Positions 1 through 64,000 of a stretch of DNA of 64,000 bases are shown piece by piece. Both the position numbers and the translations under genes were made by a program. Positions within the stretch are counted from its first letter, which is position 1. Every line of letters starts with the position of its first letter. The stretch lies in assembly GCA_051294905.1 (NCBI GenBank), contig CM119371.1, positions 16,928,001 to 16,992,000 of the forward strand, in the 5' to 3' direction. The notes below the pieces were generated by a model that did no database searches, was not told the origin of the DNA, and saw only the letters and a list, made by a program, of their open reading frames with translations. The stretch is from Botryllus schlosseri (lineage: Eukaryota).

Positions 1-2725
1 CTACTCCAGTAGAATTTATAGTACCGCCGAAAATTTCGACTCAAATAAAATGCAAAAACAAGTATATATTTCCAATGCGTGTCAAAGCTGCTTAAAGTGG
101 AAGCAGAAATAGAATCTTCTAAAAAGCACTCACGTAAGTAGTTTTGGAAAGTACATTTAGTCGCGGGTTCGACTAGCTTTGCCAGTTAATCAGGTAATCG
201 TGTATACTTTGTAAATTGCTGGAAAAATCTTTGCGACACTAGAGCAAAATTACCAATGACTATATAAAGTTGGGCGAGTGCAATCTTCGACGATTTGATC
301 ACTGGTCAGCCATTTCTCCGTTGGGTATTTCACGCGATTCTAGTGACGATTTCACGCATAAGAGAATCGTGTGGCGAGACAGCGCAGTGGTATAGAGTGA
401 CGTACGGTCCAATGAGGCAGGTGAGGCAGTGCCTCACCTGTCGTCAGGGTGAGTAAGTGAAAATTGTAAAAACCCTCCATGAGTCGATGATTATTGATAT
501 TTTACATCGATGTTCATAAATGACTAAATTAGAACATTTTTTCACCCAACATCAATTTGCATAAATATTATTCAAAAATACAGCGCCAGCGTTGAGGCAC
601 AGGTGAGGCACGGGCGGGTCGTGCCTCACCTGAGAAAGTGCAATTCATCATAAATAGCTCTGAATTCATAACAACTGGTATCAATCAAATGCTATCGTCT
701 CACTGACTCCAAAAATCCAAATATTAACAGTGTCAGAGCACCAGACCCCCCCCCACAATCGCCAAGGAAGGTGACATTTGGCTTTATTACAGAAAATGTC
801 ATCTCAGAGAAACAATAGCCAGGTGAGGCACAAACGAATCTGCCTCTTGCACTATTAGCTAACAACCGGACAATCGCAGCACAGTGAAACGCGCTATCGA
901 TTTCGGAATACAACAGTCTTGTAGGAATTATATAGTAGCAACGGCCAATACGTATTGCGGAGCAAATACATTACCTTATTTATGTAGCTGTGATTTATTT
1001 TCCGTTAAATTGTGGTATGTGATAGCTACTAGTATAGGGTCATTGCCGTTGTTTGTGGTATTTAAGCCGTGTTCAACTGCAATACCTACAACCATAGGCA
1101 CCGAGTTACGGGGTGGCGGGGAGGCGCAGCCACCCCCTGACACATTTATGGGGTGACGGCCACCCCATACAAAATGCTTCAACGCCCGCCGTCTGTCAAT
1201 TAGCGAGTCCTGTGATATCGCGTAAATGCCAACTATTTACCATTTACCGAATACCGATACGCGCGCCAATAATTGAATCCGCAGCTTCGTCGGCGACGAC
1301 GAACTAGTGCTTAAAACGCCCCAATAAATTGTATTCCGTCATTAGTAATCAATAATCATACAATCGAAGCGACCTCGTTCGACCTCGTTTACGACGACCA
1401 TCTCCTCTCTCGACCAGACGAGCGAATCCACGTTTTACTTATTAGGTTGTATTTGCGCGCATATTCGTTTACAAATGAATTCTTAAGTTAGTTTCATGAG
1501 TCTCTTCAATTAAAGCGCGAAATAGGGCAGTGTGTTTCTGTATGCCTGTGAATTGAAAGTCATTCCGGCGTAAAGTGCGCATATTCGTTACTCTAACAAG
1601 GCTTTGCTAACTTTTATCGGAAAATGCAGCAATGCAGCTCAAACGTCGTTATAATGAGCCAACAATTGTCGCGAGGTCAGACTCGGAACCCCATTGTGCT
1701 GTACGCAAGTCGATGTACTACTGATTTGATTAGATGCGCGCTTTCTCGTTTGCTGTCCTATGTAGGCTACTAATTCTTGTCTGCTTTATAAACTGGTATT
1801 CCCTCAATGTCACTTGTCAGTGTTTAATTTGTTATTAACACTGAGCATTGTGCAGTGCTCGGCGTCGAATTACGTTGTCGAATATTGATGCAACACGAGA
1901 TTCCCGGTGACGCAAATTATGAATTTATTCGATTAGTTTGAGCGGGAGTCTTCTATGTTCCAACAAACGTCATTGCTGGACTGACTTTATTGGGCGCAAC
2001 CATATCGCGGATCGAATTTCAAACCATAGACATTTGTTTTTATAATGATATGGTCGCACCATGCGCCCATATTGATCTTGCTACAATAACACATTTCACG
2101 ATCAAATTCGACTGGCTGAGTCGGGACTTACGTACGCCCCGTGATGATATTAACCAGCGCGTTGTCGGTATTAAAACCCTATATGCGTAGACAGGGAGTT
2201 TCACATTTAAAACTTGACAATCCCGTCCTTCTGAAACGCCAATTCACTAATTCGTATTATCGATGCTACGTATTGCAAATTAGCGAGAATCATTTTTATG
2301 CGAAATGGGTCATTGACATCTGATGTGCGGTATCGTCGCTGGTCGCAGGCCTGCGCACTATAATCGCTGGTATGAACTATCACGTGCACCAGGCTAGGCC
2401 TGATATCGTTATCTGCCTGAACTATCGAGTCTACAGCAGGACAGGCGCATGTGATAACATCGCTGGCCTAAACTATAGCGTCCGATACTGGCCTCGCATG
2501 ATTTGCCTGCTAGGTCTACTTGTGCGATCGTTAAGTCACACTGGCTTGAGACTGACAGCGTAAAATTGAATAACTTTGAATCTACGCAATTGGCCGCGAT
2601 TAGACTCGAACGGACGTAATTGATTACCGCTAATACTAAAACATCAGAAGATGTGTGTTAAGGCCGAGTTATCAACAGACACCGAGGTTGCGTATTCAAT
2701 TGTTCGCGCGCGTATCGGTTAATAG

Positions 2726-3166
2726 TAGGCTTACCATATTTTGGAAATCAAAAAAGAGGACACTTTTTCAGAAATTTGCAACTTGCAAAATCGGAGTAAA
2801 ATTCTCAAAAACCGGTTAATTTTCCCCACTTTGTGATCGGTTGACTAAAAAAAAAATGAAAAAAAAAAGTTCATCACTTCTGCCCAGAGCTCAAAATAAC
2901 GTTTTTTCCTCCACATTGACAGGTGGATGACTAAAAAAAAGATCATCACTTCTGCTCAGCGCTCAAAATAACGTTTTCAGCGCTCAAAAAAAAAGGTCAT
3001 CTTTTTCCTCAGACCTAAAATCACCGTAATACCCGCCGGTGCTTCACTTCTGTGCTAATTTACGACATATCACTCGCAATTTGCTCTAAATCTGCCTAGA
3101 TTTTCAAAAAAGAGGACAAAAGGGCGTCCTCCGAGGACACTTTCAAGAAGGGTATGGGTAAGCCTA
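2726..3166 (+). mobile_element. hAT-type MITE (TAGGCTTACC termini, GAGGACA subterminal motifs)
   Basis: TIRs TAGGCTTACC / GGTAAGCCTA; perfect TSD GTTAATAG at 2718-2725 and 3167-3174. Confidence 0.9.
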
Positions 3167-3775
3167 GTTAATAGTTGATATTGAAGCGAGGCCGAGAAAT
3201 CGCTAATTAACCACTGAACTCGCTGGCAATCTTACGCGCGCTCATGCGCGTCAATTAGTCAAGACATGAAGCTTGTGATTCTCGTCTGTCAGTCGTAGCG
3301 TACGGACGTATATCGAGCGCTCCTGATTAGCAGGTCGATCAAGTCGGGGGTTCGTACGGTGAGAGTGCACTTAGTCGTTTGTAGTGATTAAGTATCTCAG
3401 CGGTACTGTTCAGTCAGTTAAATTCAACATTCCCCCACTACCAAATAAGGTAGATGGAGGGGATGAAGGGAGTTACATCAGCGAAGCGCAAACACACTGC
3501 TCCGCTACCATCAAGCAGCAGTGATGAAGACTCGGCGAATAGTAGTTTAACAAAAAAACATGGTAAAGTTTGCGTTCGTAGTTTTGCCCCAGCAAATAGT
3601 TTTCAGCCCAACAACACGGTTGTGGGACCTGTGGAACCTGGTCAGCAGATCCATTCTAAGGATTCGGAAGGTATTACCACCTTTAAACCTACCCCGATAG
3701 TGCGTGTGGAAGTGGCTCGAGTCACGGACACTGAGAATAAAGTAGTGACCGATTTGCATAATGACCAGCTTAAAC

Positions 3776-5823
3776 CAGGGCTGTGGAGTCGGAGTCGGGG
3801 TAATTTTCGCTTGATGGAGTCGGAGTCGTGAAATCTATAATAGCTGGAGTCGGAGTCGGAGTCGGTGGGAAAATACTGACTGGAGTCGGAGTTTGTGAGA
3901 ATGACCCTGACTTCGACTCCGACTCCGACTCCAACTTCTCTATCATGAAAACATTTGCTTTCAAAAAATTTTCAATATAATTTTTATGTACCACCAATCA
4001 CTGTTATTAATAACCATACAGATCAGGTGCGGCCAGCCCGTGGCACGCAGGCCAAATTTGGCACAGGAGAAGGTTAGGTGTGGCCTGCGAGGTAATTCTC
4101 GAAATTATTTATGACATCAGGTACAATTGCAAGGCCAACCAAAATTTGATTGGCATGACCGCGAAAGTTGATGATGACTAAAACAACAGTTCTGACGCAT
4201 TGACGTATAAAGGGGCCAGCATCATTTATCCCAGATCTTCGTATACGACCATAAAGTAGAATATTTCATAGATGATTTATTTGACTTGAAATTTTTTTCG
4301 GTACTTCGCATGATTCATTGTCACTAGATTTATTGCATTCAGTATTTGAGCCCCCTTCTGAAAATAATAAGTACATAATATTCACAGAATTGAGTCCAAC
4401 TATTCTCAATTAGGAGATAACGTGTCGTCCAGCATGCGGCTTCGCTTGTGCACTCGCAGCGAGATCGTCGACAAAACATTTGCACAAAATGATATAGACA
4501 TGTTCACTGATACCGTCTATTTCGCTATGTCTAAACGTCGAATAATCCTGTCCTTGCCAAATGAGCCCAGTAGTATACAGATGCGACCCCCAATGTATGT
4601 TAGCGACATATTTATTGATATAGCCTAATTCAGTCGTTATCTTGCAAAAAAATTTCGCGCTTCGCGCGACCATGGCCTGATTGCGCACTGCACTGTTGCA
4701 TGACATATTGTAATCAATTTAGAGCGTATTAATATAAGTCCTGTTTGCAATATAACCTAATTCGGTTGGCTCCTATCGACGACAAAAAAAGGTTATCAAC
4801 ATTCCAGTTGCCCGCGCAAAGGTTCATAAATCTCAGATGTCCCTTTCGCCGAAAAAGTTGCCCACCCATGATTTAGATAAAATTAGACATTAGGCCTACT
4901 TGCAAATTACAGCTCAGTTACAGAGGGGAAGAAAATCGCAAGATGAGTTTTCGCGATGCAGTCAAAATTGATGCAATTTTTGGAATTATACCATGATACT
5001 GTGACAGAGCAAATGCATCGGCTGGTTTTGTAAAATTGTAAAAATGATGTAAATATGACCAAACGATGCTTCCCACTTGACAAAATTAAAAATATTTGTA
5101 GTGTAGCTTAGCTGTTTGGGTCGAACAAATCATTAAGAAAGACTGCAAATCCCAATCTTTGAATACTTGATTAAGTACATGTAGACTAGACATAGGCTAT
5201 GGTCTTGACTACTTAACTAAATTCCATTTATGACCAATGCTAATTAGTAGTAAGAGTGTGTGTACTTGTAATCAGGATAGTGTGCAATGACAAAATTAGT
5301 AAGTTCAATCTCTTTATTAGTTGCTGACTCATACCCAAGAGCTACACTTGGATTTTTTATCTACATTTTTACTATACAGGATTGGATATCTGCCATTTTT
5401 GGATGATTCTTACATTTCAGGTTATTAAAGAGTCCATGTTATAAAAACTTGAAAAAGGAAGTGTATTTAGCAAATCTTTCTTTCATGTTAATTGCATAGT
5501 GGATAATTCGAGCTGTGCCACAATGAAACAATTTAGCATGCCACCAGTAATCATATGTTTGCATATGTTTAATGGTTGTATGATAGTCATTCAACCGACA
5601 ATATGGCATATAATTTTCGAAGTAAATTGGTAATAATACTGGAGTCGGAGTCGGGAGTCGGAGTCGGAGTCGGTACGTTTAAAGGCCCAGGAGTCGGAGT
5701 CGGTACGTTTAAAGACTCAGGAGTCGGAGTCGGAGTCGGAGTCGGTAAATTGAAAATGTGTGGACTGTGGAGTCGGAGTCGGAGCCGGAGTCGGTGGTAA
5801 AATTTACCGACTCCACAGCCCTG
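3776..5823. mobile_element. hAT-type non-autonomous element with (GGAGTC)n subterminal arrays
   Basis: Perfect 17-bp TIRs CAGGGCTGTGGAGTCGG / CCGACTCCACAGCCCTG; perfect TSD GCTTAAAC at 3768-3775 and 5824-5831; GGAGTC hexamer runs near both ends. Confidence 0.95.
4024..4870. mobile_element. Older degenerate hAT-type MITE nested in 3776-5823
   Basis: Ends CAGGTGCGGCCAG... and ...GTTGCCCACCCATG; flanks ATACAGAT (4016-4023) and ATTTAGAT (4871-4878), 6/8 match. Confidence 0.6.
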
Positions 5824-6998
5824 GCTTAAACTCGCTCAAAAACCGGTTACCAACGAACACGCTAATACTGATAATGGTAGCGATAGGAAAGTTGTCATCT
5901 CAGGTCAAACTAGGGCGATACTGCGATACCATCCAACCGTCGTCAACAGAGCTCTATTTTCGGTGATCAGTAATTATGAGGCCATCAAACCACTCTACTC
6001 ATCTGGGAACATTGTAGTGTCATGTTACAACCAGAGACAAGTCACGCTGTTGCTTGAATGCAGCACTATCACTGATCCAGTGACGAAAACCAACATCCCT
6101 GTGACTTGTACTGGATTTTCGCCAAGACCGTACGCCAGCAGAGCGGTTATTTCTGGGGTGCCGATCGATATCTCGGAAGATGAATTACTCGAATGCTTCG
6201 CCGAACAGAAAGCGATCTTGGTAAAACGACTCAAGAAAAAGAACGAAAAGGGCCTCACTGAAAGCTTTTCCGTATTAGTGTGCTTCAGCACGACGCAAGT
6301 TCCCCAATTCATGACATTCGGATACCTTCGCTTCAGAACGAAGCATTACAACCCCCCGCCGACCAGATGTTTCAACTGCCATCGATTCGGCCACACCGCA
6401 AAAACATGTCGCGGTCGGAAGACATGCTGTAAATGTGGAAGACGTGACCACGAATACGAAAACTGTCCAAATACTAGGAAATGTGTGAACTGCAACGAAT
6501 CACACAGCGCTGGATACGGGGGATGCCCAACATATAAAGAGGAGGCTAAAATTCAAATTGTGAAAGAACGAGCTCAAGTATCCTTCAATGAGGCACAACA
6601 TGAAGTGCGGTCGTACAAATTGCTAGTCGAACAAGCTGAACCCACAGACCATACTCTGTATTCAAAGATTCACAACAGGAAAAGTCGCAACAACAAACCA
6701 GTTCACACTAAAGTGCTGCCTAGCCCAAACGACGGGGATATTCGACCCTTGAAAAGCCAGAACAGTGTTCTACAAATTCCTCCGTCACGTACCACTGGAA
6801 TGACCGAACAGATTACTATTGACCCAATTCGCCTAATTGCGCTAGTCGCCGAAATTGTCCATGTCTCCATCACAGCCTCTCAATCAGGAAAAGATATATT
6901 CGAAATTGTAGCGGAGGCATCCAGCAAATATCTTGGTTGCTCTATAAATTCAGAGATGCTGAAACAGACAAGCCAATGCCATAATAGTACTGTGCCGA

Positions 6999-9900
6999 AT
7001 GCACAATACCATGACGAGGGAAGTCAAGAAATTCGCTAGAGGATTAACAGTTCTCCAATGGAATTGCCGAGGGATTTATAGAAAAATATACGAATTCAAA
7101 CATTTCATAGCCAACTCTACTCCAAGACCAGATGTCATACTATTACAGGAGACTCACCTCGTCGACCGATACCAACCAAAAATACGTGGCTATAGCCTTT
7201 ACCGCCGTGATAAAACCATTCATTCTGGTGGTTTAGCCATTTTCGTTGACGAAACGCTTAAATCAAACATTATGAATGAGTTCCGATCGTCGTGCATGGA
7301 AATACTATGTGTGCAGGTCAACGGCATTAAAATATGCAATGTCTATATACCCCCCGACCGCGTGGTGAATAATCAAGATCTGAACCTGTTAGCCAGGCTA
7401 TCCTCAAAATCGCTAGTGTGTGGCGATTTCAACGCCCATCACAGGTCTTGGAGCCACATGACTAGCGGCAGAGGCAGCATGGTCTGTGATCACATCGACT
7501 CGAACAATATGGTTCTACTGAATACCTCTACGCCTACCCGCATCAACTTGTCGGCGGGAGCTGTTAACCGATGGTCACTCATTGACTTAACCATTGCATC
7601 TTGTGACATAGCCCCAAAATGCACTACCACAGTAACTGACCATCTCATGGGCAGCGACCACGCAATTATCATCACGGCATACAATGACAGAATCATGAGA
7701 TCGCCACCAGCGCCTCCAAAATGGATTTTGGAAAGGGCAGATTGGGCGAAATTCTCTACTCTCGTCGACGAGAAAATATATGACGTCGACACCAGCAATG
7801 TAGAAATCATCAACAACGATCTTACCAATATATTGAAACAATCGGCAAGATCGACTATTCCAATTACGAAAGGCACCGGGAAGACCCCAATTCCGTGGTG
7901 GACTCAAGAATGTGATCGGGCTATACGACGGAAGCGTGCGTCATTCCTCAAAATGCGACGTAGCTTCCACATCGACGATATCATACGATACAAGCATATG
8001 AGGTCTCAGTGCCGACGTACCATCCTGAAAGCGAAGCGCCTCTGCTGGGAGAAATTTTGTGGGACCATGAATAAAAATACAGGAATTTCTAGAGTTTGGA
8101 GTACAATAGGGGCGCTTTCAGGAACACGAAAATCACCCACTATTCCACCCCTCGAGCTCCACAACGGTACAATCACTGACGACAAAGAGAAGGCAAATGT
8201 AATGGCGACAGAATTTTCCTCAGTTAGCAGTTCAGGGAACTACCGAACCGAATTCGTACAAATCAAGCATAATCTCGAACGGCAATTCTCTGTACCCCGC
8301 CTCCTATATACCAATGACCCTATAAACAAACCGTTCAATATGGAAGAGCTCAAATACGCCATGTCAACACGCAAAAACACTGCTCCAGGCGAGGATTCAA
8401 TTTGCTATTTGATGTTGAAAAACCTATCGCACTTAGAACTACAGAAATTACTGAATCTGTTTAATCAGTCCTGGACAAGTGGCGACCTTCCATCTGATTG
8501 GCAGCATTCGTTAGTCATATACCTATCTTGAAAAAAGACAAAAACCCTTCTACTACGAGGTCGTACCGCCCTATCGCACTTACTAGTCATGTGTGTAAGA
8601 TTATGGAGTGTATGGTGAGTCAACGACTACGCTGGTACCTAGAATCGAATAACTTACTGAATAGGTCACAATCGGGTTTTCGTAATGGACGCAGTACTCT
8701 CGATCATATACTACGACTTCACGATGAAGCATACAATGCTATTCACAACCAGCGAACTGTCGTTGCAGTGTTTTTGGACATTAAAAGCGCATACGATATG
8801 GTGTGGCGAAACGGGCTTCTATATAAACTTGACCAGTTAGGTATAAAAGGCCAAATGTTATCCTGGATCGCTGGCTTTCTTTCGAATAGATCATTCCAAG
8901 TTAGAGTGGGAAATAGCTTATCTGAAAAGCAAGTTCTCGAGAATGGTATTCCACAGGGAAGTACTATTTCACCTCTACTCTTCACAGTGATGATCAACGA
9001 CTTACCCTCGGTAATAGGTTGTGAGAATTCTCTTTTCGCGGATGATTGCGCCATATGGCAAATTGGTCTCAACGTAACATCGCTAATTTCAGAGGTACAA
9101 ATGTCCTTGGATGCAATCGAGCGCTATTGTTTACAATGGGGCTTCATACTATCGAAATCCAAAAGCGTTGCAATGTATTTCACTAAGAAGCGCTCGCTCC
9201 CGGAACTTGAGTTACGCATTGATAGCACACCAGTCGTAGTGTCCGAAAAGTTCAAATTTCTCGGGGTTATATTTGACAAAAAACTATCGTATAAATATCA
9301 TATTGAGGAGATAAGTGCTAAATGCAGCAGGAGATTGAATATGCTCCGCCTCCTCACAGGTACCACATGGGGTGCCGGTAAAGAAACTCTACTGATCGTG
9401 TACAGAACGTTTATCCGGTCACTTATTGACTATGCTCTTCCCGCGTATTATTTCGCTCCTAAATGCCACCTACAGCGGCTCCAGACGATACAAAACACTG
9501 CGCTACGGATATGCTGCGGAGCTATGCGTAGCACACCCGTCTGCGTATTACAAGCAGCGTGCGGCGAAATGCCCTTACACATACGACACAAGTATCTAAG
9601 CATGAATTACCGATGCCAATTACTTGGACAACAACCGTCTCGACATCCTTGTCTTAACGTAATAGAAGATTCATGGCATGAAATATACTGCATCACAAAA
9701 CCGAATTTTAAAACTTTTAACATCATTTCACGATCGCATATTCTCGACAGCGTGACTGTCGAGACACAACAATGGTTAACCACACCACCATGGACAATAC
9801 CGATCCCCGTCGCAGACCTGGATCTACTGAAATACACTTCGAAATGCGAAATACTGGAAAACATCAAATCCATATGCCTAGATATCATGTTTGAACGATA

Positions 9901-10759
9901 TGGGGGCTGTGTGGCAATCTACACAGACGGCTCAAAAAATTCCAATGGCGCTGGTTACGGGGTATATATTCCGGTGCATGATATCGCAATCTCTCGTACC
10001 TGCTCACCGATATCATCAGCCTTTACAATGGAATTGAAGGCGATTGAGCATGCATTATTTTGGATACTCGACCACGGCACGCGAAACCACACTTACGTCA
10101 TCTTCTCAGATTGCCTATCCGCATTAACGGCGGTTTCTAGACCTCTGAACCGACCATCAAATAACGTTATTGTATCCATATTGGAAATATTTAAACATAT
10201 ACATGATACCAGTATCGCTGTTGAATTTTCTTGGGTTCCAGGACACGCAGGAATTTCAGGTAACGAAAAAGCAGACGAATTAGCCCCAGTAGGCTCGTCA
10301 ACGCAAGATCAATCGAACCAAACTCCAAGCATTACCGTGCCAGACGCCAAAGCCGAGATGAAGAAAGTTACCCAGGAGATCTGGCAATGCGAATATTCTG
10401 CCGATGAACGGGGATCCCATTACAAGCAATTCCACAGCACACTCACCACAGGACCCGAGAAAAACGTCAGTCGCCATATCGAACGCCTGATATTTCGACT
10501 ACGGTCAGGGCACTGTGGAGTAGCAGCCCATTTATTCAGAATCGGCTGCTCGGACTCTCCGATGTGCGAAGAATGCGATGTCATCGAAACGGTCGAACAC
10601 TTTTTGATATCGTGCATTAAATACGACTTTCATCGATCATTTTTAATAACATATTGCAATCAGTTACATGTACCGTTCACCATACGCAACCTACTCTCGT
10701 CATCGCAATTGTCCACCGCCGTCGCTGAGTTCGTGATAAGTTGTAATAAGTTCATTTAG
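6999..10759 (+). pseudogene. LINE ORF2 (APE endonuclease, reverse transcriptase, RNase H, C-terminal CCHC finger) with one +2 frameshift
   Basis: APE motifs LQWNCRG, LQETHL, GDFNAHH, GSDH; RT motifs YRPIALTS, QSGFR, FLDIKSAYD, GIPQGS, LFADD, KFLG; RNase H YTDGSK, FSDC, WVPGHAGISGNEKAD; CEEC..HFLISC. An extra TA at 8518-8521 splits the ORF; removing it gives 1252 aa. Confidence 0.96.
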
Positions 10760-10837
10760 TTACTGCTTGATTTGAATTTCCTGACGACCGTGGCGCACAA
10801 GGCCATAAATGGCGAAAAGCACCACTCATGTTTGTGA

Positions 10838-10852
10838 TAATAATAATAATAA
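10838..10852 (+). repeat. (TAA)5 3' tail of the LINE
   Basis: TAATAATAATAATAA immediately before the TSD, as is typical of I-factor-like elements. Confidence 0.9.
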
Positions 10853-11593
10853 CATGAAGCTTGTCCTATCCATGTATTATGGGCAATGTGCATTTATGCA
10901 TGTACTTAACCGTAATAATTAGCTGCTACCTTGGTAAGATTGAAACAATTGCAAACACCTCCCTTTTTATTCAAACTCCTTCCTTTTTTCATCTGGCCAC
11001 CCCATGTAAAAATAAAAGTCGGCGCCTATGCCTACAACCCTTAATTGTGGTATGTGATAGCTATCCTTACATAGCCTGCGTTGTCGTTGTTTCTATTCAG
11101 TGGTGCCACTTCTAGTGTTTTAAACTAGTGTCCTAGTGTATTTTCTCTCGAAGTTCGGCTTATCTAGTGTTTTTAATGAAAAAATATTTTTAAATGAGGA
11201 TGCTATTTTCGTGTGTTTGGAATAATTTACGCCGGTACTTGAAGAGATAGTAATTATTATCAGCCTAAACTTGCATTTATCCCAATAGCGACCAGTCCTA
11301 CATGCATTGTAGAATATGGAATTGCATCGGCTATCAGTGTGCAAAGAAAATGCTCTCTATACCCGCTGCAGTTGCTATTCACATTTTGGCCTCTTTACCA
11401 CGTACCTTACGTACGTACGTGCGTGCGTGCGTGTTTGTGTGAGTGTGTGTGGGGGGGGAGGGGGTGGGGTCCGTGACTCACTAGCCTGGAACCTCATCGC
11501 ACGTCACTGGGTATATCCACATCCACAGCTGCAACACCAATGGGTTGCTGGTTCGAGTGCGACCGAGGTCGACTATAGAATTCCTACCTAAGT

Positions 11594-11880
11594 TAGGGTT
11601 GCCATACGTCCGGAATTTCCCGGACATGTCCGGAATCTCACTGTTCAAACTAGCGTCCGGGAGGAATTTCTAAAATATGCCAAATGTCCGGAATTTTGAA
11701 GACCCGAAGTTAAAATGCTATAAAATTCAACCATAGGTGTTATAATGAAGCAAAAATTGTAATAAATAAAAAGAGTTCTCAGTGCAGAACCTACCAAGTT
11801 CGTTCGTGAACGTGGACCTCCAAATTTGTGAGGTTCACACACAGAACGGGAACGTGAACCTCACGTTCACACCATCCCTA
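11594..11880. mobile_element. Fused fragments of two TIR element families
   Basis: Left end TAGGGTTGCCATACGTCCGG with TCCGG repeats; right end ...GAACGTGAACCTCACGTTCACACCATCCCTA matches 58081-58181; flanks do not match as a TSD. Confidence 0.6.
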
Positions 11881-12690
11881 CTTATTATCTCAGTATCGAA
11901 AATATATTCCTATATTCCTAACCCGAATATTATCGGGTTACACTGGGCAAGGTTAATCGTGACGAACTAATATAGGATTGAAAAGAGCATTGCATATATC
12001 TATACATACATTGTATTACAGTTTTTACACCTTAAAACACTCGTTCCCATCCCTTTTCTTGCCTCGTACCGCTTCGATGCTATACGAATTTGTTGCGTAA
12101 TAACGAAATAACTTTACTCCAGGTGTATATAGAATTATTATTATGGCCAGCTTAACAAACAAGCCACGTGATACGCGTAAGCGGTGTCTTGAAAAAGCGA
12201 AGAAGTCGGCCGTGCTACAAGTAACTAAATACGGAATCGAAATAAAGACTATCGGACTGATGAAAATGACCAATGTTATCGAAACACCATGAATATCAAA
12301 CAAAACCAAAGAAAAAATTTATCGATCAAGAAATTCCGAAGCAAATGCAGCCTACGAAATAATTCGCTTCTGATTATTAATAACACGCAATCACAAAGGA
12401 AATTTATTGTGATGGTTGCAATTGCAACGAAACTTCTCCAAAATTAGAATGACGTAAAGAGTATTAATTATGAATGCGACGAATACATTCCTTACATTAG
12501 AAGAAATTACGTTAAAGACTCTTAAGACTAAACCAGGGAGGGCCAACCTTTTTGTTATTCACGGCCATATGTAGCCTGCGGCCGGATTTCGGGAATAGTC
12601 ATAATGAACTAGCTGGGCGCCAAATACTGTAAATCTCCTTGAACGCTGGGCTAATCTATTTAATGATATCTTCATCTCTATTGTATAAAG

Positions 12691-13830
12691 CAGGGGTGTG
12701 CAAACTTTTGAGCTCGCGGGCCGCATTCATCATCTTAATCCATTCGCGGGCCGCCCTATATATAATTGGGATTATAAACCAAAACGCAATATTGGTATTT
12801 GATTATCATAGTGAGGACATGGAGATGCTTACTTAAAACAAACCAAGCATTGCTTTGATGATATCGTACATGCGTCAGAAACAGTGGCGAGATTTCATAG
12901 GCTGGTCGACTTCAATAACCAATTTAGTCAAAACTACAAAGATGAAAGTCGGTGGTCCCGATTCTTAGAACAGGATTTAAATTTAATTCTGTCAGCATCG
13001 ATCTGTGCATAGATTTGCTAATTCCACATTTGGTTCAGCTCCAGAACACACAATGCTGACAGCATCATAACCATGTTAGCTTCAAACACGCTTCTACTGT
13101 GTGTAGATAAAATATAAATACCCTATGCGTAGATACAGAGAACGAATATACCTAAGACACACGCGAATCGTTTTTATTTTATTCGTTTTTGTTATAAGCA
13201 TATCCCTGAAATAATTACAACTAGAGTGGCCAATCAAAAATCACACTCGTGATCCGAATTATGTCAATCTCGTTTAGGAATTCTGTGATTTTTAGCAATT
13301 GAAACCTTTCAAACTGCGTGGGATCGGGCTGTCGTGCCAGACATTAAACATAACAAATAATATAGGAAGTATTTACCTTAGAACAATGGTTCTCAATCTT
13401 TGCAAGTCACGCGTACTCCTTATCGTCATATCACATAACGCAACCAGGATGCTAGCAAACCTAACGGGTAGTTTGGTGGCATGGTAGCCTGCGACTGTGG
13501 ATGAGAGATTTTTAAATACGAATTTCTGACTAAATACAGATAAACAATTGTGAATTTGATGTGAATCGCGCCAGTTGATCTCAGCTTCGCGCCCCTCTTC
13601 AGATGCTTTCACGCCCTCAAGGGGGGCACACCCCCCAGTTTGGGAATCACTTCCTTAAAAGTATCATGAGGAAATATACTAAAAAGTTTAATCAAGTCCC
13701 TGCATTAATTCGATTTTTTAGTACGCATTTTATCAATATTTTTAATGAGTTTCTTTTAGACTTTCGCGGGCCGCACAGAACGGTGTTGCGGGCCGCATGC
13801 GGCCCGCGGGCCGTACTTTACCCACCCCTG
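12691..13830. mobile_element. hAT (Buster-like) MITE with GCGGGCCGC subterminal motifs
   Basis: Ends CAGGGGTG / CACCCCTG; TSD GTATAAAG (12683-12690) and GTCTAAAG (13831-13838), 7/8. Confidence 0.85.
13384..13652. mobile_element. Small degenerate hAT MITE nested in 12691-13830
   Basis: Ends CAATGGTTCTCAA / TTGGGAATCACTT; TSD CCTTAGAA and CCTTAAAA, 7/8. Confidence 0.7.
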
Positions 13831-15460
13831 GTCTAAAGTAATATATGAAACTAGTAATATAATGAAGAAATTCATCGGCGCATCAAAAAAATGTTCGCGT
13901 TTTCATTGCGTTACCACTCTCGATTTCAGTGCGTATAGCAATGCGACATGACAAAATATATATTAGTCCGAAATTCGCCGGAAATGGGCAGTTTAACAAG
14001 GGTATTTGGCGTCCAGCTAGGTCATTACGACTATGTCCTGGAGTGCGGCCGCAGGCTACCGTATTAATCGAAATGGGGCCCTGAATAGTAAAAAGGTTTT
14101 GCCACCCCTGCTTGGTGCCTTTGTAAAATTAATTAGCTTGTGGTGAAAAATACCATCGTTGTTATAAGCACCATAACAGGATCTCATAAAGCAATGACAA
14201 TAATAATAAATTTTTCCGCCAACACGATGAAATTGTTGGGCTGTCTTCAAAAGTTATGCAAAACAAATTTGACTCAATTCCAAGCTGTAGAAGCGGAGTT
14301 ATTCCAGTTTTTGATGATAATTCTTGGATTATCCACCGATCAAGGATAATCCCAGAATTTGAATTTGAATAAAATAGTATTTAGTCACAGAGTCTGTTCG
14401 CAGCCAGTTAGGCCCCCCGCCACGCAAATTGAAATTTATTTCGCGTCAGAGCAAAAACAGCATGACATTACGAACGATAATCAACCTAAATGTAGCAGAA
14501 TTGGAGACAGAGTAGGTAAAGCTACTGCTGCGGAAGCGGTAATTCAGATCAGCGATGATAGCAGGCGCACCAGCCTACTGCGTATCAGGCCTGTCCCACA
14601 CCACACACAATCGATAGTAGCACATGGGCTGCAAGAGATGTCAGTAACCTCAGATCGTATGCCGCTATACAAAGTCTATTGTCGCTAATTTACATCACTA
14701 ATAACAAAATACTAAATTGCAAATGTATGGCGAAATATTGGACATGCAATCGGCATTTTAAAACAAAAGGGTTTCGATTTCAACATGGAAGCCATTTCGA
14801 CCCTGACTGGCTACGTCACTTCATTTATGTTTGTTAACTGCATACTATCCAACACCAAACGGAACCATTGGTCTACTATTGCCGACGGCTAAATGAAGAT
14901 AAGAAATATTTGCTTATGACATCACAATCAAGCGGTGTACAGTATTACACTTGAGATAGGCTACACTTGACATCGTACCATATTGCTCATTAACCTGTGC
15001 GTCAACCTGTACTGACCCATAAACCTGCCTTTGTGATAGCTAGCCATCGGCTCATTGTAATTCGGATCTGGTACACCCCTGTACACACCATCCGAGTGGT
15101 ACACCCTTTGCAAATTCTGCTACACCCTAGGGCAGTGTTTCCCAACCCCGAGTCCGCGGACTCAAATGAGTCCGTGGAAGGGGGTGGATGAGTCCGCGAG
15201 CACACTAGTTGACAAATTGTCAACCTGGCAATTCCGTGTGTGTTTTCAATGTATAGACGCTAGTCTCATGTCGCATTCGTTATTTTAGAGCATTAATATT
15301 GATAATACCTTGAGAAAGAAGGGTCATCGATCAAAATTTGGAGGTCTGTTTTCTACCACGGACATAGTTTTAGCTTCAGCAAGTCGAAAATCTATGATAA
15401 TGTCAAAATTTGCAATGTTTTCGTCCTTTTCCGCATTGTGATTCCGCAATATGTAATTTG

Positions 15461-15560
15461 CGGACTAGCGGGGCTCGTTCACTTTCGGACCAAACTCACT
15501 ACATCCTTACGGAGAAAATATCTTTTTGGTCCGAAAGTGAACGAGCCCCGTACTGGTCCG
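15461..15560. repeat. Short inverted repeat (hairpin) inside the 15133-17207 element
   Basis: CGGGGCTCGTTCACTTTCGGACCAAA pairs with TTTGGTCCGAAAGTGAACGAGCCCCG around a ~31-bp spacer. Confidence 0.85.
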
Positions 15561-16777
15561 GATTCTTTAAATTTTGATTTGAGAATTAGACTTCCTCCGT
15601 GATGTTTGATTCGCAAAATACCGCTTTTTAAATGGTAATCACCTTAATAGCTCTGAGATAAAACGCACAGATATCTCGGCTGTCCTAAACTGGAATAGTG
15701 CTCTCAGAACTACATTCATTGCGGTGAAATTTATCAACTTATCGTGTGCCCCTTATCAAGAGATAACGGCACAATAAGAAGCAGAAAGAGTTTATATACA
15801 ATATATACCGGTAATTGTATGTGTAACGTCTTCCGTGTATCGTATAATTCGATTTTCTGGGCTCTCTTTGTTCAGATTGTCGGAGTACCGGAACAGCTGC
15901 CTTTGCCTAACGTTCCTTTTATATCATTGTATTGTTACGTCATATGTTGCCAATTTGGTTTTCGTTAGAACCTATTTCTGTATGCTTCTTATTGTGCCGT
16001 TAACTCTTGATGAGGGTCATACGAAATACCTTCAAGTTAATAAATTATACTACAATGAATGTAGTTTGGAATGCAATATCAGAGATACCTCAATAAGCGA
16101 TGTTTCGCCACGTATATTTCAAACGCAAGAACAACGACAACGAAACATAAAGCTCTGCAACAAATTGTTCAGCATTCCAAGCAATATTCGTTCTCCTGAA
16201 ATGTTCTGTGTCTTGGGCAACCAGTTGGTCGCAAGTGTCACAGGCAAGACGGGTATGCTTTGGACATCTGTAGCATCTTCCTGGCTTGATACCAAATATG
16301 TCAGGGATGCCTATAAACCCTTATTATCGGCAACTGGAATTTTTCAAAATGCCCTGGATTTATGGCTGAGGTAGCCAATTGGTAAAATTGTCATAACCAA
16401 TTCTATCCTGGTTATAAATGTACAATTTTCGTCGGATTGACTTGAATTTGGTACGCTTGGATGCGGAATTTGACGATGAGTATTCACATACCGAAAATGC
16501 CAGGTATAAACTCCTATGACAGCTCTTCATACACACGTATGCACGCGTTTTCGGCGCGATATACGCTGAGTGTTATTGTATTTATTGCGACTTATGGTCC
16601 ACTTGTAGACGTTATTTGGATATTGATAAATCGTAGGGACATGTGCTCATCACAGAAACAATCTATAGTTGTCTATTTATCAGTAGAACTCGAAATATGG
16701 ACTACATTACTGAACATGAACAGTTGTTTGCATTGCAAAGCCGACAGATATGGAAAGACACCTTTAAAAAGGCTTCT

Positions 16778-17040
16778 TTGACTCAATTTTGGACAAATGT
16801 GCACTGTGCAGTCGATGGAGCATAGTTTTTCAGATCTTTGCTAGCAAGCTGCAACAGCTCTTTTGCCATTTCCAACCACATACCTGAGTAAATCTGACTT
16901 TTCAACCCTGACGATGATCAAAAGAAGTATCGCAATAGACTTCAACCGGTAGATGACATCAGATGTAGGCCTACATTAACAACCATAATTCCGGAATTCG
17001 ATAAACTTGTCAAGCAAGTTCAAGGACAAGGCTCTAATTC
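16778..17040 (+). pseudogene. Degraded Buster-type hAT transposase C-terminal (dimerisation) region
   Basis: Across stops and frameshifts: LTQFW ... ALLPFPTTYLSKSDFSTLTMIK ... KYRNRLQPVDDIRC(RP)TLTTIIPEFDKLVKQVQGQGS; collinear with the remnant at 61491-61673. Confidence 0.85.
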
Positions 17041-17789
17041 AGTGTGTGTTGAGTGCAAAACAGTGCTTGATTTTTTCGTTGATACCGTATTAAACTCTCT
17101 TGGATAGAAATCAAAAAACCTAATTTTCGTTGATATATAGCTTGAATCCGCGGATATATAGGCAAGCTTGGGAATAGTCCGCGGGCCAAAAAGGTTGGGA
17201 ATCACTGCCCTAGGGTGTACGACAACCCCGGTTGAAGAGCACTGATCTAGTCTCCTCCTCGCCATCTCATCCGTGTAAGCGGTGTCTTATATAAGCCAAG
17301 AATGTGGGCCGTTGTAGAAGTCGGCCGCTGCGGTATAGAAATGAAGAAAATTGCCTGGTGTAAATGACCATGACCAATGACCATAGTAGTCGACACACAC
17401 CATGAACACCTCAAAACAAATCTGTCGGTGCCGTCAAATCTTCCGGTTTGCAGGGTGCCGTTAGCGAAAAAAAGCTCGAGCATCACTGTGCAAGGGTGCC
17501 GCGGACTATTTTTCATTTACAGAGGGTGTCGCGAGGTTAAAAAACTTGACAACCACTGGTCGGTCTGAATCTGAATTGGCACTATTGCAATCATAATTCA
17601 AAAATCCCTATTGGGAATCGAATATCCAGATGATGGGCTCTCACAATAAAATTCAAATCTGAATGAAAAAAAAACATCTTATAAATCTGAATTTGATAAA
17701 AATTCTAAAAGTGCATTTAAAATTTTGGATTTGATACATCCAGAATCATATGAGGAAAGTACTAATCTGGACTTACTTCCTTGTTTCAT

Positions 17790-18962
17790 TGGCTTCATTT
17801 TTACATTAACTGGTTGCATTAGCTTTTCATTAGCTCCATTAGCTTCTCATTAGCTTACTTTTTCATTAGCTTAATTAGCTTTTCATTAGCTTCATTAGCT
17901 TTTCATTAGCTTACTTTTCATCAGTGTTGGGATGACTCGAGTCATGACTTGACTCGAGTCAGACTCGAGTCACCTTTTTCGTATGACTTGACTTGACTTG
18001 AGTCACTTTGCTAAAATGACTTGACTTGACTTGACTCGGCGTATCAGAAATGCGGATTGACTCGTGACTCGAAGCAAAATTCACGAGTCAATTTCAAGTC
18101 ATCAAGCAAACGATGTCGATAAAATCACTCTATCTTGCATATGGTCGAATTGTTCTCGAAACGCTGGTGTAACCCGTGAAAGCGACCAATCATTCAATAA
18201 TCGTGCGTTTTACTGAATCTCCATTGTTCTCTCACAAATAAATAGACCGCAAACGAAATGATCGGAGCATACAGCTTACGCACTAGTATAGTAGAGTAAT
18301 TTAGCGGCAAAATGTATACTTCTGTTATCTGTACCAAACCTCTTGTTTTATTGAAATTGAATTCGAATATAGTTTATATAGTCCTCGACCATTGGCGCAG
18401 GTTCTAATTGTTTCATATCAATTTGTAAATGGGTAGTGTATTGCATCTTATTAATTCGTTTCTCTATTTTTTGTTTTGGCTGCTAATTAAACTGAGGCTA
18501 TGTAATTATTTACGTAGTTGTAGCATTGCTACGTATATGTGAGCCATACAGCGCCTTCTTGCGTGAATATTTAACTCTATATTCGTTCATCGGTTCAGAA
18601 TCAATGACCACTTAATCTGTGTGTTAGACAGCTAGCAGAATACAATGACGTAAGCATGCTTCATACTTCTAAAAGGCAACTTGACTTGAATTGTGACTTG
18701 ACTCGTGACTTGACTTGACTTGACTCGACTTGACTCGAGTCACCTCCAAAAATCGAGTGACTTGACTTGACTCGAGTCACCTTCGAAAATCGATTGACTT
18801 GACTAGACTCGAGTCAAAATCTGCAATGACTCGAAATGACTCGTGACTCGAAGGTAGTGACTTGATCCCAACACTGCTTTTCATTAGCTTACTTTTTCAT
18901 TAGCCAAATTAGCTTTTCATTAGCTTTTCATTAGCTTAATTAGCTGCATTCGCTTTTCATAA
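17790..18962. repeat. Degenerate (TTTTCATTAGC)n minisatellite, split by the 17922-18876 MITE
   Basis: Many TTTTCATTAGC(TT) units at ~17790-17921 and 18877-18962. Confidence 0.9.
17922..18876 (+). mobile_element. hAT-type MITE, CAGTGTTGGGAT family with (GACTT/GACTC)n arrays, copy 1
   Basis: TIRs CAGTGTTGGGAT / ATCCCAACACTG; perfect TSD CTTTTCAT at 17914-17921 and 18877-18884. Confidence 0.95.
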
Positions 18963-19151
18963 GCCTGCATGTACAAAATAAAGGCACCCGATAGGATATA
19001 TATTCAATATAGCTCGATATGACAGGATCGGAAAACTTCCGTGCAAAAGAACAATATAAATTGGTGTCTCTTGTTGTTAGCTATCGTTTAATAATTAGCC
19101 TGATATTAAGCAGCGGACAAAGATGAAATGCACAGAAACACGGCATTTTAC

Positions 19152-21099
19152 CAGTGGCGGCTCGTCCTATCGGGCAACTGGGGAATTGCCCCACCTAAAA
19201 TTCTGTTCAATAACAATTCTTTACCATTTATAGACGCACAACAATCTATATATACCGAAATCACAGCGAAAATCGTATTCTTCTTGTCCTTTCGCTTGTA
19301 AATGCCCATATATAGCGAAGTCTCTGCGAAAATCGAATTCTCTTCTGTGTTTTCGCTTTGCGAATGCCTAGCCGGGGCATGCCCCGGTAGCGCTCATAAC
19401 AAGCTTTCACTGTCTATTCTCTCAAAGCCGCGCACCATAAAGAAACGGTGATTTACTCTATCCTATTCATAAAATTACCGAGCAACCGGGGCTCAATAGG
19501 TCTGTGCCCCTAAGGTGTGATGTAACAATCGCATCTATAGCTGAACTCGGTTACCGTCATATGCGTTTAGTCGACCTTTGCTGGTATAGGTCGATTTTGA
19601 TGGTGTTTCACACCATGAAAACTCTTGAAACTTGGTATGTCATGTCGTGATGGTGGTATTTAACATTGCTCCAAGTTTCAGGGTTTCTACTTAAAGTTTA
19701 GGGTAGTAATTCCGTTTCCAAAGTTGAGTGTGTGCTGATCCGTCATGTATCGCAAACAGATTTTACTCGAAAGCCGGTATTGGTATCCATTGATTTTGAC
19801 GATGTTCAATACCGAGATCGGTTATGACATTTGGCACGGTAAGTCTTAATGTTAGTATCGAACGCTGTACCAAGTTTTAAGTTTGTCACTGAACTATGTT
19901 AGTGGTAATTTCGTTTCCTGAGTCGAGTGAGAGCTGACTCGTCATTTATCGCTAACAGATTTTACGCAAAGCCGGTATTGGTCTCTATTGATTTTAACAA
20001 TGTTCCTTGCCTAGATCTGTCATGAGCTTTTGCACGGTGTGTTTTGATTTTAGTATCGAACGCTGTGCCAAGTCTCAAGGTTGACACTCAATGATTAGGG
20101 CAGTAATTTCGTTATCAAGGTCGAATATGGTAGATATGTGCTCTGATCTGACACTTTACAACGCATTGCGGATTTCACGGAAAAGCCGGTGTATCTGTGG
20201 TAACGTTAACTGTGTTCCATACTGAGATAGGTGACGAGATGATGATATCATTTTCATTTGCATTCAAATATTTATTTTGATATTATATTCTACAATGTCA
20301 ATTTCACCGTGAAATTGTGGCCTTCAAGCCATTTGCTTACAACCCCCTGTCTAGCGCGATAGCTATTTCGTTTTCGATGTCGGCTAACAGCTGATCACTT
20401 GATCAGCCTATTCCTCAGTAAATTTTACGCAAAATTCGGTCTGTTCGCATTAATTTTGACAGTGTACCATACCGAAAAGGGCCATGAGGCTACTTCTCGA
20501 TGATGTCGTGTAACAGTGTACTAAGTTTACGGCTTTCATCCACGTATATATTCGGTAATATATTTTCCAAAGGCGATTTCGCAGCAGACCTATAGACAGT
20601 AATAAAACCATATGTGTCGTGTTACAGTCTCCAGTTTCAAGGCCAAAATCTCCTATGCTGTACCGAGACCGAGTTTCCGAGACTGCTATTCTCTTCAGAA
20701 TGATGTTTTGGATTCAATATGACAGACCCAATGTATGAGATAACAATTGGGTATGGGTATGTGTCCGAACTCGTTGACCTTTCCAATTAGGCTTACTCAA
20801 TCTCTCGAGTTATAGTCATTTCCATTGCTGCAGATAATTAGTCAGGTCTAGTGCGAACATGAACCGCGTTGAATCTTTGTTCCGTACGCCGTTTACGCAG
20901 TTACCACACTTCAAGTCACAGCTCACCGGCAGACCTCTCGTGGCACATACGTTAAAACCACTGTTGTCGGGAAATTCATGTTACCGTAACATCATTAAGT
21001 TACTTGTTTACGTTGGAAAACGCCATTGTGACGTCATCTTGATAAAAAGTCGATTGCAGCCCTTTCCCCACCACCCGATATTGTCACGAGCCGCCACTG
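19152..21099. mobile_element. hAT-type non-autonomous element with internal tandem repeats
   Basis: Perfect 14-bp TIRs CAGTGGCGGCTCGT / ACGAGCCGCCACTG; perfect TSD CATTTTAC at 19144-19151 and 21100-21107. Confidence 0.93.
19590..20580. repeat. Degenerate ~200-bp tandem repeat, 4-5 units
   Basis: Units starting near 19592, 19791 and 19989 share GATTTT..., CCAAGT.., GTAATT.CGTT, GATTT.AC..AAAGCCGGT; weaker units near 20200 and 20451. Confidence 0.8.
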
Positions 21100-23445
21100 C
21101 ATTTTACCAAGATCTAACTGGCGGCGGCAGACCGACATCTTCAGAGGAGCTTTGACAGAAAAGACTTATGGAATAATGCAGTCTCAAATTGAACAGAACG
21201 ACAACTCATTCGACGATGATGCCATTTTGGATAAGTCGTGCCATTCTAGCGTATCGGTTGAGACTGGGAGTACGGATAAATTATAGATTACTGACCTTCG
21301 GGGTTAGTAATCTATAAATAAACTCTCCCCGATCCAGACATCGAAATATGTGTTAGCACATCTTCGACTATGGATAAATCGAGGGGTGATAGCCGTACCA
21401 AATGAGGAGCTGAATACTTGCAGTTCAGCAAAGCATAAACTTTTGCGGTTTTGTTTTTAATACAGCAGCCAACAGCCTGTGTGTGTCGTACTCGCGCTAA
21501 TCATTGTCTTTAAACTTCGTAACAATCAGAAATTAGCCAAGAATTTGGTGCAGGGTTAAAATTGAGCAGATGAACTTTCGGAGCAAGATCATTTGAACAT
21601 TTCATACGCGACAATGGTGCAAAGTGATCAACAATGAACTTGATCATTGATCACGGGAATGCAGGTCACGATCGACTCTGTGCTGACAATGGTGCATAAG
21701 GCCCTAAGTCTATTTTGCCATATGTTTAACCAAAATTCTCAAAAAAGAGGACATTTGGGAGTCCTCGAAGGACACTTTTAAAAAAGCCAAAAAAGAGGAC
21801 AAATACGCCTATTTTCCATCCATGTATTTACAGCAGAAATGTGAGACATTTCTTCTAACCGTCCATAGGAACAGTCCTGATTACCTTATCCAGCCTGCTG
21901 ATAGACCAAATCTAGATTAACAATTGCAATGGTGCATGTTTATGCGCGGACCCCAGTTTATGCACTACTTGTCTAGACGTTAACACTTCAATTGGCAATG
22001 TCGTCTGCGGTCCCAGCTAGGGGTTGACACAATGATCCAAGTAGGTATCTTTGATATCTCACTCTAGCATCAGCAATTTCAATGATTCCCATTGATATCT
22101 CCGAATACTCAGCACTATTTTATAACATATAAAAAACATGATTTGTTTTCGTTTGGAAACTCTGCTTTTTAGAATGGTTTAGTGGTTCTGGTCTCCAAAC
22201 AGCTCAGTGAATAAGATGGTCGGCTCTGAACTAAAAAGTATTTACAGCACGCGGTGTAGACCTAAAGCCGTAAGCATTGAAATACGAGAGTGAAGTTTTT
22301 AGTCATATGGAGTAAGAGAGCTGCGGATTCCATATCAGGCATTCAATGACGAAATTCTTCTAATGAGAATCAGTGGACTCTTAACGACCACACTATTAAT
22401 CATTCTGTTCGAGGAATTTCATTACCCGGCGGTGTGTGATAATTTTTGCAATAAATATTTATTGCTTCATCGCGACCTCGGGAATAAAAATATTTACTAT
22501 GGGCCAATCCCTTATTGGATGTCGGTAAACATAGTTGATATAGTAGCCATTGGCTTCAAATTTGATAACAATACCTTACGGGTCTACATAGGATTTGGAG
22601 CAAGGATTATTTAACCGTCCCGTAGCTCTTCGAAATTCAATTTGTTCCGAGCAGTTAATTAGTTTTTGCACACTTCCATACTTACTTAAGTGACTATGTT
22701 ATATGACATACTTCAATGTATACATAAGAATTTCCCAGCAAACTTGAAGAATTTTTGCACTTTAAATCAAGAAAAGCGGTAGGTACCTTTGGAATGAGCT
22801 AGCATCAATTTTACGAAAATAATTATCATTCCGCGAGGCTCCACCTCGCCATCGCATCCGTTTAAATGATGTCTTATAAAAGCCCAGAAGTGGGTCGTGC
22901 TATAGGTCGGCAGTTGGTCTGGTGTAAAGAATCATATCAGTCGATAATCACCAAGAATACCACAAACTATAACATGCATAAAGTGTGGAACACCCCGACC
23001 ATCATACACGTTTTGAAACTATACTTAGAGTACTCTACTGACATTTCATATTTTACTTCCAGATCAAGTGGTTTTGACATGCCCCGCAGATGGCCAAGGC
23101 AATTCTACTTGAAATCGCGTATAAATATTTTGCGTTAGCTGCACTTCACCTTGAGCAGCAACGGTGACTTATTTACCTCCGATTCTTAGCTCTATAGGTA
23201 AATGCCAAGTTTTTATATTCCTTTCCCAGCGTCATGCCCCATAACAGCTAGTTCCACAGCTAACGCAACCCAAATCCCCCGATTAAGGGGGAAGCGAGCT
23301 CGATTGGAGCACACGCATCATTTCGTAAATAAGCATAAGGTATAAAGTATTTTTTGGGAAAGCAGAAGGTATAAAGTATTTTTGTTCGCGCCCCGCGCTA
23401 TTTGATCTCGCTACATATCTAGATATCCATAAGAGTACCCTAGCC

Positions 23446-26400
23446 CAGTGGTTCTCAACCTTTTTTGCCTCGCGGACCGGTAAAATTTCAAAAAATGTCT
23501 GGCGGACTGGTGAACTTTCAAAATTGAAATGAGGCCAAAATGTAAAGTATGCAACCTTTTTTTTGCAATTATATGGTGCTAGAGAGTGACATTTAGAGGG
23601 TTTTTATCGTATTTAATTATATTCATGATGGCATTCATGTGATTTAAAGTAGTGAGTCTGCCGAGTCGAGGTAAAATTGCCTTGCCAAATAAACGTGCTA
23701 TGACCGCCGAGAGTCGTTTACAGTCTTTCGCGCCGAAGGCCGTGGGATTAAGCGACCACGCCGACTCCAATAATATTCTTCTCTTTGATAATATCGAGAG
23801 AAGAAGCGTATCGGAGTCGACCCAAGCATTTTGTCGTGCTACCTTGCTCATGCCCACTGTCACCAGACGAAGGCTACTCTGCGAACTACGAATACAATGC
23901 GTGCCGCAAGAAAACACATTACAGCAGCTATACCGGTCATCCACAAATCCGGGCCGAAAAAGCACTTCCTCAGCCCACCCCCAAAAACGTTGGTCTTGGG
24001 ACCCCCACAGGGCGATAAGCCAAACTTCCGGGGGATTCGCCCCCAGACCCTACAGTTGGGTGGATATTTCACCTGTACTTGTGATTATAGGCGCCGACTT
24101 TTATTTTTGCATGGAGTGGCGGCATGCGCGTAGCCCGGGGGGTGTCGAAACCCCTCCCTTTGAAACGCAAAACCCCGTCGTTTTGAAATTACCATTCTGA
24201 TGCTAATATTCAGTTGCAATTCAACATGTCGTATTAGGAGTGTTACGCACGGCCCCGATCAATTAGCGAGATTCGTCTGTGCATGCGACGCGATCTCCCA
24301 TTGAGATCATTACGAAATTAGGTTATTGATTGCCGAGCGCTCGGCATTCATCGCTGAACTGAGCAGTAACATGGCGCAACAATTCTAGAACAGAAAGACA
24401 GACGAAAAGTATGATTACAAACGCGTGCGGTCAATCAGCAATTATACCTTGCCGCCAAAACAATGGGTTTTTACTTAGTATTGAGTAGCTCGCATCGCGA
24501 CAATTGATTGCTGATTGAAACATCGATTTTGACTGCATTGCTGCATTTCCCGATTTACGTTCGCAAATCATAGCTGGATTAATATTATGGGCACTGGAAT
24601 AAATTCCAACTACCAGGCCCACACAATAAAACACTGTTCAACTTTGCGCTCAAAGAATATTTATCACAAAAATGACTCGCAAAATATTTTAAACGCGGCT
24701 TGCGGCCCTCATCGATGCCAATATCGCACTTTAAATTGTCGAAGGTGAAAGTATATTTGGTCGTCAAATCGCGATATGTGTTTCTCAGAGCGCGCGATGA
24801 AATCTTAAATTTCCATCAATGAGGTCGAATTTTTACATCTCATAACGATCGTTAGTTTGCTGAAATCAGTATCAGTATGCTGTGCGAAATACATAGTAGT
24901 GAACAATTTTATCGGACTGTACAATCGTCCGGCAAGGTTGCGCTGATACCGAAATTGTAGACAGCCGCAAACCCGCAATAATTACAGTTACAGGGTGCGC
25001 GAGTCATACCTAAATACCTAGATTCGGCAATGGCAACGACCACAATTTGTTTCGACCCGGGCATGAGTTTTAATCAAAAAGATACATAAACACAAACAAT
25101 ATTACTCTCGAAGATTGTTTCTGTTTGGCGAAAGTGTATTTGTGGACGGTAGCAGGCCTGCATGCGGACGCGCTAAATCAAACCTCATACGATAGTTCAC
25201 ATGAGGTATCGACGACCCATTTCGCAAACAAATGATTCTCGCTAATTTGCAGTACGTAGCAACCATAATACGAATTGTGAATAGACATTTCAAAAGCACG
25301 GGATTTTTAGTTTTAAATGAGAAACTCACTGGCTACGAATGTAGTGCTTTAATACCGACAACGCGCTGGTTATTATCAGCCCGGGACCTACGGCCGACGT
25401 AGGTTCCGATCAGCCAGTCGAATTTGATCGTGAAACAGTGTGATTTTAATTATCGAGGTGTTATTACAGCAACAGCAATATGGGCGCATGCCGCAACCTT
25501 ATTGATGGGAATACAAATACCAGTGGTTTGAGATTCGATCCGCGATATGGTTGCGCCCGATAGAGTCCGTCCAGCAATGAAGTTTATTGGGGCATAGAAG
25601 GTTCCGGCTCAAACTAATCGAAAAAATTCAGAATTTGCGCCACGGAGAATCTCTTGTTGCATCAATATTTGACAACGTAATTCAACGCCATGTACTGCAC
25701 AATGCGCAGTATTAGTAGAAAATAAAACAATGACAAGTGACATCGACGGAATACGAATGTATAAAGCAGACAAGAATTAGTGGCCTACAGATGATAGCAA
25801 ACGAGAAAGCGCGCATCTAATTCCTCAACTTGCGTACAGCACAATGAGATTCCGAGTCTGACATCGCGACAATTGTTTGCTCATTATAACGACGTGTGAG
25901 CTACATTGCTGCATTTCCCGATAAGAGTTGGCAAAGCCTTGTTTTAGTAATGAATATGCGCATTGCGTACTTTGCGCAGGAATGACTTTCTCTTCGCAGA
26001 CATACACAAACACACTTTCCTATTTCACGATCGCGCTCCAATTAAAAAGACAATCACGAAACTAACTCAAGAATTATTCTGTAAACGAATATGCTCGCAA
26101 ATACAACTTAATTGAGAGAAGTAGAACTTGAATTCGTTTCTGTCTGGTCAAGAGAGGAGAAGGTGTTTCTCAGCGCAAGCGTGTCGAAATCGACGCCGCC
26201 AACGAGGTCGCTTCGATTGTATGACTAGTGATTAGTGATTACTAATCACGGATTACACTTTATTGGGGCGTTTTAAGCAAGTATTCAATTATTATTCACG
26301 AGCGTATCGGTTAATGCTAAATAGTTGTCATTTACGCGATAACACAGACTCGCTAATTGACAGCGTAGACGGCGGGCGTTTAAGCATTTTGCATGGGGTG

Positions 26401-27209
26401 GCGACCACCCCATAATTGTGTCACGGGGTGGCTTCGCCACCCCGCCACCCCGTAACTCGGCGCCTATGTTGTGATCACATGTATTCCACTCAGCGTAAGC
26501 AGAGAGTTTACGTAACTGATCGCGCCAATGACGAAAATTTTCGATCATTCACAACCGAAGCGGTTTTCTCGCGGCCGAGTTTTGGTCCACCTTTCGGAGT
26601 CCTATGTTTACATAAACTTCATTACGTGTTGCTGCGTCGTGATGCGGTAATGGCTGGCGCCGAAATGCCTATAAATCATGCGTATTTCTCAGAGAAGGTC
26701 ACCTAATAAGCAATACATTTAGGCACACTAATTCGTGCAAAGCGCGAAAATAAATTGAAAAATGCTGGAAAAAGTTTCAAATAAATGCGCTGATTTATGT
26801 TCATTGGCGAAATAATTTTGGGCCCTTTTCAAGCTCGGCCCCTCTCCAATTAAGCGGTTTGGGGTCAACCAGTTACGGTTCTGCACAAAGTAAATGAATC
26901 GAAAACCAATGATCAAACTGCGCTGTTTAGTGATGAGTAAGCTCGTATCTGTTCTGTATTTGTCGCTCGCATGTCGTCAAATAAAACTTCTTTAACTTTA
27001 AGTCAAATCGAACATGATTCCAGCCCTAATGTTACCTCACGAAGTTATGAATCAGTTTAAAATTTGATGTTTTATTTATTTTATCAATGGTCCAGCCTTC
27101 AACATTGCATCTTGAAATTGAAGTATAAAATTGTAATATACCTGGCGGACCGGCAGTAATGTCGTCGCGGACCGGCACCGGTCCGCGGACCGGCGGTTGA
27201 GAACCACTG
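23446..27209. mobile_element. hAT (Buster-like) non-autonomous element with GCGGACCGG subterminal motifs
   Basis: Perfect TIRs CAGTGGTTCTCAACC / GGTTGAGAACCACTG; perfect TSD CCCTAGCC at 23438-23445 and 27210-27217. Confidence 0.95.
24086..26468 (-). mobile_element. Second, inverted copy of the CATAGGC family, nested in 23446-27209
   Basis: Ends TATAGGCGCCGAC / CTCGGCGCCTATG; TTGTGAT on both flanks; ~25197-26468 aligns in reverse with ~1093-2327. Confidence 0.9.
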
Positions 27210-28309
27210 CCCTAGCCCACTACAAGACCTATAGAATACTTCGGCCGACATGAGAAAATAACCGCCTCATGTTGGCCGAGACCTTGGTGCATGTATGTAA
27301 AGGCATATGTCCAATTGTCAAATGTTCTTATAAACACCTAAATGGCAATCTATGGACATAATTATGCAACAAATGTCAACCCGTGCGTCTCAAGAAATAG
27401 GTTTTTCTTTTAGTCATTATTGGGCGAATGCAATATTTTCTGAATGTATAGCAGGCGGGAGATCACGAAATAATAAAATTAGTGCCCCGTAGATATGAAA
27501 TAAACGCTCGTGTATCATTAACATGCATCAAGTTTTCGAAGGCACCACTTCGTTCGGCGCGACACGTTAATCTGATCACGTGGGCAGAAAAAGAATTCAA
27601 AACATATGTAATTACCGATATTACAAAAAAAACTCAACTATGAAATTCAAATATTTTCGGACACACACGGGTAATGCACACGCCGTACTGCCCTACACCA
27701 ATATAATATTTTGAAGTCGAGTAGCTCTAAAACGGTGGTCTGGGGATGATGGTAGAGGCCCTCAAAAAGCTTGGTTTATCAGCTTAAGATGGCCCGAGGA
27801 CAACTTCTTACGGGGGGGGGGGGGTGCTGGTGCTGGCGAAGTGATTTGATGGTTATATGGCAGCAATCTATTGGCGATGGAAGTAATATCATCATATGTA
27901 TTAATCGCGTGTTCACTACGCCGCGTTAGTGAAGCGACTGGTTACTTGTAATAAGTTACTTATTTGTCGAATTTCGAGGGTGTGTTTTTCTGTAACCCAC
28001 TAATAAATGAGGATTGTATGCTTCGAGGCAGGCCTTTCCAACTCGAAAGCGATGTCGAGATTACATTCCAGCTCTAATAACGCCCCGGATCGCATCATTC
28101 GAATACAGTTTTTTGATGAAATACCGTAAGATATGGCCGTCTTTGCGAGGTATCACGCATTAATGAAAATGCGGAAATGGGCGTCTAAGGTACATGATGC
28201 CAAATATGTTGGTTGGTCAATATAGGTTGCTAGTCATTTTAAAATAGACCGCGCGGGGCGTTACTTCTTCAACAGTAATGGTCTAAATGTCTACACACGT
28301 ACTAATATG

Positions 28310-29275
28310 CAGTGTTGGGATGACTCGAGTCATGACTTGACTCGAGTCAGACTCGAGTCAACTTTTTCGTATGACTTGACTTGACTCGAGTCACTTTGCA
28401 AAAATGACTTGACTTGACTTGACTTGGAGCTTAAGAAATCTGCATTGACTCGTGACTCGGAGCAAAATTTACGAGTCAATTTCAAGTCATTAAGTAAACA
28501 GTGTTAGGATTGTTCAAGATACGCCGGTGTAACTTGCGAGAGCAACCAGTCATTCACTGATTGTACGTCACACTTAACCTCCATCGTTACATCACAAATA
28601 AATTGACCGCAAACGAAACGATTACAGTTTACGTTGTCGTACCAGTAGTAGATTATTCTAATAGCAACATGTATCTGTTTCTTAGACGGCTCATTGCTTA
28701 CGTTGCGCATTGTTCAGTTTTGCCAACCCTCTTGTATGATTTGAATCGAACAAATATAGTCTGTGCGTTTATATTCTTACGGATGTGTAGATGGGTAGTG
28801 TAGGCCATTGTACCAAATCCATTTGTTTCAACTTTTCGTGGCTTCGTATTCGATCCTATATTTTGGCTGATAATAACTGACTGTAGCATATAACTGTACA
28901 GCTACTCACGTATTATAATAGCAGTTCTACGTTTGCGTGGGAGATGTAACGTCTTTTTGCATGTTTATTCAACTTTATATTCGTTATTTGACTCAAGATA
29001 AATGGTCAAATAATCAGTCTTTCACACACCTAGCAAAATGAAATGACTTTGAATCATTACTCATACTTCGAAATTCAATTTGACTTGAATTGTGACTTGA
29101 CTCGTGACTTGACTTGACTTGACTCGACTTGACTCGAGTCACCTCCAAAAAACGGGTGACTTGACTTGACTCGAGTCACCTTCGAAAATCGATTGACTTG
29201 ACTTGACTCGAGTCAAAATGTGCAATGACTCGAGATGACTCGTGACTCGAAGGTAGTGACTTGATCCCAACACTG
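28310..29275 (+). mobile_element. CAGTGTTGGGAT-family MITE, copy 2
   Basis: Same TIRs and GACTT arrays as copy 1; perfect TSD CTAATATG at 28302-28309 and 29276-29283. Confidence 0.95.
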
Positions 29276-29503
29276 CTAATATGCCACCAATAATGACTGT
29301 TGCCCAACTTGTATACATCTTTAATTGTACGTCCGAATATCCAGGCGCATTAATGTGGATGGAAACGAAATCATATTGACATTTAGTGTCATATAGACAC
29401 ACATATATAGTCTAATATCGTCCAACACCATTCACTAAATTCCATCATGCTATCGTATTGCTCGTTATGGTAAACAGTCCACGCATGCACGCGTAAAGCT
29501 TAC

Positions 29504-29767
29504 TAGAGCGGGGAGTGGATAGTCCATGGACTGGATATATACCGGATCGGAGTGGAAATCATTGTGTTACGGGTACGTCCTAATCCGGATCAGATCCAAA
29601 TTCGTGCTTTTTATGATACGGTCTGTGTACAACGTAGTATTGTGCTGGATTTAGCCAGATCCTGGTAGATTTTGGCATTTTTTTAAATTTTTGGTTGGAG
29701 CCGGATTCCATTGTCAAGAGACCTGATCGGACTCGGACTCAGGAATTTGTCCGTCAGCGCTGCACTA
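29504..29767. mobile_element. Possible old MITE with ATCCGG/CCGGAT repeats
   Basis: TAGAGCGG...CTGCACTA ends and repeated CCGGAT motifs; no TSD match. Confidence 0.4.
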
Positions 29768-31423
29768 CTTGTTATCCGTTAAAAGTTGCAGGTAATAGTC
29801 AGGCCTGTACTATGCTACTCGGTAATTCGGATGAAACGGTTAGTTGAATTATCGGTTGTTATATTCAGGATTGAATATTTTTTAACGACTTATATGAACT
29901 TCAGTGAAGAATAAAGCGTGGATAGGTTAGCAGAATCTGATCGCGATTCCCGTGATACCTACTCCTCAAAGTGTTTCACATATCTGATTAATATGCCACT
30001 AACTATTCAAAACACAATATGGCGATAAAAACGCAATGGGCAGAGTTTGCGTCATATTATATTGTATCAATGACGTACAGTGAACTGACTACGCTTAGTT
30101 TGAAACACCCAACTCGTGTGACTGGATGGTCCGGATACATTGACATTGGCATTGTAAAATGAACTACTTGATTGGGAAATTCCGTTCTGTAATTCTGACG
30201 GCCGTGTGGGGTATTGTTACCGATATGTTATGGACGCTACTAGTTCGGAACTACTGGACTGGCGGAATGATTATGATGTCTATAATTGTGCATCGTTTAT
30301 ACTTTTGTGACAATCGTTGCCTACGAGGTGCATTTTTACATAGACCACTACCTCACTTTGGACTAGCGTATCCAAAGTACAATTAGAAGGTTCAATTACA
30401 CATGCATTTTTGTAATATATATCTCTATAATCGCATATTTCTTGTCACATGGGATGATTATAATCAAATTTCTGAGCTTACCTCTAACTGCGGTGCCGTT
30501 GAGGTTGTCGACTTCATCCCAGCTAAATGAAATAGATTTCTGATTAGTCTGGTTTCATTAATTTAGAGAAATATATTACAATACTTCAAAAGACGATAGC
30601 AGACCACTTATTATTTCACACAGTAGAGTGTTTGTTAAAATGACTAATCGCCGATAAGAAGCAGATGTTTTAATTCGACAGAAATCAACATTTTCATAGC
30701 AGAAAGATGTAAACTTCAGCGAATCAGAGGCGATGTTTAGTCTCCATACATTTGTTCAATATTTTAACGACCACTTATTTAGGCAATCGAAAGTTAGTAG
30801 GATTTAAAATAAAATATATGTCACGGAAGACCTAGATATGCAAGATTCGGATTAGATTGGTTTTAAATTTTCATTGTCAATAATTGCAACATAACAAAAA
30901 ATATTCGGTAATCTTTTGGAACAGAAAAGCATTACGGAATATATTAAAAATATGATGTCAGGTTCCAACTTACAGGACACCTGTCTAATAATTTTCGGCT
31001 TCGGTTTTAATAGTGGAGGTCGCCTCTTTTCGCGCGGCTGTAGAAAGAGAATTTCAAACAGTTATATCTCGATTCAAAAGCTATAGGCCTACCCTACCTA
31101 GTAGCATACCTTGGATGTTTCGGTGTTTCTATTGACGTGGGACATTTTACCGCGTCAACTATTGACCAGTTAGTGTCTTGGCAAAATGGTCACTTCTACA
31201 TCAACAATTACAGGTTGGAATCTAAAATGAAAAACTATAAATCTGATCAATGACCGTTAAAAATGCACTTTTATGAAGGACACATCAATTCGAAATATAT
31301 CGATGAAAATCTGACTGAAACGGAAAGTCTAGATTTTATACAACTATTGAGTGTAAACATAAAATGGGTCAACGTAGTAAGCAGCTGAATTATATTGTAC
31401 ACAATCACGTATAAACCCTAGAT

Positions 31424-32543
31424 CAGGGGTCTCAAACTCAAATGTGGTCGCGGGCCAATTTTCCAGTTTTTGATGGGCTATATAAGGCTATTCCATGTCA
31501 TTCCAAGTAGGCCTTAGTTGACGGGATGAAGTTGTACCATTAAAAGTGTGCTGATACAGCAGACTGACATTCAACACACATCATAAAAATGTGATTTACT
31601 CTTGTATCAATTTAGGCCTGGCATGAAAAAATCATCACATTTATAACTATGTTAATAGAAATGTTGTTATACTTGATACATATTAATTATAAGATATAGA
31701 CGTCATCTGAGCGGAAAAATATATAATGATATCATAAAAGCTATCACGTTATAATTTTGCAGTTACTATGAATATTGTGAATTTAAACAGATTGATAATA
31801 ATAGAAATTGATCTGATATCACAGAATTTTGGGTTCAGCAAATTCGGGCGCAATCCGGGTATAGTCCTGATAAGTGGGTTATTAAGCTCATGCTCAATTA
31901 CCTTCGAATATAGAGCAGAAAATACCAATATAAATATAATAATGAATGTGTGATAGGTATAGAAATGTCGGAACGCCGAACAACCCATTGTTGTTACATC
32001 GGTGGAGCGTACCACTACGGCACTCGTACCTTTAAGTAGCCTAATAACATGATTTAGCGACCCAAGATGTAACGAATAGATTGCCAATGGTTGCAAAAAC
32101 TACTTGCTTAGTATGCGAAATATCATGCTGCGACCTTCTGGTCTATTACTATTCCCATGACTCCGTGTCCACTCGGGTCATTTTAATTTAACCATTAAGT
32201 CAGCCCGAGCCTGACTAATTCTAATAAAGGTCGCGTCCAAGTCGAACTCACAAATTTCATTCACGCATCGTTTAAGCATAGTGCTGTAAACGACTATCGT
32301 CGAAGGTTCAGGGTTTATCATTATGAATTGGAAATGTGGCGAAATAGTGAAACGCCTACTGCACGGACGCGGATAGTAAAGTTTATTGAATAGTTCCAGG
32401 CTTTCGGAGCAATAGAGCGAATTTTCACTTCAAAACTTGAAAAGATATATGTGCCACTTATATATTGTAAAATTATCGGAAATCGAAAATGTCGTCGCGG
32501 ACCGCACAAAATGATCTGGCGGGCCTCGTGTTTGAGACCTCTG
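31424..32543. mobile_element. hAT (Buster-like) MITE
   Basis: TIRs CAGGGGTCTCAAAC / GTTTGAGACCTCTG; flanks CCCTAGAT and CCCAAGTT (6/8). Confidence 0.8.
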
Positions 32544-32726
32544 CCCAAGTTGAAGTATTACCGACCTTGCATCCGTTGTACATCTACAAAACCACGCACT
32601 CATCAGTGCATTATGAATATGCAGTTCGACCTATAATTATGTCAGAGAGACCGCATTTCGTATGTTTTTTTACATATAATATGAACATTTTTTATTTTCG
32701 TCTGCTGCTGTATCACAGGTTTTCGG

Positions 32727-33111
32727 TCGGGTTATCGTACATCCTCTATTAGTAAGATTTTTCATCTTTTTTTACTTTTTTGAAACTATCCTCGGGCGAC
32801 GGACAAACATCCTCCGTTTGGAGAATTTGTCCTCTTTTGTGAAAATTTTGGTTAAAATGGCTCGGGAAAATTCAACTGGGGCATAGGAAATCAGTTCTCA
32901 AGTAACGGTTCGGTGGGAATTTCGGGAGTTGACGCAGAAAAATGCCATATTTTATTTTTTTGTCGACACCATAATATTTTCACGGGAAAAGTGGATAATT
33001 CGGTAGTCGAATCAAAGTGATGAGCTTTTTTTTAGCCAACCAACTACAAACTAAGAATATGATATTGTATTGTAAGTCTTCTTTTCAGATTCTCAAAATA
33101 TGGTAACCCTA
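32727..33111 (-). mobile_element. Inverted relative of the 2726-3166 MITE
   Basis: Ends TCGGGTTATCGTA / TATGGTAACCCTA; perfect TSD GTTTTCGG at 32719-32726 and 33112-33119; TCCTC subterminal motifs. Confidence 0.85.
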
Positions 33112-33893
33112 GTTTTCGGTAAATATCAAAATCATTCCTTGAGTAATTTCGCCCTAGAAATATTATATATATATATGTACCGGAGAGGGCGCGGGAAATT
33201 GCCAAACTATGTAAACATTATGTTCTGTTGAATTTTTATTCCTATCGAAATAGATGTAAATCGAGTGCAGACAGGTATTCTATATCCTTGCATCGCTTCG
33301 CATCTATTTACTGTAGCCATAACGATCCCGGCACCGGTACTAAGTTCATGTGTTAACATTTACCATGATTTGCAAAATCAAAACGCAAATAACCGGAATA
33401 CGCTTAGAGTTCCCCCAATTTCTCTCGTGACGCATTGGTCTGAAAGGGTTACCACATTGTCAAACGTCTAAAACGCGTTTTAGTGAATCTTCAGAGTAAC
33501 GCAGTATGTAGCAAATCAATATCCCGGTCAGTAATTTCTGCCAGTTTTATCTGAAGCATGGCCGCCAACACAACATTGTTATGGCAATTAGTGATGTGCA
33601 CCTCTGGAAAATGAGTGATATATCACGCATGCAGGAAGGATTCAAAATGATAGTCTGAAACATTGAATACGCGTGCGGTCCTGTGCAAGGTACAAAGATA
33701 ATTTCACAATCTATTTCAAATCTTATTTTTCATCAACAGCAGCAAACAACAGCAAATATATGTGGCACGCCGATATGCATGTTTCCATCAAGATATATAT
33801 TTATATATATTTACACGTTGTACAAATCTTTTTTTCGCAAACTTTCCATTTCCCAGTCCAATTTTTGGGCAATTATTCTATTGAAACAATGAC

Positions 33894-34101
33894 CTGTTGC
33901 TGTGCCTCCATCGGTATTTGTTGGCGCTTCCTCAATAGCATATCGGCTAGATTTCTACCTAAGCGAACTAGGTCATGGTATGTTGCGGATATTTTGTTAC
34001 TTCCATCTCTCAGAAGCTGTATAGCGCCCGTAGTAAAAGACGGCCATGCTATACCAGATGTGAGCTCAGCTCGGAAATCATGATAATACCGTTTATCGGC
34101 T
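33894..34101 (-). other. Candidate coding exon of unknown function
   Basis: TTTTACGCAG acceptor; stop-free frame ADKRYYHDFRAELTSGIAWPSFTTGAIQLLRDGSNKISATYHDLVRLGRNLADMLLRKRQQIPMEAQQQ; CAG|GT donor (weak). Confidence 0.3.
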
Positions 34102-37100
34102 CTGCGTAAAATAACGATTAGGTGTTAAAACAACACGAAGACTGAACGACAACGTTTCAAGCTTCTAGAGTTCTGACTCGAATTGAGGAAGTTTAAAGTT
34201 GATACGTATGCCTGTATGGTTCCACAAACCAAATCATGACAACGCTCATTCCCGTATTGTTTGGACAGCGGCATTTCGCGGTTACTGTTGTAAATTCGGC
34301 CCGGACATCTATTGATGACTATCTGTTTGAGTTTCGAAAAAGTACATACGTTGACAAGGGAAAACAAACGCAACACAATCCTTAAGATCGTAAACAACTT
34401 GTCGTATTAACCTCCGGGTCACTATAGCCGAGCAAACAAATTCACGCCTGTCATATTTGTTCGAGCGAAAACGCCGGCACACTATGAACGATGCCTAAAT
34501 CCGAAATCGTAAATACTATAGTCTTGGAGGCGTTATTTTCGTTGTCAAAGTTGGCTACACCATATTTTGGATCATGGATGGACAGACTGTACAATTTTCG
34601 TCATTTCGGGAGCAAAATTCACAAACTGCCAAAAATAAAAATTGTAAAATGCTATAAATGAGTCTGCATGAAGCGAGAAAACAATTGTTTAACGCTAAAT
34701 TCCTAAATTGTCGCGGGCTTCCACAAAATTTGAAAATTGGCCCACGATCCGGTTTGAATTGGCAACCGCCGTTCTAACTGTATCATTTTTGAGGCACATC
34801 GCAATCAATCCGTCCCGCTTATTCTATCACAAGGGGGGGGGGGGGGGCGTTTTTCAACTGCAATAAAATATTTCGCACGTTTGGAACAAAATGGATAAAG
34901 TAATATTTACAATCCGAATCTTATCGTCTATGAATCGTAAGAAATAGTCCGGCCTACTCTGCAGACTGAATGTGTGCTGTAGACTAATTGTGTGCTGAAG
35001 TAGGCGCATGTGCAAGTTTAATAAGGATAAGGACTGCCAATGAATGACTCCTATCTTTGTAGGAGGTTATATTTCATGTGAATATATCATTTCAGGCCAT
35101 CATATAATAAATAGAGGCTACTATACTCTACAACTTATGTAACTTACAATTATAGGTAATTGAGCAGGGGAAACCATGCACGCATATACCGAATCCTTAT
35201 CTGCCAAACTAAAAGTAGCCTGCAGATGTTTGCCATCATAAGAGACAATAAAAATTTAGCGATAACCAGACGTTGATCTCGAAAACTTTTCACACGTATT
35301 ACAAACAACCAAATGAGGTTGTTAGAGCTACATGTATGTAACGCATCAAGACATATAAAGTTTTAGGCCATGTAACATGTGACTCCAAGAAGTGTGTCAG
35401 AACGATCGGCAGCGAGAAAGCCTTGGCCATAAAGGACTGCTTTTATGCTGACAAAAAACTTCGAAATATCAAAAACTTCGTTATATATACAAAATACATA
35501 TAGGTTTATTTGTCCATATAGGCGCCTAAATGACTGGCGCCGGATGTTTTTGTCTTGGCAATCTGAACTGAACCTCACAAGACAAATACCATCCCGCAGG
35601 AAAGGAAATTATATGCCAGCGAAGAAATACCAATCTGAAATCGTGTGATCTTTCAGTTTGGTAGGTTTGGGTAATTCTATATTTTTTTGATATAGCAGAC
35701 AGGATGTCACGAAATAACATCATGTAAAGAAGTCATACCTAGGGGTCCGCCCACCCGAAGAGGTTTACTTTTACGGGGTCTGCAGTTTCAAAGACAACTC
35801 TCACTCAGCTCTACCGGTAAACCTGATTACGTGGGCAAGGAGAACAACCATGTAATTCCCGATCTTATTTACCGATTTATCATGAATTAGCGAAGTATTC
35901 GCGCATCGCGCTGTCACACTAAACAGTACAACTTTAATTTCGTGACAAAAGTGAACAACCTGTTGCGGGGTCAGTTTATCAACCTATGGGACCACGGGGT
36001 CCTGACGAATTGCTGTTACGTTCCTGCTAACGGGTATACCCCTGGAGATGTTTAATTAGAGAGGGCCTATACCTTTTCAAACACACCTCAATCAGCTCTA
36101 CCGGTAAATCAGATTACGTGAACAGAGACAGGACGAAAATTGATAGCAATACATGCAAATACAATTCCCGATCATATTAACCAATTTAGTCATGAAACTG
36201 AATAAATTACTCGCGCTTCGCGCGCGCGTTTAGGCGAGAAAAGCTGATTCACTCAACGGACACCCAATGCAGCAGATAAGTAGCGGTGAACAGAGTACAG
36301 TTTTGGAATCTCGCCAGGGCAATAAAACTACTCCGAAATAGCCACGATGACTGTTTGGGTACGTTTCATAGCCGTAGTATTCGTACGACCCCGACCGTAC
36401 TCTGAAATTCTAAGTTTGGGAATCCCTGCTCTAGATGTCCTAGTGTGATTGTAAGAACACCTGCCATGCCATATATCGGGTTAGCAATATGCTTCAGACG
36501 CCACTACCTTACATCAGTAACAGCAGTTTTCATAATAATTGCCTCTCTGCCTGGTTTGAAATAGTAAGGTATGTATTGATGTTGTGTTATACTTAGTTAA
36601 ATGTAGTTTGGCTGTTGATGCTTGTGGAGCAGTAGGCATATTTAAGTCCACGAGACAACGGACGACGGGACCGTTTAAATTTTTTGCTCGAATGTATCAT
36701 CGACCCCCTCCGTATATGTCCAAAGGCACACGACCATATGACCTGTGAGCTGTGACACATACTCTCGAAACCTCAAATTTTCATCTTGTTTTGTTGTGTA
36801 CTATAATCGAAGCTACAAAAAGCCAATGAAGAATATCTCGCCGCCATCTTCAAGAATGAAGATTATATCAATTCAAATGTTGGCCTGAATTCACGTTTCG
36901 TTTACCCCCAAACTTACAAAATTAATGGTACATACATATTACCCGTAAATCGACATTTTGACTTTGAAAATACCTCGTTTTAGCGATAAAACACCACATG
37001 TAACTATGATGTGCATCTTCTATATATGTAGGCCTGTTTCTGTTGTTAATTGATTAGTTGATCCAACTATTTTGCTTTATTTGGGTATGATACCGTAGGC

Positions 37101-38308
37101 GCCCACACTACATAAATATAGTAATTGAATTGAAAATATTACATTCGAGGATGGTAAATTAAAAAAACAGGCGGCATTATATGCCCTGATACAATCCCTA
37201 CACTTCACATTAAAGAGATTGCTCGTTTGTTAGTGTCTAAGGTGATAAAGAAAAATGTGTACGCCGATCTAAATTTACTTGCCACCCAAAACAAAAACCA
37301 TCTGTCACAGACCCCATGACTCACGCAAGTCGAATTTTCTTTGCATGTGAGGAAAGATTCTACCAGCATGCAATTGTAGACAAATTCGCATACTGTTATC
37401 ATCGGATTATCACACAGAATGTCTCAAGTATTTTCGGTCCCACTGTCTCATCGGTACCCCATCTCCCCCACTTCAATCTCGCATATATCCGGCCCGTCGA
37501 CTAGATAAGTTGTTCTCGCCTGCTTTAGTGTGTCCGGGCTGGCCATTCCCCGTCTGGGGAGCTGCATATTGCTCTTGATATGGTTTCCTGTTACTTTGAA
37601 AGGCCAATATTCCAATTATGTTTCTTATTATTATTCTTGACGCGAATGCCTAAATCTGAGTTCCTAGCCTCGAAGTCACGACTCCAACGTGAGAATGCAT
37701 CGAGAATATGCTATTATTTGGCACCAACGATACACACTGTCATAAAATAATATGACACGTTAAGGACATAAAAAGTTGATTCAAAGATGGTCAGTGTGGG
37801 CAATGATATGGTAATAGTCATTTTTGCGCATATTATTTGTTTGTTTTATTGACACAATTGGCGCTTTTAAACACGTGGGTCATTTGCGCTCGTACAGAAA
37901 TTGTCGTATTGTATTTCTGCTTTTGCTTGCGTCCTTTTTCGTGTCTGTTGCTGCCATCTTTCCAGACTTTGGCTCTCTCTTCCTCTGGGCTTTGCAAGGC
38001 GCTATATTTTGCCCATATGTATGGTTCATCTCTTTTGTCGCAACACTGAACAATATGCGGCTCCTACGCCGTAACAAGTTGGTCGCCACCGGTATATGGT
38101 ATGCATACTGCGACTTGAGCAGAAAGCGAATGGCTACTTGCCGACTTCACTACTTCAAATTTTTGATTTGGACATTATGACATCTCCTCATTGTGAACAA
38201 ATTATTGTCTCCAAATTTTTAGGTTATCCTCCAACGTTTTTATCTTGGTCTTGTCTGTTTTTATAGTATTGCAACAAGTAACTTTGGTTAGGATTTAATT
38301 GGTGATAC

Positions 38309-38936
38309 CATTAGTGTCCTATATGGTGTCGATACGAGCAAATCTCACGGCTCAGTGAAATTGATTCACGTCACAGTTTCCATTTGGCTACAGGCAATTT
38401 GACGGTCATTTTTGACCGGCTTGCCGAGCATTAGATTGGGTAAAACGGATATCAATCGAAAGCTGACTCTGCAATGATTACGAAAATATAAATTTTATTC
38501 CGCTCGTGGCCCTGGAACTCCCACAATCAGTCTCGAATATTTCATTGTTATGGAGATTGGCATTTGGACGCAACAATGCTGTCTGGCGAAGCGAGAGAGT
38601 AGCTCAGGACGCAGCAATGCTGTCTAGCAATACGAGAGATTAGCTCAAGAGAAAAAGAGCCAGACAGCATTGTTGCGTCTCAATGCGAATCTCCATAACA
38701 ATGAAAAATTCGAGGCTGATTGTGGGAGTTCCAGGGCCAAGAGCGGAATAAAATTTATAATTCCGTAATCAATGCAGAGTCAGCTTTCGGTTGACACCCG
38801 TTTTACCAAAATCTAATGCTCGACAAGCTGGTCAAAAATGACCGTCAAATTGCCTGTAGCCAAATGGAAATTGTGACGTGAATCAATTTCACTGAGGCGT
38901 GAGATTTGCATTGTCGACACCAAATAGGACTCTATG
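38309..38936. mobile_element. Foldback (palindromic) MITE
   Basis: Arms ~38309-38587 and 38659-38936 are reverse complements at roughly 90% identity by eye, around a 71-bp spacer; flanks GGTGATAC and GGGATAC. Confidence 0.9.
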
Positions 38937-40821
38937 GGGATACTGTTATTTACATTCGATCTCACATTGACCATGAAAGAATAGATCTACATTGGACGAA
39001 TCACGAATCAAATTCTGTTATTTTCATTGAAAACAGTAATTCGGAAGTCAGCGACTTGACTGGATTTCCCTTTTGTCACCACAAATATCATCACAAAGAG
39101 TATTGTAAATAAATAAGGATTTGCAACTGTGTTGATCACATCATGAGGATTATAACTGTCGAAATGCGAGCGGCCGAAAACGTTGGTCGCTGGGCCGCTT
39201 GTCGCTGTATTTGTGAAATTATATCGACTGACAGATAAGAAAAACAATAATCCGTATATTTGACTTCAATTGCAATATATATGGTCGTCCACTTCATCGT
39301 ACACTTCTTCTGATGATTCGCTACCTGCAGGTTTAAAATATAACTTTTAGTCAGAACCATATTGATTTGGGATGATTTCGGTAAATATATTTTCAAGAAT
39401 TTCACAATTTCCAACTGAATCACAGCACAGCCGCCAAATTTCCAGTATAGTCAGAAATTATTTTAATTATTTTTGCTACTGCAGAGATAATTTCAAATAT
39501 ATTATATGTGTGTTGACTCATCATGTTTATTTATAAGCATGGCCGCCGAAAAGTATTTTACTCGACCAAATTTGCATTTTGATTGGATACTAAACTATTT
39601 CATCTCAGGTTGCGTCGTGTTCTATAACACTCAATCACATTCCAGCTTGGAATGATGAATAGTGTCATGTTTGCAAACATTTAGACTGTAAATGGCTATT
39701 TCAATCGTTTCTCTGTTTTTTTTTCTAATCGGTGAACCAAGTGCAAAAACCTGCGGATGTGTTTTTACGTAATCGCGATCTGAGACATGACCAAATAAAT
39801 ATTTGTTTACTCTCAAAATGCCATATCGTTTATGAATTCCACATATCATAGAAACGGCATCATCTCGATTCCATCACGGATTAATGGGAGGCAATGCCAC
39901 CGATTCACTGTAACACCTTTTTCGGTTATGAAAGCTATAACCAAACGTTGATCTCGAAAACTTTCCCTACGTATTACAAACGACCAAAATGAAGTTGTCA
40001 CAGCTACATGTATTACTTTGCTCAAATTACAATTGAATAGTATATTCACATTGAAACGAACACATATATTTTCGGCTCACACTCGCCAGGGGTAATCGTC
40101 AGCAACTAGTGGAAAATTGGAAAGAACATTGTATATGAACAATCGTATCAGAAAATATGACGTCAACGTCATGGAATTTCGAAAAATCGGGGCGGAGAGA
40201 GCGCTTAAGCTCAATTTACTATTTTAGATGGTACATGAACTCCTTCTGAAGGCACATGCTTGGTTGGCAAATTTTGATAGAAGTGGACTCCAAGGCACAC
40301 AAATGAACGAGTGATTCATATATGTGCGTTACCCCCCCCCCCCCATGAATCACGTAGTGAAGAAGTGGTTTGACATCTCAAGAACCGAATTCGCAGAACT
40401 GAACAAAATGCATATGGCTACTTTTCGCTACATTGAATTGCTATCCGTATATTCTGTAGGCTAAAATCCGTGTATCATGCCCAACAGTAAATCAATAAAT
40501 ATCCTTTGTTTGCATTTACTTCGTCAACTTCACGTAATTAGGTCGCGTTTGCGAACATAAAAAATCAAATTCTAATCGACGTGTTCCAAAAACCGGTGTA
40601 GTTCGTCGTGAATTATTCCGCACAGTTTGAGAAAACGCGCTATTTCGTGCCTTACCAAGTTACCCTCGAAAGCCGACTTGCGGCCTTTCGTGCATAAGCG
40701 AGATGGTAAATTACAATGTGTGATATTTGCAGTGACTATTAGGGCCTACCTGTACTTTTGTTTGTTTAGGACGATTTATCGCTTGAGAGCATATACTTAC
40801 GTCGTTGTATGATGATAACAC

Positions 40822-41754
40822 CAGTGTTGGGATGACACGAGTCATGACTTGACTCGAGTCAGACTTGAGCAAACTTTTTTGCATGACTTGACTTGAATCG
40901 AGTCACTTTGCAAAAATGATTGACTTGACTTGACTCGGCGCTTCAGAAATGTGGATTGACTCAATTTCAAGTCATCTAGTAAACGGTGTCGATTAAATCG
41001 CTGCATCTTGTTTATTTCCGGATTGTTCGCGATACGCCGGTGTGACTTGTGAGAGCAATCAGTCATTCACTGATTTTACTTTTCACTTATCCTCCATTGC
41101 TACATCACAAATAAATTGACCGAAAACGAAATGATCACAGCTTACGTTTATGTACTAGCTGTAGAATAATTTAATAGCAACGTATCTCTGTGTGTTAGAC
41201 GGCTCAGTGCTTACATCGCGAAGTGCCTACCTTAGCCAATCCTCCGTATGATTTGAGTCGAACGAATATAGTTTATGCGTTTATAATCTCAAGGATGTGT
41301 GGATGGGTAGTGTAATGTACCATTTCAATTTGTTTCAACTTCTTGGCGCTTCGTATTCGATCCTCTATTTTGGCTCACGTATTTTATCAGCAGCCCGAAG
41401 CGTGTGTGAGAGATACAACGCCTTTTTGCACGTAATACTCGGTAATTGATTCAAGATATATCAATAATCAATCTGTCATTCACACAGCTAGCAAAATGTA
41501 ATGACTTTGAATCATCACTCATACTTCGAAAATTCAATTTGACTTGAATTGCTACTTGACTCGTGACATGACTTGACTTGACTTGACTTGACTTGACTCG
41601 ACTTGACTCGAGTCACCTCCAAAAAACGAGTGACTTGACTTGACTCGAGTCGAGTCAACTTCGAAAATCGATTGACTTGACTTGACTCAAGTCAAAATGT
41701 GGAATGACTCGAGATGATTCGAGACTCGAAGGTAGTGACTTGATCCCAACACCG
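40822..41754 (+). mobile_element. CAGTGTTGGGAT-family MITE, copy 3
   Basis: Same termini (right end ...CCCAACACCG); TSD GATAACAC and GATGACAC, 7/8. Confidence 0.93.
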
Positions 41755-42111
41755 GATGACACCGGCCCATGGAGGTTAGCTACTATGGTTTGTGAAAGCA
41801 AATCTATTATATTATCATTTATACAGGTGTTACCAACTATTTGGATGGACTGTACTATAAATTATAAAATGCCTGACTTAAACCTAAATGCTCACCGTAT
41901 GTACGTTGAAATTCTCTCGGTGTGGGATATGTGGAAGATGGCGAATGCATATCTTCGTACAGGTCTTCTGATACTTTACAATGAAAATTGTAAATACCAT
42001 TATATTCTAAGCAGGTAGAATAGATTCAGCCAGAACGATGTTGATATTTTATTTCTAAAATCTATGCACAATGTTTGCGAATCTTGCTAGAAGGAGTGTA
42101 GTTTCTGGAGT

Positions 42112-42773
42112 CGTTTTGTTAATTCGTAGATTTTATAAGCAATTTTTTTCAGTTCAATACACCATGAAAATTGCGATATACATTGAAAAGATAGGAAGAT
42201 GCGGAAACGACTTGGAGTAGTCGTTGAAATCAGACACCCACCATCCCCTAGGGCCGATGTAATGAGGAGGCATACATACTGAATGAAAAGTAAAAGAAGA
42301 TAATATAGAAAAGCAAACGATTAAAATGAGGTAGCATATCACCGATGGCAAGCTCTATATGTCCGGTCGTGGTCCGGTAATCTTGAGGACGGACTATAGT
42401 ATTCATTTACTAGAAATTGCTTGTATTTCGACTTGAATGTGTACAATGTTCGTTGACTGTCGGATAGCCGGCAATATACTGTTCCACGCGTCAGATCCGG
42501 CACATTTTATAGAGCGATGGTTTTTCCGGTCGATCATATGATGTTTGGACGACGTGGACGCGCGTGTGTTGTAGGTTGCGCTTTTGATTTCGATGTAAAG
42601 AAGTGATCGAAATATTCGGGCAATGACCGAAGTGGAACTGATACAATGAGTTGACGATTTCTAGTTTTCCGCATATCATTTATGTTTAGGACACCAAATC
42701 TCTTCAGCAGCGACTTGTAGGATGGACAACCAGGCCCCTTCGTGGCCCAGCCGCGATACCGAGTACCTTATGT
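42112..42773 (-). mobile_element. 5'-truncated CR1/L2-like LINE fragment (ORF2 C-terminus plus 3' UTR)
   Basis: 15-bp direct repeat TGTAGTTTCTGGAGT at 42097-42111 and 42774-42788; minus-strand frameshifted remnant LLKRFGVLNINDMRK..LYQFHFG..LPEYFDHFF..WNSILPAIRQST..FKSKYKQFLVNEY resembles CR1-group ORF2 tails. Confidence 0.75.
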
Positions 42774-43292
42774 TGTAGTTTCTGGAGTAGCTCAAGAGCA
42801 GTTTTACTGGCAGACCCCAACAGAGGACGCCATATTGTAACTTCGATTGGATTAAGGTAAGGATTTAAAGAGTATCAGAAGAACCCAGGTAACAATACAG
42901 CATTAAGGCTGTAGAACAGGGCATTGACCATTAAACAGGGTATGAAAATTCAGGTTTTAGTCAAGCACTCTTCGGCGACATTCTCGCCTTTGTGTCGACT
43001 TCTTTCACGTTGTATGCTATATGCTGCATGCTACCAGAGACAGTGGTCTTATGGGGAACAAATGCTTTCAACATGTTAACTTTCTAACTATGTGCATTGC
43101 CGGGGATTACGGGGTTTACTTTCAGAATTGTCTTTTCTCCAGTTGATTGGCCTAATGGCCGTTTCAGAGAATTAGTTCGTCACCGTGGAGAACGGCAGAT
43201 TCACGTTTAATCCAATACGGAAAAACATACGAAATCTCCAAGTTCTATGAATATCATTGCCAAAGCGCATTTCATACACAATATATTCTTAC

Positions 43293-43358
43293 CGCTGCTC
43301 CGTGGGGATTCTGTTGGAAGAGATGGAAGAGGACGACGGCGGTTTTTGTAATTGAGCC
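43293..43358 (-). other. Candidate small phase-1 exon (Pro/Arg-rich)
   Basis: AAACAG acceptor, G|GTAAGA donor, 66 nt, reads LNYKNRRRPLPSLPTESPRSS. Confidence 0.45.
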
Positions 43359-43713
43359 CTGTTTAATACGGATATGGATATTTATGGTATTTTATATATT
43401 AAACATATCCGCAAGACTTCTTATTTACAAACAGCATCGCGAATACCATGCGCAATGTAATCGATGCATTGATTACACATTATTATCGGAAATCAATTAG
43501 TTATCAAATCTATTATGATGCCGCAGAGTTCCGGTAAACTCGAACACGACTTTTGGGTTGAGAGAAGCTACTCCACTATCAAATAACTTCTCAGCTAATA
43601 TATAAATTTCAAGTTCTGGAATATCAATGTTATTAGGCCATCACATCAAAATTATCCAACAACACAGCAAGTTTAAGTTTAAGTAATAGTCCTGCTATAA
43701 GCTGTATTCTTAC

Positions 43714-43785
43714 CGCTACGCCGCTGAACTCTTCTTGGACGGGTTGGGCGAGATGGCGGAAGGTATGAGGTTTCGATATATTGTT
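43714..43785 (-). other. Candidate small phase-1 exon (Pro/Arg-rich)
   Basis: TTCCAG acceptor, G|GTAAGA donor, 72 nt, reads QYIETSYLPPSRPTRPRRVQRRS. Confidence 0.45.
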
Positions 43786-44717
43786 CTGGAATATCAGGAA
43801 ATATATGTTTTGTCAATGTTGAACACATATAAACTGTATAAGTGTATTATATCCCTGTTCAAATGACAGAATGGATGACAGAATTTTCATAAAGAACCGT
43901 TATGCCCGATGCCATTAATTTGAATTGATTCGCGCATTTATGGGATAGTCGTAGCCCTAGTGTTCGATTTCGCTTTCAGCATTAACAGTATATTCTTTAT
44001 TCAAAGTAAACTGGTAAATAAACACATACCACTGGAAGCAACCTGCCCTGGTTCATGCTCTAGCTCATGCTCCACCCTAAGACGTTCATCCGACTAATAC
44101 CAAATCAAGATTATCTGTAGACGCTTGGGACAGTTAAGGTGGGCAGGAAGCGATGACACGGAATATATAATCTGCAGGACTCCAAGAGTAGGCCTACAAT
44201 GCAATATTCATTTAGCTGCTAACTATACGGCGGCTTTCTGATTAAAATGGCTGTTACCAACATCTTTTCCCAAATTTATCCTTATTCTAAGAACACATCT
44301 TATCTTTTAGAGCACAGTGCTCCTTTAAATTCTCGTTTCGCTGTGGAGGCTGGTATTTGTTACAGGCTGATAGATTTGATTTTGTTCTATAAATGCACTT
44401 ATAGACAAAACTTACTTTTACGGCTACACCTAGATGTAATTATATAGGAAAAGGGTATATTTTCGCACCATTCTCGTAAACTCTCGTTGTGGTCGCGGTC
44501 ATCTGAAGTGATCCGGAAAGTGCTCGGATTGAGTCTGATTTGACATTCCCTTTTACAACTACGAGTTGCTTCTGAAAAGGGCGCGTTGCAGGAAACCATT
44601 AGTTCCCATTTCAACGTAGAAGAGCGCAAAGTTCAGATAGCCGATATCAACAATGTAAATAATACTACTATAGCATATAAAATAATTCGGTTCACAATGC
44701 AACAATGTTAAGCTCAC

Positions 44718-44855
44718 CTTTTCATTACCGGGATTGTCCACGATCATAAGTTTAGCATCTTCGGCTACAATAGTCTTGGGTTCTACAATCGGTGATATCT
44801 CGCTAATAATCTGGAGGACATAATCCAGCGTATGCTTGGTTTTTATGGAAGAAAC
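44718..44855 (-). CDS. Host gene exon (46 codons)
   Basis: GACAG|GTT...AAG|GTGAGC; VSSIKTKHTLDYVLQIISEISPIVEPKTIVAEDAKLMIVDNPGNEK. Confidence 0.6.
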
Positions 44856-44981
44856 CTGTCAGGCATTTGGGATTTCAATATTCCTCTATCATATTTCACG
44901 TAAAAACTCTGGTAATAAAGCAGTATTCTGTTGGCTACATGTCACGAAGTTAACCAATTATCGAACTATAGATTGTAATAC

Positions 44982-45152
44982 CTTGAAATGATTGTTGCTG
45001 ATAACATTCATCGTCTTTGTCCAATGTCTAAGAGCCTCTTCCGGTTCGTTGATTAACAAGCAGTTAGCCTCCAACCCAACTCCGGAATTTAGAACTTTTG
45101 CTATCAATGGATGGTTCTCCAGCGCCAGAATATCAAGCGCCACATTGCTGAC
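44982..45152 (-). CDS. Host gene exon (57 codons)
   Basis: TTGCAG|GTC...AAG|GTATT; VSNVALDILALENHPLIAKVLNSGVGLEANCLLINEPEEALRHWTKTMNVISNNHFK. Confidence 0.6.
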
Positions 45153-45438
45153 CTGCAACGAGATGAGAATTGAATATTGAATTTTATTACATCCACATTG
45201 GCTATTCGAAGCATCTTCATCGTAGCTTGAATGATGCCTGATGGTCCCGCTGCTTATTCTTGCGTATGAAACCCGCGTAGGCTGCTAGGCTAAACTGATG
45301 GCGTTGAAAGTAGGCCCATACCATTCGTATATTTCCTCGGCATTTGAAAATAGTTCGCTACAGCGGATCATTTGCTTTCATAAACTTCCCGATTTTAGCA
45401 ATGCCTCGCAAACATATTGGTCTGGGTAGCCGATGAAG

Positions 45439-45896
45439 CAGTGGTGGCTTTTGGGGTGGGCGAGGTGGGCGGTCGCCCGGGGCCCCCTGGTCGAATCCCC
45501 CCCCCCCCCTATTTGGATGATGCGCTTTTTTAAAGGATTATAACGAAAGAACATGGAAATCCGTGCACCAAGCAAGAATATAATTCCGTACAGATGTGTC
45601 AATCATCATGAAATTTCTGCATTTGTTAGGAAAGTTCCGTATCCCGATAATTATCACGTCTGTGCATGTGGTAGAATTGATTAGTTTTGATGTATTCTAT
45701 CCTTTCACACATGCAATAATCGACATGGCCGAGTCCAGCACCTGCCCGAACCTCACCGCGGTTAAAGAGAGATAATATTAGGAGATGCGAAAGGGGGGTC
45801 TGGGGGGCGGAGGCCCTCAGCAGTTACGGTTAGATGCTTATAGGGGCCCCCGGTAAGTCTCGCCCAGCCCCCCCCCCGTTCGTAGGGCCACCACTG
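45439..45896. mobile_element. hAT-type MITE with GGGCCCC subterminal motifs
   Basis: TIRs CAGTGGTGGC / GCCACCACTG; TSD CGATGAAG and CGAAGAAG, 7/8. Confidence 0.85.
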
Positions 45897-46218
45897 CGAA
45901 GAAGTATATTGTCCCTACATTATGACTAAGCACTCTCAAGCTATACCTGCGACAAGTAGTTCGAGTCATCATTTCCCGTCATTAGATCGGTTGCGATTGT
46001 TTCAATATCTTCTCGTGTCCCATGAACAGCCAATGCCTCTATTCGAAGATCCTGCATTCGTTATTGCGCATTTGTTGTTGTTACAGATGTGGAGTAACAT
46101 AGGAATTCAGTCCACAAGGATTGGTAACTCAGCTAATAGATTCGGAGGATTACTACAATGCTGTTTCGGCGATATAAATAACCTCATTTACGGCTATGTT
46201 TATTATTCTAATTGTAAT

Positions 46219-47026
46219 CATTGTTGAGTCGACTCGACTCATTAATTGACTCGATTCAGACTAGAGTCAACTTTTTCAGATGACTTGACTTGACTTCACT
46301 CGGCATTTCAAAAATGTGGATTTACCCGTGACTCGAAGCAAAATTTTCGAGTCAATTTCGAGTCATTAAGTAATCGGTGTCGACTAAGCCACAAGATGAT
46401 ATGACCTGTGTTGGCAACCAGTCACTCAAAGATTGCGCAGCAGGTATTACAGAGCTGCCTGCGGTATGTCAAAAATAAATTGACCGTAAACGAAGTGATT
46501 AGAACTTACCTTGTCGTAGACTAGTAATCTATCGATAGCAGTGTAATTATGTTCCATAGACTGCTAAGTGCTCACTTCAACGTACGTATAGTATATTTTA
46601 AATCGAGGGTATATAGTTTTTCATTTATATTACTTGTCAACAATATGTGAAGTCTTAAATTGTATCGCATGGAAGTTTAGGTGACTATTCTAACATCTAT
46701 TTGGTTGGCAGTTACGTATACGTACCTACGTATATGTGAGCAATTCAACGTCTCGCTGAAGACATAATTAAGTCGATGTTCGATGATTCTTGATTCAGAA
46801 TTAACAGCGACTCAATCTGTACTTCAATCATCTTGCCAAAAGCAATCACTAGAATCATGCCTCGTGCTTCGAGAACCCGACATGCCTTTGTGATTTGACT
46901 GGTGACTTGACTCAAATTGACTTCCAGTCACTTAAAAAATCATGTGACGTGACTTGACTCGAGACAAAATATGCAATAACTCGTTATGGGTTGTGACTCG
47001 AAGTTAGTGTCTTGATCGCAACACTG
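46219..47026 (+). mobile_element. CAGTGTTGGGAT-family MITE, copy 4 (most diverged)
   Basis: Degenerate termini CATTGTTGAG / ATCGCAACACTG; shared internal AAATAAATTGACCG.AAACGAA block; flanks ATTGTAAT and ATTTAAAT. Confidence 0.85.
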
Positions 47027-49706
47027 ATTTAAATTTAAAAAAACGGAAATGGTAATTACAATTATGTCAGTCCCTTCATTAGCTGACCTTGTATCGCAGT
47101 GTGATATCATGGAGCGCGTCGATTTGTTCTGTTGTTTTCTTCCTTATTGCAGCCAGAGTCGCGTCCTGGAACACACATGAATATTTCAGGCGAAATACTT
47201 GTTCGGAGTTTATTCTTGTGGAAATGGATGTTGAATACCCGCATATAAAGTTTCTCCCGTGGATTCACATTTATGGTTTCCATGAATATCGAAAAGGATT
47301 GTCACCACCTCGTTCTACATTAGCAGGAATTATTCATCACATGATAGGGTAGCCTACTATTTCATTTGATTCGATGAGTGGGAAGAGCATCCCCGCCAAA
47401 GCTTTTACATATTTTCTCATAGTTTTTCCACAAAAAATATGTCAATTTGAGTTATATTAATTACTCGTACGCTTCTGCTACTGTTGAAAATTAAGTAGGC
47501 TACAGAACGGAATCGGTGCAATGACTGCATAACAATGTTTTCAATTCTATATGCTGATCAGATTCCTTTGAATATTCAATTTTGTGAAATCAACGCGAAT
47601 GGTGCTGAGTTCATACTTTATTCCTAACAACGGAACATTTTTACCAGGAAAGTTTTGCGAAGTTCCGATAATTACCTCACTTTTAGGTTGGCTTAGCTAA
47701 AACCTACAGTGACTCTCCATCCAGCCCCGATTAATTAAGATAAATCATTATTCATGCGTACTTAACCGGACTATCGCAATCAACGTTAGTATGGTGCGAT
47801 ATAGCACAAACCAGAGCAGTTTGGGCTTAAGTTACATCCAGTGATCATTAATTCAAGGTAAATGTTGAATATAAAAAGTTTTACACAATTAGCGGCAGAG
47901 ACTAAGATCAATAGATGTACAATGTACTGTAAATCTGCATATATAGGGGTGAAAGTTTCATGTATCTAGCGTGGGACTATACTTGTCGAGTCGATGATAC
48001 CTCAGTGGTTCCTACACCGGTATAAAATATACATAGAATCGGCCGTTATTAGGGAATAAGTATTCCGCAAATTTTGTCACGCCAGTGGTATGCTGATACT
48101 ACTGGTCAATATAGTAGTGTCTTGAATTCCCATGTGAATTCACTAGCCCTATCATAAGACCGCCACAATTTTTTATAGCTTCGACTCATTCTTGGCTGCG
48201 TCTTTATTAGGATTATATTGAAATGTTTCTTTATCATGTATGCAGTGTGAATCAGTGCATACTATGCACTGATTCAACCATTGTACTATATGTGTTGGAG
48301 GTGTATCTGGACTCGTCACCTCAGATCCCGCTGCAAATGTAGCTTCTCGAAACCGCGCAGACAGAGTACAGGATTGGACATTGGCTATAACAACCCAGCT
48401 GGTAAACTAAATGAAATATTCCACCTAAAATAGCCAAACATGACATTACAGTTCGATATAGCTGGAAAATGTCGTCTTGGCTGTATTTCTTGTCATTGTA
48501 GCTCCAATAATGAAGTTGTCCTGCTAATTTCGTACTGCTATATGTAGCCTAAGTCATATTTTTAGGAGAGAATATTGTAAATCTCACTTACCATCAATAC
48601 TTTGTGCATATATTCGTCCGTCATTCCGCTAAGCTTTTCACGAACGTCATCCCGGCTAGCTTCGATTTGACATTGCTCAACTTCAACCACTTTCGGACAA
48701 AATACCGCAAGGGTATCCAAGACGCTTTTCAAAGCTGCCACCGTGATGCAGTCGATCTTGGCGTATAATCCTTCCTGAAATTCCACATCAATAATGCTAT
48801 TCCTCTGACTCCGGAAGGACGGGGACTTGAATCATTATCCTGATTAGTATGAACGACATCACAGTAACCACGATATGATCAAGATAAAACGACTATCCTT
48901 ATAAGAGTGATCCATTTCAAGACGAGCTACTAATCAAACGGCAGGGAGATATATAGAGTTCCTGTCTTTTCATAAGGTATTTTGGCCAAATATTATTTGA
49001 ATGGATGTCATAATAAATGATTAGCATGCAGTGAAAACGTGGTAACTATACTGTGGGTTCAAACACCAGAAGGTTTATTTTTCTGGTGAACATTGACTTT
49101 CATTGATGGTTCACTGCAGTAAAGCAGCAGTAGCCGTGACCATATGCATAAGATACCGCCACTAGGCTACTCTACGCGAATAACATTCGCGATTCCACTC
49201 TTGCGAGTAATCAGCAAGTATAGCCGTGATCAAATGACTCAAAACATTGTTTACAACCGAGATTGCGCGTAATCCTAAGTGGAATTCGGTAAAATGACCA
49301 TGATCTTTGTGGATGCATTGCATAGTTTATTTACTGATTCTGTTAAATTTCATTTATTTCCGCCTATTGGAGTAGTGATTCATTGTAAGTTTTTATTCAT
49401 CGAATCTTACTCAAAGATGTTCCGGCTTCGCGGAAATGTTAGCAGTTCGCAGTTAGATACCAAATTCGTATTCTGAATGCTAAATCTGAATTATCAAGAG
49501 CTGAAATACCGAAATAACAGGATGTGAGGCGAACATACGCATCATGTGTTACTTTCCAGTAGGACTGAGGGGCTCAGAATCTTGGGAAAAGCGGGATACT
49601 TGATGATTTTCTATCTCTAATTACACCTCAACGATTAAAAAGTCTTTCCAAGTCAAGTTTCATCATTTCATGATAGTCAGGACGTGTGCCATCCCGACAC
49701 TGACTA

Positions 49707-50310
49707 CAGGGATGGTGCGAACCAGTGATGAGCGGACAGTGCTTTCGAGACTCCGAATCTCTCCGACAACTTTAGTGTCTGAGGAAAACTCCCTCCGACT
49801 CCGAAGAGTTCAATTCCAGACTCCGAGATACTTCGATGAATCTCGTCAAGTGTCCGAAACAGTGGCAAGCATGGTACACTTGGTAATGTGTTTTACATAA
49901 TTAATGTGATAATAGGGTTGGCCTCATAGTATTGTCTACTCTCCAGTCCCCAATTGCAGTGCAGATGGCTGTTTTGATGCACTTGGCGATATATTACAAC
50001 TTTGCAAGGTGTCAACTGTCTGTGTTTTGGTTTGTAATCATAATCAAGAGTGTATTCTGGTAAGAGCTATCCGAAGATATCGGAGACACGAAGTTACAAT
50101 ACTCCGAAATTATCCGGAAAAATATCTGTAGTAAATTCCGACTCCGCACCGACTGTCGCAAAATCGGCAAAACTCCGCTCCAAATCCACTCCGACTCCGC
50201 TCCGATGATCATCACTAGTGCGAAAGTGAGGCTCACGTTTCGCTTCGGTGTTCGAAACACAGAAATTTGGACGTTAGCGTTCGCAAACAAACCCCGGTAT
50301 GTACTCCATT
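49707..50310 (-). mobile_element. Inverted terminal fragment of the TAGGGATGGTG family, interrupted by 49723-50217
   Basis: After removing the insert it matches the reverse complement of ~58085-58181. Confidence 0.7.
49723..50217. mobile_element. hAT-type MITE with ACTCCG repeats
   Basis: Ends CAGTGATGA / TCATCACTA; TSD GTGCGAAC (49715-49722) and GTGCGAAA (50218-50225). Confidence 0.85.
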
Positions 50311-51987
50311 ACATTGCGTACCTTATATAGGAAATACAATTACCTAAATACTTCAACAATTTGGTTGACATTAACTCCATTTTAACTTCGAACTACTTTA
50401 TGCATGGCGCTGACACGGTAAGGGGTGAAATTATTCAGCACTAAACTAAAATTAACTTTGCCAGTTTCAAATAAATATATTCGTCGTATTAAAAACATTT
50501 GAATGAAATGTCTGACTTTTCCGTTTGTTATATTTTAGACCGTCCACGGTCATTGCTGCTATAGCTTGGCCCGTAATCACACAACATCACGAACACTATG
50601 CGTAGGACGATAGACAGTCATATATTGATAGTGACAAATCATTTACCAATTAAACATAATTGACGAAGAGAGCGTATCGTTGTTTGAAGTAAAAGTTACG
50701 TTTGTTCAATGTGCAATGTGCATGTATAAGCATTCAGATATGTGAGGACTTCAATGTCCTTCGGACTGAGGTATAATGCGCTTTACAATTAGGGTTGCAT
50801 TTCAAACACAAATAAATTTGAAACAAACATGATTAAAACATGTTTTTATTGTTTGTTTTTTTTAACTAATGACGTCACGAATATTCAATATTCAATATAC
50901 GGCGTCAGTACAACCCCTGTAAGGTTCAGTAAATATTGTCCATATGCATGCAGCGTAACTGTGATGTTGGGCTGGTAATCGAACCAAGAGTGATGTACAC
51001 AATTCGTATCGTAACCGTTAGACTTATATCGCCTGCATGCATGGCATTGACAACCGAGACGCGGATGGTCAGGTGGAGCATTAGCACCAATGTGCCCTGC
51101 ACCCTGAGGCAAACGACAGACACGTCATACGCTTATAATTCAACATTAATTATTATTATTATATACTTTGAAAGATTTAGGATTGTACATAACACAATCT
51201 TGATTTCTCGATATAAAATGTATAGTGGCGGCAACGGAAAGCGCAGTGAAGCGGTTGTTATTGAGTGCTTTAAATATAACTTTTTCTTTTCGATATGTAA
51301 ACTATATTACTAAATTCTAATTACTCAATATCCAATTCAAATTTGTTGATTATAGTCACACCCATCCACAATATCACTTTATGATATTTTTTGCAAACAG
51401 GACTTAACTTTGATATCGGATATAAATGTATCTTCCAACTATATTGAAGATCTAGGCCTCAAGGACTTTAAAGATTCAAAAATCCCAATAAATTTTAAGC
51501 CTTACATTGTGTTCGCCAGAACATCTCCCAGTTCTGAATTCGAAATCATCTTGCTGTACACCTTGATATACCATCTCTCCAATATGGCCACTAAGTAGCA
51601 GCTTATCGTAACCTTGGAAGAGTTCAGCGTCAAATATGGCTGGTACTTGCAGCGATGATATCTGGAAAATATTCCATATTCGTTGATAGCTCATGAACTC
51701 AAGCAGGTGGAACTGGGCGCTAGCATTGACAGCGCTACTTCAACATGTTCAAACGACGTGTCCACGGATCTGATCTCAAAATTGCATGTATCTCCCTACT
51801 AGGGATGGTGCGAACCCCTGAAAGGTTCAGGTTCGTGTGAACGCGAACCTTTTTGAAAGGTTCTCTGTGAACGCGAATGTGCTAATTCCAAACCTAAATT
51901 TCAGTGAAGTGATATATTAATCTCGGCTACACGAAACCTAGCGACGTCTTAGGCCTCATTATGCCACAATGGTGAAGTACTCGCTGA

Positions 51988-52047
51988 AGTTTTAAACTTC
52001 ACCAAATGCATCGACTGGAGCAATCAAATGTTATAATAACACCATAA
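51988..52047. repeat. 60-bp perfect direct repeat flanking the copia element (second copy 57040-57099)
   Basis: AGTTTTAAACTTCACCAAATGCATCGACTGGAGCAATCAAATGTTATAATAACACCATAA abuts both outer LTR ends. Confidence 0.97.
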
Positions 52048-52328
52048 TGATGAACGATCTATCTTGACCTGATCCGTCGAGGCTTTAGATATATCTTCAA
52101 TCGAATTAAATTTATTTTACAGAAGCAGATAATCTGTTCTTACAGCAGCAAGTAGCATCCAGCGTAGACAACACAGGCAAATTAACAGCAAGCACTAGCG
52201 AACACACAAACGCATTTATACTCCACGTCTTAACCTAACAATCAAACAATCATTGACCTAATCAAATGAGAGAAACAGAAATACTAAATGAGAGTTCACA
52301 GGTCATAAGTAATTAAAGCTTCGCAACA
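52048..52328 (-). repeat. 3' LTR
   Basis: 281 bp; one mismatch seen versus 56759-57039 (ACTCCAC vs ACACCAC). Confidence 0.97.
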
Positions 52329-52339
52329 CTCCTTCTCTT
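52329..52339 (-). promoter_or_regulatory. Polypurine tract
   Basis: AAGAGAAGGAG on the minus strand immediately before the 3' LTR. Confidence 0.9.
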
Positions 52340-52356
52340 ACGACATGCAGTATCTC

Positions 52357-55300
52357 TCATTCAAGAATACGAGAAATTCCGATTTGCTCCCTCAAATTGC
52401 AGAAAGACTGTCGACGTAGCGGCTTTGTAAATATGTCGACAAGCTGCTTTTCAGTCGGAACGTATTGGATGTCAATCTTGTTCGCATCGAGTTCGTCTCG
52501 GATATATCCAAATTTCACGGCTATATGTTTCGTTGCTTGGTGATTAACCGGGTTTCGGCACATCGCGATCGCGCTTTGGTTGTCTTCAAAGATGGTGATC
52601 GGTAGTTTGACGCTATTCCCCATCTCTTCAAATAACTGACGAAGCCATGCGGTCTCACGAGCGGCGAGATTCAGTGCGATAAATTCTGCTTCGGCTGTGG
52701 ACTGCGCCGTTACTGATTGTTTCTTTGATCTCCAACAAATTGGAGCATTTCCCATCAAGATAATGTACCCCGAGGTCGATTTCCTGTCATCACGGTCACC
52801 ACCGAAATCGGCATCTGCAAAAGCTGTAATAGTGTTAAAACCACTCTTATAAGTTATACCGTAATCAACAGTTCCTCGAATGTAACGCAATAAATGTTTA
52901 ATCATTTGCCAATGATATACGGTCGGATCACTGTTGTATTGTGCTAGTTTAGCCACTGCGAACGCAATGTCGGGTCGAGTATACATCGCCAGATAAAGTA
53001 GACTCCCAACAGCAGTTTGATATTTCGACGAATCAAACCTTTTGTCTGTCGGTTTAGCTTTCTCAATCACTGCTCCCGAATCCATTGGAGTAGACACAGG
53101 CTTACACTCGGACATTCCGAATCGTTCCAGCACACTTCTTGCATAACAATCTTGTCCGATCCAAATACAATTACCTGTCTGCTTGACACGCATACCAAAA
53201 AAATGGTGTAACATACCCATATCTTTGACATTGAACATCTTTTGCAAAGTAGACTTCGTCTTCGCAATTACTTTCTTCGTTTTTCCCCCTAAGAGTATAT
53301 CGTCAACGTAGACAGCCAATTGTACGACTGCATCGTCGTAAACGCCACTGTAAATACAAGGATCAGATTTCGTTTGTTTAAAGCCCACCTTAATCAATTC
53401 CTCGTGCAGAGCTTGATTCCAGCATCGCGGTGATTGCTTCAAACCATATATGGACTTTCTCAAGAGACACACCTTATCCGCTTGTCCTTTCTGTACAAAG
53501 CCTTCGGGCTGTTTCATATAGATAGTCTCGTCTAATCTACCATGTAGAAAAGCGGTTTTGACGTCCATCTGATGTATTTCCATATTTTCTTCGACTGCCA
53601 ATGCAACATACGCTCGAAATGAACTTGCATGAACGACAGGCGAAAACGTTTGTTCGTAGTCTTTTCCGTATCTCTGGGTATTCCCAAGTGCTACAAGTCT
53701 TGCTTTGGCACGCGTCGCGTTTCCATTTTCGTCGTATTTATACTTGAGACCCATTTATTCCCCAAAACCTTCGCATCGGTTGGAGGATTAACAAGATCCC
53801 ACACTTTTAAATCTTTCATCGATGTGATTTCTTCATTTGCAGCCTCTTTCCACATATCAGAGTGCTCTGACTGGAAGGCTTCTTTCAAGTTTTTCGGTTC
53901 ATTCAACTGATGAACTGCTGCGTGTATCGCATAAGTCAGCACTTCTGTGTCTTCGGTTTGCTCGAAATTCTCATTGTAAGCAAGTCTTGGTGGAGGATTT
54001 CCTGCATTCCGTCGCGATGATCGACGCACTCCTTCCACTTGTTCATTCGTCGGCGTTTCTACCAATCGGTTATCCGCTGATTGCTGTTCGTCACTGTTTA
54101 ATGAAGGATAGATGAATGACGATGTAGCACACTCAGGCTGAACTTCAGTCGATTCTCCTTCCTGGCCAAATCGGGATTCATCAAATTTCACGTGTCGCCG
54201 AATCAGAACTTTTTTCCTGTCTTCGGACCACAGACGGTAACCTTTGGATAATAAGTCATAACCGATTAAATTGCACACTTCAGCTTTCGGATCAAGCTTT
54301 TTCTTCCTTTTACTTTTCTCTATGAAGGCATAGGCTTTACATCCAAATATTCTCAAGTGTCTTACATTCGGCCTAGTCCCATGATAAGCTTCAAATGGAG
54401 TTTTGTTGTTGAGAGCGACGGTTGGACTTCTGTTCTTCAGATAAGCGGCTGTCAATATTGCTTCCGCCCACAAAAAACAGGTAATTTTGCACCGTGAAGC
54501 ATCGCAGAAGCTCTCTCGCAGAGAACTCGGTTCAAGCGTTCCGCAACTCCATTTTGCGAAGGGCATGACCGTACAGACTTCTCATGTCTGATGCCTTTTT
54601 CTTTCAACCATGATTCGCATTCATTGCTCACGTATTCTCCGCCATTGTCCGTGCGTAGCCTATACATCCAACTGACTGACGTCGAACTTTTTCTTGGTTT
54701 AAAACGAAAAATTTAAGTTCAGCGAACACATCGGACTTCCGTTTCAGAGGTATCACCCACGACATTCGACTGTAATCGTCAGTAAACGTTAGAAAGTATT
54801 TTGAACCACCTTGTGACTCTGGTGAAATGGGTCCACAAACATCTGAGTGAATCAATTCCAACGTCCTTGTTGCACGGCGTTCAGATCGTTTCGGGAATGG
54901 TAACTTTGTGGATTTCCCCAATGCACACGGTTCACAAAAATTCATGTTCTTCGACTCAGTCAACTTCAGGTCGTTAACCATATTCTTCGCAACCATTTTA
55001 CGAAGATTTTCCTCGCCAATGTGACCAAAACGTTGATGCCATACATCAGCTGATGTGGTACCACCAAAGCACTTTTCGTTTTGTTCATAATCATCAACAG
55101 GATTACTGATATCTTCAAAATTGTTCTTGGACTTTCCACGTCCGGATAAAACTCCTTCTGCACAGCGCATGATTTGAGAGTCTTTTCGATCTAGCTCTGC
55201 ATCATCGGTGTCAGATTCTTCAATGTCTGTACCAGTTGCACCAGTACGAAAGCAATTGATATCACGATTCAATTCGTCATGATCATCATCAGTAAAATCA

Positions 55301-56718
55301 CGAATTCCGCTGTTCTCATTGCTTTTCAACGGTATCTTCATTTCTTCTTTGTTACAAGGTCGATAATCTAACATGTAGAGACCATTTTTCAGCGAACCAG
55401 TTGCAACAATATGACCCTCGTATCGATCCAAAATTCGAAGCTTCTTCGAGTTGAAAGTAACTTCATACTGATGCCTGGCAACTGCAGCTCGAATCGAGAA
55501 TAATGTTGTCGATAGGTCCGGCACATAAAGCGCATTCTGCAAATCTGCAATGCCATATTCTTCGCCATCTCGGAAGATAATTATTCGAAGAGTTCCGATC
55601 CCTTCAGAGTAAATCAGGTTTCAATCGCCTAATTCAATTTCTTCGTGGCAATGTTTCAGGTCGATGAACAATTCTTTCCTGCAACTCATGTGACTAGTTG
55701 CACCACTATCGCATATTACAAATTGTCGATTTCGAGACAAAAATGCTGACGTGTGAAGCAAGTAGTGTCTTTTGACTCCAGAGATTGATTCAACACGTGG
55801 CATGTAATTCTTCGATCCAAGATTCTTGGAACGCACGACGTCAGATGAATAAAACATCGCATGTTTCTCTGATTTCTTAGTACGAGATGCTTGTCTGCGA
55901 CTATTGCCGTTTTCGTCGTCGGCATAGTTAGCACTTTGACGTTGTCGATTTTCTCGGTGTTTCCTGAAATCACTTCCTTTTCCACGTTCACAAGACACGC
56001 GTTTTTCTTCACGTTCTTCATTATTTTCAGGACGGTTCCAACAGTCCGAAATCTTATGACCATACTTTCCGCAATGATCACAATTGCCATGAAATTTCAG
56101 TTTTCCACTCTTTCGTCTTGCATTGTTTCTTGCGTGGTACGCCTGTACAGACTCTTTCGGTCGAATCGATAGATCAGTTTGTACGCGTAGTAACAAATCA
56201 TTCAACGAGAATCCCGGCTTGTTCTGTATCTCATTCAGAATATAGCTTCGAGTTACATCAAGACTAGGAGGCAAGTGCTTGATCACTTCGAAAACTTGGT
56301 CGGTCTCGGCAACGGCACGACCCAAGCTCGCCATCCTTTGGAATAGCATTTGACATTCCTCAATTTTCTCAAGAACGTTCTTTTCCGTGAATGTCGGCAA
56401 CATATCTATCTCCATCTTCAATGTGAGATAAAGCGTAGCATTCTGTGGTTCAAACTTCGCCTTCAAGTCATTCCAAATTTCCTTGGGATCATCGTGGTGA
56501 TCTTCAGGTATAGTTGGTAACACGGATCCACTCAAGTTACAGAGCAGAATTCCTGCGGCTTTCATTTTTCTAGAGGCAGCTCCTTCTGCGGTGTCATTGC
56601 CCATAACACTATTCCACAACTCATTCGCCATGAGGAGGCCTTTCACTTGGACTTTCCATGACGTCCAATTACTGTTTTTACCGCATTTCAGTTTATCTAG
56701 GCTTGAAATTGCTGACAT
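52357..56718 (-). pseudogene. copia gag-pol polyprotein with four lesions
   Basis: Knuckle CDHCGKYGHKISDC; protease DSGATSHM; WHQRFGH; integrase IHSDVCGP, RTDNGGEY, QNGVAERLNR; RT QMDVKTAFLHG, YVDD; RNase H ADADF, AEAEF, EDNQSA, TKHI. Lesions: TGA at 55621-55623, +5 at 54658-54662, -1 in the A-run 54472-54477, -1 near 53748. Repaired length 1452 aa. Confidence 0.95.
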
Positions 56719-56744
56719 TGTGGCTGTAGACACGAGATTAGCAA

Positions 56745-56756
56745 GGGCGCATAACC
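56745..56756 (-). promoter_or_regulatory. Primer-binding site
   Basis: GGTTATGCGCCC two bases inside the 5' LTR, one change from the GGTTATGGGCCC initiator-tRNA-Met half-molecule PBS of Drosophila copia-like elements. Confidence 0.85.
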
Positions 56757-56758
56757 TT

Positions 56759-57039
56759 TGATGAACGATCTATCTTGACCTGATCCGTCGAGGCTTTAGA
56801 TATATCTTCAATCGAATTAAATTTATTTTACAGAAGCAGATAATCTGTTCTTACAGCAGCAAGTAGCATCCAGCGTAGACAACACAGGCAAATTAACAGC
56901 AAGCACTAGCGAACACACAAACGCATTTATACACCACGTCTTAACCTAACAATCAAACAATCATTGACCTAATCAAATGAGAGAAACAGAAATACTAAAT
57001 GAGAGTTCACAGGTCATAAGTAATTAAAGCTTCGCAACA
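56759..57039 (-). repeat. 5' LTR
   Basis: 281 bp, TG...CA, adjacent to the PBS. Confidence 0.97.
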
Positions 57040-58186
57040 AGTTTTAAACTTCACCAAATGCATCGACTGGAGCAATCAAATGTTATAATAACACCATAAA
57101 ATCAACATCTTTCGTCTATTTGCCAGCAATTTCGGCGAGGACTCGCAAGGGGATATAAGCTACACCTAAACGGTCGAGGCCAGATCGGACAATGTATCCG
57201 GCGTCTGACCACTGCTACATTGATATTGCGCAGAATGCAAAAGGGTTTCTATACTTGCTACCGATATTAGTCCGCCCCATATACAAGTTATACAGTGGCC
57301 CATAAGATTCCAATCGCACATATTTTTATTTATTTTTTTTGATACAACAAACATATCAAATCAAGATGCGTCCCTTACGCCAGCTGGAATTTTGACATTA
57401 GGCAACGACGTATTCCTTGTATCACTTCCAATGATTGGTTGAATACTTAATCATCATTCGCTGATGTTGTGTGATTGCGGGTGAAGCTAACAGCAGATCA
57501 ATGTTCCCTATAATTTTTCCAGAGTCTGCGCGCACTAATCAACTCACTGCGCGGTTCCTTGGACAACAGTGCGTGACGACTAAAAGATCAGTCATTACGG
57601 TGATTTGACTGCCGAATTGTCCACTCTTCTCGTTAATTTTGTGGTTCTGACTAAAAAAAGGTCATCACTTCGGCTTTACATTGCCTGTGCGCAGAGACTG
57701 GCGAGCGGCATAGCTTACAGCCATGGTTTACGGCTTGTTTGAAACCAGGCAACGGTGGCTACGCACTCATGCATCATTTTTGACTCTCTGGCGCTATCCT
57801 GGGGGTCAGTCTTGAAAAATGAGAGAAAGAAAGAGATTTTTTAGAGAAAAGTTCGTTTATTTAGTCTTATACAAAACCCTAGACATGTCTTGGGGTGTCG
57901 ATCGAGGGCGGAAACGGTAGATGGATATAGTCCGCCCACTTTTAAACTGAAACAGCCCAGAGTTAACTCTGGCTGAGGTCACGGTATGAATTTGAAAAGT
58001 GATGGTCAGTGTCGCGAAAACTGACCAGATTTCAAAAGGGATAAGGACGTGACAAATTGTAAAACATGAAAAAGGTTCACAGTACAGAACCTACCAAGGT
58101 TCGTTTGTGAACGTGAACCTCTAAATTTGTGAGGTTCACACACGGAAAGCGAACGTGAACCTCACGCTCACACCATCCCTATAGTT

Positions 58187-59518
58187 CAGGGGTTCTCAAC
58201 CCGGGGGGCGCGCCCACCTTGGGGGGCGCGGGAGGCTCTCAGGGGGAGCTCGAGAAATGTTTGTCAATTTTGTAAATGTCTGTATAAATTTGGACTAAAC
58301 ATGTGTTTCACAACCATTCTGAAGAGACGATTATTGAAGATTAAACTTAAGTCGTATTCTAGAAAGCTTGCCAAAGTCAAACTCCAGCACTCGCGCTCAA
58401 CGGAGTATAGGCTGACTACAACTTCATTTGAGCAAATTTTGATATTATTTGAAGATTTAGAGAAATTCCGACGTGCAAGTCATTCATTACTTTATAGCTT
58501 TGGCAGTAGCCTAAATCTCTGTGCGCTAGGTAGCTGTTGTTGATAGCTGGCGATCTGCACTGCCTAAGACTGACTTAAATGCAATATAGGTTGCCCGGTT
58601 TCGGCCTCGATTCGGCTATAAATCAACACCATTTAATTCATTTCCAAAACTGATCGAATTTAGCATTACAGGACAGAACGACACCGTGCTCTCTGTAGTC
58701 ACTACCAGCATCAGGATTATAGTCTCAGTGCAACACACCTTGAAATTAGTTGATGTCCTTTTCAATGTTTTTTTGTTATTTTCAAACAAGTTTGGGGAAG
58801 TTTGTCAGCAACTGGAATGCGGATTCAAAATTGGCGTAAGATATTCCTCATGTATACTATTAGATCAGGGGTTTGCAGCCCGTACGGTAGCAGCCGGCCG
58901 TAGAAGGGAATTTGAGCGGCCGTCGACGACTAATTCAATTAGCATGTGTTAACAGCCGTAGACATGCAAATTGCAATTACGAATTCAGTCCCGAATTCTA
59001 GTGAGATTTTATTTGATCTTGAAATTTTCTTCGCGCTCCGCGCAATTCAACATGACTTCTTTTTTCGATTTAAATGCAGTAGCGCCCTTCTTACTTGGAG
59101 CAAGAATGGGAATCCTCAAGAAATAACAATTCATTCGCGGCTCTTAAACATTTTCGCGCTCCGCGCGACAATATACACTCCCAGCCACTATTCATAACAT
59201 TGCCACTCGCGATTTCAGTGCGTACAATAGGCCGTTGTGAAAAGTAGAATAGTCCGGAGTTCACCGGGAATGGATATGGGCAGTTTACCATAGGTATTTT
59301 GCGTCCAGATCGTTCATTGTGACTATGCCCTGGAATGCGGCCTTATAGGCTACATAAGTAATCGAAATGCGGTCATGATTAGCAAGAAGGTTGCCAACCT
59401 CCGTATTAGATGATGTGCTCTTTTTGAAATGACGATAAATGTAAGGGGGGTCAGGGGGCGCGATTTTTTTTGACCATCGTCAAGGGGGGCGCGTGTCAAA
59501 AAAGGTTAAGAACCGCTG
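58187..59518. mobile_element. hAT (Buster-like) MITE with GGGGCGCG motifs
   Basis: Ends CAGGGGTTCTCAACC / GGTTAAGAACCGCTG; perfect TSD CTATAGTT at 58179-58186 and 59519-59526. Confidence 0.92.
58866..59403 (+). mobile_element. Nested hAT MITE, same family as 62082-62864
   Basis: Perfect TSD TATTAGAT at 58858-58865 and 59404-59411; both ends align with 62082-62864. Confidence 0.88.
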
Positions 59519-59706
59519 CTATAGTTCCTACCATGTAATATAATCAACATGCGGGTGCTTTGTATTATAGTTGATATCATCTTCATTCATATTTAACGGA
59601 AATACTATCCATATATCTGTGGTTCGCAGTCGCTGAGTTAGCTACTATATACTTATAGTGGATACAGGAAATAAACACCACTTTTGTCCATATATATAAT
59701 ATTTAC

Positions 59707-59975
59707 TGTGGATTTGAAATCAATATGCTCACGTTCGAGATCATCGCGTTACCAGTCAATTGTGTTTTTAATTTTTCAGCTTGCTCGTTCATTTCGCATA
59801 ATTCGAAGTAGCAAATCTCGATGCAAATGATCCAATGCGGTCTGTCACCTTCCGTTCTGTTCAATTGTTTCGTCCGATCATAAATATCAAGCAACGATTT
59901 GACACTCAAACGGCTGATTGATATTTTCTGGATCTGGATAGAAAAACGCGCTGTCAAGAAAATCCGTCCGATCAC
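59707..59975 (-). CDS. Host gene exon (phase 0 to 2)
   Basis: GATAG|GTG...CCA CA|GTAAAT; 89 open codons VIGRIFLTARFSIQIQK...SILISNP; phase matches exon 51769-51506. Confidence 0.5.
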
Positions 59976-60154
59976 CTATCCCACAATATATGACAATAAC
60001 CAATTTAAACTGTAAAGTGTAAAGCAACATAAGGAATATGAAGCTGGACAGTAATCCATGCGTCAATATCAACATTTGTAGTCATACTTTTCTATTTGTG
60101 ATTCGACATGACGTACGATGATGTTCAAAGTTCATTGTAGGAGCGACTCTGAAC

Positions 60155-60509
60155 TATGGTTGCTTTTAAAACAAAAATCAATTTCAAACAAACATGTTTA
60201 AAACTAGGCCCTTGTTTGAAACATGTTTTTATTGTTTTTTGCTTGTTTTCTTTTTTAATTATTGACGTCAAAATTATTCAATTGTGACGTCATAGGGAAT
60301 TGAGATTGACGAAATATTTACGTACTGTAGCTGTTGAACCTACCATTTATAGGGTTACAATCATCCCATATCGTATACGTCGGCTATATCGGGTGGTAAA
60401 CGTCCGTCGGCTCATACAACATGTTTTGGAAAGTATTGACGCAATTATGCAAAAAAAGGTGTTTTAAGCGAAGTGTTTTAAACAACCAGTTGTTTTAAAT
60501 GCAACCCTA
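60155..60509. mobile_element. Old MITE with AAAAC/GTTTT repeats (related fragment at 50790-50890)
   Basis: Ends TATGGTTGC / GCAACCCTA; flanks only 5/8 identical. Confidence 0.65.
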
Positions 60510-60963
60510 CATTGATCCCTTTGGTGTAAGTCGTACATAAACCCAAAATGAAAGTAATTTTTTTACTTTGTAAACTTGTGTGGTTATCACATCGGCACTA
60601 TTTACACGCAAACTACGTAAGAAGCTATTACATATTAACATTCGATGATACGTATATGAATGGACAATAACAGCTTCGTTAATCTGAGAATGAATTTGCT
60701 CTGTACTACATTTTAGCAGTCGAAACTGCATGACTCACACCACACTGTCACTGGTGGTGAGCGCTAAACAGTAAGTATATCACGACTATGGCTCACTGTC
60801 TGATCTGATAGTCAATTGCTATGTTCTATTGTTAGAGTAGTAAATCAGAATTCGACCAGCCATTTTGAGAAGTTTAAAATTATGAGCACAACTCTGATCT
60901 GCGGTCTTTAGTTTCGTTGTCACTTATTTACTAATCTATGTAATAATCGCATGGACCTCTCAC

Positions 60964-61104
60964 CGTATTGTTTTGATCATGCTCAAACTTGATTTTCGTT
61001 CCATCATGTGATTGTATCTTCGAAACAATAAAATACCGCGATTCATTCATCAAGCTGAGTTGGAATGAATGAATAAAGATGCCGTGGACCGCAAGCTCGT
61101 TCAC
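60964..61104 (-). CDS. Host gene exon (47 codons)
   Basis: CCTTTCCAG|GTG...ACG|GTGAGA; VNELAVHGIFIHSFQLSLMNESRYFIVSKIQSHDGTKIKFEHDQNNT. Confidence 0.55.
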
Positions 61105-61490
61105 CTGGAAAGGTATAGGAATTAGGAACACATCCCATCACAGATCAAGGATAATCTTTCCGCTACTTTTCCATTTCTTTATGACAGTTCGGGGATTGTT
61201 CTACGGAAATAGGGTATAAATTAGCATCAAATGGTTATTTCTATGTTTGTTTGAGTGGCATGTGACGGTTTGCAACGTAGGTATATCAGACCATGTAATT
61301 ACATATGTACCGACTATTTAGATCAGTGGTTCCCAACCATTTAGGACAGTGGTTCCCAACCTGTGGTACGCGTACCAATAGTGGTACGCGAAGGTCTCCC
61401 AGGTGGTACGCGAGTAGATTCTGTTTTTTTTTCGACCGAAGGGAGGTCCTACTGAGTTTTTTGAAGCCGTCGTCTCACGCTATTCCCCAT

Positions 61491-61673
61491 CAGGTACTAA
61501 TTTTCCCTTATACGTGGGAATGCGAGCAAGGATTTTCATCCCTGATGACTATCAAGTCGAAGAAACGAAACCGACTTGCTGCGCCCATACATGATTTTCG
61601 ATGCGCTGTGAGCAAACGTATACCACGCATCGACAAGCTGGTGGAAAATAAACAAATGCAGCCAAGGCAATAA
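61491..61673 (+). pseudogene. Buster-type hAT transposase C-terminal remnant
   Basis: LIFPYTWECEQGFSSLMTIKSKKRNRLAAPIHDFRCAVSKRIPRIDKLVENKQMQPRQ matches the hAT dimerisation-domain pattern of Buster/Charlie transposases. Confidence 0.92.
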
Positions 61674-61785
61674 ATAAATTGACTTTTGAATGTGTGTTGT
61701 TATTTCATTATGTTGTTCTTCTTGTGACTGATGGTGAAAAAACAATTCCATACATCCCATCAACCCTGGGTGATACTGCCTAGTT

Positions 61786-63074
61786 CAGGAGTGTCAAACT
61801 CAAATTGCATCGCGGGCCGGATCGAAGTCATGAAATCGCTCGCGGGCCGGACCATTCAACGAAATCCAAAATGTTGCCTCGTGCCATTGCTTCTCGCTGA
61901 ATACTTTATTATCAAGCATATATAGATAATACACGGATCGTAGGGGTTTCATTCTAGCGAGTCGCAACACCATTATTTGCGAGCAATGAAATTGGCGAAA
62001 ATACGATGTTTGTCCGGTTGAATCCAATGGCATTACAGGCGATACAAGTAGACATATTTCAGTGTTCCGTTTGCTTTAGTCCAGGGGTGGCCAACCTGCG
62101 GCCGTAAGAGGGAATTTGTGCTGCCGTAGACACGCAATTCAATTAGTATGTGTTGGCGGCTGTCGACATGCAATTCGAATTTGCGAATTGACTCCCGATT
62201 TCTTCAAAGATTTTAATTAATCTTGAAATTTTCTTCGCGCTGGGCGCGATTCAACGCGACTTAATTTTTCGATTCCAATATAGTAGCACCCTTTGCAATC
62301 AGAGCCCCACAATACAGATGCGAACATCAATGGAAAATGATGCGCCTCACGTGGAAATATCAGCTCGGAATCGTGTGCTCCTCACTATACTAACAATCCT
62401 GATGAGAGGTCAAGAAATAACAGCTTGCTACAAAGTTACTAATACCAATTGGCCCACCCGAAGAAGCATCATAATTTATAACTTGCGTTAAATTTTCGAA
62501 AACACCCCTACATCAACTCTATACCAGTGTATCTAATCACACGGGAGAAAGGATAAATGTTTGATGGTAATATATAAAACTACTGATATCAATGACGAAA
62601 TTCATTGGTGAATCTGAAATTTTTCGCGCAATGCGCGACTATGAGCACTTCCTTCCTTAACATTACCAGTGACCACTCGCGATTTGGGTGCGCATAGTAA
62701 GCCTACCATTAAATAGATTAGTCCGGAGTTTACCAGAAATGGATATAGAAACTTTAACCTGGGTATTTGGCGTCCAGTTCGTTCATTACGACTATGTCCT
62801 GGAATGCGGCCGTAGGCTACACAAGTAGTCGAAATGTGAATGACAAAAAGGTTGGCCACCCCTGCTTTAGTCATAATCTGGCGTTATCCCTGCGTATGCG
62901 CTGTGATGAATACAAGATATTTAACTGTCAACGCGGACTTTGTAATTTGGTTTATTACTGTGGATGTGATGGATAATATAATCTTTTTTCAATGTACTCA
63001 GAATTGCTATGCGGGCTGGATAAAATCGTCTGGCGGGCCTGATCCGGCCCACGACCGTATGTTTGACACCCCTG
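61786..63074. mobile_element. hAT MITE, level 3
   Basis: Ends CAGGAGTGTCAAAC / GTTTGACACCCCTG; perfect TSD GCCTAGTT at 61778-61785 and 63075-63082. Confidence 0.93.
62082..62864 (+). mobile_element. hAT MITE, level 4
   Basis: Perfect TIRs CAGGGGTGGCCAACCT / AGGTTGGCCACCCCTG; perfect TSD CTTTAGTC at 62074-62081 and 62865-62872. Confidence 0.95.
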
Positions 63075-64000
63075 GCCTAGTTTAATAGAATTTGTTAAGA
63101 CACCTCGCATAGGTCAAATACGTGAGTATGACGTCATAAATGGTGGAAACGCGCGCAACTGATATAGGTGGTACTCGAGCACTGCTTTAAACCTCAAAAT
63201 GGTACGTGGGTGGTAAAAGGTTGGGAACCACTGATTTAGGATGTCGGTGCTTCATTTCAAACTTCAGAGTACTATGGAGCTGCATGAAATCACTCGATTA
63301 GGCTACATATAACGAAAATTTAAAGGTAGGTAGCCTACGATTGGATGTCACCATCCAGTTAATTCAAAAGCACGCACGTACACTTATAGAGATTTTGTAT
63401 CGGTTATTTTAGCACTGATAGACGCAGATTGGCGAGTGCCATACATTGAAATAAACTGAAAATGCATATCATCACTACAGCATACCATATATTTCGTTTT
63501 GTGATAGCTCTACACAAATTCCAGCACTTAATGCACAACTTTGAGGGGGTTATACGCTGAGCAATATTGGTAATAATTATACTTGACGATGAGTCGTTAC
63601 TTTGATGTCAGTAAAATTGTGTCGAAATTCACTCTACATAGTGATGATCTATGAAGGTCTATGACCAGATTGACCACTGAACAGCAGAACTCAAGATTTA
63701 TCATCGTCTGAGGGGTATTCATCTTTGCGTTTGACGCTAGTCTGTAAGAATTCTCTCTTCCTGTTTTTAGAAACGGCCTTGGGCGGTTTCGGACATAAGC
63801 ATACTATTCCCTATTTTCGTATTCATATACAAAAATTGACAATAACTTTTCATAGAAACAAACAACCACCGTCTATTATATTCTGTGGCATATTCATAAG
63901 TCAATCATAACCGCAAATAGGCTAGCTTGGATCTGCTTGCGGCTCTGAGATACGCGGTTGGGAATCATTGATTTAGATGAATGATACCCTGCAACCTGCA

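Follow-up and report, generated by a model that had tools for sequence, protein, structure and literature searches.

A copia retrotransposon in Botryllus schlosseri flanked by an exact 60-bp duplication of host DNA

A stretch of 64,000 nucleotides of the Botryllus schlosseri genome (called the window here, with positions counted from its first letter) carries a Ty1/copia retrotransposon whose two outer ends each adjoin the same 60 bases of host DNA. The feature is real and exact; most likely, an ordinary, if defective, copia element integrated aberrantly here, as a sporadic event.

An exact direct repeat at both ends of the element

The sequences at positions 51988–52047 and 57040–57099 are identical at 60 of 60 bases and form a direct repeat. 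These are the only two copies in the 64-kb window, both on the same strand, with none on the opposite strand.

51988–52047, no strand assigned: duplicated host sequence, left copy, identical to 57040–57099
57040–57099, no strand assigned: duplicated host sequence, right copy, identical to 51988–52047

Read along the plus strand, the 60-mers adjoin the outer LTR ends, TG at 52048 and CA at 57039, with no filler at either joint. The repeat extends by no base to the right and by 1 base to the left, because position 51987 and the final LTR position (57039) both carry A; the duplication length is accordingly 60 with a 1-base ambiguity. Identity over 60 bases at these fixed positions has a random expectation of about 5e-36, and a chance origin of the match is excluded. 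A short target-site duplication (TSD) is absent at the element edges, and none was found at the outer flanks of the two 60-mers. The preliminary description had reported an exact 60-bp repeat adjoining intact TG/CA ends, with differing immediate flanks (CATAA versus AGTTT), and direct sequence comparison confirms this arrangement. The element thus displays the pattern by which HERV-K-type cases are recognized, namely a long, near-identical direct repeat adjoining both element ends.

Several other sources for the repeated bases were considered. Capture of element sequence was rejected, with alignment scores of 27 and 22, whereas shuffled sequences reached up to 30 and 31, as was the possibility that the 60-mer is extra LTR length: it precedes one LTR and follows the other. 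The 60-mer matches the rest of the window only at shuffle level, and no paralogous empty site occurs within the window. Convincing microhomology was not found at the joints, where the overlap at the U3 end is 1 base and anchored similarity gives p values of 0.25 and 0.047. A 5-base word at the end of the 60-mer that recurs in the primer site was also set aside; about 0.9% of random sites match in this way, the word lies 4 bases out of register and it was noticed post hoc.

A young and defective Ty1/copia element

The inserted DNA is a minus-strand Ty1/copia element with the order 5′ LTR, 2-base spacer, primer site, gag-pol, polypurine tract and 3′ LTR.

56759–57039, minus strand: 5′ LTR, 281 bp, TGTTG start at 57039 in the element sense, CA end
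56745–56758, minus strand: 2-base spacer and primer binding site of the GGTTATG type, read from the sequence
55621–56769, minus strand: frame piece 1, stop to stop, gag with a CCHC knuckle and the start of protease (PF14223, E 4.7e-14; PF22936 below cut-off)
54628–55620, minus strand: frame piece 2, remaining protease, integrase zinc-binding part and start of the integrase core (PF13976, E 5.9e-13; PF00665 below cut-off)
53691–54581, minus strand: frame piece 3, integrase end, SH3-like domain and linker (PF25597, E 9.7e-28)
52357–53754, minus strand: frame piece 4, reverse transcriptase (RT) and RNase H region (PF07727, E 4.4e-65; full-length matches to copia polyproteins, best 61% identity)
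52329–52339, minus strand: polypurine tract adjoining the 3′ LTR, read from the sequence
52048–52328, minus strand: 3′ LTR, 281 bp, one difference from the 5′ LTR, at 52222

The LTR pair (52048–52328 and 56759–57039) matches at 280 of 281 bases, position 52222 being the only difference, and the element is young. Since gag-pol is split into four frame pieces, this copy is defective. The Pfam order on the minus strand is that of copia (gag, protease-type, integrase zinc-binding, integrase core, SH3, RVT_2), and, owing to the broken frames, the protease and integrase-core scores fall below the curated cut-offs. RNase H gave no Pfam match; its region was read from alignments with full-length homologues and from putative RNase H motifs in frame piece 4. 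The U5 and U3 ends form an imperfect inverted repeat (CATCA versus TGTTG).

The domain order, the RVT_2 match and the two direct TG...CA LTRs with an internal primer site and a polypurine tract all place the element within Ty1/copia, whose TSDs are expected to measure 4–6 bp, against 60 bp here. TSD length characterizes an insertion and not ancestry; by descent the element belongs to copia, and only this insertion is atypical. The primer site presumably matches a half tRNA-iMet primer, and a tRNA scan of the window returned none. Membership in the GalEa clade, for which the primer site is given as TGGTAGCAGAGC (PMC3587641), was rejected on this feature, the GGTTATG type being present instead.

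Among the proteins searched (808–2305 residues), the closest is 61% identical over the RT–RNase H region and the next ones are about 50% identical; the closest matches (48–61%) carry no element name. An exact search with a 22-base LTR end gave 0 matches in metagenome and viral contigs, and an RT search of the viral contigs gave 1 pattern match and no relative.

The host repeat and its haplotypes

The 60-mer is host DNA and lies 188 bases from the start, at 51800, of a very high-copy repeat. Hundreds of contigs break off at 51797–51800, and joints of other repeat copies run into the 60-mer at 51991, 51992 and 52014; the 60-mer therefore appears to be part of the body of this high-copy repeat. 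The repeat is apparently hAT-like, a label taken from its terminal motif.

51800–51987, plus strand: left end of a high-copy, hAT-like non-autonomous element, the apparent host of the insertion (terminal motif at 51800; contig ends)
58054–58181, minus strand: matching terminal motif ending at 58181, possibly the other end of the host element
51985–52001, no strand assigned: 17-bp palindrome with 8-bp arms around a 1-base centre, lying across the left boundary of the duplication

No 8-bp target duplication is common to the ends at 51800 and 58181, even allowing for a nested element at about 58186–59518. The palindrome was noticed post hoc, and the window contains 37 comparable palindromes, which cover 0.8% of it. 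In plants, the preference for palindromes at insertion sites is described as slight (PMC6911290).

Of 14 sequencing runs listed, 10 contain part of the region. Contigs of X1, X8 and X9 were compared over 50300–56758, a stretch that takes in the left-hand flank, one copy each of the 60-mer and the LTR, and the element's interior and reaches the left junction only, without the flank of the right junction; the raw Hi-C run X11 contributed 0 reads there. X1 carries the left-flank haplotype of the window with 0 differences (records 1, 2 and 4; depth 8.6–10.2) and may be the sample behind the window assembly, hence non-independent. A second X1 haplotype (record 3) differs at 33 of about 281 nearby left-flank positions (11.7%), and the sample is highly heterozygous. 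X8 (record 9) differs at 32 of 385 nearby positions (8.3%).

Two LTR variants trace this copy in the contigs. The variant at 52086, common to both window LTRs, has a depth of 27.5 of 5011.5 in X1 and is absent from X8 and X9, whereas the variant at 52222, private to the left LTR, occurs only in X1 at a depth of 6.2, the level of a single haplotype. Because both variants are present in X1, the LTR sequences of the window are not consensus noise, and the LTR sub-lineage of this copy is rare. The internal region reaches depths of 330–845 in X1, which indicates a multi-copy copia family, depth not being a copy number. Most family copies in X1, X8 and X9 differ from this element at one frame break and about a dozen internal positions among those listed, in contigs that drop rare variants.

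One further X1 contig, at depth 11.8, links 51753 to 51989 with 26 other letters in between. It lands at the start of the 60-mer, the edge of the duplication, and may represent a second haplotype that lacks the left end of the repeat.

Origin of the long duplication

We consider it probable that the duplication arose in a single, sporadic, uncoordinated integration whose ends were joined 60 bp apart. An ordinary copia cDNA would have entered a single chromosome with a spacing of 60 bp between its two joints, where 5 is usual, by either of two routes. Integrase could have carried out two independent half-reactions, one for each end, on opposite strands; alternatively, it could have attached a single end, the second being connected by host repair once a neighbouring piece of target DNA had been copied. 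The 60-bp interval would then have been copied by strand-displacement synthesis or at the following replication fork, leaving one copy on each side of the element. Exact ends, the absence of filler and weak junction similarity make integrase at both ends somewhat likelier than host repair. The truncated end expected from host repair is likewise missing: neither end is truncated, and the U3 overlap and the two similarity values are those given above. The model of one-ended integration is set out in PMC5041404, where one end is described as 'often' truncated and 'usually' joined through short homology; the intact ends seen here therefore make the host-repair route less probable.

The identity of the two 60-mers speaks for one template. 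At the divergence implied by the LTRs (0.2–0.36%), two such 60-mers would be identical with a probability of 0.81–0.89, but at the haplotype differences found nearby, measured outside the 60-mer, this probability falls to 0.006 (8.3%) or 0.0006 (11.7%). With nearby haplotypes 8–12% apart and the 60-mers identical, one template is thus likelier than two alleles or a chimera. If the local haplotype divergence were 3%, the probability would be 0.16 and the argument from identity would fade. It also counts against the single event that no bridging piece is among those listed for the contigs, and that the two ends of the presumed host element have no target duplication in common.

Precedents for such events come from retroviruses. 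In HERV-K, 8 of 451 putative duplications exceed 10 bp, with a range of 13–450 bp (Kahyo et al. 2017, PMC5488345); they include one of 61 bp with 0 mismatches and one provirus with 450 bp, and for two of the long duplications the empty allele was sequenced (PMC5488345). Long TSDs of HERV-K (HML-2) are also attributed to Mamedov et al., as cited in PMC5488345. The likeness is close in that an exact or near-exact host duplication far exceeds the 5–6 bp of the family, and the same question of true versus pseudo-duplication arises; the difference is that HERV-K is a retrovirus, whereas the present case is a Ty1/copia element in an invertebrate, known from the insertion-bearing sequence alone. For XMRV, 1 of 15 integrations has a 273-bp duplication, with a damaged LTR end (PMC2857682). 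Aberrant integrations of HIV-1, ASLV and XMRV likewise duplicate tens to thousands of adjacent host bases in one event. They were set off by a drug, by weak integrase or by damage to an end, and their abnormal joint often involves a truncated end or short homology, whereas both ends of the Botryllus copia are intact (PMC5041404; PMC2857682). Among LTR retrotransposons, Drosophila opus, Tabor and mdg1 also have longer-than-expected duplications, but these are somatic, with medians of 23–26 bp from few events, and copia gives 5 bp (PMC8090852). A Ty1/copia case with a long duplication was not found in the literature searched, in which subscription papers are thinly covered, making this weak evidence of absence; the available portions of PMC4528315, PMC2939329 and PMC6911290 likewise yielded none. 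Plant surveys report duplications of 4–6 bp, and in one of these (PMC6317226) only elements with a TSD from LTR-FINDER were scored.

We also determined duplication lengths in copia relatives. The RT piece was aligned with 19 homologues, 111 loci were fetched and the 64 that are at least 4.3 kb long were scanned for LTR pairs. Ten loci with an LTR pair and both outer flanks were picked by hand, repeats that touch a contig end or are not LTRs having been dropped, and exact flank matches of 4–299 bp were sought. An exact 5-bp duplication is present in 7 of the 10 complete relatives, 3 have none and a long one occurs in 0 of 10. Two of the three without a duplication have LTRs that are only 85–86% alike, and the third has an unresolved 3′ LTR end. 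Seven of the 10 have a GGTTATG-type site after the 5′ LTR. The seven relatives with 5-bp duplications (L001, L003, L033, L072, L074, L078 and L085) resemble the Botryllus element in RT, short TG LTRs, a length of about 4.3–5.3 kb and a GGTTATG-type site; they differ in that all seven carry 5-bp duplications, and their RT is only 38–50% identical to that of the Botryllus element. They represent the wider copia group, not the element's own family, whose other copies presumably carry 5-bp duplications as well. The 2-base spacer, which was rejected as a sign of a damaged end, also occurs in L033, with its 5-bp duplication, and in another X1 copy.

These relatives bear on whether long duplications are a recurrent product of the family or of this target site, caused, for instance, by poor coordination within the intasome or by pausing at a hairpin-prone target. 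Precise joining at both ends, the imperfect inverted repeat formed by the U5 and U3 ends, the palindrome overlapping one edge of the duplication and the three Drosophila families, with their low numbers, would all suit such a mode. However, no complete relative has a long duplication and the mode is represented by a single copy; about 2% of HERV-K copies are sporadically long, and one case is therefore to be expected in a large scan. Such recurrence seems doubtful to us, and equally so the form of it that amounts to a family rule, in which uncoupled ends would give many copies a duplication tens of bases long with the TG...CA ends still exact. Of the three origins that the preliminary description had offered, non-concerted integration stands as the best reading in the form of a sporadic event, and its suggestion of a family-specific trait finds no support, distant relatives having 5-bp duplications. 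Its other two, recombination between allelic insertions and a haplotype chimera, lose weight from identical 60-mers amid haplotypes 8–12% apart, and each keeps a small probability.

The former would be a pseudo-duplication, in which two insertions of the same family with 5-bp duplications, 55 bp apart in alleles or paralogous host copies, recombined, and a crossover inside the element sequence linked the left flank of one insertion with the right flank of the other. For HERV-K, pseudo-TSDs arising by way of duplicated regions are discussed as a model (PMC5488345), and near-aligned insertions become less improbable in a very high-copy host whose 60-mer region recurs (51991, 51992 and 52014). 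The lack of a common target duplication at the terminal motifs (51800 and 58181) also speaks for recombination. Still, the crossover would need two same-orientation insertions of one rare sub-lineage, at its small share of X1 depth and its absence from X8 and X9, as well as identical 60-mers from two sources, when local haplotypes are 8–12% apart and most contigs are less than 99% alike. A joint from 51992 to 52048, which would mark a parental 5-bp allele, is also absent from the 15 joints listed of 45, a weak point against the crossover, and we regard it as unlikely, if less so than a recurrent mode.

A chimeric assembly, built from two haplotypes that bore separate normal insertions 55 bp apart, is more improbable still than recurrence. 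The sample is highly heterozygous, and none of the 24 pieces listed, of more than 22,000, bridges the junction between 60-mer and LTR, in a listing that covers 18 of 699 loose ends and with only the left junction lying in the compared stretch. An assembler, however, would use junctions borne by reads, so that two independent insertions 55 bp apart would still be needed; the source haplotypes are about 12% apart nearby, for which the probability of identical 60-mers is the 0.0006 given above; and the LTR variants of the window are present in X1 contigs. Least probable by a little is a normal 5-bp insertion that later suffered a junction break, repaired by a template switch to the empty allele or the sister, with 55 extra bases copied. 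The same final structure would be expected, and this edge may be prone to breakage, given the deletion joints at 51989–51992 in several further copies or haplotypes. Yet this repair needs a homology-free return exactly to the terminal LTR base, and a copy from the divergent second haplotype would differ.

As a one-off, a single uncoordinated integration extends a known rarity of retroviral integration to Ty1/copia and to the invertebrate germ line, long duplications around intact LTR elements being already known for HERV-K (PMC5488345). Surveys that demand short duplications (for example, PMC6317226) cannot count such events. If the long duplication were instead routine for the family, its integrase would be a natural example of uncoupled strand transfer, on which ideas of intasome coordination could be tested; were it a family rule, this mode of integration would be invisible to LTR finders that demand duplications of 4–6 bp. 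The present insertion can also be lost cleanly, through recombination between its two 60-mers.

Left edge of the duplicated 60-mer

When contigs are aligned to the window, one contig of single-haplotype depth from sequencing run X1 passes from position 51753 to position 51989 by way of 26 other letters. This joint, a contig jump between two window positions, ends one base within the 60-bp host sequence that is duplicated on either side of the copia element. Contigs from another run, X8, contain two joints with ends at 51991 and 51992, near the left edge of the 60-mer. This edge may be prone to breakage, or it may be merely the start of a conserved block. A perfect palindrome with 8-bp arms (51985–52001) overlaps the left edge of the duplication.

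Copia family members and relatives

Another X1 joint, from 54151 to 52048, represents a member of the element's family that has lost much of its interior. The primer site and spacer are retained beside its LTR, and this copy is possibly a non-autonomous derivative. Two relatives fetched by RT homology (L001:3172–7600 and L003:631–4950) carry LTRs ending in TA rather than CA, although their 5-bp duplications are clean nonetheless. Complete copia elements are also found at four loci (L078, L085, L096 and L105) on contigs filed as bacterial genome bins, and these contigs are probably eukaryotic contamination.

Other repeats in the window

An end of the host-type repeat lies at 49707–50305, where it is interrupted 16 bases in by a nested element of ~500 bp that seems to be flanked by a short duplication. 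Immediately to the right of 58181 a second hAT-like element (58186–59526) is inserted, and it seems to have an 8-bp duplication. Further repeats are as follows.

Further repeats, in window coordinates
17922–18878, 28310–29277, 40822–41756 and 46186–47026: non-autonomous element, ~1 kb, four copies
1093–2336 and 25189–26468: ~1.3-kb repeat, two copies, inverted
5801–10759, plus strand: LINE-type element

The four ~1-kb copies have the ends CAGTGTTG and subterminal GACTT/GACTC repeats, and the inverted copies are ~85% alike and separated by 23 kb. The LINE-type element encodes, in separate frames, a 412-amino-acid product that has no Pfam match, then an endonuclease, and then an RT with RNase H.

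What the first reader, a model, noticed from the sequence alone, without database searches (positions are those of the whole stretch)
54651..54670. TAGGCTA 5-bp scar frameshifts the copia integrase: footprint of an unseen TA-targeting element
Seen: the minus strand reads GGA TGT A-TAGGCTA-CGC ACG GAC AAT. Deleting GGCTA restores the frame as ...VGCIRTDNGGEY, so the lesion can be read as TA becoming TA-GGC-TA. Established: Tc1/mariner-type cut-and-paste elements duplicate TA and leave a few terminal bases on excision. Inference: an element with GGC...GCC termini inserted here and excised again. No such element is recognisable in the window.
Basis: partly seen in the sequence, partly recalled or inferred. 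Interest (0 to 1): 0.7.

Follow-up and report, generated by a model that had tools for sequence, protein, structure and literature searches.

The report
Transposon excision scar inside a retrotransposon
Five extra bases in one copy of an animal retrotransposon look like the scar a cut-and-paste jumping gene leaves when it departs, and the same scar word is over-represented nearby, but the element that makes it has not been seen.

Summary
This copia copy (52048-57039, minus strand) carries five bases at 54656-54660 that sister contigs lack in 4 of 4 runs laid. Its two closest open-frame relatives fit the same register. The site reads TA-GGC-TA where the family has one TA. The word is enriched in the window: TAGGCTA/TAGCCTA 18 against 4.3 expected, first of 32 TA-NNN-TA classes; TAGGCCTA 4 against 0.4. 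It is not enriched in 424 kb of foreign DNA. A probable decayed second scar lies at 28801. Best reading (about 0.72): the excision footprint of a TA-duplicating, Tc1/mariner-like transposon. GGC...GCC ends are favoured because only they explain TAGGCCTA. The element itself was not found, and no genome was held. The footprint shape is textbook (Sleeping Beauty); I found no paper with this word. The scan already noted this scar on another piece of the same genome (e1-7884265). Two side findings: the scars are mostly followed by C, and the copia is flanked by a perfect 60-bp duplication. Interest 0.4.

The parts
54656..54662 (-). TA-GGC-TA word; five of these bases are absent from sister copies (putative excision scar); followed by C on the minus strand
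   Evidence: (left out 5 in 4 of 4 runs)
52048..57039 (-). Full-length but broken Ty1/copia LTR retrotransposon copy that carries the scar
56759..57039 (-). 5' LTR, 281 bp, TG...CA
52048..52328 (-). 3' LTR, 281 bp, differs from the 5' LTR at one site (52222)
55621..56769 (-). gag and first part of the protease region (Retrotran_gag_2, Pol_BBD), ended by an in-frame stop
54628..55620 (-). Rest of the protease region, GAG-pre-integrase and first half of the integrase core (rve); leaves frame at the scar
54479..54658 (-). Second half of the integrase core in another frame (72% identical to P0010 568-627)
52357..53754 (-). Reverse transcriptase and C-terminal region (RVT_2), 62% identical to P0010
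51988..52047 (.). Left copy of a perfect 60-bp direct duplication flanking the element
57040..57099 (.). Right copy of the 60-bp duplication
28801..28807 (+). Probable second, decayed scar: TA followed by five extra bases GGCCA that 3 of 3 sister repeat copies lack (one substitution from the scar word)

Best explanation
A cut-and-paste DNA transposon that duplicates TA inserted at this TA in the copia integrase and later excised. SHOWN: five extra bases, shape TA-GGC-TA, and a recurrent word in this genome. FROM KNOWN BIOLOGY: Tc1/mariner transposases leave short 3' overhangs of their own terminal bases on both flanks, and end joining fixes these between the two TA copies. INFERRED: the ends are GGC...GCC. 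Two GGC overhangs can pair over three bases with a central mismatch, giving TA-GGC-TA or TA-GCC-TA. They can also pair through the self-complementary GC, giving TA-GGCC-TA. GCC...GGC ends give the first product but not the second. INFERRED, weaker: the element prefers TA next to C, and has been active enough to leave roughly 10-15 recognisable scars in this 64-kb window. Timing is open: the scar arose either after this copia copy inserted (its LTRs differ at 1 of 281) or in an already decaying parent copy that was then copied.
For: Sister contigs lack exactly these 5 bases in 4 of 4 runs, reported at the TA-duplication register. The two closest relatives, P0010 and P0121, read QEKVRRQSVECIRSDNGGEY, with Ile directly before Arg, which fits that register. 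TAGGCTA/TAGCCTA: 18 against 4.29 expected (order-2 Markov), first of 32 classes. TAGGCCTA: 4 against 0.39, first of 136 classes. In 200 simulations, 0 reached 15 and 0 reached 4 respectively. With 3 repeat-family sites and the lesion dropped, 14 against 4.29. Same-composition controls are at background: TACGGTA 7, TAGCGTA 3. The 79 foreign loci (424 kb) show 25 against 24.3. The words expected from GCC...GGC ends (TAGCGCTA, TAGCCGGCTA) occur 0 times, though under 1 was expected. The lesion belongs to the most enriched subclass, TAGGCTAC: 13 against 0.89. A second paralog-supported 5-base insertion after TA lies at 28801. Sleeping Beauty's commonest footprints are TACAGTA and TACTGTA (10.1101/659086, section 16).
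Against: No element with these ends was seen: the TA-flanked inverted-repeat scans of the window returned only inner parts of other elements. Enrichment shrinks under higher-order models (order 4: 18 against 8.7, p 0.004; TAGGCCTA p 0.04). TAGGCCTA alone is not significant after correcting for 136 classes (p 0.096). A second class, TAAGGTA/TACCTTA, is also enriched (15 against 5.4) and is not explained by this element. Of 18 sites only 3 besides the lesion could be compared with a paralog, and all 3 were not insertions of the word (1763, 59346, 62813). Among the 12 indel rows shown (130 hidden), none of the six other scar words in the laid stretch appeared as a polymorphism. A symmetric mechanism does not predict the apparent polarity (7 C-only against 1 G-only, p 0.07). 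In rice, real excisions are mostly messy (8 of 94 perfect; PMC4423477 passages).
Confidence: 0.72

Rival explanations
1. Same kind of event but another element class or another parse: GCC...GGC ends; an element with AGG...CCT ends entering between T and A with no duplication; or a GG-ended PHIS-type (Harbinger, ISL2EU, Nuwa) or other DDE element.
For: The three gap placements are equivalent, so one scar cannot fix the parse. PHIS groups often begin GG and occur in tunicates (PMC4482050 passages and supplement rows). GG ends are unusual for Tc1/mariner (recalled).
Against: Described PHIS duplications are TWA, AT, ANT, CWG, C|TNA|G or none, and no 3-base or AT duplication fits the site. TAGGCCTA is explained by GGC overhangs but not by GCC overhangs.
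Confidence: 0.13
2. A chance small insertion (end-joining filler or templated insertion) that happens to look like TA-NNN-TA, with the window's enrichment coming from old repeat families or base-order bias.
For: The copy has several other breaks, so indels are common here. Three of 18 word sites are inherent to repeat families or differ only by substitution. The insertion at 42853 is a plain TAAGG tandem duplication that also reads TA-NNN-TA.
Against: This insertion is not a tandem duplication of five bases and has no template nearer than 285 bases. It matches the top-enriched word, and the enrichment survives without this site. A second similar insertion lies at 28801.
Confidence: 0.1
3. An assembly or consensus error in the window.
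For: No laid contig was shown to carry the five bases. Run X1 matches unique flanks without a difference, yet shows the family letter in all depth at nearby sites such as 54715.
Against: Contigs drop rare variants of multi-copy families (tool note). A five-base mixed-letter insertion is not a usual sequencing error (own knowledge). It matches a genome-enriched word, and the surrounding 1 kb is about 98% identical to the family.
Confidence: 0.03
4. Telomerase-type or other fixed-template healing that adds AGGCT from a TTAGGC repeat.
For: AGGCT is part of a TTAGGC repeat; TAGGCTTA occurs 4 times against 1.06 expected.
Against: No TTAGGCTTAGG in the window, and TTAGGC is only 26 against 18. It cannot make the palindrome TAGGCCTA. 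TTAGGC telomeres are a nematode trait (recalled).
Confidence: 0.02

Closest known systems
Sleeping Beauty / Tc1-mariner canonical excision footprints TACAGTA and TACTGTA (bioRxiv 10.1101/659086; abstract and section 16 read)
   Same: Two TA copies around three bases, net gain of five bases, both orientations present.
   Different: The word is GGC/GCC, not CAG/CTG. It has a 4-base palindromic companion GGCC. It is seen as a natural, recurrent germ-line scar rather than in an assay. The element is not identified.
Genome-wide excision polymorphisms of DNA transposons in rice (PMC4423477; passages read)
   Same: Excision scars found by comparing related sequences, and treated as a source of small indels.
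   Different: In rice most scars are irregular deletions or fillers and the element is still present in the other genome. Here the scar is one stereotyped word and the element is unseen.
PHIS superfamily: PIF/Harbinger, ISL2EU, Pangu, NuwaI/II, Spy (PMC4482050, PMC4122938, PMC9179366; passages read)
   Same: GG-starting inverted ends in several groups, AT-rich targets, members in tunicates.
   Different: The reported duplications are TWA, AT, ANT, CWG, C|TNA|G or none; none is a plain TA.
Ty1/copia LTR retrotransposons (the host of the scar)
   Same: LTRs TG...CA; order gag, protease, integrase, reverse transcriptase; Pfam copia-type domains.
   Different: This copy is broken in at least four places and is flanked by a 60-bp duplication instead of the usual 5 bp (usual length recalled).

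Membership tests
Tc1/mariner excision footprint | One TA in the unaffected allele, two TA copies in the affected one | tested here: met
   sister contigs of 4 of 4 runs lack the five bases; searches support the register
Tc1/mariner excision footprint | Two or three bases between the TA copies, net +5 for a 3-base footprint | tested here: met
   canonical form
Tc1/mariner excision footprint | The same word recurs, in both orientations | tested here: met
   11 TAGGCTA + 7 TAGCCTA on the + strand; 18 against 4.3; not enriched in foreign loci
Tc1/mariner excision footprint | The middle bases equal the terminal bases of an element in the same genome | tested here: inconclusive
   None in 64 kb; genome not held
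Tc1/mariner excision footprint | The maker encodes a DD(x)D/E Tc1/mariner transposase | not testable with these tools
   No element in hand; no host DNA among the 79 loci fetched (best 51% identity)
Tc1/mariner excision footprint | The word is in excess among polymorphic insertions | tested here: inconclusive
   Only 12 of 142 indel rows were shown. Among window paralogs, 1 of 7 distinct 5-base gaps was scar-like (my count)
PHIS (Harbinger/ISL2EU/Pangu/Nuwa) footprint | Duplication of TWA, AT, ANT, CWG or TNA at the site | tested here: not met
   Only TA is duplicated; definitions
hAT/CACTA hairpin-type footprint | Added bases are an inverted copy of the adjoining flank (recalled) | tested here: not met
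   No matching 5-mer on either strand within 285 bases
Ty1/copia LTR retrotransposon (host element) | Integrase upstream of reverse transcriptase, copia-type domains, TG...CA LTRs | tested here: met
Ty1/copia LTR retrotransposon (host element) | About 5-bp target-site duplication (recalled) | tested here: not met
   Only flank duplications of 1 and 60 bases found

The most novel reading that the evidence does not exclude
This genome carries an undescribed, recently very active TA-targeting transposon with GGC ends. It visits sites and leaves so often that its stereotyped scars (about 0.2 per kb in this window) shape the genome's word content and knock out retrotransposon genes. The scars are polar with respect to a TAC target, which would record an asymmetric cutting or repair step. 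The scars would be a countable record of past transposition, independent of surviving copies.
Probability: 0.3. Interest if true: 0.65.

Novelty: new variant of a known kind. Interest (0 to 1): 0.4.

Why it matters
If right, one can count past excisions of a DNA transposon from a fixed 7-8-letter word. That gives a direct measure of a quantity normally invisible (excisions per surviving copy) and of how much small-indel variation transposons make in a highly polymorphic animal. It also predicts an element with unusual ends that a simple genome search should find. The mechanism itself is textbook, and this one scar sits in a retrotransposon copy that is broken elsewhere too, so the single site matters little.

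Tried and rejected
No whole genome was held, so the element could not be sought genome-wide and no sister copy could be read at base level. Window scans for TA-flanked inverted repeats gave three look-alikes, all rejected. (1) 12574-14056 (TA|GCC...GGC|TA) is the inner part of a longer inverted end whose family carries AGGCTAC as consensus. (2) 24086-26468 and its TAGGCGCC relatives begin CATAGG/TATAGG with a 7-base flank duplication. (3) 15133-17207 begins CAGTG with an 8-base duplication CCCTAGGG (my notebook gave slightly wrong coordinates for it). The TAGGGATG...CATCCCTA element around the copia has TA on both sides but also a CAGGGATG variant, so its type is unsettled. A scan of metagenome contigs gave 79 loci, none close; they served as a negative control only. 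No RNA holder was listed, which is no evidence either way. Synonymous against non-synonymous counts on 8 listed family differences gave 4 and 4, too few to date the copy. Rfam: 0 matches in 51000-58500. A TAAGGTA second scar class was considered: 42853 is a tandem duplication and the rest have no common flank. Literature, 10 searches: none listed a paper on a TAGGCTA/TAGGCCTA footprint or a GGC-ended TA-duplicating element. Searches returned 0 papers; two searches returned listings unrelated by title and abstract start. One search listed nothing on long duplications at LTR elements. The library lacks most subscription papers and Repbase Reports, bioRxiv supplements are closed, and the terminal-sequence logos of PMC4482050 Fig. 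1 could not be seen, so absence from print is not shown.

Full report
What is there. The finding lies in a full-length Ty1/copia retrotransposon on the minus strand, 52048-57039. Its two 281-bp LTRs differ at one site. Pfam finds copia-type gag, protease-region, GAG-pre-integrase, integrase, SH3-like and reverse-transcriptase domains in the expected order. The copy is broken in at least four places: a stop at about 55621 and frame changes near 54660, 54480 and 53750.

Is it a five-base insertion? Yes, on three lines of evidence. First, the distance between the integrase motifs HSDVCGP and RTD is 194 nt in the window. In fetched relatives it is 63 residues in 42 of 51 motif pairs (48 of 136 proteins had both motifs), never 64 or 65; 194 is 189 plus 5. 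Second, the two closest open-frame relatives, P0010 (71% over the region searched) and P0121 (76%), read QEKVRRQSVECIRSDNGGEY, matching the window on both sides of the site with nothing in between. Third, contigs from four public runs of four studies and three organism labels, laid on 42000-56758, all show five bases left out at 54656: 141 of 365, 449 of 449, 9.0 of 9.0 and 10.1 of 10.1 depth units, one contig each. I laid 4 of the 24 runs listed. Placements at 54656-54658 are equivalent, and the other placement that would keep the frame (54659) is not. So the family has one TA where this copy has TA-GGC-TA. The added bases are not a tandem copy of their neighbours and have no template within 285 bases. 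Limit: no laid contig was shown to carry the five bases, so the window's own allele rests on the assembly alone.

Is the word more than chance? On both strands TAGGCTA/TAGCCTA occurs 18 times against 4.29 expected under an order-2 Markov model, first of 32 TA-NNN-TA classes. TAGGCCTA occurs 4 times against 0.39, first of 136. In 200 simulations neither count was reached, even with the first lowered to 15. Three of the 18 are not insertions: 59346 and 62813 belong to a repeat whose consensus holds AGGCTAC, and 1763 differs from its paralog by a substitution. Dropping these and the lesion leaves 14 against 4.29, p 0.005 after correction. Same-composition words are at background, and 79 loci from other organisms show no excess (25 against 24.3). 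Against this: higher-order models halve the excess, TAGGCCTA alone is not significant after correction (p 0.096), and TAAGGTA/TACCTTA is enriched too. A second comparison supports the reading: in a four-copy repeat family, one copy has five extra bases GGCCA after a TA at 28801, one substitution from the scar word, which the other three lack. That is 1 of 7 distinct five-base gaps that I counted. None of the six other scar words in the laid stretch (44189, 45286, 47350, 47496, 48545, 49163) showed among the 12 indel rows printed; 130 rows were hidden.

How it most likely works. Sleeping Beauty's commonest footprints are TACAGTA and TACTGTA, three terminal bases between two TA copies (10.1101/659086, abstract and section 16). 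Excision leaves short 3' overhangs from the element's ends (PMC4423477 passage). The lesion has this shape with GGC. My inference on the ends: two GGC overhangs can pair over three bases with a central mismatch (TA-GGC-TA or TA-GCC-TA), or through their self-complementary GC (TA-GGCC-TA). GCC overhangs give the first pair of products but not the palindrome. One thing the symmetric model does not predict: 10 of 15 retained sites read TAGGCTAC (p 2e-4 for the following C), with 7 having C only after and 1 having G only before (p 0.07). The lesion is one of the seven. This suggests a preference for TA beside C and perhaps a polar cutting or repair step; Sleeping Beauty also shows one footprint more often than its mirror image.

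The element was not found. Scans of the window for TA-flanked inverted repeats gave only inner parts or ends of other elements. No genome was held, and the metagenome scan brought no host DNA. The PHIS groups often start with GG and occur in tunicates, but their described duplications are TWA, AT, ANT, CWG, C|TNA|G or none (PMC4482050 passages and supplement search; PMC4122938 passages; PMC9179366 passages). So the scar works like a Tc1/mariner footprint, while membership of the maker in that superfamily is untested. PMC4455052 (passages) gave no table of termini.

Timing. The LTRs look young (1 of 281), yet the interior differs 2.3-2.7% from family contigs (36 of 1352, 60 of 2634, 73 of 3000 in the pieces I took's table). 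That is too much to have arisen since insertion (p 2e-5). Either the scar-maker acted very recently, or a parent copy that was already decaying was copied with its scar, or the LTRs were homogenised. The copy is also flanked by a perfect 60-bp duplication instead of about 5 bp, which I could not test against an empty allele.

Novelty. The footprint type is known. This word, and a natural genome strewn with it, did not appear in ten literature searches, within the limits of that library. The scan's own notes report the same scar on another piece of this genome, with a genome-wide count that I could not check (e1-7884265), and a like phenomenon with other letters in a diatom (e1-7548162). These are leads, not support. 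The label 'sea-squirt-like' for the host comes from that note and was not tested here.

Verdict. Observation confirmed; interpretation supported at about 0.72 as an excision scar of a TA-duplicating transposon, with the maker unidentified. New variant of a known kind; interest 0.4. What this site adds is a clean test in coding sequence with independent sister copies.

Noticed in passing
window 51988-52047 and 57040-57099: The copia element is flanked by a perfect 60-bp direct duplication, with intact TG...CA ends. Weak joints in run X5 suggest the 60-mer belongs to the high-copy repeat into which the copia inserted. It would fit a one-ended integration finished by host repair, as recalled for retroviruses, or an assembly join. 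No empty allele was seen.
   Followed up: partly
window 52048-57039: The LTRs differ at 1 of 281 sites, but the interior differs by 2.3-2.7% from family contigs of three runs. If all of that were post-insertion, about 13 LTR differences would be expected (p 2e-5). The copy probably came from an already diverged or dead template, or its LTRs were homogenised.
   Followed up: partly
scar words across the window: The enrichment sits almost wholly in TAGGCTAC (13 against 0.89), while TAGGCTA followed by G, T or A is near background. All four TAGGCCTA have C next to them on at least one side. Polarity 7 against 1, p 0.07. Unexplained.
   Followed up: partly
window 972-50319, 15 sites: TAAGGTA/TACCTTA is the second most enriched TA-NNN-TA word (15 against 5.4); it could be a second scar family. 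The site at 42853 is a TAAGG tandem duplication that varies within a very high-copy repeat.
   Followed up: partly
window 2726, 3166, 20788, 62705: TAGGCTTA occurs 4 times (1.06 expected), each followed by C; possibly another repair product of the same ends.
   Followed up: no
window 56758-56740 (minus strand): The bases after the 5' LTR read AAGGTTATGCGCCC, close to the primer-binding site of Drosophila copia that pairs with half of the initiator tRNA (recalled, not tested).
   Followed up: no
window 51800-58181: The copia sits between TAGGGATGGTG and CACCATCCCTA ends of a very high-copy repeat (depth about 1e5). No 8-base duplication flanks these ends; TA lies on both sides.
   Followed up: partly
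window 5801-10759: Long ORFs whose translation looks like a non-LTR retrotransposon (zinc-knuckle ORF1, then endonuclease, reverse transcriptase and RNase H motifs, judged by eye), with a frame change near 8500.
   Followed up: no
window 15133-17207; 24086-26468; 38312-38934; 17922-18876, 28310-29277, 40822-41756, 46186-47026: Several gene-less inverted-repeat elements: one with an 8-base CCCTAGGG duplication, one with a 7-base duplication, a 620-bp fold-back, and a four-copy CAGTGTT...AACACTG family with TTGAC microrepeats.
   Followed up: partly
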